A DNA stretch of 64,000 nucleotides from Bacteroidota bacterium (GTDB lineage: Bacteria > Bacteroidota > Ignavibacteria > Kapaibacteriales > UBA2268), in assembly GCA_022707965.1 (NCBI GenBank), contig JAKIZO010000005.1:687-64686 (forward strand), written 5' to 3'. A program made the position numbers and the translations under genes. Under the pieces are notes generated by a model. It ran no database searches. It saw only the letters and a list, made by a program, of their open reading frames with translations, and was not told where the DNA came from. Position 1 is the first letter of the stretch, and each line of letters starts with the position of its first letter. Below are positions 1 to 64,000 of the stretch, one piece after another.

Positions 1-155
1 CTTATGCTAAAGCTCGCCGCGATCATTCTATGGCTCAACGCCTTGCCGCTGAAATTATGGCTGCTTCTCGTGGAGAAGGCTCCGCTGTGAAAAAACGTGA
101 AGATACTCATAGAATGGCCGAAGCTAACAAAGCTTTCGCCCACTTTAAATGGTAA
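1..155 (+). CDS. rpsG: 30S ribosomal protein S7, C-terminal fragment (gene begins upstream of window)
   Basis: Frame 3 is open from the window edge. The peptide ...[24 protein letters not shown] matches the conserved S7 C-terminus, with TAA at 153-155. It sits directly upstream of fusA, as in the str operon. Confidence 0.9.
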
Positions 156-203
156 TTCTATTTTTCGTTCTTTGTCAATTTGTTAGCCTGATTGCGTGTA
201 ACT

Positions 204-2261
204 ATGCCGACTGAAACCGACAAATCAAAAATCAGAAACATTGGAATAATGGCTCACATCGATGCAGGTAAAACTACTACAACCGAAAGAATTCTATTCT
301 ATTCCGGCTACCTGCATAAACTCGGTGAAGTCGACGAAGGCACTGCCTTTATGGACTATATGGAGCAGGAAAAAGAACGTGGCATCACTATTATGTCCGC
401 TTGCACTCCTGTCTTCTGGAAAGATTATGTGATTAACATAATCGATACTCCCGGCCACGTTGATTTTACTGCCGAAGTCCAACGCTCACTCAGAGTTTTA
501 GATGGGGCTGTTGCCATTTTCTGTGCTGTCGGCGGCGTAGAACCACAAAGCGAAACTGTCTGGCACCAAGCTGATGAATATCGCGTCCCTCGCATCGCGT
601 TCGTTAATAAAATGGACCGTATGGGCGCTGATTTCTACCGCGTTCTCGATATGATGCGGCAACGCTTGGGCGCTAACCCAATCGCAGTTGAAATCCCAAT
701 CGGCTCCGAAGATAGCTTCTCGGGTGTTATCGATCTCGTAAAAATGAAAGCTGTCTTCTTCGACTATGAGTCTCACGGCTCTGTTTTCTCCGAAGGTGAA
801 ATTCCCGATGACTACAAAGATAAAGCCGATGAGATGAGACAAATTATGGTCGAAAAAATTGCCGAATTGGATGATGTGCTTGTGGAAAAATATCTTAACG
901 GCGAAGAAATTTCGGAAGCTGAACTGAAAGCTGCCTTGAAAAAAGGTGTTCTCGAACTGAAAGCTGTCCCGGTTCTTGTCGGTGCCTCGCTCAAAAATGT
1001 CGGTGTACAACCACTTATTGAAGCGATTATCGATTACCTTCCATCACCTGATGAAATTGAACCGGCTTTCGGCTTCGACATCAAAGATGCTGAAAAGATA
1101 ATTGTTCGACTTCCGAAAGATGATGAACCTTTCTCGGCACTCGCTTTTAAAGTGCTGGTCGACCCATACGTCGGGCGCGTCTGCATCGTAAGAATTTACT
1201 CCGGCGTGCTTAAAGTTGGCGAAACCAGATACAATCCCGGTGCCGATAAAAAGGAAAAAATCCTGAAAATTCTCAAACTTTACGCTAATCGCCGTGAAGA
1301 AATCCAACAAGCATCAGCAGGCGATATTGTCGCTATCCCCGGACTTCGATTTACTAAATCAGGCGATACGCTTTGCGACCCGCAAAAGCCAATTCTGTTC
1401 GAGAAAATCCGTTTCTCTGAGCCTGTTATTAATCAGTCCATCGAAGCTAAAACGCTTGCTGACCAGGATAAACTGCTCGAAGCGCTCGAAAAACTTGCCG
1501 ACGAGGACCCAACTTTCCGATATAAGTTTGACGAAGAAAGCGGGCAAATTATCATCAGCGGTGTGGGCGAACTTCATCTGGAAATTATCGTTGACCGACT
1601 GCTACGAGAATTCAACGTTGCTGCTCGCGTCGGCAAACCAATGGTCGCTTATCGCGAAACTATTTCCCGTGATGTCGAGCAAGAAGGACTTTTCGATAAA
1701 ACAACTGGCGGCAAAAATCAATTCGGTTACGTTAAATTGATTGTTGCCCCAGGTCGTCAGGGCTCCGGAATTGTAGTGAAAAACGAAATTCCAAAGAAAA
1801 CACTCGACGAGTTATACGCAATCGCACTTCAACAAGGCGCCCGCGAGGCTCTCAATATCGGTCCAAACGGGTACCCAATGGTTGATGTTGAAGTAAGGCT
1901 AATCGATTCAAGATACGTGGAAGGCGAATCGACCGAAGTTGCATATAAAATCGCTGCTTCTATTGCAGTGAAAGATGCAGTTCGTCAAGCTGACCCCGTA
2001 TTGCTCGAACCGGTGTTCAAAGTTGAAGTGGTGTCGCCCGAGGAATATGTCGGCGATATTATTTCAGATATGAACTCAAGGCGAGGACGAATCGAAGGCA
2101 TTTCGCAAAGAGGGACGATGCAAGTGGTCAATTGCGTAGCTCCGCTTTCTGAAATGTTCGGTTATGTAACCAAACTGCGTTCGCTCAGTCAGGGTCGCGC
2201 AGTTTATTCGATGACGTTTTCGCACTATGAACCGGCATTACCAAAAAATGGAAGCTATTGA
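204..2261 (+). CDS. fusA: Elongation factor G
   Basis: GTPase motifs [17 protein letters not shown] and NKMDR are present. Length is about 685 aa and the gene follows rpsG. ATG 204 is preferred over TTG 192. Confidence 0.97.
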
Positions 2262-2312
2262 TTTTTTATAAATTTATTAACTAATGTAGTTCAAAATTTT
2301 AGGAGCTAAAAA

Positions 2313-3524
2313 ATGGCTAAAGAAAAATTTGATCGTTCCAAACCACACGTAAACGTTGGAACTATCGGCCACGTTGACCACGGTAAGACTACTCTTACTG
2401 CTGCTATCACAATGGCACTCTACAAAAAAATTAACAAAGGCGAAGTTCGTACCTTCGATTCGATCGATAACGCACCAGAAGAACGTGCACGCGGGATCAC
2501 GATTGCTACTTCTCACGTTGAATACGAAACAGAAAAACGTCACTACGCTCACGTTGACTGCCCCGGTCACTCTGACTACGTAAAGAATATGATTACTGGT
2601 GCCGCTCAGATGGACGGTGCTATCCTTGTTTGCGCTGCTACTGACGGTCCTATGCCTCAAACTCGCGAACACATCCTGCTTGCTCGCCAGGTTGGCGTTC
2701 CAAGAATAGTTGTTTTCCTTAACAAAGTTGATATTGCAGACCCCGAACTTTTAGACCTCGTCGAAATGGAACTTCGCGAACTTCTTTCGCAATACGAATT
2801 CCCAGGCGACGAAATTCCTATTATCCGCGGCTCAGCTTTGAAAGCTTTGGAAGCTGGCTCAGATTCAAGTGTTGGCGCAGACGACCCACGCTTGCAATGC
2901 ATCTACGAACTTATGGATGCTGTTGATAGCTACATCCCAACTCCTCAACGTGATGTTGATAAACCATTCTTGATGCCTGTCGAAGACGTGTTCTCGATTA
3001 CTGGTCGTGGTACTGTTGCTACTGGTCGTATCGAACGTGGCGTTATCAAAGTTTCAGAAGAAGTTGAAATCGTTGGTTTCGGTTTGCACAAGAAAACTAC
3101 TTGCACCGGCGTTGAAATGTTCCGCAAACTTCTTGATGAAGGCATTGCTGGCGACAACGTTGGTCTGCTCCTCCGCGGTATCGAAAAGAAAGAAATCGAA
3201 CGCGGTATGGTTATTGCAAAACCAGGTTCAATTACTCCTCACCACAAATTCAATGCACAAGTTTACGTATTGAAGAAGGAAGAAGGCGGTCGCCACACTC
3301 CATTCTTCAACGGTTACCGTCCACAATTCTATTTCCGTACAACTGACGTAACTGGTTCGCTCCATCTGCCAGCTGGCGTTGAAATGGTTATGCCTGGCGA
3401 TAACCTGGATAACTTAGAAATCGAACTCATTACTCCAATCGCTATGGAAGAAGGTCTTCGTTTTGCTATCCGCGAAGGCGGTCGTACAGTTGGTGCTGGC
3501 GTTGTAACTAAAATTATTGAATAA
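2313..3524 (+). CDS. tuf: Elongation factor Tu
   Basis: [33 protein letters not shown] and NKVD motifs; 403 aa. Confidence 0.98.
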
Positions 3525-3561
3525 TTTGTTCCTAATTTAGGATAGTTTGAGGAAAAGTAAA

Positions 3562-3870
3562 GTGGCAACACAAAGAATAAGAATAAAACTAAAATCATTT
3601 GACCACAATCTGATTGATAAATCAACGGAAAGAATTGTTCGTACAGTCAAACAGACCGGTGCAGTGGTATCAGGTCCGATACCACTGCCTACCCGTCGTA
3701 CTGTCTATACAGTTAATCGTTCCCCTCACGTTGATAAAAAATCTCGTGAGCAATTCGAAACAAGAATTCATAAGAGACTTATCGATATCTTTAGCTCCAC
3801 TCAAAAAACTATCGATGCTCTTATGAAACTTGAAATACCTGCTGGTGTAGATGTTGAAGTTAAGGTTTAA
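3562..3870 (+). CDS. rpsJ: 30S ribosomal protein S10
   Basis: [12 protein letters not shown]...PLPT is the S10 signature. GTG 3562 has a GAGGA about 8 nt upstream. TTG 3547 is the alternative start in the ORF track. Confidence 0.93.
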
Positions 3871-3884
3871 TGTAGGAGTTTAGG

Positions 3885-4508
3885 ATGAAATCAGCAATAT
3901 TAGGAATGAAACTCGGAATGACATCTGTATTGACAGAGGACGGGAAATCAATACCGGTTACTGTTATCGAAGCTGGACCTTGCCCTGTGGTGCTTGTCCG
4001 CACCCCTGAACGCGATGGCTACAAAGCCGTTCAAGTGGGCTTCGTTGATAAAAAAGAAAATAGAACTAATAAACCTTTGCTCGGTCATTTTAAGAAAGCT
4101 GGCGTCGAACCTAAAAGATTTCTCAAAGAATTTCGCGAACTTCAACGCGAACTTAACGTCGGCGATGTCCTTACTGTCGAGCAATTCGTAAAAGGCGATA
4201 AAATTCGCATCAGCGGAACAAGCAAAGGTCGCGGCTTCCAGGGTGTTGTTAAACGCCACCACTTCGGCGGCGTCGGTATGACAACACACGGTCAATCAGA
4301 TAGAGTTCGCCACCCAGGTTCCATCGGTTCATCGTCATATCCATCACGCGTATTCCGCGGTTTGAGAATGGCCGGTCGTATGGGTGGTAAGCGTGCTACG
4401 GTTCGCAACTTGGAAGTAATTGATGTTATCCCGGAAAAAAATCTACTACTTGTCAAAGGTAGTGTCCCGGGCGCTCCAAAAACTTTATTAGAAATTATAA
4501 AGCAATAA
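3885..4508 (+). CDS. rplC: 50S ribosomal protein L3
   Basis: GMTSV...[11 protein letters not shown] and [13 protein letters not shown] motifs; first gene after rpsJ in the S10 operon. Confidence 0.97.
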
Positions 4509-4520
4509 GGCTAAAGTAAA

Positions 4521-5147
4521 ATGCTTGTAGATGTATATACAAAAGATGGTCAAAAATCTGGGCAGATAGAACTTCCCGATGATGTGTTTGCTGTCGAACC
4601 AAACGAACACGCAATGCATCTTGCAGTTGTTCAATATCTTGCAAACCATCGTCAGGGCACAAGAAAAACTAAAATTCGTTCAGAAGTGTCCGGCGGCGGG
4701 AAAAAACTTTGGAGACAAAAAGGTCGCGGTACTGCCCGCGCAGGCTCAACCCGCTCTCCTCTCTGGGTCGGCGGCGGCACTATCCACGGTCCGAAACCAA
4801 CTGTTTTCGAAATGAAACTGCCCAAGAAAATTAAACGCCTTGCAAGGAAGTCCGCTCTATCCTTGCGCGCAAAAGAAAATAATCTTATGGTTGTCGAAGA
4901 TTTCTCCTTCGACGAAATTAAGACTAAATCAATGGCTCAAATTCTCAAAAATTTGCAATTAGACGGTGCTTCGACTTTGTTTTTGCTTCCGCAGCCAGAT
5001 TATAAATTATATATGTCCGCTCGGAATATCCCTAAGGTCGAAATTGCACCTGCCGACAAAATATCTACTTACGATATTTTGAAGCATAAAAAGATTGTTC
5101 TTTTTAAAGGCGCTGTTGAGCCAATTCAAAAGACATTCAATAATTAA
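4521..5147 (+). CDS. rplD: 50S ribosomal protein L4
   Basis: RQGT..TK.RSEVSGGGKKLWRQKGTGRARAGS-like motif; operon order. Confidence 0.96.
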   Translation: MLVDVYTKDGQKSGQIELPDDVFAVEPNEHAMHLAVVQYLANHRQGTRKTKIRSEVSGGGKKLWRQKGRGTARAGSTRSPLWVGGGTIHGPKPTVFEMKLPKKIKRLARKSALSLRAKENNLMVVEDFSFDEIKTKSMAQILKNLQLDGASTLFLLPQPDYKLYMSARNIPKVEIAPADKISTYDILKHKKIVLFKGAVEPIQKTFNN

Positions 5148-5162
5148 TGGAAACGATTAACT

Positions 5163-5462
5163 ATGTTGCAGATAATAAAAAGACCGGTTATCACGGAAAA
5201 AGCAATGAAGCTTGCGAGCGCTCGCCAATACGTGTTCGCCGTGGACCCCAAAGCTAATAAAATCGAAATTAAAAAAGCTATCGAAGAAATGTTCGAAGTC
5301 GATGTTATTAGCGTTCGCACCGTGAATATCAAAGGAAAGAACAAAATTCGTCTAACTCGTCGCGGTCTTATGCGTGGTCGTACGCCTAATATCAAAAAGG
5401 CTTACGTTACATTGAAAGAGGGACAATCAATTGAATTAGTCTCCGGACCGGTTGAAGAATAA
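5163..5462 (+). CDS. rplW: 50S ribosomal protein L23
   Basis: IIKRPVITEKA...FAVDPKANKIEIKKAIEEMF is the L23 signature; operon order. Confidence 0.96.
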   Translation: MLQIIKRPVITEKAMKLASARQYVFAVDPKANKIEIKKAIEEMFEVDVISVRTVNIKGKNKIRLTRRGLMRGRTPNIKKAYVTLKEGQSIELVSGPVEE

Positions 5463-5489
5463 TATTATTAAATTAATGATGAAACTAAA

Positions 5490-6329
5490 ATGGGAATTAG
5501 AGTATTAAAACCAATAACACCCGGAACAAGGTTCTACTCGGTATCAGATTTCGCCGAAATCACTACCGATAAACCTTATAAACCACTTACAACACCACTG
5601 AAAAAAACTGGTGGTAGAAATAATACCGGTAGAATTACTTCACGCCATCGTGGCGGCGGGCATAAACGCAGATACAGAATTATCGATTTCAAAAGAAATA
5701 AAATCGGTATCAATGCTGTTGTCGAAACTATCGAATACGACCCAAACCGTACTGCTCGAATTGCCTTAGTCCGCTACGAAGATGGTGAACGCCGCTATAT
5801 TATCGCCCCCGACAAACTTAAAGTCGGCGACGTTATCCAAACCGGACCAGACGCTGAATTCAATGATGGAAACGCACTTCCATTATTCAAAATTCCCGTC
5901 GGTCTGTTTGTCCATAACGTTGAACTAAAACCAGGCAAAGGCGGCCAAATCGCTCGTAGCGCTGGCGCGAGTGTCCAATTGCTTGCTATCGACGGCAAAT
6001 TCGCTCACCTGAAAATGCCATCAGGCGAAATTCGTATGGTGCCAAGCAAATGCTATGCTACTTTGGGTGTTGTAAGCAACTCAGACCACGAAAATATTCT
6101 ACTCGGTAAAGCCGGTAGAAGCCGTTGGCTCGGTATCAGACCTCAAACACGCGGTATGGCGATGAACCCAATCGACCACCCAATGGGCGGTGGCGAAGGT
6201 CGTTCAAAATCCGGCGGTGGTCGCCAGCATCCTCGTTCGCCTTGGGGTCAAATTGCGAAAGGGCTTAAAACCCGAAAAAAACGCAAGCAATCATCGAAAT
6301 ATATTGTTCGTTCTCGTAATAAGAAATAG
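5490..6329 (+). CDS. rplB: 50S ribosomal protein L2
   Basis: [17 protein letters not shown] and [13 protein letters not shown] motifs. Confidence 0.98.
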
Positions 6330-6345
6330 TAAGGACTAATGTAAT

Positions 6346-6627
6346 ATGGCTCGTTCATTAAAAAAAGGTGTTTTCGTTCATTATAAATTGCTCAAAAAAA
6401 TTAATGAATTGAACGAAACCAAGAAAAAACAAGTAGTTAAAACGTGGTCGCGAGCTTCTACTATAACACCAGATTTTGTTGGACACACTGTCGCTGTCCA
6501 TAACGGAAAAAACTTCGTCCCGGTCTATGTAACCGAAAATATGGTCGGTCATAAACTCGGCGAATTCGCACCTACTCGCATTTTCCGTGGACACGCAGGC
6601 AACCGTAAAGAAGCTAAGAAGAAATAG
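6346..6627 (+). CDS. rpsS: 30S ribosomal protein S19
   Basis: [10 protein letters not shown]...[27 protein letters not shown]. Confidence 0.98.
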
Positions 6628-6990
6628 TTGGAGATAAATGATGGAAGCAAGAGCACAAAAAAATATATTCACTCATCACCACGCAAAATGAGATTGCTTA
6701 TTGACCTCATTCGTGGCAAAAAAGCAATGGAAGCTCTGACGATTTTGCGTTTCAACAAAAAGCTCGCAAGCCGCGACGCTGAAATGGTTCTTCGTTCGGC
6801 TCTCGCTAACTTGAACCAAAAAGCAAAAGAAGAGGGTATTAACGTCTCGGACGAAAATATCGTTGTCAGCCGTGCTTACGTTGATTGCGGACCAACAATG
6901 AAAAGAATACTGCCCGCCCCTATGGGTCGTGCGTATAGAATGCGTAAACGCTCTAATCATCTTACAATTGTTGTCGAAGCAAAAGAATAG
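6628..6990 (+). CDS. rplV: 50S ribosomal protein L22 (start and frame uncertain, see findings)
   Basis: [16 protein letters not shown]...LRSALANL is the L22 signature. The only in-frame start is TTG 6628, which abuts the rpsS stop. A better-placed ATG at 6641 is out of frame by one base across an A7 run. Confidence 0.9.
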
Positions 6991-7010
6991 TATTAATTAA
7001 GGAGTATAAA

Positions 7011-7646
7011 TTGGGACAGAAAACTAATCCAATGGGCCTCAGGCTCGGTATCATAAGAAGTTGGGACGCTAATTGGTTCGACGAAAAAAATGTCGCTGAA
7101 AAACTTACAGAAGACATTAACGTCCGTAACTATATTCGCAACCGTAAAAAGAAAGCCGGCGTCTCCCGTATCCTTGTTGAACGCACTGCGAAACAACTTC
7201 GTATAACGATATTTACTTCTCGTCCGGGTCAAATTATAGGCCGTTCGGGTAAAGACATTACTCAATTAGAAGAAGAACTCAAGAAAATTACGGGCAAAGA
7301 CGTTAAAATTCTTATACACGAAATCAAACGCCCCGAACTTGATGCTCTTCTCGTTGCTGAAAATATTGCACAACAACTCGAAGGCAGAATCTCATTCCGT
7401 CGCGCTATGAAACAAGCAGTTTCTTCCTCGATGAGAATGGGTGCCCAGGGTATTCGTGTGATGTGTTCCGGTCGCTTGGGCGGCGCCGAAATGGCTCGCA
7501 CCGAGCAATACAAAGAAGGACGTATTCCATTGCACACCCTTCGCGCGGATATCGACTACGGTACTGCAACAGCACACACTATCTACGGTGCTATCGGCAT
7601 TAAAGTGTGGATTTTCCGCGGCGAAATTATCGGCAAACAATCATAG
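7011..7646 (+). CDS. rpsC: 30S ribosomal protein S3
   Basis: [15 protein letters not shown] and a KH domain; TTG start; operon order. Confidence 0.97.
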
Positions 7647-7671
7647 TTAATTATTAAGTGAGTTAGATAAA

Positions 7672-8103
7672 ATGTTATCACCAAAGAGAATAAGATATCG
7701 TAAAGCACAACGCGGCGTAATGCGCGGCAACTCCAACCGTGGTCATCTGGTTGCCTTCGGCTCCTACGGCTTGAAAGCTCTGGAAGAACACTGGATTACC
7801 AACCGCCAAATTGAAGCCGCTCGTATTGCAATCAATAGATATCTAAAACGCGATGGTAAAGTCTGGATTAGAATCTTCCCGGACAAACCTTATACCAAAA
7901 AACCTGCCGAAACTCGTCAAGGTAGCGGTAAAGGTAGCCCAGAAGGTTGGGTAGCAGCAGTTCGCCCCGGCAGAATCCTCTTCGAAGTCGATGGCGTCTC
8001 TCGCGAAGCCGCCCAGGAAGCTCTCAGACTTGCATCGCATAAGTTACCTATTAAAACGAAATTTGTAACACGTATAGATTTGGCTTATAATGAAACCACG
8101 TAA
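7672..8103 (+). CDS. rplP: 50S ribosomal protein L16
   Basis: MLSPKR.RYRK.QRG...[13 protein letters not shown]. Confidence 0.97.
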
Positions 8104-8296
8104 AGCAAAAGACCTAAGGGAGCTAACCGATAGCGAACTTGAGCGCTTGCTCCAAGAGTCGCAGGAAACTCTTGTTAAACAAAGATTCCAGCACTCTCTT
8201 AAGCAGTTGCAAGATACGGCTTATCTTAAAATACTTCGCAAAGATATCGCCCGTATCAATACTATTTTAACTGAACGTCGTAATGCCAAAATTTAA
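8090..8296 (+). CDS. rpmC: 50S ribosomal protein L29
   Basis: LRELTDSEL...L..QRFQ pattern; 68 aa; overlaps the rplP 3' end. Confidence 0.93.
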
Positions 8297-8306
8297 AGGA
8301 TAAGCA

Positions 8307-8588
8307 ATGGAAATTCAGACTGTTGAACAAGAAGTAACTAAATCGCGTAAGAGAATTCTTACCGGCAAAGTAGTCTCCGATAAACCGGAAAAATCTATCG
8401 TTGTGATGGTTGAACGCCAGGTTGCTCATCCGATTTATAAAAAGTATTTTAAACGCTCGAAAAAATATATGGCACACGACGAAAATAACGAAGCGCACGT
8501 AGGCGATACTGTCCGCATTATCGAAGAGCGCCCACTGAGCGCTCGCAAAAGATGGAGATTACTTAAAATTGTTGAGCGTGCTAAGTAA
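8307..8588 (+). CDS. rpsQ: 30S ribosomal protein S17
   Basis: [17 protein letters not shown]...HPIYKKY...Y.AHDE.N.A..GD.V.I.E.RPLS. Confidence 0.96.
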
Positions 8589-8605
8589 TTAAAGGGTTAT
8601 AAACT

Positions 8606-8974
8606 ATGATTCAAGAAGAAACAAATTTGACGGTAGCTGATAACTCCGGTGCTAAAAAAATTCGCTGCATTAGAGTGCTCGGCGGCCACGGCAAAAAATA
8701 CGCAACAGTTGGCGACCTCGTCGTCGTCTCAGTTAAAGCCGCTATCCCCGGTGCTCCCGTCAAAAAAGGTAGCATTCATAAAGCTGTTATCGTTCGCACT
8801 GCTAAAGAAATTCGTCGTAAAGATGGCTCCTGCATCAGATTCGACGACAACGCAGCCGTTATCCTGAACGATAAAGGCGAACCTCGTGGAACTCGTATTT
8901 TCGGTCCTGTTGCCCGCGAGCTTCGTGAAAAAAATTATATGAAAATTGTTTCACTCGCTCCGGAAGTATTATAA
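8606..8974 (+). CDS. rplN: 50S ribosomal protein L14
   Basis: [23 protein letters not shown]. Confidence 0.98.
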
Positions 8975-8984
8975 GGTGACTACT

Positions 8985-9308
8985 ATGGCTAAACTTAAAA
9001 TTAAAAAAGGCGATACCGTTCAAGTTATTGCTGGCGACGACAAAGGTAAAATCGGCAGAGTGTTAGAAGTTTACCCAAAAACTATGAAAATTTTGGTCGA
9101 ACAAGTTAACGTTCATAAAAAACATACTCGCCCTAATCAGCAATATCCTAACGGCGGTATTATCTCTAAAGAATTGCCTATTCATTACTCTAACGTAATG
9201 ATTCTCGATTCCGAGAAAAAGCCAACTCGTATTGGTATCCGCCACGAAATTAAAGGCGGTCGCAAAGAAACTATTCGCTTTGCTCGTACTAATAATAAAG
9301 ATTTATAA
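8985..9308 (+). CDS. rplX: 50S ribosomal protein L24
   Basis: MAKLKIKKGDTVQVIAGDDKGK.G.V (KOW motif). ATG 8985 is preferred over the upstream start at 8946, which overlaps rplN. Confidence 0.95.
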   Translation: MAKLKIKKGDTVQVIAGDDKGKIGRVLEVYPKTMKILVEQVNVHKKHTRPNQQYPNGGIISKELPIHYSNVMILDSEKKPTRIGIRHEIKGGRKETIRFARTNNKDL

Positions 9309-9329
9309 TATTAGGCAGTAATAGATATT

Positions 9330-9992
9330 ATGGCAACTAAAACAACTAAAAAACCAGCAGCACCTGCAAAACCCGGCGTAAGCAAACGCGGAGACTTCCC
9401 CTTCGAAGGTAAACGCCTCGAAGAGGTTCAGGATAAAGAAATCCCAACTCCACGTCTGTTTACCTTCTACAAGGAACACGTAGTGCCTGCATTGATGAAG
9501 AAATTTAATTATAAGTCAATTATGCAGGTGCCTCGCCTCGAAAAAATTTGCCTCAATATGGGCATCGGCGACGCTGTTCAGGACTTGAAACTTTTGCAAA
9601 GTGCTATGAACGAACTCGAACTTATCTCAGGTCAACGCCCTGTGGTAAGACGAGCTAAAAAAGCTATCTCGAACTTCAAACTACGCGCCGGTATGCCAAT
9701 CGGTGTTTCCGTTACGCTAAGAAGAGCAAGAATGTATGAATTCTTAGACAGATTCATCAATATTGCTGCTCCACGTATTCGCGACTTCCGTGGTTTTAGC
9801 GAAAAAGGATTCGATGGACGCGGAAATTACTCGCTCGGTATCAAAGAGCAAATCATTTTCCCCGAAATCGACGTAGATAAAGTTTCGAAAATCGGTGGGC
9901 TCGATATTACTTTCGTAATGAGCTCCCACTCGGACGAAGAGTCGTATGCATTACTACAAGAATTTGGTTTTCCATTCCGTAAAAAAGATTGA
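9330..9992 (+). CDS. rplE: 50S ribosomal protein L5 with about 40-aa N-terminal extension
   Basis: The L5 core begins around [32 protein letters not shown]. It is preceded by a K/P/A-rich segment with no internal Met. Confidence 0.93.
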
Positions 9993-10001
9993 GAATGAAC
10001 T

Positions 10002-10271
10002 ATGTCTAAAGTAAGTGTAAAAATGCGCAACGAAAAAAGACGCAGATTGGTAGAAAAATATCAAGCTAAACGCGAGGCTCTCAAAGCAGCCGGCGATTGG
10101 GAAGGCTTGCAAAAATTGCCACGCAATAGCTCGCCTACACGTCTGCGCAACCGTTGTTCCATCAGCGGACGTGGTCGCGGCGTCTACCGTAAATTCGGTC
10201 TCTGCCGCAATATGTTCCGTCAATTAGCTCTGGAAGGAAAAATTCCAGGTATTCGTAAGGCCAGTTGGTGA
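10002..10271 (+). CDS. rpsN: 30S ribosomal protein S14 (89 aa, long form)
   Basis: [38 protein letters not shown]. Confidence 0.95.
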
Positions 10272-10290
10272 TATTAATATGGTAGGAATT

Positions 10291-10686
10291 ATGCCAGTAA
10301 CAGATCAAATATCTGATTTCTTAACACGCATTCGTAATGCCGGCCGCGCTGGTCATAAAACAGTTACAGCACCGGCTTCGAAGCTGAAAATCGCTATAGC
10401 CCGTATCCTCAAAGATCAAGGCTTTATAGCAGACTATGCAATTATCGAGGACAAAGTACAAAATCAAATAAAAGTTACTTTGAAGTATTATAATCGCGAA
10501 CCTGCTATTCGCGAAATGAAACGTATCAGCAAGCCCGGACGCCGTATCTACGTGTCGGTCGATAATTTGCCACGCATCAAAAACGGTCTCGGTATTGCTA
10601 TTATCTCTACATCCAAAGGTGTTCTCACCGATAAAGATGCGAAAAAATTTAACGTTGGCGGCGAATTTATTTGTTCAATTTGGTAA
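10291..10686 (+). CDS. rpsH: 30S ribosomal protein S8
   Basis: MPVTDQISDFLTRIRNA. ATG 10291 is preferred over 10279. Confidence 0.96.
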   Translation: MPVTDQISDFLTRIRNAGRAGHKTVTAPASKLKIAIARILKDQGFIADYAIIEDKVQNQIKVTLKYYNREPAIREMKRISKPGRRIYVSVDNLPRIKNGLGIAIISTSKGVLTDKDAKKFNVGGEFICSIW

Positions 10687-10708
10687 TCTAATTTAAGGAG
10701 AGCCTGTC

Positions 10709-11248
10709 GTGTCCAGAATTGGTAAAAAACCCATACAAATACCTGACAAAGTTCAGGTCAAAATCGAAGATAGACTTCTTACTGCTAAAGGTCCAAAAGG
10801 CGAGCTTTCTTTTAGATTGCCCGAAGGTATTGACTATTCCTTAGAAAATAATACCCTTACTTTCAGCCGCCAAAACGACCTCAAACACATCCGTGCGCTC
10901 CACGGACTTACTCGCGCAGAAGTCTATAACCGTATCGTCGGAGTTTCCGAAGGGTTCACCCGCACTCTGCTTATCGAAGGCGTCGGCTACAAAGTTGAAA
11001 TGAGAGGCAAAAACCTCCTCCTCTCTATGGGATACTCTCATCCAATTTTGTTCATTCCGCCCGATAATGTTACTCTCGAAGCTCCAAACCCAACTACTAT
11101 CAAGATTTCAAGTATCGACAAAAATACTCTGGGTCTTGTTGCTGCGAAAATTCGCTCCATTCGTCCACCTGAACCATACAAAGGCAAAGGTATCCGCTAC
11201 GAAGGCGAATATATCCGCCGCAAAGCTGGTAAAGCTTCTGCTAAATAA
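10709..11248 (+). CDS. rplF: 50S ribosomal protein L6
   Basis: SRIGKKPI.IP..V.V...L..KGPKGEL; GTG start. Confidence 0.96.
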   Translation: MSRIGKKPIQIPDKVQVKIEDRLLTAKGPKGELSFRLPEGIDYSLENNTLTFSRQNDLKHIRALHGLTRAEVYNRIVGVSEGFTRTLLIEGVGYKVEMRGKNLLLSMGYSHPILFIPPDNVTLEAPNPTTIKISSIDKNTLGLVAAKIRSIRPPEPYKGKGIRYEGEYIRRKAGKASAK

Positions 11249-11287
11249 TGTTGTGTAATGTTACAATGTTTGTTTTAAGAGTTTAAA

Positions 11288-11659
11288 ATGAGAAAACAAA
11301 GAATAAAGCAAGAAAGAAAAATCCGTCGTAAGTTGCGTATACGTAAAAAGGTTCACGGAACCGCCGAACGCCCTCGTTTGAGCGTTTTCCGTAGCCTTAC
11401 TCATATCTATGCGCAACTCATCAACGACGACGAAGGTAAAACACTGGTTTCTGCATCCTCGATTGATAAAGAAATTGCCCCAAAAATCAAACCCGAGATG
11501 AAGAAATCAGAAGTTGCAAAATTTGTTGGTACAGAATTAGCCAAACGCGCTCTTGCTGCTGGTATCACAAAAGTTACTTTCGACCGCAATGGTTTTATCT
11601 ACCACGGTCGTGTGAAAGCACTTGCAGACGGAGCTCGCGAAGGCGGTCTTATTTTTTAA
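11288..11659 (+). CDS. rplR: 50S ribosomal protein L18
   Basis: [19 protein letters not shown]...S and the C-terminal FDR.G..YHGR.KALAD.ARE.GL.F. Confidence 0.96.
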
Positions 11660-11689
11660 GATAAGTTCTAATAGAACTGAGGAGTAGAA

Positions 11690-12193
11690 GTGTCAAAGAT
11701 TAAAGCATCAGAATTAGAATTAAGAGACAAATTAGTTTACGTCGGCAGAACCGCTAAGGTTGTTAAAGGCGGACGTCGTTTTAACTTCTCGGCAATTGTA
11801 GTTGTCGGCGATGGTAACGGTCATGTCGGCTATGGCTTGGGTAAAGCAAGCGAAGTAGTAGATGCAGTTACGAAAGCTACCGAAGCCGCTAAAAAGAATA
11901 TTCATAAAGTTCAATTACAAGGAACTACCGTTCCTCACGAAGTAATTGGTAAATTCGGAGCGGCTAAGGTGCTCATCCGCCCAGCTACACCCGGTACAGG
12001 CGTTATCGCCGCCGGCGGTGTACGTGCTATCTTGGAACTTGCTGGAGTTCAGGACGTTTTAACTAAAAGTCTCGGTTCGTCTAACCCTCACAACTCTATC
12101 AAAGCTACTCTCCGTGGCCTGCTCGCTATGGAAAGTGCTGAATCGGTCGCCGCTCGCCGCGGCATTCCCGTCGAAAAAGTTGTGCGCGGTTAG
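11690..12193 (+). CDS. rpsE: 30S ribosomal protein S5
   Basis: [28 protein letters not shown]; GTG start. Confidence 0.96.
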
Positions 12194-12244
12194 TTCGCTT
12201 TTTGCATTGGTTTAATATTAGCGCGTATTTTAAAGGTAGTTAAT

Positions 12245-12430
12245 ATGAAAAAATTAAAAATTACTCAAACTCGCAGCATTATTAAGTGCCTGGAAAACCA
12301 AAAACGCACTATTAAGGCGCTCGGGTTGGGTCGTCCTAATTATTGCAACATCCTCCCCGACAACCCTCAAACTCGCGGGATGATTAATGTTGTTAAGCAT
12401 TTAGTTAAAGTTGAAGAAGTTTCAGAATAA
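12245..12430 (+). CDS. rpmD: 50S ribosomal protein L30
   Basis: KITQ.RS.I......K.T..ALGL pattern; 61 aa; lies between rpsE and rplO. Confidence 0.9.
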
Positions 12431-12441
12431 GAAGAAATAAA

Positions 12442-12900
12442 ATGAAACACATTGGTAACCTAAAAGCAGCCGAAGGCGCTAAACATAAAAAGAAACGCAT
12501 TGGTCGCGGTCCCGGCTCCGGCCACGGTGGAACTTCTACTCGTGGTCATAAGGGACAGAAATCAAGAAGCGGCGCCGTTATCCCTAGTTTCTTCGAAGGC
12601 GGGCAAATGCCTCTGAACAGACGCCTTCCTAAATTCGGCTTTACAAACAGATTTCGTGTCGAATATCAAGTCGTTAATGTTGGAACGCTCCAAAAATTAA
12701 TCGATGATAATAAAATTTCCGGCTCTGTCAATTTCGATAATCTCCTCGAATTGGGCGTTATCTCGAAAAGCCGCGTTCCACTCAAAATTTTAGGTAGTGG
12801 AGAACTTCACTCCTCTATCGAAGTCCACGCTCATGCTTTTTCTCAGTCTGCTAAAAATAAGATTGAAAATGCGGGAGGCAAGGCGGTAATCAATGGCTAA
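12442..12900 (+). CDS. rplO: 50S ribosomal protein L15
   Basis: [26 protein letters not shown]...[15 protein letters not shown]. Confidence 0.96.
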
Positions 12901-14242
12901 CTTTGTTAATACTATAAAGAATATTTTCAAAATCGAAGAACTTCGCCAAAGAATTCTCTATACTCTGGGTATTTTGATTATTGTCCGGTTGGGTGCTCAC
13001 ATCACCCTCCCGGGCATCGATGTTCACGCCCTCGCTATTTCGAACCAGGACGCTGCATCGAATACCCTATTCGGTCTCTTCGATTTGTTCGTCGGTGGTG
13101 CGTTCTCCAACGCAGCTATTTTTGCTTTGGGTATTATGCCCTACATTACTTCTTCGATTATCTTCCAGCTCGCGGGGGTTGTCATCCCTGAAATTCAAAA
13201 AATGCAAAGGGAAGGCGAAGAAGGTCGACGCAAGATTAATCAATACACCCGACTTGGCACTGTTGTCATCTCCGCTCTCCAAGGCTGGGGATTAAGCATC
13301 AAACTTGCTTACCAGCAAACTGCCGGAGGAGTCCCGGTTGTCCCGGATAGTGGTTTTCTCTTTACTATTTCGACAATATTCTTACTTACTGCTGGCACCG
13401 TCTTTATGATGTGGCTCGGCGAGCAAATTACCGAACGCGGTATCGGCAACGGTATCTCGCTTATCATCTTCATTGGTATTATCGCTCGTCTGCCTGCCTC
13501 ACTCTGGCAAGAATGGTTGCTCATTCAAGCAGGTTCAAGGCACTGGCTCGTTGAGCTTGTTGTTATTACTCTGCTCGTTTTCATTATTGCCGCCGTTGTG
13601 CTGGTTACGCAAGGCGCTCGCAGAATACCTGTTCAGTATGCTAAACGTCAGGTCGGTCGCAAAGTGTATGGCGGAACAACTCAGTATATACCACTTCGTG
13701 TAAATACTGCGGGCGTGATGCCGATTATCTTTGCTCAGGCTCTTATGTTTATTCCTAATACCATACTTAGCTTTTTCCCTGAAAGTAAATTTATTATTAC
13801 ATTAGCTCAACTTTTCCATTATGATTCGTTCGTCTACGCAATTCTCTATTTCACTTTGATTGTTCTTTTCACTTACTTCTATACTGCAATTATCTTCAAC
13901 CCGAAAGATATTGCAGATAATATGAAAAAACAAGGTGGATTTATTCCTGGAATTCGTCCTGGACAACATACAGTTGAATATATCGATTCAATCTTGACAA
14001 GAATAACTCTTCCTGGCTCGATTTTCCTCGGATTAGTTGCAATTTTGCCTACTTTTGTTACTAACATTTTCAATATAAGTATGGGGTTCGCACAATTCTT
14101 TGGCGGTACTTCCTTGCTTATTGTTGTGGGCGTTGCTCTCGACACCTTGCAACAAATCGAATCGCACTTGCTAATGCGCCATTACGACGGATTTATGAAG
14201 AGCGGTAGAATTAGAGGAAGAGTTGGAGCAGGCGGTTTCTAA
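12893..14242 (+). CDS. secY: Preprotein translocase subunit SecY
   Basis: 449 aa, multi-TM, with ELRQRILYTLG...RLG..I.LPGI at the N-terminus and GIGNGISLIIF. Its position after rplO fits. Confidence 0.97.
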   Translation: MANFVNTIKNIFKIEELRQRILYTLGILIIVRLGAHITLPGIDVHALAISNQDAASNTLFGLFDLFVGGAFSNAAIFALGIMPYITSSIIFQLAGVVIPEIQKMQREGEEGRRKINQYTRLGTVVISALQGWGLSIKLAYQQTAGGVPVVPDSGFLFTISTIFLLTAGTVFMMWLGEQITERGIGNGISLIIFIGIIARLPASLWQEWLLIQAGSRHWLVELVVITLLVFIIAAVVLVTQGARRIPVQYAKRQVGRKVYGGTTQYIPLRVNTAGVMPIIFAQALMFIPNTILSFFPESKFIITLAQLFHYDSFVYAILYFTLIVLFTYFYTAIIFNPKDIADNMKKQGGFIPGIRPGQHTVEYIDSILTRITLPGSIFLGLVAILPTFVTNIFNISMGFAQFFGGTSLLIVVGVALDTLQQIESHLLMRHYDGFMKSGRIRGRVGAGGF

Positions 14243-14244
14243 CA

Positions 14245-15063
14245 ATGAATAGAAAAATCAGCAACAATTATCAGGTGAGAGTTAAAATTAACACCAAAGA
14301 CGAAATTAGCAAAATTGAAAAAGCTTGCAGGGTTGTTGCTGATACACTTAGTACTTTGAAAAATTATGTGAAAGTCGGGGTTACAACAAAAGAGCTCGAT
14401 GAAATTGCAGAAGATTGTATCCGCTCTCGTAATGCCCGCCCCGCTTTCAAAGGTTATCAGCCGGATAAAAGCCTGATGCCTTTTCCCGGCACCATTTGCG
14501 CCTCTGTCAATGAAGTGGTCGTCCACGGTATTCCGAGCGACTACAAATTAAAGGATGGCGATATTATCTCGATAGATTGCGGTGCCGAACTCGATGGCTT
14601 CTATGGCGATAGTGCTGTTACCTATCCAGTTGGTAAAATAGAGCCTTCGGTTGAACGTCTATTACAAGTTACCGAAGAAGCTCTATTTCTTGGTATCGAT
14701 AATGCTATCGAAGGGCGAAAGGTCTATGACATATCAAAAGCTATCCAGCAGCATTGCGAAGAGAACGGATATTCTCTTACTCGCGAGCTGGTCGGACACG
14801 GAATTGGGCGCCGACTGCACGAAGAGCCACCCATTCCGAACTTTGTGCCACCTTTGCTCTATCGAAATCGATACCCGAACGTTAAACTATTGAGCGGTAT
14901 GGCTCTGGCTATCGAACCGATGGTTCATATGGGTCGCAAAGAAATTGCGACTGCAAGCGATGGCTGGACAATAATTACAGCCGACAACAAGCCAGCAGCT
15001 CATTTTGAACATACTGTAATTGTTGATAAAAATAAAGCAATTATACTAACTTTGAGAGATTAA
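14245..15063 (+). CDS. map: Type I methionine aminopeptidase
   Basis: VVHGIP....[10 protein letters not shown]......GFYGDSA.T..VG, HGIGR..HEEP and the metal-ligand pattern. Confidence 0.95.
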
Positions 15064-15070
15064 CAGGAAT

Positions 15071-15289
15071 ATGGGTAAACAAGATTTAATTAAAGTTGAT
15101 GGTATTATTGAAGAAACTTTGCCTAATACTCAATTTATTGTCCGTCTCGAAAACGGTCATAAAGTGCTCGCTCATATTTCTGGCAAAATGAGAATGAACT
15201 TTATTAAAATTTTGCAAGGCGATAAAGTTACTGTTGAAATTTCTCCTTATGATTTGTCCAAAGGAAGAATTATTTACAGATATAAATAA
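15071..15289 (+). CDS. infA: Translation initiation factor IF-1
   Basis: 72 aa; [23 protein letters not shown]...I.IL.GD.V.VE.SPYDL.KGRI.YR. Confidence 0.97.
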
Positions 15290-15310
15290 CAAAATATAGA
15301 GAGAGACAAA

Positions 15311-15427
15311 ATGAAGGTTACTGCATCAGTTAAAAAAAGAAATCCCGACGATAAAATCGTTAAAAGAAAGGGTCGGGTCTATATTATTAACAAAAAAAAT
15401 CCACGTTTTAAACAAAGACAAGGTTAA
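15311..15427 (+). CDS. rpmJ: 50S ribosomal protein L36 (38 aa, below the ORF-track size cutoff)
   Basis: Hand translation gives [38 protein letters not shown]. It sits at the canonical position between infA and rpsM. Confidence 0.9.
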
Positions 15428-15439
15428 TAGGAGGGAGAC

Positions 15440-15817
15440 GTGGCACGTATTGCAGGTATTGACTTACCAAAAAACAAAAGAGGTTTTATAGGTTTAACCT
15501 ATATCTATGGTATTGGTCGCACAACCGCTGAAAAAATTCTACAAGAAGCGAACGTTGAACCAACTAAAAAAGTAAGCGAATGGACAGACGACGAAGTTGC
15601 ACGTCTTCGCCAGGTGATTGATAATTACAAAGTTGAAGGTGCGCTCCGCAGCGAAGTTCAAATGAACATCAAACGCTTGATGGATATTGGCTGCTATCGT
15701 GGGCTTCGCCACCGCCGTGGCTTGCCTGTTCGCGGTCAACGCACCCGCACAAACGCTCGCACCCGCAAAGGTCGCAAAAAGACTGTTGCCGGTAAGAAAA
15801 AAGCAACTAAGAAATAA
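15440..15817 (+). CDS. rpsM: 30S ribosomal protein S13
   Basis: [12 protein letters not shown]....LTYIYGIG...A..I; GTG start. Confidence 0.97.
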
Positions 15818-15861
15818 TTTGTTTTTGTTAACTATTGTTGAAATAAATACAGGTAGAATCT

Positions 15862-16242
15862 GTGGCTAAGAAAAGAATTAAGAAAAAGACCGTAACCGAT
15901 ATTCACGGCAAAGCATTCATCCGCGCTACCTTCAATAATGTTCAGGTTACTATTGCGGATATGTACGGTAATTCGCTTTGCTGGTCCTCAGCTGGTAAAA
16001 ACGGTTTCCGCGGCAGTAAGAAAAATACTCCTTATGCCGCGCAAGTCTCTGCTGAAAAAGCTGCGAAAGAAGCTTACGATATGGGGTTACGCAAAGTTGA
16101 CGTTATCGTCAAAGGTCCCGGCTCGGGTCGTGAAGCCGCAATTAGAGCACTTACTCAGGCTGGATTGGAAATTCATTCTATCATTGATAAAACTCCAATC
16201 CCCCATAATGGCTGCCGTCCGCCTAAAAGAAGAAGAGTTTAA
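15862..16242 (+). CDS. rpsK: 30S ribosomal protein S11
   Basis: G.A.I.ATFNN..VTI.D..GN...WSSAG..GF.GS+K.TP.AAQ; GTG start. Confidence 0.97.
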
Positions 16243-16284
16243 TTTTGTTTTTTATTTTGATTAACTAAATCTGGCGCTAAATTT

Positions 16285-17292
16285 ATGAATATTCAAATGC
16301 AAATGCCCGATAGAATTCAGATTGAAGAAACCTCCGATTTCCACGGTCGGTTCATTCTTCAACCTCTTGAAATTGGTTATGGTGTTACTCTCGGTAATTC
16401 TCTCCGCAGAGTGCTTCTTTCTTCCATTCCCGGTTCGGCTATTATCGGTGTTAAAATTAGCGATGTGCTTCACGAATTCCAAACTATTCCCGGCGTTACC
16501 GAAGACGTCTCCGAAATTATTCTGAACCTGAAAGAAGTTCGCTTCAAACTTCTTGATAAAAAATTAAACAGAATCTATTTCCAGGTTAATGGTCCGGGCG
16601 AATGGACTGCTAAAAATATCCAGGACGCTAATCCTCAAATCGAAGTTCTCAATCCCGAGCATCATATCGCTACTCTTGCTGATGATGCTTCATTCGATGT
16701 CGAACTTCGCTTAGGTCGTGGCAAAGGTTATGTCCCCGCAGAAGAACATCAAATTGTCGACTTCCCTGTCGGTATGCTCCCAATCGACGCTATATATACT
16801 CCTATTAAAAATGTTATTTTTAGCGTCGAACCTTACCGCGTCGGGCAGAGAACAGACTACGAACGTCTTGTCCTCGATGTCCGCACCGATGGGACAATTT
16901 CGGCTCGCGACGCAGTTCACTTCGCTGCTAAAATCATAAGCGACCATATGAAATACTTTATCAACTTCAACGCTGTCGAAGAAGAAATTCCACAAGTCGA
17001 AACAGCAGAAGAAGAAGTTAAACTCGCTGAAAAGAATAAACTTCGCAAAATTCTGCTCACTCCTGTCGAAGAGCTTGAACTTTCCGTTCGCGCTCACAAC
17101 TGCCTTAAAGCAGCTAATATCAAAACTCTGGGCGAACTTGTCCAGCTTCAAGAATCGGAATTGCTAAAATTCCGCAACTTCGGTAGAAAATCTCTTTCCG
17201 AACTCGCTGAAGTTATTCGCCTCTGTGGATTGGAATTCGGTATGAACGTTGAAGAATATCTTAAAGATGAACCCAAAAACGCTATTGATTAA
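16285..17292 (+). CDS. rpoA: DNA-directed RNA polymerase subunit alpha
   Basis: 335 aa; GYG.TLGNSLRRVLLSSIPG and a C-terminal domain with ELELSVRAHNCLK.ANI.TLGELV. Confidence 0.97.
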   Translation: MNIQMQMPDRIQIEETSDFHGRFILQPLEIGYGVTLGNSLRRVLLSSIPGSAIIGVKISDVLHEFQTIPGVTEDVSEIILNLKEVRFKLLDKKLNRIYFQVNGPGEWTAKNIQDANPQIEVLNPEHHIATLADDASFDVELRLGRGKGYVPAEEHQIVDFPVGMLPIDAIYTPIKNVIFSVEPYRVGQRTDYERLVLDVRTDGTISARDAVHFAAKIISDHMKYFINFNAVEEEIPQVETAEEEVKLAEKNKLRKILLTPVEELELSVRAHNCLKAANIKTLGELVQLQESELLKFRNFGRKSLSELAEVIRLCGLEFGMNVEEYLKDEPKNAID

Positions 17293-17323
17293 TTTTGATT
17301 ATTGATTAATTTGAGATAGAAAA

Positions 17324-18040
17324 ATGAGACACCTTGTTAAAGGAAGAAAATTAAAGAGAACTGCAAGCCACCGCAAAGCCTTGCTTGCAAATCTTGCTAC
17401 TTCACTTTTTGAACACAAAAAAATTACCACCACTCTGGCTAAAGCTAAAGAATTGCGTCCTTATGCTGAACATCTAATTACAAAGGCTCGCACTGCTCTT
17501 ATGCGTGAGCGTCAGGGATTGCTTCCCGAAGGTCATACAGTCGATATTCACAATCGCCGTTTGGTTGGTCGTGTTATTCGCAAAAAGGCTGTGCTTCAGG
17601 AACTTTTCGACGCTATCGCTCCTGTTGTCGAAAGCAGAAATGGTGGCTATACTCGCATTGTGAAACTTGGCACTCGTCGTGGTGATGCTGCTCGGCTTGC
17701 TGTGATTGAACTTGTCGATTGGTCTGCTCCGCAAGATGGTGCTTACAGCACTAAATCAAAGAAAAAAGCTGCCAAAAAAGCTTCTAAACCTGCTTCGAAA
17801 AAAGCTGATGAAGCTAAACCTGCTCCGAAAGAAGTTGTTGAAGAAAAAGCACCTGAAACAGAAGTTGTCGAAACAATTGACACTGCCGAAACCACAATCA
17901 ACGCTCCTGAAACTCCTGCAACCGAAGAACCAACTGCCGTTGCAGAAGAAACTAAAACCGAAGAACAAGCCCCTGAAAATTCCGAAGCATCTCAAAAATT
18001 ATCCTTCGACGATACTGCCGAGCAAGAAGAACAAAAATAA
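17324..18040 (+). CDS. rplQ: 50S ribosomal protein L17 with about 110-aa K/A/E/P/T-rich C-terminal tail
   Basis: The N-terminus MRHLVKGRKL.RT.SHRKALL.NLA..L..H..I.TT..KAKELR is L17. The globular part ends near VIELVDW, followed by a low-complexity tail. Confidence 0.95.
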   Translation: MRHLVKGRKLKRTASHRKALLANLATSLFEHKKITTTLAKAKELRPYAEHLITKARTALMRERQGLLPEGHTVDIHNRRLVGRVIRKKAVLQELFDAIAPVVESRNGGYTRIVKLGTRRGDAARLAVIELVDWSAPQDGAYSTKSKKKAAKKASKPASKKADEAKPAPKEVVEEKAPETEVVETIDTAETTINAPETPATEEPTAVAEETKTEEQAPENSEASQKLSFDDTAEQEEQK

Positions 18041-18066
18041 TACACTCGCAAAAACACTATTTAACG

Positions 18067-18105
18067 AAAAAGCGTCCCACTACTGCGGGACGCTTTTCTT
18101 CTTTT
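18067..18105 (+). terminator. Rho-independent terminator after rplQ, possibly bidirectional with the convergent MoxR gene
   Basis: Stem AGCGTCCC (18071-18078) pairs with GGGACGCT (18087-18094) around an 8-nt loop. TTTTCTTCTTTT follows, and an A-run precedes the stem. Confidence 0.8.
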
Positions 18106-18123
18106 AGGATATTTTCTAAAATC

Positions 18124-19110
18124 TTACACTTCTTTAATCAATTGCTCGATGATATCAGCTGCCGAGACATTGTCCGCTTCTGCATTGAAACTTGTTACAA
18201 TTCTATGACGCAGCACAGGCAAAGCAACAGCCCGAATATCGTCAATATCGGGTGTGTAGCGTCCTTGTAGAGCGGCACGCGATTTTGCACCCAAGATTAA
18301 ATATTGCGACGCACGCGGACCAGCTCCATAATTGATGAAATCCTTGATAAATTTGCTGCTCGATTGTTTCGGACGTGATGCGCGGACAAGCCCAACTGCA
18401 TATTCTACCACATTATCAGCAACAGGCACCCGGCGAATTAAATCCTGAAACTCAATTATCGACTTGCCGTCGAGTACTTTATCTACTTCGGGTCGCCATT
18501 CGGCAGTCGTAGTTTTTACTATTCGAACTTCTTCGTCGAAACTTGGATAATCGAGCCAGATATTGAACATAAAACGGTCTAATTGCGCTTCGGGCAATGG
18601 ATAAGTGCCTTCCTGCTCTATTGGGTTCTGAGTGGCAAGCACAAAGAAAGGCAATTCAAGCTTATGAGTTTTGCCCCCGGCGGTAACTTCATATTCTTCC
18701 ATTGCTTGAAGCAGTGCTGATTGCGTTTTCGGCGGCGTGCGGTTTATCTCATCTGCAAGCACAATATTAGCAAAAATAGGTCCGCGAATGAAACGAAATT
18801 CCTTCTGACCCGTTGATATATTTTCCTCGATTACTTCGCTCCCACTAATATCGCCGGGCATTAAGTCGGGTGTGAACTGAATTCGGTTGAATTTCAATTC
18901 CAGTGCTTTCGCAAGTGTTCGAATTAAAAGGGTTTTTGCAAGTCCCGGCACACCAATTAGCAAGACGTGCCCACGCGCAAACAACGATACTATCAACTGC
19001 TCAATTATTTCATCTTGACCAATGATTACTTTGGCTATCTCATTTTTAACCATTTTTATGGCTTTTGCAAGCTCAGCAATTTTTTCCTTATCGCTAACTC
19101 TTTCGCTCAT
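18124..19110 (-). CDS. MoxR-family AAA+ ATPase
   Basis: 328 aa; Walker A GVPGLAKT, Walker B LADEINR, and the C-terminal ...GASPRA...L...A.A...GR..V..DD. pattern typical of MoxR/RavA. Confidence 0.88.
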   Translation of the reverse strand: MSERVSDKEKIAELAKAIKMVKNEIAKVIIGQDEIIEQLIVSLFARGHVLLIGVPGLAKTLLIRTLAKALELKFNRIQFTPDLMPGDISGSEVIEENISTGQKEFRFIRGPIFANIVLADEINRTPPKTQSALLQAMEEYEVTAGGKTHKLELPFFVLATQNPIEQEGTYPLPEAQLDRFMFNIWLDYPSFDEEVRIVKTTTAEWRPEVDKVLDGKSIIEFQDLIRRVPVADNVVEYAVGLVRASRPKQSSSKFIKDFINYGAGPRASQYLILGAKSRAALQGRYTPDIDDIRAVALPVLRHRIVTSFNAEADNVSAADIIEQLIKEV

Positions 19111-19263
19111 ACTATATCATTTGAAAATTAACAAATTTTTATTGACGTTATTCTTATTATGTAATTGTTACAAATTGCAATTTAATCTATTTTTTTATCA
19201 TTAAAAATAATTAACCAATATAAACAGAAATTCTTCGTCTTACTTAAAAATTAATCGAATGAG

Positions 19264-20508
19264 ATGGAATTTCTAATTATTCTCATACAGCTTTTCGTCG
19301 AAATGTCGCCCTACATTATGTTAGGGTTAGTATTTGCCGGCTTGCTAAACCTACTGATAAAAAAAGAGACCATCTCCAAACATTTAGGCAAACAGGATAA
19401 TTCCTCGATAATCAAGGCTTCGCTTTTTGGTGTGCCGCTTCCATTGTGTTCCTGTGGCGTAATCCCTACTTCTGTATATTTTGCGAAAAGTGGAGCAAGC
19501 AAAGGTGCTGTGATTTCATTTCTTACTTCGACACCTCAAACAGGCATCGATTCAATCATCGCAACGTATGGTATGATGGGACCGATTTTTGCTGCGTTTC
19601 GTCCATTTGCTGCGTTACTTATGGGAATAATCAATGGCTCGCTAATAAACAAATTGTTCAAACAAGAGGAACCGACCCGCACTTTGTTTGTCGAAGAATA
19701 CTCGACTGCTGAGAATGCTTCTTCATTCAAAAATAAAATTATAGCCTTCTACAAATACTCGTTTGTTGAATTTCTTGATGATATTGCACCGCAATTTGCT
19801 TTGGGGCTATTGATTGCAGCTGCAATTACATATTTCATTCCCGATAACTTTTTATCTGGAAGCATTATTCAAGACGGGCTGCCTGGTATGCTTGCTGCAA
19901 TTTTGATTGGCGTCCCGATGTATATTTGCGCTACCTCGGCCATTCCAATTGCAATGAGCTTAATTGCAAAAGGTTTTTCCCCCGGTGTTGCGTTTGTATT
20001 TCTTGCAGTCGGACCCGCTACAAATGCTGCTTCGTTTGTAATCTTGATGAAAGTATTAGGGCGAAAAGTAGCTTTTTCGTATCTTCTTTTGTTGATAATT
20101 ACTTCAATAATTTTTGGCTACTTGCTCGATTATATATTTCTTGCTTTGGATGTAAACCCATTGTCTCAATTGTCCTCAATTCATCACCACCACTCATCCG
20201 TGATAAATAGTTTCTACGTTATCGTTTCTATTGTGTTTTTTGCATTTCTCTCTATGTCGTTTTATCGATTATATATTAAAAAGTATTTCGAAAAATCAAA
20301 GGAAAACAAAATGATAATAATCAAAGTGAAAGGAATGAACTGCAATCATTGCGTTAGCAATGTTACAAAGATTATTCAATCTGTCGCCGGCACATCGAAA
20401 GTAGAAGTAAATCTTGCCACCGAAACCGCAATAATAGAAGGCAACCCGAATTTAGCAGAAATCAAAAGATTAATCGAAGAAGCAGGCTATCGAGTCGAAA
20501 TGGAATAA
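19264..20508 (+). CDS. Multi-pass permease (DUF318 / Cu-Zn efflux-like) fused to a C-terminal heavy-metal-associated (HMA) domain
   Basis: About 330 aa of TM helices with an LCSCG motif. An HHHH run lies at 20182-20193. A C-terminal roughly 70-aa ferredoxin-like domain carries GMNCNHC (20332-20352). Confidence 0.75.
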   Translation: MEFLIILIQLFVEMSPYIMLGLVFAGLLNLLIKKETISKHLGKQDNSSIIKASLFGVPLPLCSCGVIPTSVYFAKSGASKGAVISFLTSTPQTGIDSIIATYGMMGPIFAAFRPFAALLMGIINGSLINKLFKQEEPTRTLFVEEYSTAENASSFKNKIIAFYKYSFVEFLDDIAPQFALGLLIAAAITYFIPDNFLSGSIIQDGLPGMLAAILIGVPMYICATSAIPIAMSLIAKGFSPGVAFVFLAVGPATNAASFVILMKVLGRKVAFSYLLLLIITSIIFGYLLDYIFLALDVNPLSQLSSIHHHHSSVINSFYVIVSIVFFAFLSMSFYRLYIKKYFEKSKENKMIIIKVKGMNCNHCVSNVTKIIQSVAGTSKVEVNLATETAIIEGNPNLAEIKRLIEEAGYRVEME

Positions 20509-20540
20509 GATGTCTCTTAGTTCGATGTCCGTATAGTAGC

Positions 20541-20660
20541 TTCAAATGCAGGTAATATTTGTATTTGTAGGTACACTGCAAAGAAAAACCCTAAGTTGAA
20601 TTTGTGAATACCTTCGGAAGGTTCCCGCCATTGCGGAGGTTAATATCAGGTGCATTTGAA
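20541..20660. other. Candidate structured intergenic element (class and strand unknown)
   Basis: A 10-bp closing stem pairs TTCAAATGCA (20541-20550) with TGCATTTGAA (20651-20660). It encloses hairpins CCTTCGGAAGG (20611-20621) and CCGCCATTGCGG. Confidence 0.25.
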
Positions 20661-20781
20661 ACAACACCACTCAAAAATCATCGCTTCTCTAATAACTTAT
20701 TTCATTTTCCCCACTTTTATTAACTTGCTTATTTTTTAAATTCTTGTTAATTTTCAGTTTATTTTTTTGCACGTTTTGAAA

Positions 20782-22110
20782 ATGGACGAAGAAAACTTAT
20801 CTAAACACAAAAAACGTATTTTTATACTACCTGCGTTTGTATTACTGCTTGTTCTTGGGGCTTATCTCAGTTTTCAGCATTTTTCCTCAACCGCAGATAA
20901 TCAATTTATTGCAGATACTACCAGCACAAACACACTCGAAGAAGACAAAGAATTTATCGAAGCTGTTATTCCAATCGTCGATTCAACCGAACAATACATA
21001 ATTATGAGCTCGCAGGACGATATTTCAGTTGCTATCGACAATTCCGCCGGTAAATCTATCAAGCAAATCTATAACGGACGCCGTATCAACATCGCTGTTA
21101 CAGGAGTGGACAGCCGCCTCGGCACAAACACTCGTCACGCCGATGCAAACCACATTATCTCTTTGCTGATTGATAGCGGCAAAATTGAACTTTTTGCTAT
21201 ACCAAGAGATACTTACGTCGATTGCGGCTACGACGATAGCACCGGCTTGAACAAACTTACCGTTCTGCGTGCCGGATCTGGTCGCGAACGCTACCTTCGC
21301 GAACTTGCTAATATTGCCCGCCTCGATAAAATTCACTACTGGGTTGAATTTGGCTTTTCCCAGGCTATGGGATTAATCGAACTGCTCGGTTATAGCAATC
21401 CAAAAGCAACTCTACGTGTCCTTCGTTCGCGTAAAGGTCTCGGTGGCGACGACTACCAGCGCGTCTATAACCAGTCGCAATTTATTCGCCAGTCAATTCT
21501 ACGCCACTTTGGAAAACTCGACGGCCAATTCGGTGCTTTGCTCGTCCGCGCCGGGCTCGCTTTGGTCGAAACTAACCTCACTTTCGACATTGTTAACGAA
21601 CTTTACGAACAAATGAAAAATAAAGGTTTTCCTCATTCTGCTTCCGATATTAAAGTGTTTGTACGTCCGCCCGTTCCAATCAACTACAAGGTTTACGATT
21701 TTACCGATGAAGAAACTATTGCCGAACTACGAATGAAAATCGATAGGTTCTATCGCTATAACGAAGCAAACGCCGATAGCAATAATCGAAATATTGAAGT
21801 GAACCCACTGCGTCTTCTGCAAAAAGCTATCTCGTCTGCTGCCGCAGATACTGCTCGCAATCCGCAAGCCTCTATCAACAAACTTCGAACTTATTTCGAC
21901 CAGCGTTCCTGGTACCAAATTGATGACCACAACGAACGCATTCGGCTTCGCGACGAAATGGCTGATATTTTAATTACCGCCTACATCAAAAGAAAAAAAA
22001 TAGATGAAGCTGAAAGAGTAAAACACATTATTGAAATTGAAAACAAGCTATTGAAAAACAAGCAAATTTCGGATAAATATGAAGAAAGTGATAATAGCTC
22101 GGCACGCTAA
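20782..22110 (+). CDS. LytR/CpsA/Psr (LCP)-like protein with N-terminal membrane anchor
   Basis: A TM segment (IFILPAFVLLLVLGAYL) is followed by INIAVTGVDSR...HADANHIISL...ELFAIPRDTYVD, which resembles the LCP core. The long C-terminal region is unassigned. Confidence 0.55.
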   Translation: MDEENLSKHKKRIFILPAFVLLLVLGAYLSFQHFSSTADNQFIADTTSTNTLEEDKEFIEAVIPIVDSTEQYIIMSSQDDISVAIDNSAGKSIKQIYNGRRINIAVTGVDSRLGTNTRHADANHIISLLIDSGKIELFAIPRDTYVDCGYDDSTGLNKLTVLRAGSGRERYLRELANIARLDKIHYWVEFGFSQAMGLIELLGYSNPKATLRVLRSRKGLGGDDYQRVYNQSQFIRQSILRHFGKLDGQFGALLVRAGLALVETNLTFDIVNELYEQMKNKGFPHSASDIKVFVRPPVPINYKVYDFTDEETIAELRMKIDRFYRYNEANADSNNRNIEVNPLRLLQKAISSAAADTARNPQASINKLRTYFDQRSWYQIDDHNERIRLRDEMADILITAYIKRKKIDEAERVKHIIEIENKLLKNKQISDKYEESDNSSAR

Positions 22111-22597
22111 ATCCAGCTGGGACAATCCCGATTGGAACGACTTCGAACGCCCGCTGAACAAACGTGGGCTTCGTGATGCCCCTTTTATGTCTCAAATCGT
22201 TGCCAAATTAATCGAAAAACCTGATTTAATAATTAGTTCCTCGGCTGTTCGGGCTGCTACCACCTGCCGCTTTTTTGCCGAAGCTTTCCACTACGACGAA
22301 AGCAAAATTCTGTTCGATGAGAACATCTATTCAAATGGTGCCCGCTATATCCTGAACCTTCTTTCTTCGCTTGATGATAATATTAATTCTGTTATGATTT
22401 TCGGGCACAACCCCGATATTACTTCACTTTTCTCACGGCTTACGGGCGAATATATCGACAATGTCCCTACTTGTGGCGTTTTTGCTGTCGCTTTCGATAT
22501 CGAGAGCTGGAAAAATATTGACGATGAAAATGGGCAATTGCTATTTTACGAATACCCGAAAAAACATTTCAAAGGTGATAAAACAATTATTGATTAA
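22079..22597 (+). CDS. Histidine phosphatase family protein (SixA-like)
   Basis: N-terminal IIARHAKSSW (RHG-type motif), an internal GHNP, about 170 aa. It overlaps the preceding gene by 32 nt. Confidence 0.65.
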   Translation: MKKVIIARHAKSSWDNPDWNDFERPLNKRGLRDAPFMSQIVAKLIEKPDLIISSSAVRAATTCRFFAEAFHYDESKILFDENIYSNGARYILNLLSSLDDNINSVMIFGHNPDITSLFSRLTGEYIDNVPTCGVFAVAFDIESWKNIDDENGQLLFYEYPKKHFKGDKTIID

Positions 22598-25152
22598 TCG
22601 ATGCTTTTGCGTGCTATTGCCACAAGTATCCGCAAAATAGCATAATCAATTTCTTCTACTAAATTGTCTCGAAGCCTGCTGAGCGTAATCGCAGGCTTTT
22701 TGTATATTATTTGCTTGATTTTATTGAATGTTTTGCTATCGGTAAGCAGACGCCAATCAAGCGTAATCTGGTCGTTCATTATTCCATCTTGCACAAGTCG
22801 GGCAATTGTCCCCTTGTCTGTCTTGTAAATCTTAGCAATTTCCACAATTTCTTTCTTTTCGTTGAACAATCTTACAATATTCAGGAGCTCGTGGTCAATT
22901 ATTTGTTCTTCCTCGCTTTGCTCGAAACCTTGATTTACTGCACGATAAAAATCTTGCCCGTATTTATCCAGAATATAGCGGCTTATGCCAGGAACCTGGC
23001 AAAACTCTTTGTAACTCAGGGTCGGTTTGCGAGCAATTTCCCTCAGAGCCTTGTCGCTTGCTACCGAACGTTCAGTAATCCCCTCGCTTTGAGCAATTTG
23101 TTGCCGCACTGCTTTCAATTTTTCAATCAATTCATTGTCCGAAGCAGGTTCGGCGAACGCTTTGCCAATATGTTGCAATCCTTCGGGTGTTATGCTCAAT
23201 ATGGGATACATTCCCGACGAAACTTGTAACAACCGCCGCGAAATCGCATTGTCTATCACATACTTAATATCATACTCCGAAAATTCACTCAACGCACCAA
23301 ATAGTTCCATCTCATTTAACTGGTATTTCCTTATTTTAACGTTGCTTTTGCCTTGTAGCAACTGAATAAAAACCGTTTTCCCAAATTTATTGTTAATTTG
23401 ATGAACTGCATTAAGCAACGTTTTCAAAATCAACTCACGCTTCTGCAATGTTGCTCTTGTGCTGCTTTTGCTTCTGCAGGAAGAGCATCGCCCGCAAATT
23501 GAAGTGTAGCTATCGTCCCGAAAATAATCAAGTATGTAATTCCGCTTGCAATTTGTTGTATAAGCATAGTTTATTACATTGTTCAGCTTCGAAATAGCAA
23601 TTTTGCGTCTCTCTTGTATTTCCTCATAGTTAATCTTGCTTGCTAATACTGCTTTGGAAGTTTCCAATAATTTAATTTCGCCCGCAAGCGAACCATTTTC
23701 GTATTCTATGAAACGCAGAATTGACAGTGTTTTCAAAGTGTCTTCGAGTATTTTCTGATGAATATTAAACTTTACCATTATCTGCCCAACGTCCAATTCC
23801 ACAGGACGGCGAAATGCCTCAGCCGAAACTTGCTTCAATATCGCTGTAAGTGCGTCTCGACGCTCCTGGGTAGTGTTTTGCAGAAAATTTCGCACTTCTT
23901 CCGTTGTAGCAAGAAACTTAATTTGTGCAGCCACATTTCGGCGTGATAATTCAATTATTCCCGCCCTTTCCAATATTTCGAGCGACGAGGCAAAACGACC
24001 TTCGCTAATTGCAGCCTGATTTGCCAATTCCGCAACTGGCAGGGCAACTCGCTTGCTCTGGTCTGCGCAGCTGATTAGTGTGATGAAAACCCTTTCAAAG
24101 TCCTCTTGCTCGGGGTAGCGGTTCGATATAAAGAATTCCTGCAATGCAATATCTTGATTGTTGTGCAGCAAGTAGCAACTCGCAGGAAGTCCGTCGCGAC
24201 CGGCTCGTCCCGCCTCCTGGTAATATGCTTCCAAAGTGCCTGTGTAGTCGCAGTGAACCACGTTTCTCACATCGGGCTTGTCTATGCCCATTCCAAACGC
24301 GTTTGTTGCAACAATAACTGGGTACTCGCCCGATAAAAACAAATTTTGTGAGTTTGTCCTTTGCTCTGTGGGCATTCCCGCGTGATATGCCACACACTGA
24401 AAACGCAAACTTTCCAGCTGCCTGGCAATTTCTTCCACTCTATTCCGTGAACCGCAATAGATAATCGTCGAACCTTTCGGCGTCGATTTAAGTATTTCCG
24501 AGATTTTCTCAATTTTCTGATTTGTCTCGATTGTATGATAAGATAAATTCGGTCGGTCGAACCCTTTAACGAATTTTCTTACATTCCTCATTCGCAAATA
24601 TCGCACTATGTCTTCCTGCACTTCGACACCCGCTGTTGCAGTGAAAGCCGAAATTGGGCGTATATCCAGATTTTCCAGCGCTTTGGAAATATTCAGGTAA
24701 GCGGGGCGGAAGTCGTGTCCCCACTCGGATATGCAGTGTGCTTCGTCCACCGCAAGAAACGAGATTTTAATATGAGCAAGCAATCTTTTGAAAAAGTCGT
24801 TTTCCAATCGCTCGGGGGCAATATAGACTATCTTGTATTGTCCGAGAAGAGTGTTTCGCATCCTCTCTTGCAATTCCTCGAATGGAAGCGAACTATTTAT
24901 GAAGGTTGCCGCTATTCCACGAGCAATTAGTGCATCCACCTGGTCTTTCATCAAAGCAATAAGCGGCGAAACCACAATTGCAGTGCCATCGAGCATAAGC
25001 GCCGGTATCTGGTAGCAAATTGATTTCCCGCCACCTGTCGGCATAATTGCAAGTGTGTCGTTCCCCGCAAGAATAGACTTGATTATTTCCTCTTGCCCCG
25101 ACCGAAATGATTTATATCCGAAATATTTTTGCAAAACTTCAATTGGTTCCAT
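22594..25152 (-). CDS. recQ: ATP-dependent DNA helicase RecQ (long form, 852 aa)
   Basis: FGYKSFRSGQEEII, MPTGGGKS, DEAHCISEWGHDFRP, the Zn-finger cysteines CGRCSSC and an HRDC-like segment. There is extra C-terminal sequence relative to roughly 600-aa RecQ proteins. Confidence 0.93.
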   Translation of the reverse strand: MEPIEVLQKYFGYKSFRSGQEEIIKSILAGNDTLAIMPTGGGKSICYQIPALMLDGTAIVVSPLIALMKDQVDALIARGIAATFINSSLPFEELQERMRNTLLGQYKIVYIAPERLENDFFKRLLAHIKISFLAVDEAHCISEWGHDFRPAYLNISKALENLDIRPISAFTATAGVEVQEDIVRYLRMRNVRKFVKGFDRPNLSYHTIETNQKIEKISEILKSTPKGSTIIYCGSRNRVEEIARQLESLRFQCVAYHAGMPTEQRTNSQNLFLSGEYPVIVATNAFGMGIDKPDVRNVVHCDYTGTLEAYYQEAGRAGRDGLPASCYLLHNNQDIALQEFFISNRYPEQEDFERVFITLISCADQSKRVALPVAELANQAAISEGRFASSLEILERAGIIELSRRNVAAQIKFLATTEEVRNFLQNTTQERRDALTAILKQVSAEAFRRPVELDVGQIMVKFNIHQKILEDTLKTLSILRFIEYENGSLAGEIKLLETSKAVLASKINYEEIQERRKIAISKLNNVINYAYTTNCKRNYILDYFRDDSYTSICGRCSSCRSKSSTRATLQKRELILKTLLNAVHQINNKFGKTVFIQLLQGKSNVKIRKYQLNEMELFGALSEFSEYDIKYVIDNAISRRLLQVSSGMYPILSITPEGLQHIGKAFAEPASDNELIEKLKAVRQQIAQSEGITERSVASDKALREIARKPTLSYKEFCQVPGISRYILDKYGQDFYRAVNQGFEQSEEEQIIDHELLNIVRLFNEKKEIVEIAKIYKTDKGTIARLVQDGIMNDQITLDWRLLTDSKTFNKIKQIIYKKPAITLSRLRDNLVEEIDYAILRILVAIARKSID

Positions 25153-25283
25153 TCTTAAAAATAATCATTATTTTTCTTTTTTACTGCATAGTTCGTTGAA
25201 TATATCAATTGATTAATTTTCATAGATTTATTAATTTGCACTTCTTTTAAATTGCTATTTTTGAATTAATTACGGAATGGATA

Positions 25284-26747
25284 ATGAGCGTTAGAGTAAG
25301 ATTTGCACCTTCCCCAACCGGTTACCTTCACGTTGGTGGGTTGCGGACAGCACTTTACAACTACCTTTTTGCTCGTCATCACGGTGGGCAATGCGTATTG
25401 AGAATAGAAGATACCGATAGAACTCGTTTCGTCGAAAATGCACAGGAAAATTTAATAAAATCGCTTCGCTGGGCGGGCATCGAATTCGACGAAAGCCCCG
25501 AAGTCGGCGGTCCGTATGGTCCCTACGTCCAATCTGAACGCTTCGATTTATATCGCAAGTATGCAATGGAACTTTTAGAACGTGGTGCTGCATACTATGC
25601 TTTCGATACACCGGAAGAACTCGATGCTATGCGCGAGCGCCAGCAAAAAGCCGGCATTGCACCAAAATACGACCGTTCCACTATGCGCAATCAATTCACA
25701 CTCGGACAGGAAGAAACACAACGTCTGATTGATAGCGGCGCCCCCTACGTTATTAGAATGAAAGTGCCAATAACGGGCGAAATTCGTTTCAGCGACCTAA
25801 TTCGCGGTGAAGTGGTTGTCTCGGGCAAGGACGTCGACGACCAGATTTTGCTTAAATCCGATGGCTTCCCGACCTACCACCTTGCTAATGTTGTCGACGA
25901 CCATTTAATGAAAATTACACACGTTATCCGCGGCGAAGAATGGCTGCCTTCCACCCCGAAGCACGTTCTGCTTTACGATGCTTTCGGCTGGGAACGCCCA
26001 CAATTTGCTCATTTGCCTTTGCTACTGAACAAGGACAAAACTAAACTCAGCAAGCGCCAGGGGTCTGTTGCTGTCGAAGATTTCGTCGAACGCGGCTATT
26101 TCAAAGAAGCTTTCGTCAATTTTATCGCTCTGCTTGGCTGGAACCCCACCGCAGACCGCGAAATCTTCTCTATGGACGAACTCATCGCAACTTTCTCGCT
26201 CGAAAAAGTTAATAAAGCCGGTGCAGTCTTCGACACACAAAAACTTGACTGGATGAATTCCCAATATCTGCGTGCTTTCGAACCCGCCGAACTTGTTCGC
26301 CGACTGAAACCCTATATGTCCGACGAAATGCTCAGTAAATTCAGTGATGATTATATCGAGAAAGTTATTGTTCTTCTTCGCGAAAGAATCGATATTCTCC
26401 GCGATGTGCTTACTTTCGGCGACTATATGTTCGATAAACCCAAAAACTACGACCCCGATTATTTGCAAAAGCACTGGAAGGACACCACTCTTGAACTTAT
26501 CAAACCTTTGATTGACATCTTCCGTTCCGTTGAAGTATGGGAACACAAGCATCTTCACGACGAAACAATGAAATATGTCGAAAGTCGTTCTGTTAAACTA
26601 AAAGATGTTATTCATCCAATTCGCGTGATGATTACCGGAAAATCTGTCGGTGCTGGTATGTTCGAAACAATGGAAGTGCTTGGAAAGCAAGAATGTATCG
26701 AACGTTTTGACCTCTTTGTCGAAAAAAAAGAGAAAGGTTTGCTCTAA
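25284..26747 (+). CDS. gltX: Glutamate--tRNA ligase
   Basis: VRVRFAPSPTGYLHVGGLRTAL (HIGH-type) and KLSKR (KMSKS-type); 487 aa. Confidence 0.95.
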   Translation: MSVRVRFAPSPTGYLHVGGLRTALYNYLFARHHGGQCVLRIEDTDRTRFVENAQENLIKSLRWAGIEFDESPEVGGPYGPYVQSERFDLYRKYAMELLERGAAYYAFDTPEELDAMRERQQKAGIAPKYDRSTMRNQFTLGQEETQRLIDSGAPYVIRMKVPITGEIRFSDLIRGEVVVSGKDVDDQILLKSDGFPTYHLANVVDDHLMKITHVIRGEEWLPSTPKHVLLYDAFGWERPQFAHLPLLLNKDKTKLSKRQGSVAVEDFVERGYFKEAFVNFIALLGWNPTADREIFSMDELIATFSLEKVNKAGAVFDTQKLDWMNSQYLRAFEPAELVRRLKPYMSDEMLSKFSDDYIEKVIVLLRERIDILRDVLTFGDYMFDKPKNYDPDYLQKHWKDTTLELIKPLIDIFRSVEVWEHKHLHDETMKYVESRSVKLKDVIHPIRVMITGKSVGAGMFETMEVLGKQECIERFDLFVEKKEKGLL

Positions 26748-26750
26748 ATT

Positions 26751-27260
26751 ATGTTCTGGGCTAATTTAATAGCGAAAATTCAGACGCACACAAGTATGAC
26801 CAAAAATGAGATTTATGCTATTCTCTTCATTTTTGGTTTTGGATTTTTGGGATTTGCCTTGAAATCGCTCAATGCAAATGAAATTTTTATCTCAAATGAT
26901 GAATATAATTCCGCGACCGTAAGTGCTATGAAGGTGGAACGTTCCACCTTCATTAGCACTGATTTCCGCAACAATCCAAATCCTTTGCTTGCTTCTGCTG
27001 ATACCCTAAAGCCAAAAGAAACATTTTTCCCACGCCCGAACAGACCTTCGAAAAAATCGGAATTTAGCGGAATTTTCAATATCAATACTGCTTCGAAAGT
27101 GCAGCTTATGCAACTTCCCGGCATCGGCGAGAAAACAGCCCTTGCGATTATCGAATACCGCAACAACAAAAAATTCAACTCAATTGAAGAAATTATGAAC
27201 GTCAAAGGCATTGGACCGAAAAAGTTCGAGAAAATTAAAAACAACATTACGGTTCAGTAA
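26751..27260 (+). CDS. ComEA-like helix-hairpin-helix DNA-binding protein
   Basis: An N-terminal TM segment and the C-terminal INTASKVQLMQLPGIGEKTALAIIEYR....F.SIEE...VKGIGPKKFEKIK. Confidence 0.85.
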   Translation: MFWANLIAKIQTHTSMTKNEIYAILFIFGFGFLGFALKSLNANEIFISNDEYNSATVSAMKVERSTFISTDFRNNPNPLLASADTLKPKETFFPRPNRPSKKSEFSGIFNINTASKVQLMQLPGIGEKTALAIIEYRNNKKFNSIEEIMNVKGIGPKKFEKIKNNITVQ

Positions 27261-27261
27261 G

Positions 27262-28440
27262 GTGCCACCTATTGGCGTATATATTCACTTCCCATTTTGC
27301 AAAAGAAAATGCCATTACTGCGATTTTTATTCAATCACCAATCTGAAAGAAATACCCGATTACATCAATTACTTGCTGAAAGAGATAGAACTTCGGTGCC
27401 AAACTCTTGCCGAACAATCCAAGATTGAGACCAACAAAATCGACACAATTTTTATCGGCGGCGGCACTCCGTCGCTAATTAACCCTCGTTATATTGAAAA
27501 AATTATCGCTACAATTGATAAATATTTCGATATTACTTCCAATGCGGAAATAACGCTCGAATGCAATCCTGCCGCAAGCGATGCGAAACATTTTCCCGAT
27601 TATGCCGCACTTGGAATAAATCGAATTAGCATCGGGGTGCAATCTTTTCTTGATGATGAACTTCGGTTTTTGCAGCGACTGCACTCTGCAAGCGAAGCCA
27701 TTGCAACAATCGAAGCTGCACGAAAATACTTCAACAATCTCTCAATCGACCTGATTTTCGGGCTTCCCGAGCAAACTTTTGATAATATCAACAAGTCGCT
27801 TTCGCAAGCGATTGCACTTGATTTGCCACATATTTCCTGCTATGCTTTGATTTACGAGGAAGGCACACCGCTATTCGAGGATTTGCTTGCGGGCAAAGTT
27901 AGCCCAATTGCTGACGAAGAAAGTGCCGACTATTACCTGCAAATCAGCGATTTCCTTCGCTTGCGTGGCTACGAACACTACGAAATTTCGAACTTTGCTC
28001 GTTCGGGGTTTCGCTGTCGCCACAACATAAAATACTGGACTTGCTCGGACACTCTTGCTTTCGGTGCGTCTTCGGTTGGTATGATTGCGGGTTCTCGCTA
28101 TAAAAATGTTTCGAATGTCGCAAAATATTTCGCATTTTTGGGCAAGGGACTTCGTCCCGAAGAATATTCCGAGAAATTATCATCAGAAGAACGCCTAACC
28201 GAGCGTGTTTATCTCTCACTTCGCTATCTTGGCTTGAAATTTGAAGATTTTGCTGCAGAATTTGGTGTTGATTTATTAGCAATTCTTTGCAACGAAATTG
28301 AGGTGCTGGTCGCTTCGGATTTTGCAACATTCGAAAATAAAACACTAAAACTAACGCCAAAAGGTTATTATATTTGCGATGAGATTACTTTACGATTATT
28401 GAAAAAATTAGAGAAAGCAAATGTTCAAAATATTCGATAG
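27262..28440 (+). CDS. hemW: Radical SAM HemW/HemN-like protein
   Basis: YIHFPFCKRKCHYCDF is a CxxxCxxC radical SAM motif. GTG 27262 lies just after the comEA stop. The ORF-track start at 27211 overlaps comEA. Confidence 0.85.
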   Translation: MPPIGVYIHFPFCKRKCHYCDFYSITNLKEIPDYINYLLKEIELRCQTLAEQSKIETNKIDTIFIGGGTPSLINPRYIEKIIATIDKYFDITSNAEITLECNPAASDAKHFPDYAALGINRISIGVQSFLDDELRFLQRLHSASEAIATIEAARKYFNNLSIDLIFGLPEQTFDNINKSLSQAIALDLPHISCYALIYEEGTPLFEDLLAGKVSPIADEESADYYLQISDFLRLRGYEHYEISNFARSGFRCRHNIKYWTCSDTLAFGASSVGMIAGSRYKNVSNVAKYFAFLGKGLRPEEYSEKLSSEERLTERVYLSLRYLGLKFEDFAAEFGVDLLAILCNEIEVLVASDFATFENKTLKLTPKGYYICDEITLRLLKKLEKANVQNIR

Positions 28441-29809
28441 ATATCTACTACGCGCTCACATTGCACCATTTTTGTTTGGTTTTTGCACTGTAATTTTTCT
28501 TTTTCTGATGCAATTTTTGATGAAGTATCTCGATAGGCTTGTCGGCAAAGGAATAGACGTTTGGGTGATTCTGCAACTTATCGCGTATAATATTGCTTGG
28601 ATGGTGGTGCTTGCTGCTCCGATGGGCGTGCTTTTCTCGACCTTGATGGCATTCGGCAATTTGTCTTCGAACCACGAAATTACAATAATCAAAGCAAGTG
28701 GCGGCAGCCTCATTAGAATGATGACCCCAATTATTGTCGTTTCAGCCTTTCTTACTCTTGCGCTTTTCTGGTTCAACGATAGAATTCTTCCCGAAACTAA
28801 CCTGCGCGCAAAAACTCTTATGGGCGATATTACTCGAACTAAACCGACATTTATATTAGAATCGGGGCAGTTTTCCACCGAAATCGAGGGCTACACTATT
28901 ATTGCTCGCAAGGTTGATTCTTTGACGGGGCTTTTGCGTGGCGTTACTATTTACGATTTAACGGGAATGGCTTCCCGCAACATTATTTCTGCTGATACTG
29001 GAACTTTGAATTTCACACCCGATTATAGCAAATTGATTTTGAAACTTCGCAATGGCGAAATTCATCAGCTCCAATCTGGTAGAGCAAGCAACTATAAAAT
29101 AGTCGAGTTTGTTGATTACCAGATTATGATGAACGCAAGCGGTTTTTCTTTCCAGCGTTCGGATATTGATGGCACTGCACGCGGCGACCGTGAAATGCGA
29201 ATTAGCGATATGCAGCAAATTGTAAATGAATCAATGAAATACGTTGAAATTGCTCGCAATAATAAATCAAAAACAATTAATGCACATCTTGACTACATTC
29301 TCCATAGCAAAACTCCACTGGAAACAGATGAATCGCGAGTTGTTTCCAGCGATTTTGCTTATATAGATACTTCCTGGCAAGCTCGCACCAGCCGCATCAC
29401 TCAAAGACTGAGCTTTCTCGAAACAACTGTTCGCTCTAATTCTTACGCCGAAAGGGACTACACTTTGCGAGCTAATCAATACCTTGTCGAAATTTACAAA
29501 AAATACGCAATACCGTTTGCTTGCTTTGTGTTTGTATTCGTTGGTTGCCCGCTGGGAATTATTGCTCGCCGTGGGAATTTTGGGATTAGTGCCTCGATTA
29601 GTCTTGGCTTCTACATTTTCTACTGGGCTTGCCTTATCGGCGGCGAGAAATTAGCCGACCGCGGTTTTATCGAACCCTGGCTTGCTATGTGGGCAGGTAA
29701 TATTATTATCGGTATTGTCGGAATTTTGCTAACCTTGCGCACCAGCTACGAAACTCTGGAATTTCTGAACATTTCGAAGTATTTTAAACGCAAAGTTGCT
29801 ACGAACTAA
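28421..29809 (+). CDS. LptF/LptG-family LPS export permease
   Basis: MFKIFDRYLLR..I.PF is the YjgP/YjgQ N-terminal signature. TM helices flank a large periplasmic domain. Confidence 0.85.
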   Translation: MFKIFDRYLLRAHIAPFLFGFCTVIFLFLMQFLMKYLDRLVGKGIDVWVILQLIAYNIAWMVVLAAPMGVLFSTLMAFGNLSSNHEITIIKASGGSLIRMMTPIIVVSAFLTLALFWFNDRILPETNLRAKTLMGDITRTKPTFILESGQFSTEIEGYTIIARKVDSLTGLLRGVTIYDLTGMASRNIISADTGTLNFTPDYSKLILKLRNGEIHQLQSGRASNYKIVEFVDYQIMMNASGFSFQRSDIDGTARGDREMRISDMQQIVNESMKYVEIARNNKSKTINAHLDYILHSKTPLETDESRVVSSDFAYIDTSWQARTSRITQRLSFLETTVRSNSYAERDYTLRANQYLVEIYKKYAIPFACFVFVFVGCPLGIIARRGNFGISASISLGFYIFYWACLIGGEKLADRGFIEPWLAMWAGNIIIGIVGILLTLRTSYETLEFLNISKYFKRKVATN

Positions 29810-30998
29810 CTCGTTCGTATTCTGCTTTCATCAATGCAATTTCGAATTCATTAAGCGATTTCCCTCGCCGCTTCATCATTGCTTGCGCAGTTTCGATGGC
29901 TTGCTCGAATGTGTGAGTTTTGCTTCCTTCGCCGCCGCCCCAGGTGAATGACGGTATCTGGCTTGGGAAAAATCCCGAATGAAACAAATTGCAATGTATT
30001 CCGCAGGTGGTTCCAGTTGTAAATTGCGTGTTGATTGCTGTTTTGGTGTGGTCGCCCGCCATTAGCCCTATGAACATTTTGTCTGTCGGCACACGCTTTC
30101 CCGGCAACCTCATAACAATATTTGAATATGTGTTTTTTAGGTCAGAATTGTTTGTGTCCGCACCGAAATTCACCCATTCGCCAACAAACGAGTGACCTAA
30201 AAATCCTTCGTGTTGCTTGTTGGAATATCCTTGAAATACTACTGCTTCGAGTTCGCCGCCCACTTTACAGTATTCGCCAAACGAGCAATTTTCATATATT
30301 TTTGCTATTGCTTTGATAAGCGTTTTTTTCCCGATGTATGCCGGACCAAAAATTACGCTATTTGCCATAACTTTTGCTTCGTCGTCTATGATGATTGCGC
30401 CTTTGCTGGCGTCCAGAACCACTCCAGGCATAATTTCTACATCCCGACCTACATAAATCTCGCTTCCTATCAGATGAGTGCCAGAATATGGGTTTGTAAT
30501 GTTTTTTATCTGTTGAAGTCGCCCTTTAATCAATAGTAAATCATTGTTTATTTGATTGCCATTTATATCAATAATTTCCCAGATATAGTTTATTGTTTTT
30601 GCTTCTATTTCTACATTGATTTTTTCGCTTTCTTTATCCGAGAATTGTTTGAATTCGGCAACTATTTTGCCTTTGCTACTGAATGAAATATCCTTTGAGT
30701 GATTTGCCGAAACTGCAAACTTTATTTCTTCAATTAGCGCGAAGTCGGGAATTATATTCCCATCAATGAACAATACATTTTTGTCAAACTCGGGATTTGC
30801 TAACTTATTACGCTCTAAAAAAGACGACTTTCGCAATTCATCGCTTTCATAAGCAAACGAAACATCAGGCAAGAGCAATTTCCATCGTTCATAATTTTTC
30901 AGGCAACCGCAAAAAAATTCGTACGAAGGGTGCAAAATAGAAAATGGATACAAATTTTCTAAATCTTGTGGGTCACGCAGAACTATTGTGTTAATCAT
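29799..30998 (-). CDS. Putative sugar nucleotidyltransferase with left-handed beta-helix (hexapeptide) C-terminal domain
   Basis: Hexapeptide-like repeats (IGSEIYVGRDVEIMPGVVLDASKGAIIIDDEAKVMANSVIFGPAYIGKKTLI...) follow an N-terminal alpha/beta region. The function is not assigned precisely. Confidence 0.5.
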   Translation of the reverse strand: MINTIVLRDPQDLENLYPFSILHPSYEFFCGCLKNYERWKLLLPDVSFAYESDELRKSSFLERNKLANPEFDKNVLFIDGNIIPDFALIEEIKFAVSANHSKDISFSSKGKIVAEFKQFSDKESEKINVEIEAKTINYIWEIIDINGNQINNDLLLIKGRLQQIKNITNPYSGTHLIGSEIYVGRDVEIMPGVVLDASKGAIIIDDEAKVMANSVIFGPAYIGKKTLIKAIAKIYENCSFGEYCKVGGELEAVVFQGYSNKQHEGFLGHSFVGEWVNFGADTNNSDLKNTYSNIVMRLPGKRVPTDKMFIGLMAGDHTKTAINTQFTTGTTCGIHCNLFHSGFFPSQIPSFTWGGGEGSKTHTFEQAIETAQAMMKRRGKSLNEFEIALMKAEYERVSS

Positions 30999-31011
30999 TT
31001 CAAAGCTCCAA

Positions 31012-32247
31012 TTACCAGGGAAGTATTTTGTTCAGTGCGGTATCGGTAAGACGAACAATTCCGCGACGTGCCGACATCGCAAAAATTATGCTACCATCGC
31101 CCGTAACAGCAGGCACAGTGTAGAAAGTATCGATTTCGTTCAGCGAGCGGTCCTCAATCAATCTACCATTGTCGTTATCAAGGAAAAATATTCCTGCGCC
31201 GTTCGGATTTGTCCCGACAACTGCTGATTTTGCCTTGCCAACAATTAGGGGAGAGGTAGCAGAAATAGAAAGGAAAATTCTCCAATTTTGCTTGCCCGTC
31301 CGACTAAACGAAAATACGCCGCTCATTGTTTCGCCAACACCTGTATTATAGCCGATTACATAAGCATTTTGCTCGTTTGCCGATAAATATCTTGGAAATA
31401 CTGGAAGCTCCTGCCTCCATTTCTCGAACCCTCGCTTATCGAAGCAAATTAGCAGCGAACCGCTTTTATCCGCATTTTGCATAAAACCGATAAGATAAAC
31501 GTTGTCGCCGCTTACAACCGGATTTCTGATTATTCTTACAAAATCAATCGGTTTGTTGTAAAGCTCTTTTCCATTTTTATCTATTTTTACTAAATTATCT
31601 GTATCGCCGAATGTGTTTTTTGTCAGCACAAAATATATGTTTCCGTTTTCGTCCGCAGCAAAAGCCCTCGAAATCGCTGTATTATACTGTTTTTGAAATA
31701 TCAATTTCCCATCGAACGACACTTTAATCAATTTCCCGCTTGTTGTGCCTATTAGTACTCCGTCATTGGTCGCAAGCACATCAGAAAACATTTCGAACGG
31801 GTCGAATTCATCAGAAAACTTGTATTCCCAGCGTTTTTCCCCGTGATTGTTGAATGAATACAATATCGGTTTTAGCGAAACAAAATATATGTTTTGTTCG
31901 TGGTCGGCAGCGGGGCGGGTCGAAACCGGTGTGCTATCGGGCACCATAAAAGTAGATTTCAGAATATCTTTCGAGATAAATGAAATTGTTCCGTCGGCGC
32001 TAATCAGATAATAATCATTGTTGCCAACAACAAGCGGTTCAATCTGGCTTCCTGCTGTCAAAGACGTGTCCGACCGACCGTCGAACCTCTTTGCTTCCAG
32101 AACGTTTATGGAAAATTTTTTGTAGTTTGAATAGTCATTCGAGCGAGTGAAACTTCCCCCCGCGTTGAACACGCCTTCTTTAAATGGATTGCCGCAAGAT
32201 GAGACGATTACAGAAATCCAGAATAATAATATCAGGCTTTTTTTCAT
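31012..32247 (-). CDS. Lipoprotein, PQQ-like beta-propeller repeat protein
   Basis: The signal peptide has a lipobox (IVSSCG). Repeated ...G.IYFV... / ...DG.LIF... blade-like segments are present. Confidence 0.6.
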   Translation of the reverse strand: MKKSLILLFWISVIVSSCGNPFKEGVFNAGGSFTRSNDYSNYKKFSINVLEAKRFDGRSDTSLTAGSQIEPLVVGNNDYYLISADGTISFISKDILKSTFMVPDSTPVSTRPAADHEQNIYFVSLKPILYSFNNHGEKRWEYKFSDEFDPFEMFSDVLATNDGVLIGTTSGKLIKVSFDGKLIFQKQYNTAISRAFAADENGNIYFVLTKNTFGDTDNLVKIDKNGKELYNKPIDFVRIIRNPVVSGDNVYLIGFMQNADKSGSLLICFDKRGFEKWRQELPVFPRYLSANEQNAYVIGYNTGVGETMSGVFSFSRTGKQNWRIFLSISATSPLIVGKAKSAVVGTNPNGAGIFFLDNDNGRLIEDRSLNEIDTFYTVPAVTGDGSIIFAMSARRGIVRLTDTALNKILPW

Positions 32248-32343
32248 TTTAGACTTTCTCGTATGAATTTAAAGTATAAAAATATAAACGAATTTGTTCA
32301 AATGCAAGAAAAAATGAGAGAACTTGTGTTTATTACTTAGCAA

Positions 32344-32375
32344 TAAAAAAAAGAGACGCAGCATCTGCGTCTCTT
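32344..32375 (-). terminator. Rho-independent terminator of the ferredoxin gene
   Basis: Stem AGAGACGCAG (32352-32361) pairs with CTGCGTCTCT (32365-32374). The A-run at 32345-32351 reads as a T-run on the minus strand, 20 nt past the stop. Confidence 0.75.
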
Positions 32376-32394
32376 TATAACAAAAACCTGCCTA

Positions 32395-32600
<206 letters not shown>

Positions 32601-32730
32601 AATTAAGTAGAATTAGTTTTACAAAATTTCGTATTTAGTTTAAACTAAATAACTTACGTTATTTTGTTTACAACTACAAATTTAATTAAAAAAATCATTC
32701 TACCAAAAAATATATAAATTTTCTTTTAGA

Positions 32731-33066
32731 AGAATGTCTATGCTATTGCTTAATAATAAACCTTCCGAAGGTTTTAAACCTTCGTAAGGTTCTAAGCTTG
32801 GGAAATTAGAAAGAGCCTGATAAAACGAAATTCAATTTCACTGCTTTTGTATTGCACAGATAGGAATGTCAATGCTACCGCTGTATAATAAAAAACCTTC
32901 GGAAGGTTTCAAACCTTCCGAAGGTTCAAAGTTTGGTAAATTAGCAACAATCTGATAAAACGAAATTCAATTTCACTGCTTTTGTATTGCACAGACAAGA
33001 ATGTCTATGCTACCGCTTATTAATAAACCTTCCGAAGGTGTCCGCCCTTCCGAAGGTTCTAATACT
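32731..33066. repeat. Tandem repeat, about 2.5 copies of a 132-135 bp unit, each with a pair of AACCTTCSGAAGGTT palindromes
   Basis: Unit anchors GAATGTC lie at 32732, 32864 and 32999. A 44-nt block is identical at 32817-32860 and 32952-32995. Palindromes lie at 32761-71, 32779-89, 32896-906, 32914-24, 33028-38 and 33046-56. Confidence 0.9.
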
Positions 33067-33084
33067 TTATATCAAACAATTATC

Positions 33085-33702
33085 TTATTTTTCTTCTTCG
33101 TTTTGCTCGCCATCTTTGTTTGGCATCAAGATTTTGTCTATTATTCCGTATTCGAGAGCTTCTTCGGGCGTCATATAATAATCGCGGTCAGCATCTTTGC
33201 GGATTTTTTCGACATCTTTGCCCGTGTGTTTGGCTATAATGTTATACAAATTATCGCGCATTCGGATAATCTCACGAGTGTAAATTTCAATGTCCACCGA
33301 TTGACCTTGCGTCCCGCCTGATGGCTGATGCATTAAAATGCGAGAATTTGGCAGAGCATAGCGTTTGCCTTTTGTCCCGGCGCATAGAAGCACCTGAGCC
33401 ATAGACGCACACATCCCAATTGCGATTGTTGTTATATCCGGCTTTATATATTGCATAGTGTCGTATATTGCAAGACCAGCACTGACGCTTCCGCCCGGTG
33501 AATTAATATATAAATGAATGTCTTTTTTGGGGTCTTCGCTTGCAAGGAAAAGCAATTGCGCTATCACAAGCTCAGAAATGTGGTCATCGATTGGTCCGCC
33601 AAGAAAAATAATCCTGTCTTTGAGCAGCCTTGAATAAATATCATAAGAACGTTCGCCACGACTTGTTTGTTCGATTACAATTGGCACTAATTGGTCATTC
33701 AT
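33085..33702 (-). CDS. clpP: ATP-dependent Clp protease proteolytic subunit
   Basis: [45 protein letters not shown] (catalytic Ser context) and MHQP. Confidence 0.97.
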
Positions 33703-33765
33703 ATTCTTCCTATTAATAAATTATACAGTAATATTGAGCAATGACGAACAAAGTTTGAAACAATT

Positions 33766-36102
33766 TCATTCTGCTTTTTCAAGCTCTACAAAAAAAGTGG
33801 AACCTAAGTTCGGTTGGCTTTCCACCCAGATGCGTCCCTTGTGGTAATCAATAAATTCCTTGCAAAGCAGCAGCCCCAAGCCCGTGCTCGATTCTTCCTC
33901 TGTCCCTGTGCGAGACACTTTTTCGGCAGGATTGAACAACTTGCTTTTGAGCTCGTCATCCATTCCAATTCCATAATCTTTGATTGAAACAATATATTTA
34001 TTCTCGAACTCTGATAGTCTTACTTCAACTTTTTCGCCTCGGAACGAAAATTTGAGTGCATTCGATATCAAGTTGCGGAATATTGTATTTAGCATCTGTA
34101 AATCTGCAAAAACATACGCATCATTTTCGATTTCCAAATTCAAAGCGACTTCTTTCAATTTATAACTATTTATCAGCAAATCTGCAACGTTTTTCAGTAC
34201 TAAGCGAATGTTTAGCCGCTCGGGATTGAACTGCTTCTTTCCTCTTTGCACTCGCGACCATTCAAGCAGGTTTTCGAGCAATTCAAGAATATGAGAAGCA
34301 GATTTATGCATATTCTCTGTGTATTCTTGCAACTCAGTTAGCGTCAGTTCGTTTAGGTTCTCAGAGAACATTTTAGACATACCGACAAATGCAGAAATAG
34401 GTCCTTTCAGATCGTGAGCAATAATAGAGAACAGCCTATCCTTCTGGTCTATTATTTCTTTCAGTTTTTCGCGACTTTCGAGTATTTCGTTTTCGTATTT
34501 TTTCTTCTCAGTGATGTCTGTTACTGCACCTATTTGATAGATTACATCCGGTTCGTCAGGCTTCACAAAAGGTTTAATGTGGTCTAATATCCAGCGTGTT
34601 TCGCCGGATTTACTCATTATTCTATATTCAGCTTTAATTTCCTCTAAATTACGTAATCGAGGTATATAGTCTTCATTAAATTTCTTGAAGTCTTCGGGGT
34701 GAATAATCTTTAATATTGTTTCGTATGCTTCTTTATAATGATTTAATTTATAGCCGGTAATTTTTTCAAATCCACCCAGCAACCATAATACATCAATTTT
34801 GTCGCCGGGATAGCCCTTTACTAAATAAACATAGTCGGTAATCATTTCTGAAATCATTTTGTAGCGTTCGTTTGTTTCGCTGAGCATTTGCTCGAATTCT
34901 TTCTTCTCGGTGATATCGCGTCCTACAACTACCAATCCTTTTCGTTCACCATTTTCGATAATTGGAATTTTAATAACATCAAAAATTCTATTTCCACCGT
35001 CGGGCGTGGGTATTATTTCGTCTCCACGCGAGGGTTTGCCCGCTTGCCAGGCTAATTCATCGGAGTGTATACAAAATTCAAGTGCTTCTTCATAGAATGT
35101 CGTATACTTGGCAAGCTCGGCATCAGTTTTTCCTCTGTAATCGACGTTTTCTAATCCGAAAAGCTTCAAATTAAAATCATTTGTAATTATCCAGCGACCT
35201 TCGCCATCTTTGAAAGTGATTATATCAGGAATAGTATTAATCAATGTACGTAAACGAAGCTCACTTTCCTGCAATGCGTTCTCTATAATCATCTTTTCTG
35301 TTACATCTTCAATAAGAGTTGCAAACTGCAACCTGCGCGGCGAAAAAGCAATTACCTTGAAGTATTTATCTAATTCCTGGGAGTAGTTTGTAAATTTTTC
35401 CACTGTCGAATTAAGTGCTACATCACCGTACTTCTCTATCCAGTAAAATTCAGTGTCGGGAAGCACTTCTTTCACTCGCTTGCCAATAATCTTTTCCTTT
35501 TTCAAACCTGTGAGCCTTTCGAAAGCAGAATTTACATCAAGAAATACATAATCAACGGGATTGCCCTTGTCGTCCAGAATAATTTCGTGCAGAGCCAATC
35601 CCTCCTCCATTTTTTCTATGAGTTCACGGTACTTTTCTTCGCTTTCACGAAGACGCATTTCGGCAATTTTTCGCTCTGTTATGTCTTCAATTGTGCCTTC
35701 GTAATACAATTCTCCATCTTCATCAAGCACCTTCTTACCTATATCTCTAACCCATATAATCGACCCATCTTTGCGAACAAACCTATATTCTTCTGCAATC
35801 ATATCGGTTGTCCCGAATTGAGCAGTTTGCGCTACTCTCAGCTCAGGGACAGCATAAAGGCTAAAAGCATTAACTTTGCTTAGTTCTTCAAACGATTCAT
35901 ATCCTGCAAGTTTTACCAGCGCTTTGTTAGCATAAATTATTGTTCCATCTGGCTTCGACTTGTATATTCCAACAGGCAAATCATCTAAAGATAAATGAAC
36001 CTCTGCAGAATTATTTGAGGAAAATATATTATTGTCATCACCTTCAATGTTTTTTCGAAGGGTTTTATTTGATTTATTTGTATGTCCTTTCTGAATTTTC
36101 AT
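33766..36102 (-). CDS. Multi-PAS sensor histidine kinase
   Basis: Several PAS-like segments (...DITERK / DITEKK boundaries), HisKA FSIIAHDLKGP, and HATPase N/G boxes (NLISNALKF, GTGLGL). Confidence 0.88.
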   Translation of the reverse strand: MKIQKGHTNKSNKTLRKNIEGDDNNIFSSNNSAEVHLSLDDLPVGIYKSKPDGTIIYANKALVKLAGYESFEELSKVNAFSLYAVPELRVAQTAQFGTTDMIAEEYRFVRKDGSIIWVRDIGKKVLDEDGELYYEGTIEDITERKIAEMRLRESEEKYRELIEKMEEGLALHEIILDDKGNPVDYVFLDVNSAFERLTGLKKEKIIGKRVKEVLPDTEFYWIEKYGDVALNSTVEKFTNYSQELDKYFKVIAFSPRRLQFATLIEDVTEKMIIENALQESELRLRTLINTIPDIITFKDGEGRWIITNDFNLKLFGLENVDYRGKTDAELAKYTTFYEEALEFCIHSDELAWQAGKPSRGDEIIPTPDGGNRIFDVIKIPIIENGERKGLVVVGRDITEKKEFEQMLSETNERYKMISEMITDYVYLVKGYPGDKIDVLWLLGGFEKITGYKLNHYKEAYETILKIIHPEDFKKFNEDYIPRLRNLEEIKAEYRIMSKSGETRWILDHIKPFVKPDEPDVIYQIGAVTDITEKKKYENEILESREKLKEIIDQKDRLFSIIAHDLKGPISAFVGMSKMFSENLNELTLTELQEYTENMHKSASHILELLENLLEWSRVQRGKKQFNPERLNIRLVLKNVADLLINSYKLKEVALNLEIENDAYVFADLQMLNTIFRNLISNALKFSFRGEKVEVRLSEFENKYIVSIKDYGIGMDDELKSKLFNPAEKVSRTGTEEESSTGLGLLLCKEFIDYHKGRIWVESQPNLGSTFFVELEKAE

Positions 36103-36211
36103 TTTTAGGACTTAGAATATTATTTTCTCAATATAATTATTAATAAATTAATACATAATTAAAAATATGTTAATATATTTTAATGTAATTAGAAATAATT
36201 ATGAAAATAAT

Positions 36212-37621
36212 CTAATTGGTATTGTTGAATAAGTGAGTTAAGTTAATTGAACTTACAACAACTGATTCGATTTTTCCCCCTTCTTGTTTTACGGGGTCTA
36301 TGAAAAAAATAAATTTTTCGAAATGTCCATCAGTTGCTGGAATTTCTAATTCCACTTGCGAATTTTCGCCTGCAAATGCCTTTATCAACTTCTCAAATAA
36401 CAAATCTTTCAGATGTGCGGGACATATTTCGTAGATTTTTTTTCTTATATCTAACTCATAACCGAAAAATTTCTTGATATCTTTTTCAAAACTTGTATTG
36501 TATGCGATAATATTATAATTTGTGTCAATCAGGACAAATGATTGCCGTGTGTTGTTCAATATTGCGTTGAGTGTTTGCTCCGAACGAGCAAGAGCATCTT
36601 GCTTCTGCTGCAAAGTCCTTTGCGTTTCCTTTCGCTTCGTAATGTTAATTAAAGAGCAAATAATGAAATTTTCCTGATTAAGTCTGAATTTTCTTGAAAA
36701 GAGTTCAATAGTGAATTCTTTACCATCTTTTTTTCTCTCGTTAGACTCAGTGAAAAAATCATAGTTTAATATGTTTGTTGAATAATTATCAAATAATTTT
36801 TCTAACAGTTCACTGCTCAACAATAATTCAGCTTTCCTGCCAATTAATTCACTTTTACTATACCCGAACATTTTGCAAGCGCTCTGATTTATAGCTACAA
36901 CTGTTGCGTTTATGTCGAGTATGATAATTCCTTCCACCACCGATTCGAAAATCATCTGATATTGCTGCATACTTATTTCAGTTTGCATCTGTGCTAATTT
37001 CAAATCAGTAATGTCGCGAGCAATTCCATCAATTTGGTAAATTATTCCGTTTTTGTCGATTTTTCTTGTTAATTTATCTAAAATATATCTGATTTGACCA
37101 TCAATCCTATTTATCCTATAAACTACTTCAACTTGTGGTGTGTCCTCCAATCTTGCAATTGCGTTGAAAAAAATATTCCTATCGTCGGGGTGAATTAGCC
37201 CAAACCATAAATTCGGCATATTGCTTAAATTCTCTATTTCAACGCCATATACTTTTTCGACAGCCTTGTTTACATACAGCATCTTTATAATCGGATACGA
37301 GACAGACCACACAATATCATCGATAAAATATAAGATTTCATTCAGATGTTCCTCTTTCGAGCGTAGCTCTTTCTCGATTTTCTCTAACTCAGATTCTTTT
37401 TCGTATAATTTTTGGGTTATTTTGTCGATTTTTTCCTGTGTTTTATCAATAGTCTCGTTTAGAATTGCAACGCTCTCGAAATACGAAAAGTCGCTATCAT
37501 AAGCAAGAGAGGATTTCTCTACTCTATACATTAGGGCGGCAATAATCTTCTCCGATTGCTTCAATTTTTGTTGTAGTTCAGCAATTGATTGAGAAATCTC
37601 TTTATTTTGGTTGCCTTGCAT
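36212..37621 (-). CDS. PAS-domain protein without a kinase domain (N-terminal coiled coil plus 3 PAS)
   Basis: PAS boundary motifs (ARDITDLK, INITKRK) are present. No H-box and no ATPase boxes are seen. Confidence 0.7.
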   Translation of the reverse strand: MQGNQNKEISQSIAELQQKLKQSEKIIAALMYRVEKSSLAYDSDFSYFESVAILNETIDKTQEKIDKITQKLYEKESELEKIEKELRSKEEHLNEILYFIDDIVWSVSYPIIKMLYVNKAVEKVYGVEIENLSNMPNLWFGLIHPDDRNIFFNAIARLEDTPQVEVVYRINRIDGQIRYILDKLTRKIDKNGIIYQIDGIARDITDLKLAQMQTEISMQQYQMIFESVVEGIIILDINATVVAINQSACKMFGYSKSELIGRKAELLLSSELLEKLFDNYSTNILNYDFFTESNERKKDGKEFTIELFSRKFRLNQENFIICSLINITKRKETQRTLQQKQDALARSEQTLNAILNNTRQSFVLIDTNYNIIAYNTSFEKDIKKFFGYELDIRKKIYEICPAHLKDLLFEKLIKAFAGENSQVELEIPATDGHFEKFIFFIDPVKQEGGKIESVVVSSINLTHLFNNTN

Positions 37622-37628
37622 TTATAAA

Positions 37629-38891
37629 TTAATCCTCTGCTGGAATATCCACATAAAAGGTGGTGCCTTCATTCAACTTGCTCTCGACTGAAATTTTCCC
37701 GCCCATCTTTTCGATAAAATCACGGCAAATGACAATACCTAAACCCGTGCCTTTTTCTTTTTCAGTGCCTGGTGTCGATTGAACCTTTTCGAGCGAAAAT
37801 AGCTGCGATATTTTATCTTCGTTCATTCCAACCCCTGTGTCTGAAACAGATAAGCGAACGAACGGCTTGCCCTGAATTGTTGTTTGCTCCGAATTAAGTG
37901 AAACTTTCCCACCCTTGTGAGTGAATTTTATTGCATTGGAAATAAGGTTTCTCACTATTGTCGCCATCATATTGTTGTCGAAAAATGCGTAAGTGCCAAT
38001 TGGAACATTATTTTCAATTGTAATATTTTTCAATTCTGCTTGCTGATTTAGTGTTAATAAAGTCCCCGCAATTATTGAGGATAAATCTTCTTTCTCTATG
38101 TTCATCTGAATTCTTCCCATTTGCGAGCGCGACCATTCGAGCAAATCCTCAATGAACTTATATGTTTGCTGTGCAGTTTTATTCAGCGAACGAAGCATAT
38201 CAACCAGCTCGTCTTTGCTAAATTCATCAATGTGGTGATTTAATATGTCTGTCATTGTCAATATCCCCGCAAAGGGGCTTCTCAAATCGTGCGAAACAAT
38301 AGAGAAGAATTTATCCTTCATTTCATTGAGTTTTTGCAGTTCTTCATTGCTTTTCCGCAAGAAAGTCTCATTTTGAATAAGTTGAAGATATAATTTATTC
38401 AAATTCTGAGCTTGATGTTCTAAATCGCTATATGCTTTGGTAAGCTGCTCGTTTTTTTTGATTAACTCGCTGTATTGCTGCTTTATCGTATCTTTTGAGT
38501 TTTTCAGTTCGAGGTGTGTTTTGATTCTTGCCATCACTTCAAGTGCATTGAAAGGCTTTGTAACGTAGTCGACGCCACCAATTTCAAAAGCTTTCAATAA
38601 GTCTTCGGTCTCCGTCTTTGCAGTAAGGAAAATTATCGGTATTTCACGAGTTCTCTTATCATTTTTTAATGCTTCGCATACCTCAAACCCCGACATTTCG
38701 GGCATCATTATATCCAGGAGAATTAAATCTGGCATTTTGCCAAGAGCTGTTTCTATCGCTTTCGGTCCGTTATCTGCAATTAGCAAATTATAATGTTCTC
38801 GCAATAAAGTCCCTATTAAACGAATATTCTGCGGCTGGTCGTCCACCACAAGTATTGTGTTCTTTTTCGTATTCTGCGAAGAATTATCCAT
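37629..38891 (-). CDS. Response-regulator receiver domain fused to a histidine kinase (REC-HisKA-HATPase)
   Basis: REC: ILVVDDQP...DLILLDIMMP...TAK. H-box FSIVSHDLRSP; ATPase boxes NLISNAIKF and GTGLGI. Confidence 0.88.
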   Translation of the reverse strand: MDNSSQNTKKNTILVVDDQPQNIRLIGTLLREHYNLLIADNGPKAIETALGKMPDLILLDIMMPEMSGFEVCEALKNDKRTREIPIIFLTAKTETEDLLKAFEIGGVDYVTKPFNALEVMARIKTHLELKNSKDTIKQQYSELIKKNEQLTKAYSDLEHQAQNLNKLYLQLIQNETFLRKSNEELQKLNEMKDKFFSIVSHDLRSPFAGILTMTDILNHHIDEFSKDELVDMLRSLNKTAQQTYKFIEDLLEWSRSQMGRIQMNIEKEDLSSIIAGTLLTLNQQAELKNITIENNVPIGTYAFFDNNMMATIVRNLISNAIKFTHKGGKVSLNSEQTTIQGKPFVRLSVSDTGVGMNEDKISQLFSLEKVQSTPGTEKEKGTGLGIVICRDFIEKMGGKISVESKLNEGTTFYVDIPAED

Positions 38892-38903
38892 ACTCTCACC
38901 AAT

Positions 38904-41900
38904 CTATTTAATTTTGTTTTGAATTTCGCTGAATGCTTTCGATAGTTTTTCAATTTCGAAATTTTCAAAATAGCTATTCAAAACATTGTAAACGTTAATT
39001 AATTTTTCATTATTGTTTGTTTCAGCAAATTGTCTTAATCTATTTATAAAATCTTCGGCTTCCTGCAAATCAGTATATTTCACTAAATTTTCAATTTGAT
39101 TTGCAAATAAATTAGAAAATTCTTTTAAAATATCCGAATTAATTGAATTTAATAATTCATTAATACTACTTTCAGCAATTACTTCTGCTTGTTCGTCTTC
39201 TTTATCGCTTGCAATGAAATCAAGATGCCGCACAAGTTCGGAGATAATTTCATTGCGGTTGGCTGGTTTACGCAGAAATCCATTGAAGATATTATTAATT
39301 CTTACCTCATCTTCTTTCATCGATGACGCTGTAAACGCAATAATAGGTATGTTCTTCAACCCAAGCTCGTCGCGAATAATATTTCGCGTCTGGTAGCCAC
39401 TCATTTCGGGCATTCGCAAATCCATCATTATAATATTTGGCTGAATAGTGCGAAGCAATTCAATTGCTTTTCGCCCACTATTCGCCTCCAAAATATTAAT
39501 ATTTGTGTCTTCAAGATATGCCCGAACAATATCTATATTTTGCTGTATGTCATCAACAATTAGAAGCTTTGCCCCTTTGAAGTCAACAATTTTGTTCGAC
39601 CAGTCAATTTGTTCGCTCGCCTTTTTGATTTCATCAAGTCGCTGAACGTTGTATAGATAAACAGTGAATGTAGAACCCCTCCCAAGCTCGCTCTCTACCG
39701 TGATTTCCCCACCCATCATTCTCACCAAGCGGCTCGATATTGCAAGCCCAAGTCCTGTGCCACCAAAGTGCTTCACACTAACAGTGCTTGCCTGACGAAA
39801 CGATTCGAAAATTAAATCTTTGTCCTCTGGTGCAATTCCAATTCCCGTGTCTTTTACGTCTATTTTCAAATTGTAATGCTGATTATCCACTTTCTGGTGA
39901 GTAAGTGATATATACACACCACCTTCTTTTGTGAATTTGATTGCGTTCCCTACTAAATTAATCAGCACCTGCAGAATTCTTACCTCATCAAGGAATAGAT
40001 TATCAGGTGGATTTTCCTGCATTTCGAGCTTGAATTCTAACTTTCGCTGGTTTGCCTGCTCGAAGAAAATCTGATATATATCGTTTAGAGTTTCTGCGAT
40101 ATTAACGGGTTCGGGTTGAAGTTCGATTCGCCCTGCCTCGATTTTTGATAAATCAAGTATGTCGTTGATTAAGGCAAGAAGCGTTCTGCCACTTTTCTGA
40201 ATTGTTTCAAGATAGCCCCGAAACGGTTGCTCCCTAATAGATTTCAGCATTATATCCGAAAAACCTAATATTGCATTCATCGGTGTCCGAATTTCGTGGC
40301 TCATATTTGCCAAAAATTCCGACTTTGCACGATTAGCTTGGTCTGCTATTTGCTTTTGTTTGATAATTTCAAGCTCAAATTTATTCCTTGCTATTGCACC
40401 TGCAATTATCTCTGCCGCAAGCCTGAAAAGAGACACTGTATCATAATCCCATTCTCGTTCTTCAGTCAAAGTATCAAATACAATAAAGCCTATTAATTCA
40501 TTCCCATAAAACATGGGAACACTGAGCAAAGAAACTATTTTAATCTCCAACAGGATTGCTTTTTCTTCTAAATCATCTGGTAAATTCGCGACTCTCTTAA
40601 TCTGAACAAAATCATTGTTCTTAAAAAGCTCTATCCAGCGTTGTATTGTTCGATACCTTATTAAACTAATTTTTTCTATCTCCTTTGGAACATTTTCCGA
40701 TATCCAGCTATAGGTATTCTCGATATGTTGGCTCGACTCGTGTAATGAAAAAATATATACTCTATCTGCTTCAGAAAATCGACCCAAAATTTCGAGTGCA
40801 AACACAATCCCATTATGCAAATTTTCTGTTGTTGATTGAATTAATACCGACGAAAGCTCATTTATTATAGAGTTTAATCGATACATTCCTTCTAACTTCT
40901 TTTCCGCTAACTTATTCTCAGTAATGTCGCGTACAATTGCCATTACTAAATTGTTCCCGAATGGGCTTATCCTCACTTCGTAGTATTTATACACATTTCT
41001 GTAATTAATATCGAACTCGTAGTGTTGCAATTCATCTGTTTTTATGGCTTTTTCAAGATAATAGTTTAGATTATTGGCAATTTCTTCGCTTAGCACCTCA
41101 CTAATTTTTTTCCCGATAAAGAACCTTGGTGGAATAAGCAATTGCTCGGGGTTTGAAGTATGATAATCGATAAATCTTCCCTCTCGCGAAAGAATAAACA
41201 CAAGGTCGGGCGACGAATCGAGCAATGCACGGTTGCGTGCCTCGCTTTCGCGCAATGCTTCGTTTGCTAATTTGCTTTCTGTTATGTCCAGAGCAAGACC
41301 AAGCACACCGATAATTTTCCCTTCTTCGTCCGTCATTCGTGATTTTACTATTTGCAGGTAGTGCTTTGTCCCATCATTGAAAGTAACCTCCTCGACAAAT
41401 TCAATCGGTGTGTTCGAATTGATTGCCTGACGGTCGGTTTCTTGCAATTGTTTTAGCTCCTCTTCTGTAAACGACAACCCATCTGCATCTCTTGTGCTTA
41501 TTCGCATAAGCATATTTTCGAAAATAGTATTGCTTTCGGTGTCGTTCAGCCAGATGAATATTGGAGCATTGTCCAATATCGATTCAATTAATTTCTTTTG
41601 CCGATTTAAATCAATTTCCGCAAGTTTTTTCTCTGTAATATCACGATTCGAAATTCTTCGTCCAAGAAAATTGCCTTGTTCGTCGAAAATTGGTCTATTT
41701 ATATGCTGGATATATCTAATTTCGCCGTCCTTGCGTTTTATGCGAAATTCGAGTTCTACTGTTCGGGTTTCTGCCCGAAAATCCATCACCCCCGAAAAGA
41801 ACTCATAATCATCGGGATGAACTATGTTGTAAATTAAATCAGGGTTGGTAATAAATTCATCGGGCAAATATCCCGTAATTCGTTCGCAGGATGGCGAAAT

Positions 41901-42653
41901 ATACACAAATCTGTTTTCGGGGTCGAGCCAGTATTCCCAGTCGTATGTGTAATCTGCAAGTGTTCGGAACTTCCGCTCGCTGCTCAATAGCTTCAATTCC
42001 GCTTCTCTTTGATATGTGATGTCTGAGGCAATTCCGTCTAATCTATGTCTATTTTCCTCTTCATCAAATGACATTCGGAAGCGATTTCTAATCCAGCATA
42101 TTTTGCCGCTTGGCAAAAATACTCTATATGTAATTTCTTGCGGGGTACCGTCCTTTGCCAGCTCAATTTTCCGCTCAAATTCTGCTCTATCCTCGGGGTG
42201 GATTATATCCAGCCATAGTTGTGGGTATTTCCTGAAATCTTCTGCGGGAAATTCAAAGATTTTTTCTATACTCTGGTTAGTAAATAGCAAATCTAATTCG
42301 GGAAAAGAAGCCGACCAAACTACATCATCAAGTGAATTAATAACGGCATATAATCTCTCTTCGCTTGCTTTTAAGCTTCTTTCGTAGGACTTTTTCTCCT
42401 CTGCAAAATGAGAAAGCTCGGAATAAATTGATTGAAATTCCAGATTCTTCTTTTCTAAAATTTCGTTAAGCAAAGCATTTGTCTCGAACAATCCATAATC
42501 ATTTTCATCAATTGAATGACTTCTTTCGATACGCTCAATTAATGCTTTCTGTATTTTTCTTGCTTTGCTTAGCTCATTTTCGAGATTTCTAATTTTTATA
42601 AGAAGCTCGTCAATATTGCCGTTGCTATTCTCCATAAGTTTTTCATAAATCAA
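38904..42653 (-). CDS. Large hybrid sensor histidine kinase / response regulator (coiled coil, multiple PAS, GAF-like, HisKA, HATPase, REC, C-terminal helical tail)
   Basis: H-box [14 protein letters not shown]; N and G boxes [16 protein letters not shown] and GTGLGL; [13 protein letters not shown]...[13 protein letters not shown]...TAS. Confidence 0.88.
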
Positions 42654-43579
42654 GTGTTTTCAACAATAGGAAGAGTGAAGAAAAATGTTGTTCCTTCATT
42701 CTCCTTACTGTTAAAATACATAATTCCGCCGTGTTTTTCAACAAATTCTTTGCATAAAATAAGTCCAAGCCCCGAACCTGTTTCTTTTTCTGTTCCTTTT
42801 GTCGAAACTTGCGTGTCTAATCTGAATAATTTGTCTTTTATATCATCTGGAATACCAATCCCATTGTCCTCGACAGCGATTTCAACAAAATCTTCTTCTA
42901 CCTTGTTGATGAAAATCTTAACATATCCCCCACGGTGTGTGAACTTTATTCCGTTTGTTACAAGATTTCGAAATACTCCCGTTACCATATTTCTATCGCA
43001 AAAAACTGAAAAATCATCAGGGACATCTATCAAAAGTTTTATTTCTTTGTTAGTTGCAAGTTCTCTCAATGTGTAAAGAGAATTATTGATTATTTCTTTT
43101 AATGTAATTTTTTCTGGATTATAAGGTATTTTCCCAAGCTGCAATCGAGACCATTGCAATAAATCATCAAGTAATTTATATACAGAATTTGCCGATTTGT
43201 ATATCGCTTGCGACATTTTACGAAGTTCTCGCAAGGACAAATCTTCCAAATCCTTTGCCATCATATCCGTAAGACCCAAAAATCCACTAAATGGTCCTCG
43301 CAAATCATGTGAAATTATTGAAAAGAACTTATCCTTTGCTTTTATGGTTTCTTGTAGTTGATTTTGAGTATCTTGAAGCTCGTTTATTAGATTGTCTTTC
43401 TCTTGCAGTGTTTGCTCTATCTTTTGGTTCGATAGTCGTAATGCATCTAATAACGCTCTCTGCTCCTCTTCTGCTCTTTTTTTGTCGTCAATATCCTCTA
43501 TAAAACATAGAATTTCATCGTCTTTTAGTGGTACTGCCGAGATTCTTGACCAAAATATCTTTTCATTTGTGTCTTGCAT
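42650..43579 (-). CDS. Histidine kinase (short N-terminal region, HisKA-HATPase)
   Basis: FSIISHDLRGP, NLVTNGIKFT and GSGLGL. It overlaps the downstream gene by 4 nt. Confidence 0.85.
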   Translation of the reverse strand: MQDTNEKIFWSRISAVPLKDDEILCFIEDIDDKKRAEEEQRALLDALRLSNQKIEQTLQEKDNLINELQDTQNQLQETIKAKDKFFSIISHDLRGPFSGFLGLTDMMAKDLEDLSLRELRKMSQAIYKSANSVYKLLDDLLQWSRLQLGKIPYNPEKITLKEIINNSLYTLRELATNKEIKLLIDVPDDFSVFCDRNMVTGVFRNLVTNGIKFTHRGGYVKIFINKVEEDFVEIAVEDNGIGIPDDIKDKLFRLDTQVSTKGTEKETGSGLGLILCKEFVEKHGGIMYFNSKENEGTTFFFTLPIVENT

Positions 43580-43594
43580 AATTAATTCAATTGT

Positions 43595-45757
43595 TCAGCT
43601 TTCTTTAGTTAATTGAGAGATAGCATCTTTGAACAAATCTTGCCTCTGGAAAATATAATAGAATATATTTGTGTCTAAAAGATTTTCTTCTGTTGTTTTA
43701 AGTAATTCCTGAAATGCTCGGTTGCATCCACGAATTTTGCCATCTTTATCAATAGAAACAATCCCCATCGGTGCAGCTTGAATATATGTTTTGAACGTTT
43801 TGTAGCTTTGCTCCAGCAAATTCTGATTAATTTTCTTTTCTGTAATATCGAGCAAATTCAATAATACATATCCGCTATTTCCCGATTGAATATAAGAAGT
43901 TGTTGCCAAAAAAGTATACTTATTTATTTGTCCATTTTTCAAAAGCATTGCGTCGTGTTCGATACCGGTAACGCTTTGCCTGGTTTCGAGTGTTTTTTGT
44001 ATTGCTTTGTTTAATTTACATTCAGAGCAATCAGGTCCAAATCCACAGCCCAGATCTGATTCTGTTTCGTGAATGCAACCGAAGCAACCACAAGCTCTCT
44101 TACTTATCAGTTCTTCAAGCGGAATTCCCAGAAAGTCTGTTGTTGTTTTGTTAGCATATACAATTCTTGAACTTGTGTCCAGTAAACTAATAAGAACAGG
44201 AGAACTGTCATAAATTGCTTGTAGTTCTGTGTTTATTTTGTTGAGCTCTTTTATTAACTCTCTTTCGTAAGTCATATCGCGCTTAATCGCAACATAATTT
44301 ATGATTTTTCCTTTGTCATTTTTTACCGGAGTTATTGTTAAAAATTCTACATATTTTGAACCATCTTTACGCCTATTGATAATTTCTCCTTTCCAGGTTT
44401 TACCGTTTGCTATTGTTCTCCACATAGTTTTGTAGAATTCTTTGTTCTGTTCGCCAGAATTAACAAGGTCTCTTGGATTTTTTCCTATTGCTTCATTCAG
44501 CGAATAACCCGTCAGTTCAGAAAATGCCGGATTTACATATTGAATGTTGCCGCGCGTGTCCGTTATCACAACGCTTTCCGAAGTAGCATTAATAGCAGAA
44601 CTAAGAAGCAGTAGCTTCTCTTCTTGCAATCGCTTTTCTTTGTCTATGTCTATATGCGCGGCAATGATTTTAGTTGGGTTGCCCTTTTTATCCCATTCTG
44701 TTATTTTTCCGTTGCATTTCACCCACTTCCAACTTCCTTCTTTTGTCTTCATCCTATATTCGTGACTAAAAGTTCCGCTTTTATTTGATATGAGCTCTTG
44801 AATAGAATTTGCTACTCTTTCTCTGTCGTCTATGTGAATGTGCTCAATTATATTTTCAAAACTATTTTCGAATTCATCAGGGCTATATCCCAGCATTTTA
44901 TAAAATTTTTCATTAAAAGTAATTGTGTTGTTTGCAATGTCGAATTCCAGAATGCTATTTTCTATAATATCTGTTATTGTTTCCAGCTTTGTTAAATAAT
45001 TTTTCCGTGCGGTAATATCTCTTGCTATTCCAACAAAGCCAACGAGTTTATCGTTTTTCATCATAGGTCGGGAACTAACTTCGAACCAAATTAATTTGCC
45101 TTCTTTGTCTGTGTATGGTACTTCGAAAGTAGAGTTTTCGGTAATTCCTTTTTCCAACACATCTTTTCGTCTATCCATTAAAAAATTGAATAAATCGTTT
45201 CCTTCCCTAATATTTAATAGTTCGAATACACATTTGCCAATTAATTCTTTGCTAGGTATCCCAAAGATTTTCTCAAAAGCAGGCGAAACATATTTTATCA
45301 AATAATTTTCATCAACTTCCCATAGCACATCCCGAATGCTATCCATATACAAATCAAATCGCATCTTTTCCGTTAATATGGTTTCAGACTGCATCTTTTG
45401 GAATGTAATATCTCGGTTATCGGCTATTCTGCCGATATACTTGCCATCCTCAAAAATTGGTTTGCATATATGCGCTATTGTTTTGATTTTTCCGCTTTTT
45501 GTAACAATTCTGAATTCTAATTCGTATGTTTCTGAATTCTCGGTGTAAGCTATTTTTTTATGTTCACAATACTTTTCTTTATCCTCATCATACACTATAT
45601 CTATTAAAAAATTCTCATTTGCAGATATTTCCTCTAATGTATATTCAGTAAATTGCTCGACAGATTTTGAGTGAAACATTGCCTTTCCTTCCGTGTCCAC
45701 CCAATAAATCCAGTCAGCAATATGGTCTGCAATTAGTTTTAATGATTTTTCTTTCAT
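43595..45757 (-). CDS. Multi-PAS protein without a kinase domain, containing a Cys-rich insert
   Basis: It has 5-6 PAS-like segments (NRDITFQK, ARDITARK, KRDMTYER, LLDITEKK) and a six-Cys cluster, ACGCFGCIHETESDLGCGFGPDCSEC. Confidence 0.7.
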   Translation of the reverse strand: MKEKSLKLIADHIADWIYWVDTEGKAMFHSKSVEQFTEYTLEEISANENFLIDIVYDEDKEKYCEHKKIAYTENSETYELEFRIVTKSGKIKTIAHICKPIFEDGKYIGRIADNRDITFQKMQSETILTEKMRFDLYMDSIRDVLWEVDENYLIKYVSPAFEKIFGIPSKELIGKCVFELLNIREGNDLFNFLMDRRKDVLEKGITENSTFEVPYTDKEGKLIWFEVSSRPMMKNDKLVGFVGIARDITARKNYLTKLETITDIIENSILEFDIANNTITFNEKFYKMLGYSPDEFENSFENIIEHIHIDDRERVANSIQELISNKSGTFSHEYRMKTKEGSWKWVKCNGKITEWDKKGNPTKIIAAHIDIDKEKRLQEEKLLLLSSAINATSESVVITDTRGNIQYVNPAFSELTGYSLNEAIGKNPRDLVNSGEQNKEFYKTMWRTIANGKTWKGEIINRRKDGSKYVEFLTITPVKNDKGKIINYVAIKRDMTYERELIKELNKINTELQAIYDSSPVLISLLDTSSRIVYANKTTTDFLGIPLEELISKRACGCFGCIHETESDLGCGFGPDCSECKLNKAIQKTLETRQSVTGIEHDAMLLKNGQINKYTFLATTSYIQSGNSGYVLLNLLDITEKKINQNLLEQSYKTFKTYIQAAPMGIVSIDKDGKIRGCNRAFQELLKTTEENLLDTNIFYYIFQRQDLFKDAISQLTKES

Positions 45758-46019
45758 AATTTTTTGTCATAAATATTTCAGTACTAAAGATGTTTCTTTA
45801 TTGACTTTGTTATTATCACTATATTGTATGAAATTTAATCAAAAATAATGTTCTTAGTATTAAGTAAAAATACTGATTTTTGAATTTCTAAAAAATTAAC
45901 AAATAATAATTAAGTTGTTTTGATTATACATTATTTACACAATTTTTCTATAATTACTTGATTTTTAGAAATATAAATATTAATTTATGAGCTTCATTCG
46001 CAATTATGTAGGAAGCACA

Positions 46020-48113
46020 ATGAATAAATCAAATAAAACTCAAACAAATACAATAGACTTTTACGCTCCGCAATATTATTTAAATCGCGAGCTTAGCCTA
46101 ATTGAATTTAACCGCAAAGTCTTGCTCGAAGCCACCGGCAACCAGCACCCACTGCTCGAACGTCTCAAATTTGTCTGCATTTTTAGCTCGAACTTGGACG
46201 AATTTTTTATGATACGCGTCGCAGGTCTTAAAAGCCAGATTGCGGAAGGCGTTATTGAATACTCTTATGATGGCAAAACTCCTCGCGAGCAACTCACTGA
46301 AATCCGCAACGCTTTGCTGCCGCTTTACCAAATGCAGGAAAAATTGCTTATCGAAGAAATCTTGCCCGAACTTCGCAAATACGGTGTTGTCCTGCACCGC
46401 TTCGACGAACTTGATGAAAAAGACAAATCTTACCTCGAAAAATATTTCCGCGAAAATATTATGCCGGTGCTTACTCCGCTTACTTTGGGTCCCGCAAATC
46501 CGTTCCCGCGCCTTATTAACCGTAGCCTGAATATTGCTTTCGCTTTTCAAGATAATCTCTCTGATGATGAGGAACGCCGTATCGGATTTTTGCAAATTCC
46601 AACTGTTGTCCCAAGATTTATTCCACTCAATGGCAAACGCAAGCATAACTATATTCTTGTCGAGCAGGTTATTCGTGCTTTTGCTGAGCAACTTTATCCC
46701 GGTATGACTATCCATTCGTCGAACACTTTCCGCGTTACTCGCGATGCAGATATTGAAATTGCCGAAGACGAAGCCGAAGACTTGCTCTCGGAAATTGCCG
46801 AACAGGTGAAACAACGCCGCTGGGGTGGTGCCGCTGTCCGTCTCGAAGTTAATTCCAATATGCCCGACTTCGTTGCCAATATTCTTATGAAATCGCTCGA
46901 TTTAGAACCAACTGATGTCTATACTCTGAACCGCCCGCTCAATCTCCCTGATTTTATGGAACTGCTCAAACTCGAACTCAAAGACATCAAAGACAAGCCT
47001 TTTTCCACTCGCGACCTGCCTCAATTCAAGCAGGATGGTCCTGGCGTGTTCGAAGCTATTCGCCAATCCGACCTGCTTGTGCATCATCCATATGATTCTT
47101 TTACAAATAGCACTTTGCGACTATTAAATCAAGCTGCCGACGATCCCGACGTCCTTGCCATCAAGATTACTCTCTACCGTACTGGACGGCATTCTGCTAT
47201 CGTCGAGGCTCTTAAACGTGCCGCCGAAAATGGGAAATACGTTACTGCTTTCGTCGAGCTCAAAGCTCGTTTCGACGAGGAGTCTAACATAATCTGGGCT
47301 AAGGAACTCGAAAATGTCGGTGTTCACGTTGTCTATGGCGTTCCTGGACTGAAAACCCACTGCAAAATCGCTCTTATCGTTCGCCGCGAAGGCGGTAAAT
47401 TGAAAAAATACCTGCATCTTTCCACTGGCAACTACAACCAGGTTACCACTCGCATCTATACAGACATTGCTATGTTCACCTCGAACGATGAATTCGGCGA
47501 CGACGCTGTCGATTTGTTCAACTACCTGACGGGATATTCCCATTACAATAATTGGAAGCACTTCTCTGTTGCTCCGATCAACTTGCATAATAAATTGATT
47601 TCTCTTATTCGCCGCGAAGCAGAACTTCATTCGCCTGATAATCCAGGACTAATTATCGCAAAACTCAATCAAATTGCCCAAAAAGAAGTAATCGCAGAAC
47701 TTTACAAAGCTTCTTGCAAAGGTGTCAGAATTCAACTTATCTGCCGTGGTGTTTGTTGTCTGAAACCAGGTGTGCCGAATGTTAGCGAAAATATTGAGGT
47801 TCGCTCTATTCTTGGGCGTTTCCTGGAGCATAGCCGTGTCTTCTACTTCAAAAATGGCGGCAATGAAGAAGTTTACCTTTCAAGTGCAGACTGGATGACA
47901 CGCAATTTGCACCGCAGAGTGGAAATTATGTTCCCCATTTACCAAAACAACTTGAAAAAACAACTTATCGAACTTCTTCATCTTTACTGGAAGGACAACA
48001 CTAAATCCTGGCGATTGCTCCCCGATGGCTCCTACGAAAAAAATTCTCCATCGAAGGGTGCAAAACCATTTTCTGTGCAAGAATATTTATTGAGAAACAA
48101 TAAAAATAATTAA
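46020..48113 (+). CDS. ppk: Polyphosphate kinase 1
   Basis: YLNRELSLIEFNRKVLLEA...NLDEFFMIRV, and HCK / two PLD-like HKD regions (LKTHCKIALIV, SADWMTRNLHRRVE). ATG 46020 has AGGAAG 6 nt upstream. ATG 45987 is the alternative start. Confidence 0.93.
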   Translation: MNKSNKTQTNTIDFYAPQYYLNRELSLIEFNRKVLLEATGNQHPLLERLKFVCIFSSNLDEFFMIRVAGLKSQIAEGVIEYSYDGKTPREQLTEIRNALLPLYQMQEKLLIEEILPELRKYGVVLHRFDELDEKDKSYLEKYFRENIMPVLTPLTLGPANPFPRLINRSLNIAFAFQDNLSDDEERRIGFLQIPTVVPRFIPLNGKRKHNYILVEQVIRAFAEQLYPGMTIHSSNTFRVTRDADIEIAEDEAEDLLSEIAEQVKQRRWGGAAVRLEVNSNMPDFVANILMKSLDLEPTDVYTLNRPLNLPDFMELLKLELKDIKDKPFSTRDLPQFKQDGPGVFEAIRQSDLLVHHPYDSFTNSTLRLLNQAADDPDVLAIKITLYRTGRHSAIVEALKRAAENGKYVTAFVELKARFDEESNIIWAKELENVGVHVVYGVPGLKTHCKIALIVRREGGKLKKYLHLSTGNYNQVTTRIYTDIAMFTSNDEFGDDAVDLFNYLTGYSHYNNWKHFSVAPINLHNKLISLIRREAELHSPDNPGLIIAKLNQIAQKEVIAELYKASCKGVRIQLICRGVCCLKPGVPNVSENIEVRSILGRFLEHSRVFYFKNGGNEEVYLSSADWMTRNLHRRVEIMFPIYQNNLKKQLIELLHLYWKDNTKSWRLLPDGSYEKNSPSKGAKPFSVQEYLLRNNKNN

Positions 48114-48204
48114 CTTTTTTATTGTTAAATTCGTCATAAATTTGAATTTATCATTAATTTGTGATAAATTAAATTCTATTATTTTCAATTTTTTTGTGCA
48201 ATGT

Positions 48205-49494
48205 ATGAAGAAATTTTTGCTGTTGATATTCACCCTTTTTGTTAGTTCGCAATTTGCTCATAGCCAGCTGACACGTGGCGAGACAATGGACAAGGTGCTT
48301 GCTGTTGTCGGAAATGAAGTGATTTTGCTTAGCGACGTTCGCGGGCAGATTTTGATGATGGCTCAGCAAGACCCTCGAGTTAATCCCGAAGACCCACAAC
48401 TTTTTCAGGAACTACTGGACGCTCTGATAAACGAAAAATTGCTTATCACAAAGGCAATCGAGGATTCCATCGTTGTTTCCGACGAGCAAATCGAAGCCCG
48501 CTGGCAAGCTTTTCTGCAAACTTTAATTCAGCAGTTTGGTTCAGAAGAAAGAGTTGAGCAAGTTTATAAGAAATCTATCAATAGAATTAAATTTGAACTT
48601 CGCGACGATATCCGCAATAAATTGCTTTCCGCTAACCTTGTTCAGCAACTTATTGGAAATGTGTCCATCACACCGAAAGAAGTCGAAGAATTCTACAATT
48701 TCTACCGCGATTCTATTCCCAAAGTGCCCGAAACTTACGAAATCTATCACCTTGTAAAATACGTTGAAGTCCAGCAGGACGAAAAGAAACGCGCTTTCGA
48801 ACTTGCCCGAAGTGTAAGGGATTCTATCCTTCGCGGCGGTGATTTCGAAAGCTTCGCCGCTCGGTATAGTCAGGATTTCGCTACTTCCTCGAAAGGGGGC
48901 GACCTCGGCTGGGTTTCTCGTGGCAAGTTCTTCCCCGAATTCGAAAATGCTGCTTTTTCGCTCGAACCAGGCGATATTTCGCGCCCCGTCGAAACACCAT
49001 TCGGCTTCCACTTAATTCAGGTTGTTGAGAAAAAGAAAGATGCAATCCGCGCCCGCCATATCCTTTTCAAAATATCACAATCCACCGACGATTATGAACG
49101 CACTCGTGCTTTTCTGGATTCGCTTCGATTGGTCGCTATCGAACGCAACAATTTCACTGAGCTTGCCCGCCTTCACTCCGACGACAAAGAAACTCGTGGC
49201 TTCGGTGGGCTCATCGGCAGACTGCCTATGAGCGAACTTCCATCTAACTTCCGCGACCAAATCAAACAACTTAAAGATGGTGGCATCTCCGAACCACTTT
49301 CTTATAATGTTGTTCAGAATAAGCCCGCTTCCCACATCATCTACAAAAAAGCAACTATTCCCGAGCATTATGCTACTCTCGAACAAGACTATGAGTATAT
49401 CAGCAATATTGCACTTGACCACAAAAGAATGAAAATTTATAATGATTATATTCAAAAATTGAGAAAAGAAATTTATTGGGAAGTAAAAAAATAA
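48205..49494 (+). CDS. Periplasmic parvulin-type peptidyl-prolyl isomerase (SurA/PpiD-like)
   Basis: Signal peptide MKKFLLLIFTLFVSSQFAHS. The parvulin core is GGDLGW...F.PEFE.AAFSL.PG.IS.PVET.FG.H.I. Confidence 0.85.
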   Translation: MKKFLLLIFTLFVSSQFAHSQLTRGETMDKVLAVVGNEVILLSDVRGQILMMAQQDPRVNPEDPQLFQELLDALINEKLLITKAIEDSIVVSDEQIEARWQAFLQTLIQQFGSEERVEQVYKKSINRIKFELRDDIRNKLLSANLVQQLIGNVSITPKEVEEFYNFYRDSIPKVPETYEIYHLVKYVEVQQDEKKRAFELARSVRDSILRGGDFESFAARYSQDFATSSKGGDLGWVSRGKFFPEFENAAFSLEPGDISRPVETPFGFHLIQVVEKKKDAIRARHILFKISQSTDDYERTRAFLDSLRLVAIERNNFTELARLHSDDKETRGFGGLIGRLPMSELPSNFRDQIKQLKDGGISEPLSYNVVQNKPASHIIYKKATIPEHYATLEQDYEYISNIALDHKRMKIYNDYIQKLRKEIYWEVKK

Positions 49495-49504
49495 AAGGCT
49501 TCTT

Positions 49505-49882
49505 ATGGATAATAGCAAAAAAATATTAATCGTTGATGATTCCATTGTTGCTCGAATGTCACTTCGGAAAATCCTATCAAAAAAATTTTCGAATATCAGA
49601 GAAGTAAGCAGTGGAACAGAAGCCATCGAATTGCTTAAAACTGAGCAATTCGACTGCCTGCTTATCGATTACCTGATGCCTGGCATAAATGGAATTACTA
49701 CAATCAAAATTTTGCGTGAAATGGGCATCAATTCCCCTATTATTGTCATTTCTGCCAACCAACAGAAATCTATCGTAGACAAATTCAACGAACTCGGGGT
49801 TGTTGCCATTTTGAAAAAGCAAGTTTCAGAACAGGATTTGTTCGATGCTGTCGAAAAAGCACTTCCATCTTACGGAGGTTAG
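49505..49882 (+). CDS. Stand-alone CheY-like response regulator receiver
   Basis: ILIVDDS...DCLLIDYLMPGING...ISAN...K; 125 aa with no output domain. Confidence 0.88.
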   Translation: MDNSKKILIVDDSIVARMSLRKILSKKFSNIREVSSGTEAIELLKTEQFDCLLIDYLMPGINGITTIKILREMGINSPIIVISANQQKSIVDKFNELGVVAILKKQVSEQDLFDAVEKALPSYGG

Positions 49883-49884
49883 TT

Positions 49885-50499
49885 ATGAGCTACGAACTTA
49901 CTCAAATCCAGCAAGAAGCTATTCTCGAACTTCTCAATATTGGAGTGAACGAGAGCACTAATATTCTCAGCGAAATTCTCAACGTAGAAATTGATCTTGC
50001 TATTCCACAAATTCGTATTATCACCTCCGACCGTCTTATCGATGAGCTTAAAGATTTGGGAAAGGAAGATTATTCAGCTGTGAATATGGAATTTCACAAT
50101 AGCTTCTCCGGTATTTCTCAGATTGTCTTTTCGCAGGACAGCGCTAACAAATTGGTTGATGTATTCTCACGTCAGGTGCTCGACACTTACGAATTCGACG
50201 AAATCAAAGCCGGTGCGCTGGTCGAAATCGGCAATATTATTCTCAACGCTATTCTTGCTACTTTCAGCAATTCGCTCAATCACGAGTTCGAATTCTATGT
50301 GCCCGTCTTTTTCGAGAACTACAAAAAAGATTTTTTCGAACAACGCCTGAAATTTATCGACGAGGTAGTTCTTCTTGGCAAAGCAATATTTCGCATCGAA
50401 GAACTTAATATTTCCGGCGATATTATTCTTTTCTTCAATATCAAGTCCTTCCAATACTTCGTAAGTATTATTGACCTGTATATTAATAAAATTAGTTAA
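49885..50499 (+). CDS. CheC/CheX-family phosphatase-like protein
   Basis: LTQIQQEAILELLNIGVNESTNILSEILN..I.L.IP...I resembles the CheC N-terminal consensus; a second half-repeat contains EIGNIILNA. Confidence 0.65.
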   Translation: MSYELTQIQQEAILELLNIGVNESTNILSEILNVEIDLAIPQIRIITSDRLIDELKDLGKEDYSAVNMEFHNSFSGISQIVFSQDSANKLVDVFSRQVLDTYEFDEIKAGALVEIGNIILNAILATFSNSLNHEFEFYVPVFFENYKKDFFEQRLKFIDEVVLLGKAIFRIEELNISGDIILFFNIKSFQYFVSIIDLYINKIS

Positions 50500-50517
50500 A
50501 AATTAATCTATTTCGCT

Positions 50518-51708
50518 ATGTTAAAAGATATTTATTACGAAAATCCATTTATTACTTACGACCATATCCCAATTGGTATTTGCATAATCAATAGTAATTT
50601 CAATATTATTTTCTGGAATAGAACCCTTGAAGCCTGGACTAATATTCAACGCGAAGAAGTTGCGTTTAAGAATATATTTGAATTATTTCCTCATTTGCAG
50701 TCGCCCAAATACAAAGCAAGATTGAAATTAATGTTCGACGGGCGTCCTCCGATGGTGCTTTCTCCGACGCTTAATGAATACTTTATTCCAATCAAAGATG
50801 CCGAAGGCAAATACCAGGCTCAAACTGTTACTCTGTCGTCTATCCCAACCAATGAAACTGGTTCATACAACGTAATCATTGCCGTCGAAAATGTTGCTAC
50901 CCTGTTCAATAAGGTTCAGCAATATAGAATGATTAAAAATCAAGCAATTGATGAATTAAATCGCCGCATCGAAGCAGAAGAAAAATCAAAAGAATACGCA
51001 AAAAAATTAGAACAACTCAATTCCACAAAAGACAAGTTCTTTTCCATTATTGCTCACGATTTGATAAATCCTATCTCAGCCCAATATAAGCTTGTAAAAA
51101 TTCTTAAAGACAATATCGAACAATTTAGCAAAGAAGACATTATCGATATTATTGCTGAAATTGAAAATTCAGCTTCCCAAACTTATAAGCTTCTCGAAAA
51201 TCTTCTCACATGGTCTCGCTCGCAACTGAATAGAATAACTGTTAATATTGAGAAGCATAATCTTACTAAAATAATAGAAATGGCTGCAAGTGATGTTTCC
51301 TCGCAAATTTCGTTGAAGAAAATTTCCTTCGAAATAAACGAAAACTGCAATTCAACTGTTTGCTGTGATAGTAATTTGCTGGCAACTGTTATCCGAAACC
51401 TACTTTCGAACGCAGTTAAATTTACAAATTATGGCGGTAAAATTTCAGTTAGCTGCCGTATTGATGATGATTTCACTTATATTTTCATCGAGGATAACGG
51501 CGTTGGAATGGACGAGGAAACTTTAAGTAACTTATTTAATTTAGATAAAACGCAATCGAAGCTCGGAACTAATAAAGAAGTCGGAACGGGGCTCGGACTT
51601 GTTATCTGCAAAGAATTTGTTGAAAAAATGAATGGTGAAATCTCAGCCGAAAGCAAACTTGGCGAGGGCAGCAAATTTACAATTAAATTGCCGAACTGCC
51701 CTAATTAA
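50518..51708 (+). CDS. PAS sensor histidine kinase
   Basis: An N-terminal PAS-like region, then FSIIAHDLINP, NLLSNAVKFT and GTGLGL. Confidence 0.88.
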   Translation: MLKDIYYENPFITYDHIPIGICIINSNFNIIFWNRTLEAWTNIQREEVAFKNIFELFPHLQSPKYKARLKLMFDGRPPMVLSPTLNEYFIPIKDAEGKYQAQTVTLSSIPTNETGSYNVIIAVENVATLFNKVQQYRMIKNQAIDELNRRIEAEEKSKEYAKKLEQLNSTKDKFFSIIAHDLINPISAQYKLVKILKDNIEQFSKEDIIDIIAEIENSASQTYKLLENLLTWSRSQLNRITVNIEKHNLTKIIEMAASDVSSQISLKKISFEINENCNSTVCCDSNLLATVIRNLLSNAVKFTNYGGKISVSCRIDDDFTYIFIEDNGVGMDEETLSNLFNLDKTQSKLGTNKEVGTGLGLVICKEFVEKMNGEISAESKLGEGSKFTIKLPNCPN

Positions 51709-52787
51709 TAAACGAAATCGCCATTTCTGAACAATTCAAGAATTTGCCGAAAGTCCTCAGGAAGCGGACTGTCGAAGCGCATAAATTGCTTCAAAGCGGG
51801 GTGATAAAATCCCAGCGTTTTTGCGTGCAAAATTTGCCGCTCGTTTGCTATTTTCAAACATTTTTCCGCTATGGAACGAAATTTTGGGTTTTCCCCACCG
51901 ACTACAATTGAAGTTCCGCCGTATGTAGGGTCGCCGAAAATTGGATGCCCAATGTAGTGCGAATGCACTCGAATTTGGTGCGTGCGTCCCGTGTGCAATT
52001 GAAAGCGTGCAAGCGAAACGTATTTATAGTTTTCAAGCACTTCGTAGTCAGTTTTGGCGTATTTACCACCTTTCGGCAAAATTGTAAAAAGCTTACGGTT
52101 TTTTGGAGAGCGCCCGATATTCCCAATAATTGTGCCTTTCTCTTGCTTCGGGCTGCCCCAGATAATTGCCTGATATTCGCGTTCGGTTGTTTTTTCGGCA
52201 AATTGCCGCGATAATTCAGCGTGAATTATCGCATTTTTAGCAACAACAAGCAGTCCCGAAGTGTCTTTGTCTATTCTATGCACCAATCCCGGACGTACTG
52301 CGTCGCTTGCAAAAATTTGCTCGTCTGTGAGTTCGTCGTCGTTTTCAATTTCCTCGTCTTCATCGTCAAGTTCAAGTTTTATTGCGTCTCGCAATCCAAA
52401 ATGATAAAGCAAAGCATTGATAAGCGTTCCGCTTCTGTGCCCAATCGACGGGTGAACAACCAGCCCGCGTTGCTTATTGACCACTACAAGATGCTCATCT
52501 TCATAGACTATTTCAATCGGTATCGGCTCGGGAATAAGCTCAATAGGCGGCAATTTCAGAATAACGCATTCGACTTCGTCCCCAGGCTGGATTTTTCGAC
52601 TTGCTTTGACAGGCTTGCCGTTAATACGAACGCATTCTGCATCTATGGCTTTCTGAACACGGTTGCGGGTTGCCCCGGCAATTGCCCGCGTCAAGAATAC
52701 ATCAACGCGTTCGGGCTTCTGACCCGATGTGATATTGAATTTATAAACGGTTTCAATTTTGTCGGGATAATTATTGTTCGCCTGCAT
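51705..52787 (-). CDS. rluD: RluA/RluD-family 23S rRNA pseudouridine synthase
   Basis: S4 domain (RVDVFL...SR..VQK.I....V.ING) and the catalytic HRIDKDTSGLLVVAK. An acidic insert is present. Confidence 0.9.
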   Translation of the reverse strand: MQANNNYPDKIETVYKFNITSGQKPERVDVFLTRAIAGATRNRVQKAIDAECVRINGKPVKASRKIQPGDEVECVILKLPPIELIPEPIPIEIVYEDEHLVVVNKQRGLVVHPSIGHRSGTLINALLYHFGLRDAIKLELDDEDEEIENDDELTDEQIFASDAVRPGLVHRIDKDTSGLLVVAKNAIIHAELSRQFAEKTTEREYQAIIWGSPKQEKGTIIGNIGRSPKNRKLFTILPKGGKYAKTDYEVLENYKYVSLARFQLHTGRTHQIRVHSHYIGHPIFGDPTYGGTSIVVGGENPKFRSIAEKCLKIANERQILHAKTLGFYHPALKQFMRFDSPLPEDFRQILELFRNGDFVY

Positions 52788-53391
52788 TTTCCTTTTGCAA
52801 GTCCTCTATTTGCGTGTTTTTCCCAAGTATTTCCTTTATTCCAGGTAATTTGTTGTGAAATAAAATAAGCAGAATAATTCCGCAAGTAACGCAACTATCC
52901 GCAATATTGAAAATAGGGAAGTGGGTGTAATGAATGCCCATAAAATTTATGTCCGGAATATCTACCTGAATGAAATCGACCACGTGCCCGTAAAATAGCG
53001 GTTGTGTCCCATAGAATACACCGTAAAACACTCTATCGATTAAATTTCCAACCGCACCCGCAAACACAAGGCTTATTCCAATTTTCACTGCTTTGTGTGC
53101 GAAAGTGATTTTGTATAAGTAGTAACCAAGTGCAATTGAGGCAAAAATCGAGAACAAACTCAAAAATATCTTACCCCAGCCGAATTCTATTCCGAACGCC
53201 ATACCGGGATTTTCAATATATGTAAGTTGCAGAAATGTCCCCCATATCGGTATGGATTCGCCATAATACATTCCTTCGTGTTGCCAACCGAACAGATTGA
53301 ACCCTTTCACAGCCAGTTTTGTCGACTGGTCGAATATTATCAATAAAGTTGAAACCAGGAAATATATGTTGTTGTTTTCTCTATTATCCAT
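52771..53391 (-). CDS. lspA: Lipoprotein signal peptidase (signal peptidase II)
   Basis: DQ.TK, NPGMAFG, GAVGNLIDR and FNIAD motifs, with 4 TM helices. Confidence 0.92.
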   Translation of the reverse strand: MDNRENNNIYFLVSTLLIIFDQSTKLAVKGFNLFGWQHEGMYYGESIPIWGTFLQLTYIENPGMAFGIEFGWGKIFLSLFSIFASIALGYYLYKITFAHKAVKIGISLVFAGAVGNLIDRVFYGVFYGTQPLFYGHVVDFIQVDIPDINFMGIHYTHFPIFNIADSCVTCGIILLILFHNKLPGIKEILGKNTQIEDLQKENAGEQ

Positions 53392-53548
53392 AAATTTTTC
53401 AATGATATATCACAAAACAACAAATATAGTAAAAATATGGTAATTTTTTGCAAATAGTGCAATTAGCAATTATATAAGAAAACTCTTTTATAATATTCCA
53501 ATCTAATGTAAATTGTAGTTTATTATCATCGATTTTTCTTATTTTGCT

Positions 53549-54340
53549 ATGAGAATTTCTATCGCTTTCAAGCCCGAACGGAATATTTTCCTGCTTCCAA
53601 CAAATTATAACTATGAATTAAGCTCTATGATTTATTATATTATGTCTTTGAGTGGTCCAAAGTTTTCCAATTGGTTGCACTCGCGTGGCTTTAGTCTTGA
53701 TGGTGGGAAAAGATTTAAATTCTTCAATTTTTCCAGGTTATTTTTCCACGAAAAAGAAATACAGGGGGACGTAATCAAAGCTTCGGGCAATTTTAAGCTC
53801 ATATTTAGCACACCTATCGACGAAAGCGTCCTCACAAACTTTGTTTCTGGAATTATGGAAAATTCCGAAGGATTATACCTTGGCAATAAACAAGTTGGCA
53901 CAAAGGTAAAGATTGTTAGAGTTAATATTCTTCCTTATCCTCGTTTTGAGCATAATACTAAATACATTATGCTTTCGCCAACAGTTGCTTCCATAAAAAA
54001 CAATCAGGATAGAGTAATATATCTCGACCCGTCCGACAGCAGAACAATCGAAGTCCTGCGAAACAATATTGTGAGAAAATACGAAGCCATTTATAGAGAA
54101 AAGTGCCCTTATGCAATAGATATTGCTTTCGATGAAGAATATTTGTCGAAAAAAGGCGACGTCTCGGAGGTAATGAGATTAATCAATGTGAAAGTAGGCA
54201 AAGCAAATTCTGCAAAAATAAAAGGATTTCTTTTGCCACTTTATATTCAAAGTGATGAAACTATCCACCGACTGATTTACGATGCCGGACTCGGCGAGAA
54301 AAATTCGCTTGGCTTCGGTATGCTCGAAGTTGCAAAATAA
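53549..54340 (+). CDS. cas6: CRISPR-associated endoribonuclease Cas6
   Basis: 263 aa. A RAMP fold is indicated by FKFFNFSRL and the C-terminal glycine-rich loop GLGEKNSLGFGMLEV. It lies divergent to a csm operon. Confidence 0.85.
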   Translation: MRISIAFKPERNIFLLPTNYNYELSSMIYYIMSLSGPKFSNWLHSRGFSLDGGKRFKFFNFSRLFFHEKEIQGDVIKASGNFKLIFSTPIDESVLTNFVSGIMENSEGLYLGNKQVGTKVKIVRVNILPYPRFEHNTKYIMLSPTVASIKNNQDRVIYLDPSDSRTIEVLRNNIVRKYEAIYREKCPYAIDIAFDEEYLSKKGDVSEVMRLINVKVGKANSAKIKGFLLPLYIQSDETIHRLIYDAGLGEKNSLGFGMLEVAK

Positions 54341-54344
54341 GCAA

Positions 54345-55619
54345 CTATCTAAATTTTGCGTTTAATAAATTATCGTGAAAAAAGTTTACCAGATTTCTTA
54401 TACTATCTTTGTTCAGTTCGAATTTCCCTTTCCTATCCAGATGGGCTATGTTATTACGTATTTTTTTCAGTTCAATGAGCTTCTCTTTAAAATTGTTAAT
54501 TGGTTCAACAAGCAAATCATCGTTCTTTTCTAATAATTTTGAGAGTTTTTCGTTTGCCTCAACCTTGTCTTTTATCTTCTTCTGAGTGCAAAAAGCCTCG
54601 ATAACTGCTTCGTAAGCGGCAATTACTGCAAGTGAGTAATTGTGGTTTCGCTGTTGCTGGCGTGCGACTTTCAGTATTTTCTCAACGTTTGTTTTCCCAT
54701 TGTTTATCTCGTCTGCAAACTCTTTGATTATTGGCTTAACGTAAAGAAATGGTTTGGGTGGTTCTTTTACAGCGTCAATCTTTTGGGAAATTTCTTTCGA
54801 AAGCTCGATGATTTTAGTAAAAGAATTCACGCTGAACGCAGACGAAAAGTCTTCTATTAACTTACTTAATTCTTCCGTGCTTTTGTACCTTTTCAGTAGC
54901 TGAGCAATTTGCTCGGGGTCTTTGTATTTGCGTAATACTTCGGCGGCAGTTACCCATTTATTCAGCTCTGTGAATAGATTAAACTCAAAAATTGGTGCTC
55001 GTCCGTTGTGTTTCGGGTCGTTCATTAGCTCTAATGCACCATAGTAGATGCTTCCCAACTTTACTTTTCCATTCGTAATCGCATTAAAATAGAATAAGCT
55101 GAACAGAAAGAAAAATGGTTGATACCTCAATCCGTGTGTAATATCGAACGATACGGTAGAACTTTTTATATCGAGATGCAAAATTTTATTGAAAATCGAC
55201 CACAGCTGTTCTACGTTTTCCCCAATTTCAATAATGTGGCAATAAGTGGGAATTTCGAAGTAATCTGTCAATCGACGGTTCAATGCTTCAATTACTTCCG
55301 GCTTTTCGCCTATGCTGCTGTCTTCCACTGATTTCCATATCAATGAGAATTCTTTGAGAAGATGTTCTTTGTCTGTTTCTTCCGGGATAGTGTGAACAAA
55401 CAAAGTTTCCCACATCGACGACGAAGTCCCAAAAATATGCACTTCCTGAAATTTCTTTGGGCTAAGCTTTATGATTGCTTCGCCGACAAATGGAGATTCG
55501 ACGTATTCATCGCTTTTGCTCGATGGCAGATAATATTTCGTTCGCCTATAATTGCGGCTGTCTATGCTTCGCAAAACATTCTGCCCTGTCCCAAGAATTA
55601 GAAATAGAGTGTTTTTCAA
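54345..55619 (-). CDS. csx1: Csx1-family CARF-HEPN protein (TM1812-like CARF N-terminus)
   Basis: The N-terminus FLILGTGQN...Y..T.YYL resembles a TM1812-type CARF. The C-terminal HEPN motif is RNNIAH (Rx4H, codons 54441-54458). It is the last gene of the csm operon. Confidence 0.75.
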   Translation of the reverse strand: MKNTLFLILGTGQNVLRSIDSRNYRRTKYYLPSSKSDEYVESPFVGEAIIKLSPKKFQEVHIFGTSSSMWETLFVHTIPEETDKEHLLKEFSLIWKSVEDSSIGEKPEVIEALNRRLTDYFEIPTYCHIIEIGENVEQLWSIFNKILHLDIKSSTVSFDITHGLRYQPFFFLFSLFYFNAITNGKVKLGSIYYGALELMNDPKHNGRAPIFEFNLFTELNKWVTAAEVLRKYKDPEQIAQLLKRYKSTEELSKLIEDFSSAFSVNSFTKIIELSKEISQKIDAVKEPPKPFLYVKPIIKEFADEINNGKTNVEKILKVARQQQRNHNYSLAVIAAYEAVIEAFCTQKKIKDKVEANEKLSKLLEKNDDLLVEPINNFKEKLIELKKIRNNIAHLDRKGKFELNKDSIRNLVNFFHDNLLNAKFR

Positions 55620-56563
55620 GTTAGATGCTCCATAAATATTTCAACTAATTCATCAGGAATTACTATATTCTTTATGTTACTTCTGTCTAAGTCTGTCAAT
55701 ACAAATTCCCTTCTTTCAGCAGAAATAGTTTTGTTCTCTCCGTTCTGAACTGTGTGGATTAATGCGAGTGTTTCAAGCTCGCATAGTTCGAACGTTCCAT
55801 TCCACTTCTTTGCTTCGTCTTTGTCGCGAGAAACTATTATTCCGCTATTGCAATTCGAAAAAATTGTCAAATTTTTCCTGTCTAAACGACCGCCAACATC
55901 AACCAGCACAACTTTTTTCGATTTTGCCGTATTTTCAATGAAACGCGCCATTTTACTTGCAAATTCATCAGTAAACTCGCCTTTATAGCGGAACACCTTG
56001 CCTTGATTTTCCGGAATTTCTCCGAACCAATCGCCTTCTCCATCAGGGCAAGCGCGAATGATAAAAAAATCCTCATAAAATCTTTCGGGCTTCATTGCTC
56101 TGATTTTTTCTCTCAGTGCCTGGATAAACACGCTTTTCCCACTATGTGGCGGACCACCGACGACTGTTATTAATTTTTCTAACTTTTGCTTTTCCTTGCG
56201 TTTCTTGCTTGATTGATTTGTTTCGTGTTTAATATATTGAGTGATTTCCTCAACCGAGGCAATTGTGTCGCCCACGCTTTTCCCATTTGCAACGTGATTT
56301 TCTACAATTATCGCTCCAATCCTTGGGTCGAATGTAGCAACCCACGCAAAAGGGTGAAGTTCGTGCACCAGAAAAGCATAAAGCCATATCGGCGCTTTCC
56401 CGTTGATAATCACTCCCAGATCGGTACGCAATTCTTGTGGCAACTTGACGCTTTTGAGCAAAGCAGGTTCTATCACTCCGTCTTCGGAAATCTTAATATC
56501 CAATATTTGATAGTTTTTTTCAGTACTGACAACATTAAACTTGATTTTACCACAATTGTTCAA
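55616..56563 (-). CDS. csx3: Csx3 (Crn3-type ring nuclease) domain fused to a P-loop NTPase domain
   Basis: Residues about 1-100 read GVIINGKAPIWLYAFLVHELHPFAWVATFDPRIGAIIVENH, the Csx3 family signature. Walker A GGPPHSGKS lies at 56132-56158. A Walker-B-like KVVLVDVGGR is present. Confidence 0.75.
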   Translation of the reverse strand: MNNCGKIKFNVVSTEKNYQILDIKISEDGVIEPALLKSVKLPQELRTDLGVIINGKAPIWLYAFLVHELHPFAWVATFDPRIGAIIVENHVANGKSVGDTIASVEEITQYIKHETNQSSKKRKEKQKLEKLITVVGGPPHSGKSVFIQALREKIRAMKPERFYEDFFIIRACPDGEGDWFGEIPENQGKVFRYKGEFTDEFASKMARFIENTAKSKKVVLVDVGGRLDRKNLTIFSNCNSGIIVSRDKDEAKKWNGTFELCELETLALIHTVQNGENKTISAERREFVLTDLDRSNIKNIVIPDELVEIFMEHLT

Positions 56564-57905
56564 TTTTTATCCATCCTAAATGTTCATAATAATTATTTAT
56601 TTCAGACACTTTGCGAGAAGTGGGGAATTTATGCAAATCTACCTTTTTTGGCTTTGCATTTTTCCCAGGTGTTTGACCTATTCTAAATAAATCAAAAATT
56701 TCCTCGTATATTTTCTTAATTTCACCATTGTTCTGTGAAATTTTATCAAGTATGTTAAACAAAACAGTTTTGCTGTGGAAACCGCCACCCCATCCGATTT
56801 TTGTGGCAATATCTTTATCGCCAATCTTTGGGAGAATTAATTTCTTTGAATTTTTAGGATATCTATCGTAAAATCCAACATCAAGTTTTTCAATTCCATC
56901 AAGATAGTTGTACAAATAATCCATAATAATATTCATTACTTTTTTGATTATTTCTTCATTATTAAGTTGCTTCAAATCGTCATCAGTTATGCTAAACAAT
57001 TTCTTCAATTTTCTATAATACTTCTGTTGATTCTTGATTGATTTCTCGACTGCTCGCAAAAATTCAATATCGAAATCTATAGTAAAATCGAACGAAACGC
57101 CTTTCTTAATCACTTCGAGTGCATTTAGCTGCCCTTGTGCAGTGCCTTTTGCAGTCAAAGTTTTTGGCAAAACCAGTTCGCAAACTTCCTCGGGCAATCG
57201 GCAATTTGTGTCGCTCACACGAACAAACTTCATCAAATCGTATTTTGCATCATATTCTTTTGTTGAGTAGTTGAATATTTCATTAATTTCATCTTCGAAA
57301 AAATTTTTTGCGTCCTTTTTCTTTTTATTATCTTGACTTTTACATTCTCTCAATTCTGATTTTAATTTATCAAGGATTTCGATTTTTTCCGAAGCAAATT
57401 CTTTGTCTGTGAATACTTTATAAAAATACTCATTCAATATTGCTGTCCGAATTATACCTTTAATAGTTGTGCCGGGGATATAAATTTTATTATCTGCTGT
57501 TTTAATGTGTGAATTGACAAGCTTTGAAACGTTTGGTTCGTTTGTAGGCATTTTGTATCTAATAAATTTACCTTCTTTTATCTTCTGGCGAATTGTATGT
57601 TCTAAGTCCTTTCTATTGAGATGATTGGAGATAAAATCGAAAATATTGAGCTTGTATGTTCCCTTCTTTTTCAAATTGGAACTTGATTGATTATTGAGTT
57701 TTTCATCTTTTGTTTCGACCCATTCCGATATTTTATGTATTGATTGCGGAACTTCCTTGATTACGTAGCTCAATATTTCGTCAGTTTTAAGCCGATAAAA
57801 GTAATTTCCTTGAATTAAATACTCGAAGCTATCTATTTGTTCTCCACTGGAAATTGCAATTGGAGTAAGTGTTGTAATTCTAAACTTATTGCTTTCTGTG
57901 TTCAT
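56547..57905 (-). CDS. csm5: Type III-A RAMP protein Csm5
   Basis: FRITTLTPIAISSGE, IYIPGTTIKGIIRTAIL and the C-terminal KIGWGGGFHSKT. It sits after csm4. Confidence 0.8.
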   Translation of the reverse strand: MNTESNKFRITTLTPIAISSGEQIDSFEYLIQGNYFYRLKTDEILSYVIKEVPQSIHKISEWVETKDEKLNNQSSSNLKKKGTYKLNIFDFISNHLNRKDLEHTIRQKIKEGKFIRYKMPTNEPNVSKLVNSHIKTADNKIYIPGTTIKGIIRTAILNEYFYKVFTDKEFASEKIEILDKLKSELRECKSQDNKKKKDAKNFFEDEINEIFNYSTKEYDAKYDLMKFVRVSDTNCRLPEEVCELVLPKTLTAKGTAQGQLNALEVIKKGVSFDFTIDFDIEFLRAVEKSIKNQQKYYRKLKKLFSITDDDLKQLNNEEIIKKVMNIIMDYLYNYLDGIEKLDVGFYDRYPKNSKKLILPKIGDKDIATKIGWGGGFHSKTVLFNILDKISQNNGEIKKIYEEIFDLFRIGQTPGKNAKPKKVDLHKFPTSRKVSEINNYYEHLGWIKIEQLW

Positions 57906-57909
57906 TTTA

Positions 57910-58866
57910 TTATCCCCGAATTTTTATTTTAATTGGGAAGGACAGACCATTGAATTTTATTGAAATATTATCTGCTGTCGCAACTTCTTTTATGCTTCCG
58001 TAGTGTTTCTTCCCGTTAATAATTGGGAAGACCGAACCCGCAGCAAAGTAGCTTACCGGTTTCTTGCGGAATACATTCCACGAATAATTGTTGCTGAATA
58101 TTTTTCCTTCTTTCGTTTCGAGCTCGTAGAACAATAATTTTGTGTGTTCCTGATAATACTTTATCTCGTCAGCAGTCGGGTAATAGCACGAAAGATTAAT
58201 AAACGCATTAGCATCTGATGGTTCTTCCAGTACAATTTCGTCGACTTCGTAACTAAATTGCCCTCGACCAGTGGAGGCATCGCGCCCAAGCCCGTAATGA
58301 TTTAAAAAATTGAACACGGGCTCTACAAGCGAGAAATCACCTTCAAATAGGAAATACAGCCCACCATTATCTATAAATAAATCATCTGTATGATAAAAAT
58401 GTTCTTCCTCTGATGAATTTGTCAGCCGATTTATTTGAACGTGCGGAACGGAAACTTCCCTAATTTGCGGTTGAGCGAGCTTCTCCTTCGAGTTTACAAA
58501 TATCTCGAAAATATCTTGAATGGTAATTTCTCCCTTAATCAATCTGCTGAAAGTTTCCAAATCCAAATATCTCAACGACTTAAACTCTTTTGTTTTGCTG
58601 TATTCTTTTATTGTTTCAATTTCTTTTTCATCAGTTGGCAACTTCGGTTTTGGAAAATAAATTCGCTTGCGGCTGTCTATCTTGTTGAATACAAAGCAAT
58701 TAGAGAAAAGAAATGGGGGCGAACCCGCTTCGAAGCTCTCGACAACCGAGCGAGTGAATTCTTCGCCTTTCAAATATCTCATCACCGTGAGAGTTATGCC
58801 GAAAAGAAAGTCGGCATCATATATTCTTGAGAAAGACGTTTTTGGATATAAATATACTATCTTCAT
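57910..58866 (-). CDS. csm4: Type III-A RAMP protein Csm4
   Basis: 318 aa with the C-terminal HYGLGRDASTGRGQF glycine-rich loop. It lies between csm3 and csm5. Confidence 0.8.
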   Translation of the reverse strand: MKIVYLYPKTSFSRIYDADFLFGITLTVMRYLKGEEFTRSVVESFEAGSPPFLFSNCFVFNKIDSRKRIYFPKPKLPTDEKEIETIKEYSKTKEFKSLRYLDLETFSRLIKGEITIQDIFEIFVNSKEKLAQPQIREVSVPHVQINRLTNSSEEEHFYHTDDLFIDNGGLYFLFEGDFSLVEPVFNFLNHYGLGRDASTGRGQFSYEVDEIVLEEPSDANAFINLSCYYPTADEIKYYQEHTKLLFYELETKEGKIFSNNYSWNVFRKKPVSYFAAGSVFPIINGKKHYGSIKEVATADNISIKFNGLSFPIKIKIRG

Positions 58867-58867
58867 T

Positions 58868-59704
58868 TTACAAATTTTTGAATTTGTTCATAATTCCCGC
58901 TAATTTCTCATCAGTAAAATCAGATAAACGCAAATATTTATCTTTATCAAATGTTACATCGATATCTTTAAGCGAATTCTTAAATCGCTCATCTGGTTTC
59001 AGATAATCTGCTCTTGTCAGAACGTATGGTTCTTCGAGTTTGAAACTTATTTTGCCATAACCGCGCGATCCACTTCCGCCAAGTGTGTTGTGTTCGAGTA
59101 GTTTCATCGATAATAATAAATCTTTGAAGAAATCAATATCTTGTTTTTCGCAATTGTCCAGCTTATAGACGCCAAAAATCATCTCAAAATTGAAGCACGA
59201 ACCTTTTACAACACGTTCGAGAAATCTTGGATTGGCAGCGGAAGTGATTTTATTAATCGTGTTCTCCGGCTTGTATTCCGTATACATCAATTCTGAATCA
59301 AGGTTTTTCCACATCATTACTGTTTCCTGGTCGGGGTGAGCATCGCGGACAATCAATCGAGTTGGTCCAATTGCTTCTTCTTTGGGCGCTACTTCGGCGG
59401 GCACACCAAATATTCGCTGCAATGATGAATTGCTATCGAAATTTTGCAATGATGAATTGCTATCGAAATTTTCCTTCTCAGGAGGGTCTATGTCCGCTTT
59501 ACCAAGATGATACGCAAGCAGCGTCCTCATCTTTCCTTTAAGCGATGAACCTGGAATATAAGGATACTGCGTAAATGGGTCGCGAATTACGGGCGAATCG
59601 ACACCGCCAATTTCAAGTTTATCTTTCGAACCGCCTATGTGCAGTCCCGTTAGGCATTCTATTTTGCCTCGAAGAATAATATTTCCTAAAAATTCTATTT
59701 TCAT
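58868..59704 (-). CDS. csm3: Type III-A backbone RNase subunit Csm3 (with internal 9-aa tandem duplication)
   Basis: LTGLHIGGSKDKLEIGGVDSPVIRDP....PYIPGSSLKGKMRTLL is canonical Csm3 and includes the Asp-containing active-site segment. AAGGAG lies upstream. Confidence 0.9.
   Translation of the reverse strand: MKIEFLGNIILRGKIECLTGLHIGGSKDKLEIGGVDSPVIRDPFTQYPYIPGSSLKGKMRTLLAYHLGKADIDPPEKENFDSNSSLQNFDSNSSLQRIFGVPAEVAPKEEAIGPTRLIVRDAHPDQETVMMWKNLDSELMYTEYKPENTINKITSAANPRFLERVVKGSCFNFEMIFGVYKLDNCEKQDIDFFKDLLLSMKLLEHNTLGGSGSRGYGKISFKLEEPYVLTRADYLKPDERFKNSLKDIDVTFDKDKYLRLSDFTDEKLAGIMNKFKNL
59418..59471 (-). repeat. Perfect 27-bp x2 in-frame tandem duplication inside csm3
   Basis: TGCAATGATGAATTGCTATCGAAATTT at 59418-59444 repeats exactly at 59445-59471 and encodes NFDSNSSLQ twice. 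Confidence 0.97.
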
Positions 59705-59716
59705 AACTACTCCTTA

Positions 59717-60148
59717 TTAATCTTTTCCACCATAATATTTATGATATGCTACTATTGCCTCTACAAATTCGAAAAAGTTTTCATACGCTTTTTCTTTGTT
59801 ATTTGATTTATACACTTTGTCTATCACTTCAAACATTAACTCTTTGAAGTCTTCAACTTCCCGGTTTCTCCCTTTTGCGTAAGCCAACTTTGGTTTGATA
59901 AGAATTAAACTTGCGTCGAGTTCCTGGAATTCCATTTTGGTAATTTTCCTCTGTTTGAACTCGTTTCTCAAAGTATTGAAATGAGAGAAAAAGTTACGAA
60001 TTTGGTTCGTTTTAATTTTTTGCGAAAAATCGTGTCCTTTCATATCCGCAACTTCATTAATTCTTTCAGCAGGAACCAGAGCGAAATCCTTTTCAGTGAA
60101 GACTTCGTTATGATTTCCTTTTTTGCTGTCGTTAAAGTTATTTCCCAT
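59717..60148 (-). CDS. csm2: Type III-A small subunit Csm2
   Basis: 143 aa, helical, lying between cas10 and csm3. It overlaps the cas10 3' end by 11 nt and has AGAGGT upstream. Confidence 0.75.
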   Translation of the reverse strand: MGNNFNDSKKGNHNEVFTEKDFALVPAERINEVADMKGHDFSQKIKTNQIRNFFSHFNTLRNEFKQRKITKMEFQELDASLILIKPKLAYAKGRNREVEDFKELMFEVIDKVYKSNNKEKAYENFFEFVEAIVAYHKYYGGKD

Positions 60149-62555
60149 TTTTACCTCTATTTTTGAATACTACATAATTTCCAATAATCGGGAATGTGCT
60201 ATACCAGCGTTGCCTTTCGAGCTTTTCGCTTTTCAAAAATTGTCGCAGAAGTGTATTTTTGATTTCTCTAATTTCTTTGTCATCTTTATTGTCTTTTGAA
60301 TTAATCGCGTGTTCCGACAATTCGCGGCGTGCGAATAGATAATGAAGTTTTGCAGTAAGATTGTATATTTTTTCTGTGTTCAGCTCGCCTTTTTTGTCGA
60401 AAGTCTGCCTCACATTCGATAGCAGGCGATAAACAAAACTCGACGTTATCCCTTTCGAAGATGACTTGTTTTTGTCTATTGCCTCGTTCAGGCTTTTGGC
60501 GAACTTAATTTTGTCTTCCAGTTCTTTCCAATAGACAACCGTTTCGAACACCGAAATTTTATCTTTTTTGCCTTTTTCAGTGTCTTCCCTGTGTATTGCA
60601 GTTCTCTTTGCTCTTGATTCTTCTGCACCCGAAATCAATGCGGATTTAGCAATAGGGTATGTGGGCTTTGTAATGGCAATTCCTGCCGATAGAGTAATAT
60701 TTGGATTTTTTGTTGTGTATTCAGCGAAGTTTTCTTTCACTTTTTTTGCAAATTCAATGATATTTACCCACGAACCGACTGCAAAAAGGTCGTCCCCGCC
60801 CGAATATGTAATGTATATATCGTGCTCTTTCGCAAGCAAATCCACATCACGAGTGAAGAACATATCCATCTGCCGCGAAAGCGTAGCAAGCCGCGATATA
60901 GAATATCTCTTTTTCTCCTCTTTATTCTCCATTTCTTGTTTTTGCGTCCATTTTAGCCCCTTCTTGAAAATATACCCAAGATTGTCCACATCCATACGCA
61001 GAACCCCAAGCAACGGGTAGTTCTTTGACTTCAACTCGGATATTTCGCTAAACTCCAACAACTCGTAATTATTTTTCTGATTTCTTGGCGCATTTCTTGC
61101 AATAAACTTAAAAGACAAAGCTATCGGAATATCGCAGAATTCCCTTGTAATATCGGCATTTTGTGCTATTTCAGTGTCCTTAATTGAATAAATTGTTGCA
61201 AATTCAGGTTTTTGATTATATATACTTTTGATAAACTCTTTACAATGCTCTTTGCTGTCCGCCAGATACCAGTAAGTGCAAAAATGAGGCAATTTAACCA
61301 CGCGTCTGCTGAATTTTTCCTCAAAACCAATTTCCTTTGTTGATACAATTTCCACGATATACTTTGTGTGCGGTATCGCACCTCCAATTTCATCAAAACT
61401 TATTCCCTTTATTTCACTCAGCTGTTCTTCGACTGTTTCGGGGAAGATACGTTCAAGAATACTCAAAGATTTTCTTGATTTTTTCTGCCTCAACTCACTG
61501 CCCAATTTTCTCTGAACTTCATCGAACTCAACAAAAATTTCGTTTATTGACGCTTCCACCCAGGCAAGAACAACTTGCAAAGAACTTCGAAATACTTCGT
61601 ATAGCGACAGATTTATTCTTTTTTCCAGTTCTTCTAATTTCTTCCGATTTTCAGTATTTGCAGGAATTAATATCTCAAATCCGCCACCGCTATTATATAC
61701 AATGTTCCCATCGTATAGATTGAATTCTCTAATAATATAGTTGCCAATTGTATCAGCAAGTAATTTCACAAAGAAAGACCTACCCCGAAGCTTTTTCGAA
61801 GCTTTGTCGGTGTCCTTTATCTCGGAATAAATGAAATTCTGTATTCCCGAAATGTCGCCTTTAAGCAATATCACTTTATCAATGCTTTCCTCTGCTTGCG
61901 ACATACATACCGATGCAGCTGCAACCATTCGGCTATGGTCGAATAGCGAAATATCGGGGTTTGTCAGATAACTTGCTGAACTCACAGTAGAAGTGTATTT
62001 CCACAATAGCGAAAATAATGTGCTAAGCATAGCTTGCTTGTGGTCTGTGCAGCCATTCTTGTATATTGTCTCTAATTCTTCTGTAAATTCTTCCCAACTT
62101 TCTTTATGCAAATCAATCATTTCCTCTTCATCTGGTTGCCAGCTCTTTTCGGTAACATTCCTTTTGTGCACAGGTCTTGTTATCTCAATATTTAGGCGTT
62201 TTAGCGGCTTGGGCTCTAAATAATACACTTCGCTGGGGGCATCGCCAATACCAATATCAATATACTTGAAAATAGACATCAGAGGACGTCGAGTTTCTTT
62301 GCTCTCTTGTTTTATGCGTTCGCTTGCAGCAGCGTGGTCAGCTTCGCGAACAAAAGTATTGCCTCTTACAAGAGCTTTTAGTATTTCATTACCTTTTGGT
62401 TTGAAGCATTCAAACTTGGTTGTCAGATATTCGCTTGCGAACCTTTCGCCAAGCATTTCGTGGTCGACGCCTCTTTGGGTTTTTTGAGCTCGAAAGGCGA
62501 ACTTCCCTATATCGTGAAGCAGTCCGCCAAGATAAGTAATATCAGTTTGGTTCAT
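60138..62555 (-). CDS. cas10: Cas10/Csm1 with intact HD nuclease and GGDD cyclase motifs
   Basis: The N-terminal LGGLLHDIGKF has its HD at 62511-62516. The cyclase motif YSGGDDLFAVGSW has GGDD at 60789-60800. 805 aa. Confidence 0.92.
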   Translation of the reverse strand: MNQTDITYLGGLLHDIGKFAFRAQKTQRGVDHEMLGERFASEYLTTKFECFKPKGNEILKALVRGNTFVREADHAAASERIKQESKETRRPLMSIFKYIDIGIGDAPSEVYYLEPKPLKRLNIEITRPVHKRNVTEKSWQPDEEEMIDLHKESWEEFTEELETIYKNGCTDHKQAMLSTLFSLLWKYTSTVSSASYLTNPDISLFDHSRMVAAASVCMSQAEESIDKVILLKGDISGIQNFIYSEIKDTDKASKKLRGRSFFVKLLADTIGNYIIREFNLYDGNIVYNSGGGFEILIPANTENRKKLEELEKRINLSLYEVFRSSLQVVLAWVEASINEIFVEFDEVQRKLGSELRQKKSRKSLSILERIFPETVEEQLSEIKGISFDEIGGAIPHTKYIVEIVSTKEIGFEEKFSRRVVKLPHFCTYWYLADSKEHCKEFIKSIYNQKPEFATIYSIKDTEIAQNADITREFCDIPIALSFKFIARNAPRNQKNNYELLEFSEISELKSKNYPLLGVLRMDVDNLGYIFKKGLKWTQKQEMENKEEKKRYSISRLATLSRQMDMFFTRDVDLLAKEHDIYITYSGGDDLFAVGSWVNIIEFAKKVKENFAEYTTKNPNITLSAGIAITKPTYPIAKSALISGAEESRAKRTAIHREDTEKGKKDKISVFETVVYWKELEDKIKFAKSLNEAIDKNKSSSKGITSSFVYRLLSNVRQTFDKKGELNTEKIYNLTAKLHYLFARRELSEHAINSKDNKDDKEIREIKNTLLRQFLKSEKLERQRWYSTFPIIGNYVVFKNRGKNGK

Positions 62556-62558
62556 AAA

Positions 62559-63572
62559 TTATTTCACTATTTTTATTCTATTTTTACTTAATTTAATCCC
62601 GTATTTTTTGTCGGCGTAGCTTCCAAGAGTGCTAATAATATAGAAATCGCTCATTAATTCATTATCTAACGCTTGTGTGATTTGGTTTTTGATAACCGAA
62701 ATTGATTTTTGCAAGTTCTCGAAATTTAATTTCCCTTTCTCGAACAATCCCGACTGTGCTCTCTGCAAATGTCCTTGCGATGGTGTGTATTTGCAGTATA
62801 TTTCCCATATTTCAGATAAATTCTTATCGGAAAACGATTTGCCACCACGTAGAAATTTTCCCGCTTTCTTTGCAAAAAAGAAATATACTGCAAAAGGCAA
62901 CGGCTGCATTTGCACCACTTTGTTACCTATTGATATTCGCCTTGTGTTCGGATAAATTTCGAGTATTGGCAATTCGATACGGCTATCGAGTTCTTCCTGT
63001 GCGGTTTGTATTAAGTCGTTGACCTCTAAATTGCCACTTTTACCCGGATTAAACTTCAATTTTATAAAAGGCTTTTCGAAAAAAACAATCTCATTTGCTT
63101 CTTCATCGCTTTCGGGATAAAATTGCTTGCTTGCGGCAAATTTTTCGCTTGCAACAACGTGATACATCTTATCTGCGTCGCCACCGAACACCGATAGGGC
63201 AATTGCCAAATCAACGCTCATCGTTTTTCTGCCACCGGAAATTAAGCAGTGCAATGTGTTGCCTCGAAGCTTCTCGGATTTTACTACGTCGAATATTAAC
63301 TTTGTCAAAGAACTGCTCGATTTTTTGTTGTATAATTCGTCATCTGCTGATAAATACTCAACACTCCATTCTTTTTTCAAATTGTAATAACCCTGGAATT
63401 CCTTTAATTTCAACGAAAGCGTTTTCTCTATGCTTCCCCGGCAATCGTTCGTTGTTATGATAATTATTCTTTGAATTTCCTGTCGCTGCTTGAACTCTAA
63501 AAAATATAACGCCTCCGTCAATATTTGCGGACTTTTGCCCACCAAACATATTAATACGTTATCTACATTCAT
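62559..63572 (-). CDS. NE0113/Csx14-like CARF-domain protein with unassigned C-terminal domain (about 150 aa)
   Basis: The N-terminus ICLVGKSPQILTEALYFL and ISGGRKTMS match the NE0113-type CARF signature as I recall it. It lies 3 nt upstream of cas10 on the same strand. Confidence 0.6.
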   Translation of the reverse strand: MNVDNVLICLVGKSPQILTEALYFLEFKQRQEIQRIIIITTNDCRGSIEKTLSLKLKEFQGYYNLKKEWSVEYLSADDELYNKKSSSSLTKLIFDVVKSEKLRGNTLHCLISGGRKTMSVDLAIALSVFGGDADKMYHVVASEKFAASKQFYPESDEEANEIVFFEKPFIKLKFNPGKSGNLEVNDLIQTAQEELDSRIELPILEIYPNTRRISIGNKVVQMQPLPFAVYFFFAKKAGKFLRGGKSFSDKNLSEIWEIYCKYTPSQGHLQRAQSGLFEKGKLNFENLQKSISVIKNQITQALDNELMSDFYIISTLGSYADKKYGIKLSKNRIKIVK

Positions 63573-63618
63573 CTTTCGCTATTATACTAAAAATTAATTA
63601 ACAAAACAAAAATTTTTT

Positions 63619-64000
63619 TTATTTACTCAAAAATTCTAATATAGCACTTTCGAAATAACCTGTTGAATTGCAATTTATTGTTGTTGCCTTTGTTATATAC
63701 CACAATTTTGTATTAAAATCCATCTTCAATAAATTATGCAATGCGTTATAGTTAGCTACCACTCTCACTTTTGTTTGGTTCTCATTAATCTTCGTTAGCA
63801 AAATATTCCAATTGCAACTAACTTCCTCGATTTTACCTTGCCAACCAAAACCGCTTCCAGGCACACCACAATCGCATAATTGTCCAGAACTGCCATATTT
63901 CATTGTTTTTGACCTGATTACGTTACTTGTTTTGTCCATTTGTTCTATCGGTATATCTGCTTCTACAAAGAAAGTTATCAGCATTTCCCAAACTTTGTCG
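63619..64000 (-). CDS. Hypothetical protein (reading frame open to the window edge; may start beyond 64000)
   Basis: A 121-aa ORF starts at Met 63984, and the frame stays open upstream (..DKVWE-M). No motif is recognised; it contains CDCGVPGSGFGWQGK. Confidence 0.35.
   Translation of the reverse strand, partial: DKVWEMLITFFVEADIPIEQMDKTSNVIRSKTMKYGSSGQLCDCGVPGSGFGWQGKIEEVSCNWNILLTKINENQTKVRVVANYNALHNLLKMDFNTKLWYITKATTINCNSTGYFESAILEFLSK

Follow-up and report, generated by a model that had tools for sequence, protein, structure and literature searches.

Ring nucleases determine the outcome of a type III CRISPR response, this being either recovery or dormancy or death, and Csx3/Crn3 is unusual in that it works solely through dimer stacking around cA4. 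Stand-alone Csx3 functions without any NTPase, and the locus described here raises the question of what an NTPase does when it is fused to Csx3 within an Ignavibacteria type III-A operon. A first-pass annotation of the window (the whole stretch of DNA that was analysed, being 64,000 nucleotides in length) had described such a gene between csm5 and csx1. The open reading frame proved to be real and is located on the minus strand, which the annotation had not indicated, while its TTG start at 56563 is backed by the aligned N-termini of homologues. The sequence strings quoted in the annotation, namely GVIINGKAPIWLYAFLVHELHPFAWVATFDPRIGAIIVENH, SSKKRKEKQKLEK, GGPPHSGKS, RACPDGEGDW and VVLVDVGGR, are all present in the translation. 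The fusion gene and its neighbours are as follows:

53549-54340, plus strand: cas6, convergent with the operon (TIGR01877, E = 1.7e-33)
54345-55619, minus strand: csx1, encoding a CARF-HEPN RNase, 4-nt overlap with the fusion gene (TIGR02221, E = 3e-26; PADLOC CARF_HEPN, E = 1.5e-58)
55616-56563, minus strand: csx3-P-loop fusion gene, 315 aa, TTG start, TGA stop (ORF list and translation)
56547-57905, minus strand: csm5, 17-nt overlap with the fusion gene (TIGR01899, E = 1.7e-25)
57910-58866, minus strand: csm4
58868-59704, minus strand: csm3
59717-60148, minus strand: csm2
60138-62555, minus strand: cas10/csm1, HD and GGDD motifs present
62559-63572, minus strand: NE0113/Csx14-type CARF protein, 337 aa, first gene of the operon

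Both adjacent genes had been named correctly and both overlaps are of the claimed length, the TTG start of csx1 overlapping the TGA stop of the fusion gene. The genes csm4, csm3, csm2 and cas10/csm1 (57910-62555) specify the type III-A effector complex and the cOA synthase, and the CARF protein encoded first in the operon is recognised by PF09623 (E = 1.7e-20), TIGR02584 (81.5 bits, cut-off 80.65) and PADLOC CARF5 (E = 1.4e-42). Csx1 carries the HEPN R-x4-H motif as RNNIAH at aa 388. As judged from sequence, the cA4 pathway at this locus is complete, encompassing a Cas10 with GGDD and a Csx1 with a CARF domain and an Rx4H HEPN domain; Csx1 is likely to be a cA4-activated effector which is silenced by the ring nuclease of the fusion. 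Neither a CRISPR array nor adaptation genes were found in the window (TRF, a direct-repeat search and the repeat of a related Kapaibacterium locus being used). Within the fusion gene the following features were distinguished:

56234-56551, minus strand: Csx3/Crn3 ring-nuclease domain, aa 5-110 (Pfam, TIGR02579, Foldseek)
56294-56365, minus strand: catalytic stretch HELHPFAWVATFDPRIGAIIVENH (alignment to AfCsx3)
56177-56233, minus strand: K/E-rich flexible linker SSKKRKEKQKLEK, aa 111-129 (pLDDT below 50 at aa 115-124)
55619-56176, minus strand: SIMIBI-like P-loop NTPase domain, aa 130-315 (PADLOC PDLC01515, E = 1.7e-41)
56132-56158, minus strand: Walker A motif GGPPHSGKS (G137, S141, G142 and K143 invariant)
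56027-56056, minus strand: RACPDGEGDW motif following strand beta-2 (R170, D174, G175, E176 and G177 invariant or nearly so)
55886-55912, minus strand: Walker B/G3-type motif VVLVDVGGR (D222, G224 and G225 invariant)

The assignment of the N-terminal half to Csx3 is borne out by profile models, by fold and by catalytic residues. The domain matches Pfam PF09620 (Cas_csx3) with E = 3.8e-25 (88 bits, cut-off 21) and TIGR02579 (Crn3/Csx3) with E = 5.9e-25 (87.4 bits, cut-off 55.4), and PDB chains of AfCsx3 match the query by sequence with E ~1e-17. Structure prediction of the fusion, which the annotation had proposed as a check, produced an AlphaFold2 model of which the Csx3 half superposes on AfCsx3 (3wzg and 6yud; Foldseek TMt 0.88-0.92, rmsd 1.2-1.5 A). 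In the alignment, residues H67, H70, D79, R81 and H90 of the query correspond to H57, H60, D69, R71 and H80 of AfCsx3, in agreement with the His/Asp conservation noted at the outset; following the roles assigned in PMC7371418, H67, H70 and H90 represent the ‘H60 face’, and D79 and R81 the cA4-binding ‘D69 face’. Based on these matches and on the model, the N-terminal domain is a bona fide Crn3/Csx3 with both half-sites complete, and is predicted to cleave cA4. The active site of Csx3 is shared between the two faces such that dimer-dimer stacking is required, its kinetics are cooperative with complex formation or product release limiting turnover, and its Mn2+-dependent reaction converts cA4 to linear A2P with a free 5'-OH and a 3'-P (PMC7371418).

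The linker varies in length among homologues and is almost absent in the cyanobacterial clade. With regard to the C-terminal half, the description as a P-loop NTPase with a Walker A and a DxxG-type Walker B motif is confirmed. The Walker A lysine K143 is kept in 207/207 fused and in 76/76 P-loop-only sequences; all 207 fused sequences furthermore retain E176, G177, D222, G224 and W254, and 206 of them retain D174, this invariance indicating that the NTPase is under strong selection. Outside the NTP motifs, R170, E176, W179 and W254 are invariant. Its place in the model, together with the analogy to SIMIBI proteins, suggests a switch-I-like role for the RACPDGEGDW motif. Most members outside the cyanobacteria conserve Cys172 and His140, yet 75 of the 207 fusions have Q, N or H in place of Cys172, and a Cys-based metal site is therefore not general; a metal motif of the CxCC or GCHxH type is absent from the domain. 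The alignment likewise lacks the NKxD or [NT]KxD guanine motif, the equivalent strands ending in a conserved Ser (S245, S271), and either base may be preferred, ATP being plausible.

When the HMM searches suggested in the annotation were performed, the Csx3 models matched and the P-loop models remained below threshold. Pfam and NCBIfam searches with the C-terminal domain alone and with all 76 members of alignment A2 retrieved sub-threshold catch-all families only (DO-GTPase1, AAA_22, AAA_18, MMR_HSR1 and KTI12), and a profile search of PDB sequences gave only weak matches of the Walker A/G3 regions (Der GTPase with E = 7.7e-5, NSF D2 and adenylate kinase 8). The P-loop domain being without a solved structure, its fold class was assessed on monomer models of the full-length protein (pLDDT 91.9, pTM 0.86) and of the isolated domain (pLDDT 91.2). 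The top 50 PDB fold matches of the domain are all SIMIBI proteins (E = 6e-6 to 1e-4, TMq 0.5-0.62), namely SRP54/Ffh/FtsY, MeaB, MinD, ParF, BcsQ, Etk and the GPN-loop protein Npa3, and the SIMIBI motif set is found in the form of GPPHSGKS, D174 after strand beta-2 (aa 166-171) and D222-V-G-G225. Since TMq is at most 0.62 and identity just 10-18%, the family represents a SIMIBI outlier. The full-length model also matches CapA1B1 and the CTP synthetase of E. coli, and a fold search of viral models in BFVD returned generic P-loop matches only (E >= 7e-4, TMq <= 0.51), CTP synthase included.

This fold class bears on the name that the family carries. Four publications (PMC6546367, PMC8284326, PMC9676260 and PMC12409355) refer to ‘Csx3-AAA’, and sub-threshold Pfam matches to the catch-all families AAA_22, AAA_16 and AAA_18 would agree with a genuine AAA+ ATPase, i.e. 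a hexameric unfoldase or remodeller. However, these matches (for AAA_22, E = 0.086, 13.6 bits, cut-off 27) are all confined to the Walker A segment, AAA+ proteins are absent from the 50 best PDB fold matches, the Walker B sequence VVLVDVGG is of the form hhhhDxGG rather than hhhhDE, and the helical lid is missing, the C-terminal third being beta-rich with three strands and two short helices. An AAA+ identity is thus effectively refuted. As judged from its motifs and its model, the C-terminal domain is a SIMIBI-type P-loop NTPase and not an AAA+ motor, and the initial label ‘P-loop NTPase, DxxG-like’ describes it better than does the ‘AAA’ of the literature. On present evidence, an invariant NTPase permanently coupled to Csx3 has been mislabelled AAA+ in the field.

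The PADLOC profile PDLC01045 (‘Csx3-AAA’) matches the protein over most of its length (E = 2.6e-56), positions 14-263 of the 286 in the profile aligning to aa 6-293, and by this sequence criterion the fusion is a member of the already catalogued Csx3-AAA family (Shah et al. cluster 35), consistent with the earlier remark that Csx3-ATPase fusions occur in surveys. The NTPase half had been described as being without an assigned function, and no later characterisation was found in the literature, including Csx3 work since 2024. Homologues number more than 1,300, the nearest non-self relatives being 54% identical; the Csx3-P-loop family occurs in at least 318 species genomes and the P-loop family comprises approximately 1,000 clusters. 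A tblastn search of 50,697 phage records retrieved no homologues. The P-loop domain was encountered only in company with Csx3, either fused in one of the two orders or encoded by a neighbouring gene. Among 333 collected relatives, Csx3 is the sole recurrent domain partner (with C for Csx3 and P for P-loop, the architectures are C-P in 161, P-C-C in 52, P-C in 18, C-C-P in two and C-P-C in one); it is present in 10/10 long relatives scanned, and a Csx3 gene lies directly upstream in 5/6 of the stand-alone P-loop genes examined. This exclusive partnership supports a physical and functional coupling of the two domains.

Of the Csx3-first fusions, 76% have a complete catalytic tetrad in Csx3, which is rare in the P-C and P-C-C forms; the His-face catalytic residues are absent from approximately 17% of the Csx3-first and from most of the reversed fusions, and these proteins keep all NTPase motifs. 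Many of the degenerate Csx3 domains retain D79 of the cA4-binding ‘D69 face’, and at two loci (L014 and L029) a separate, intact Csx3 gene precedes a fusion with a degenerate Csx3.

The annotation had argued from the overlaps that the gene plays a core role. Operon embedding is indeed conserved: type III genes are present at 43 of the 46 well-flanked genome loci, the nearest cas neighbour is on the same strand in 59/61 cases, the 17-nt csm5 overlap recurs at one locus (L009), and relatives often overlap cas10 or adjoin it directly upstream, the latter being the arrangement in cyanobacteria. Grad-seq places the Synechocystis homologue Slr7080 in the same fractions as the CRISPR3 complex (PMC8136920), whereas deletion of slr7080 leaves plasmid interference intact (PMC6546367), a result which a regulator would allow for but which carries no information on it. 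Since interference is kept upon deletion, the fusion is better regarded as an accessory or regulatory gene in tight linkage with the operon than as part of core interference. Some split Csx3 and P-loop pairs have no cas genes within 6 kb; these pairs are intact and located among housekeeping genes in likely Patescibacteria (CPR)-like genomes.

SIMIBI NTPases typically act via nucleotide-dependent dimerisation. The identities of the two domains, the intactness of their motifs, the place of the gene in the operon and the exclusive pairing of Csx3 with the P-loop are shown by the analysis; dimerisation of the P-loop domains, its coupling to Csx3 and the direction of this coupling are inferred. 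The Csx3 domain would bind cA4 made by the upstream-encoded Cas10 and cut it to linear A2P, thereby silencing the HEPN RNase Csx1 that is encoded immediately downstream. In the proposed mechanism, Csx3 would be active solely as a head-to-tail stack of two dimers around cA4. Its stacking may be mechanically coupled to an NTP-dependent association between the tethered P-loop domains. Binding of cA4 would bring the latter together, and NTP binding and hydrolysis would set the lifetime of the stack. The fusion protein would then behave as a nucleotide-timed, self-resetting off-switch of cA4 signalling, probably docked on the Csm complex. We favour this coupling of cA4-driven stacking with NTP-driven dimerisation into a timed off-switch for Csx1, and put it forward tentatively. 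It makes testable the notion that NTP state controls Csx3 stacking and hence cA4 lifetime.

The known biochemistry of Csx3 and the link of the gene to the effector complex are in keeping with this model. Against it stand the activity of Csx3 in the absence of any NTPase and the degenerate fusions, in which loss of the His-face residues with retention of the NTPase motifs means that no ring nuclease can be gated in cis, and speaks for a separate output of the NTPase. A broader reading, possible but somewhat doubtful, is that the P-loop domain constitutes a previously unrecognised SIMIBI-type family with Csx3 as its obligate partner, the two together forming an autonomous switch not restricted to CRISPR; a cyclic or linear oligoadenylate bound to the Csx3 module would control NTP-dependent dimerisation and hydrolysis, or the reverse. 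A rather unlikely explanation is a cA4-activated NTPase effector or regulator, with Csx3 primarily as the sensor, its ring-nuclease activity merely limiting the signal in the manner of Csm6 or Can2, and the SIMIBI NTPase as the output acting on a partner; this would most likely be the Csm/Cmr complex (cOA shut-off, recycling or help in assembly), consumption of NTP being less likely. In its favour are the invariance of the NTPase motifs as opposed to the incomplete retention of the catalytic tetrad, the survival of D79, the pairing of degenerate fusions with intact Csx3 genes, the position of cas10 directly downstream in cyanobacteria together with the Slr7080 cofractionation, and the allosteric cOA control of the ATPase proposed by Shah et al. 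The window, however, already encodes a conventional effector in Csx1, and the nuclease site of the fusion is intact. Furthermore, the cas-free pairs indicate that a Csm-directed output is not universal.

Gating and effector models are favoured over a kinase-like activity, by which the P-loop domain would act as a phosphotransferase or ligase on A2P or cA4, and 5'-phosphorylation might block re-use of the product or route it to degradation. The free 5'-OH of A2P (PMC7371418), the ‘kinase/transferase’ label given by Athukoralage et al., the phosphoryl-transfer enzymes within SIMIBI (the BY-kinase Etk, CapA1B1 and CTP synthetase being among the fold matches), the invariant residues outside the NTP motifs and the fusions with nucleotide-metabolising domains (NUDIX in P0274, nucleotidyltransferase in P0280) are in line with such an activity. 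Against it, no nucleoside/nucleotide or polynucleotide kinase is found among the top 50 PDB fold matches, sequence matches to kinases (AK8, CMK, PSTK, Clp1/Grc3) are weak and limited to the Walker A region (E >= 0.003), a LID-like element is not evident, and retention of the NTPase beside a non-catalytic Csx3 is left unexplained; we consider it improbable. Even less probable is that the domain, in the manner of G3E metallochaperones or GPN/Mrp assembly NTPases, loads Mn2+ into Csx3 or provides for assembly or anchoring of the ring nuclease at the Csm complex. The best fold matches include MeaB (G3E) and GPN-loop GTPases, Csx3 needs Mn2+ (PMC7371418), Cys172 and His140 are widely conserved outside cyanobacteria and Slr7080 cofractionates with its complex (PMC8136920), but CxCC, GCHxH-type and NKxD motifs are all lacking, and Mn2+ reaches stand-alone Csx3 without such a partner.

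The preferred reading, a nucleotide-timed off-switch, can be set beside known systems. Cyanobacterial Csx3-AAA or Csx3' proteins (Shah et al. 2019 cluster 35, CYB_0599, Slr7080, PDLC01045) share the order Csx3 then P-loop and the tight linkage to type III operons, and are ~33-38% identical to the Ignavibacteria copy; the latter has a longer K/E-rich linker, keeps the Cys of RACPDGEG where cyanobacteria have RA[QHN]WDGEG, and is flanked by csm5 and csx1 instead of directly preceding cas10. Stand-alone AfCsx3 (A. fulgidus AF1864; 3WZG, 6YUD) shares the fold, 34-39% identity, the residues of both faces and the association with a Csx1-type effector, whereas its ~110 aa include no NTPase and its activity rests on protein concentration and cA4-driven tetramerisation alone. 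AAA-Csx3 proteins (Shah cluster 67, C3a67, PDLC01059) contain the same P-loop family (E = 1.8e-34 to the C-terminal domain of the query) in reversed order, usually with tandem Csx3-like modules (P-C-C) of which the catalytic histidines are mostly missing. SIMIBI NTPases have in common with the P-loop domain the Walker A motif, the acidic residue after strand 2 and the hhhhDxxG Walker B, while the domain lacks NKxD, the deviant-Walker signature lysine and N/insertion-box (IBD) domains, possesses its own invariant RAxxDGEG[DN]W motif and W254, and belongs to no Pfam family. The self-limiting cOA effectors and ring-nuclease fusions Csm6, Can2 and Csx1-Crn2 follow the same concept, in that a module binding and degrading cOA and a second activity reside in one polypeptide that times the signal; these join CARF or Crn2 to nucleases, whereas the present fusion joins Csx3 to an NTPase switch.

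That Csx3 is the exclusive partner, that nuclease residues are lost while NTPase motifs are kept, and that pairs occur outside CRISPR loci all suggest that the NTPase is the conserved business end of the protein. If so, cOA signalling would gain nucleotide-energy sensing or timing; if the switch is autonomous, it would be the first cyclic-oligonucleotide-controlled SIMIBI NTPase, and ‘ring nuclease’ modules would have a second, non-CRISPR role.

Two further observations concern individual relatives. An apparent relative of 1,089 aa (L030) proved artefactual, its length being due to the scarcity of stops in ORFs of a high-GC genome; the true gene is ~310 aa. Additional fusions were encountered in the form of P-C-NUDIX (P0274) and HTH-P-C-nucleotidyltransferase (P0280).

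The csx3-P-loop fusion gene is located in a minus-strand operon with the order CARF (NE0113 type), cas10/csm1, csm2, csm3, csm4, csm5, csx3-P-loop and csx1.

Features of the type III locus (window coordinates)
63572-62559, minus strand: CARF protein of the NE0113 type, first operon gene, 337 aa
62555-60138, minus strand: cas10/csm1, with HD and GGDD motifs
56547-57905, minus strand: csm5, upstream of the fusion gene
55616-56563, minus strand: csx3-P-loop fusion gene, single ORF of 315 aa with a TTG start and a TGA stop
54345-55619, minus strand: csx1, CARF-HEPN with an RNNIAH motif
53549-54340, convergent with the operon: cas6

The fusion gene overlaps the upstream csm5 by 17 nt and the downstream csx1 by 4 nt (TTGA), both being the overlaps reported in the first-pass annotation, and all peptide strings quoted there were retrieved from the translated minus-strand ORF, with the Walker A motif lying exactly at 56132-56158. 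The TTG start is supported by the fact that homologues begin at the equivalent residue, and the gene is 99% identical to a contig of Ignavibacteria bacterium MAG SKW44 (locus L008).

The identification of the N-terminal half as Csx3 is borne out by the agreement of Pfam Cas_csx3 (E = 3.8e-25), TIGR02579 (Crn3/Csx3; E = 5.9e-25), PDB chains of A. fulgidus Csx3 (E ~1e-17) and the fold, the domain superimposing on AfCsx3 with an rmsd of 1.2-1.5 A and a TMt of up to 0.92 in the AlphaFold2 model of the full-length fusion (pLDDT 91.9, pTM 0.86). Residue roles assigned in AfCsx3 distinguish an ‘H60 face’ from a cA4-binding ‘D69 face’ (PMC7371418), and the residues of both are kept, H57/H60/H80 corresponding to H67/H70/H90 of the query and D69/R71 to D79/R81. 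Given the family match, the AfCsx3 fold and the residues of both faces, this domain is predicted to be catalytically active as a ring nuclease specific for cA4.

The C-terminal domain exceeded the threshold of no Pfam or NCBIfam model, and a profile search of PDB sequences retrieved no solved structure of it. It carries a Walker A motif (GPPHSGKS), the sequence RACPDGEGDW directly after strand beta-2 and a Walker B motif of the DxxG type (VVLVDVGGR), while an NKxD motif was looked for and is absent. The best 50 PDB fold matches of a domain-only model (pLDDT 91.2) are all SIMIBI-class NTPases (E = 6e-6 to 1e-4, TMq 0.5-0.62, identity 10-18%), including the NG domains of SRP54/Ffh/FtsY, MeaB, MinD, ParF, BcsQ, the BY-kinase Etk and the GPN-loop GTPase Npa3, and the full-length model gave the same SIMIBI picture. 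Motifs and fold matches thus agree with the earlier reading of this half as a P-loop NTPase with a DxxG-type Walker B. An AAA+ identity is effectively excluded, there being no AAA+ protein among the best 50 matches, no hhhhDE Walker B and no helical lid, and the ‘AAA’ label of the literature is therefore a misnomer.

That label is carried by the PADLOC ‘Csx3-AAA’ model, which covers amino acids 6-293 of the fusion protein (E = 2.6e-56), two further PADLOC matches being a 183-position P-loop-only model and the reversed ‘AAA-Csx3’ model. Shah et al. (2019) described Csx3-AAA, mainly from cyanobacteria, as cluster 35 and the reverse order as cluster 67, and proposed that cOA regulates the ATPase (PMC6546367). 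Athukoralage et al. termed the NTPase domain ‘kinase/transferase’. Deletion of the Synechocystis homologue slr7080 left plasmid interference unimpaired (PMC6546367), and Slr7080 cofractionates with the CRISPR3 type III-Bv complex in Grad-seq (PMC8136920). Reviews up to September 2025 list the family under ‘unknown function’, and no later functional characterisation of Csx3-P-loop fusions was found in the literature. The fusion gene therefore belongs to a known, functionally uncharacterised family, as was stated at first pass: it is catalogued (PADLOC, Shah et al.), with no function assigned to the NTPase half.

A total of 1,320 full-protein homologues was retrieved, the closest non-self one sharing 54% identity, and relatives are present in 318 species-level genomes from Ignavibacteria/Kapabacteria, Chlorobiota, Bacteroidota, Verrucomicrobia (Methylacidiphilum), Acidobacteriota, Myxococcota, Clostridia, Cloacimonadota and numerous cyanobacteria. 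The order CARF-cas10-csm2-3-4-5-[fusion]-csx1-(cas6) recurs in Ignavibacteria/Kapabacteria, with csx1 and the fusion gene at times swapped; the cyanobacterial fusion gene is placed directly upstream of cas10, co-directional with it and at times overlapping it. Among the 46 loci flanked by 5 kb or more on each side, 43 carry type III genes, and in 59 of 61 loci the fusion gene and its nearest cas neighbour share a strand. The P-loop domain belongs to a small, discrete family, an exhaustive profile search over 1.84 billion representatives yielding 1,008 hits at E <= 1e-3 and 345 at E <= 1e-30.

Among 333 collected proteins, with Csx3 and P-loop modules denoted C and P, C-P is the commonest architecture (161), followed by P alone (99), P-C-C (52), P-C (18), C-C-P (2) and C-P-C (1), and Csx3 was found in all ten long relatives scanned, some of which bear extra domains. 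A stand-alone Csx3 gene is immediately upstream of five of the six stand-alone P-loop genes examined, with no cas gene within 6 kb of these five pairs. Four of them are metagenomic loci, one labelled Candidatus Sungbacteria, with housekeeping neighbours such as gyrA, mreC/PBP2, rpoB and greA; the fifth is from the cyanobacterium Alkalinema, on a contig that begins a short distance upstream of the two genes, with signalling genes on their downstream side. Csx3/P-loop pairs thus also exist outside CRISPR loci, and Csx3 is, at the level of domain architecture and gene pairing, the exclusive partner of the P-loop family.

The two halves are conserved asymmetrically. Across 207 Csx3-first fusions, a set not filtered for redundancy, K143, E176, G177, D222, G224 and W254 do not vary and D174 occurs in 206, all four Csx3 catalytic residues being found in 158 (76%) and two or fewer in 36 (17%). 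In reversed fusions the Csx3-like modules are mostly devoid of the histidines, the first module often retaining the Asp of the cA4-binding face. At two loci (L014, 9959-11237; L029, 9599-10921) a full-tetrad stand-alone Csx3 lies directly upstream of a fusion with a degenerate Csx3 (IRAN and AEDG, respectively), which suggests a split of labour between one copy as nuclease and one as sensor. The interest of the gene lies in the role of its NTPase half, an acknowledged question now better framed as concerning a putative SIMIBI-type switch that appears to be an obligate Csx3 partner, is the invariant half and occurs in pairs outside CRISPR loci as well.

SIMIBI NTPases work by nucleotide-dependent dimerisation. 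Csx3 cuts cA4 only with two dimers stacked head-to-tail, the composite site being formed from the H60 and D69 faces, and its kinetics are cooperative, with assembly or the release of product as the limiting step of turnover (PMC7371418). We tentatively propose, with somewhat less than even confidence, that cA4-driven Csx3 stacking would be coupled to NTP-driven pairing of the P-loop domains, the NTP state thereby setting the timing of cA4 removal and hence the activity of the neighbouring Csx1, probably on the Csm complex. In the main rival, Csx3 would serve as sensor and the output would come from the NTPase, acting for example on the effector complex. Across the family as a whole, the asymmetry in conservation speaks for this reading; we consider it doubtful, if worth serious attention. 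A P-loop domain acting as a kinase or ligase on A2P is less likely and rated improbable, and a role as Mn2+ or assembly chaperone very improbable.

Several relatives extend the P-loop-Csx3 core, P0274 with a NUDIX domain, P0280 with an N-terminal HTH and a C-terminal nucleotidyltransferase, and P0277 and P0281 with 350-500 aa lacking a domain assignment. Intact split pairs in loci L001-L006, L088, L089 and L090, most of them metagenomic and the Candidatus Sungbacteria and Alkalinema loci among them, consist of a Csx3 of ~100-108 aa and a P-loop protein of ~196-224 aa, with no cas gene within 6 kb; genomes bearing split pairs include GCA_001822385.1, GCA_005804565.1 and GCA_021836365.1; the Csx3 catalytic residues are HHDH where checked (L001-L006), and several pairs are near TrmB-type regulators or bpMoxR and VWA genes. 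A few kb downstream of the pair in L005, a 658-aa protein (8541-10670), likewise a match to the P-loop profile but with its switch-I motif degenerate (FADGEW), adjoins bpMoxR and an HD_4 (RelA/SpoT-type HD) gene.

The type III-A module of the window lies within 53400-64000, and past cas6 are found housekeeping and sensor genes, namely lspA (directly after it), a pseudouridine synthase, a histidine kinase, a response regulator, SurA and ppk1. No CRISPR array, cas1 or cas2 was found within the 64-kb window. Candidatus Kapaibacterium sp. Ch6 has a syntenic locus (L022) bordered by arrays at 3-169 and 13274-14621 with the 30-nt repeat GTTTTAATCGGACTATGTTAGGATTACGAC; the window contains no copy of this repeat. 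The first-gene CARF protein (62559-63572, minus strand), of the NE0113/Csx14/CARF5 type, exceeds the TIGR02584 (‘ring nuclease Csm6’) cut-off by a small margin, matches Crn1 weakly and has a C-terminal half of ~170 aa lacking a domain assignment; it may act as a further ring nuclease of the locus or have a regulatory role there. Within csm3, on the minus strand, 27 nt are perfectly duplicated in tandem at 59418-59471 (two copies of TGCAATGATGAATTGCTATCGAAATTT), so that the nine Csm3 residues NFDSNSSLQ are repeated. It was unreported in a repeat scan of the 99%-identical L008 contig, the csm3 ORF of which is ~21 nt shorter, and resembles either an insertion that arose recently at strain level or a difference between assemblies. 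Finally, an intergenic array at 32730-33059 comprises ~2.5 copies of a 135-nt unit, each with palindromes in pairs (AAACCTTCCGAAGGTTT) resembling hairpins or terminators.
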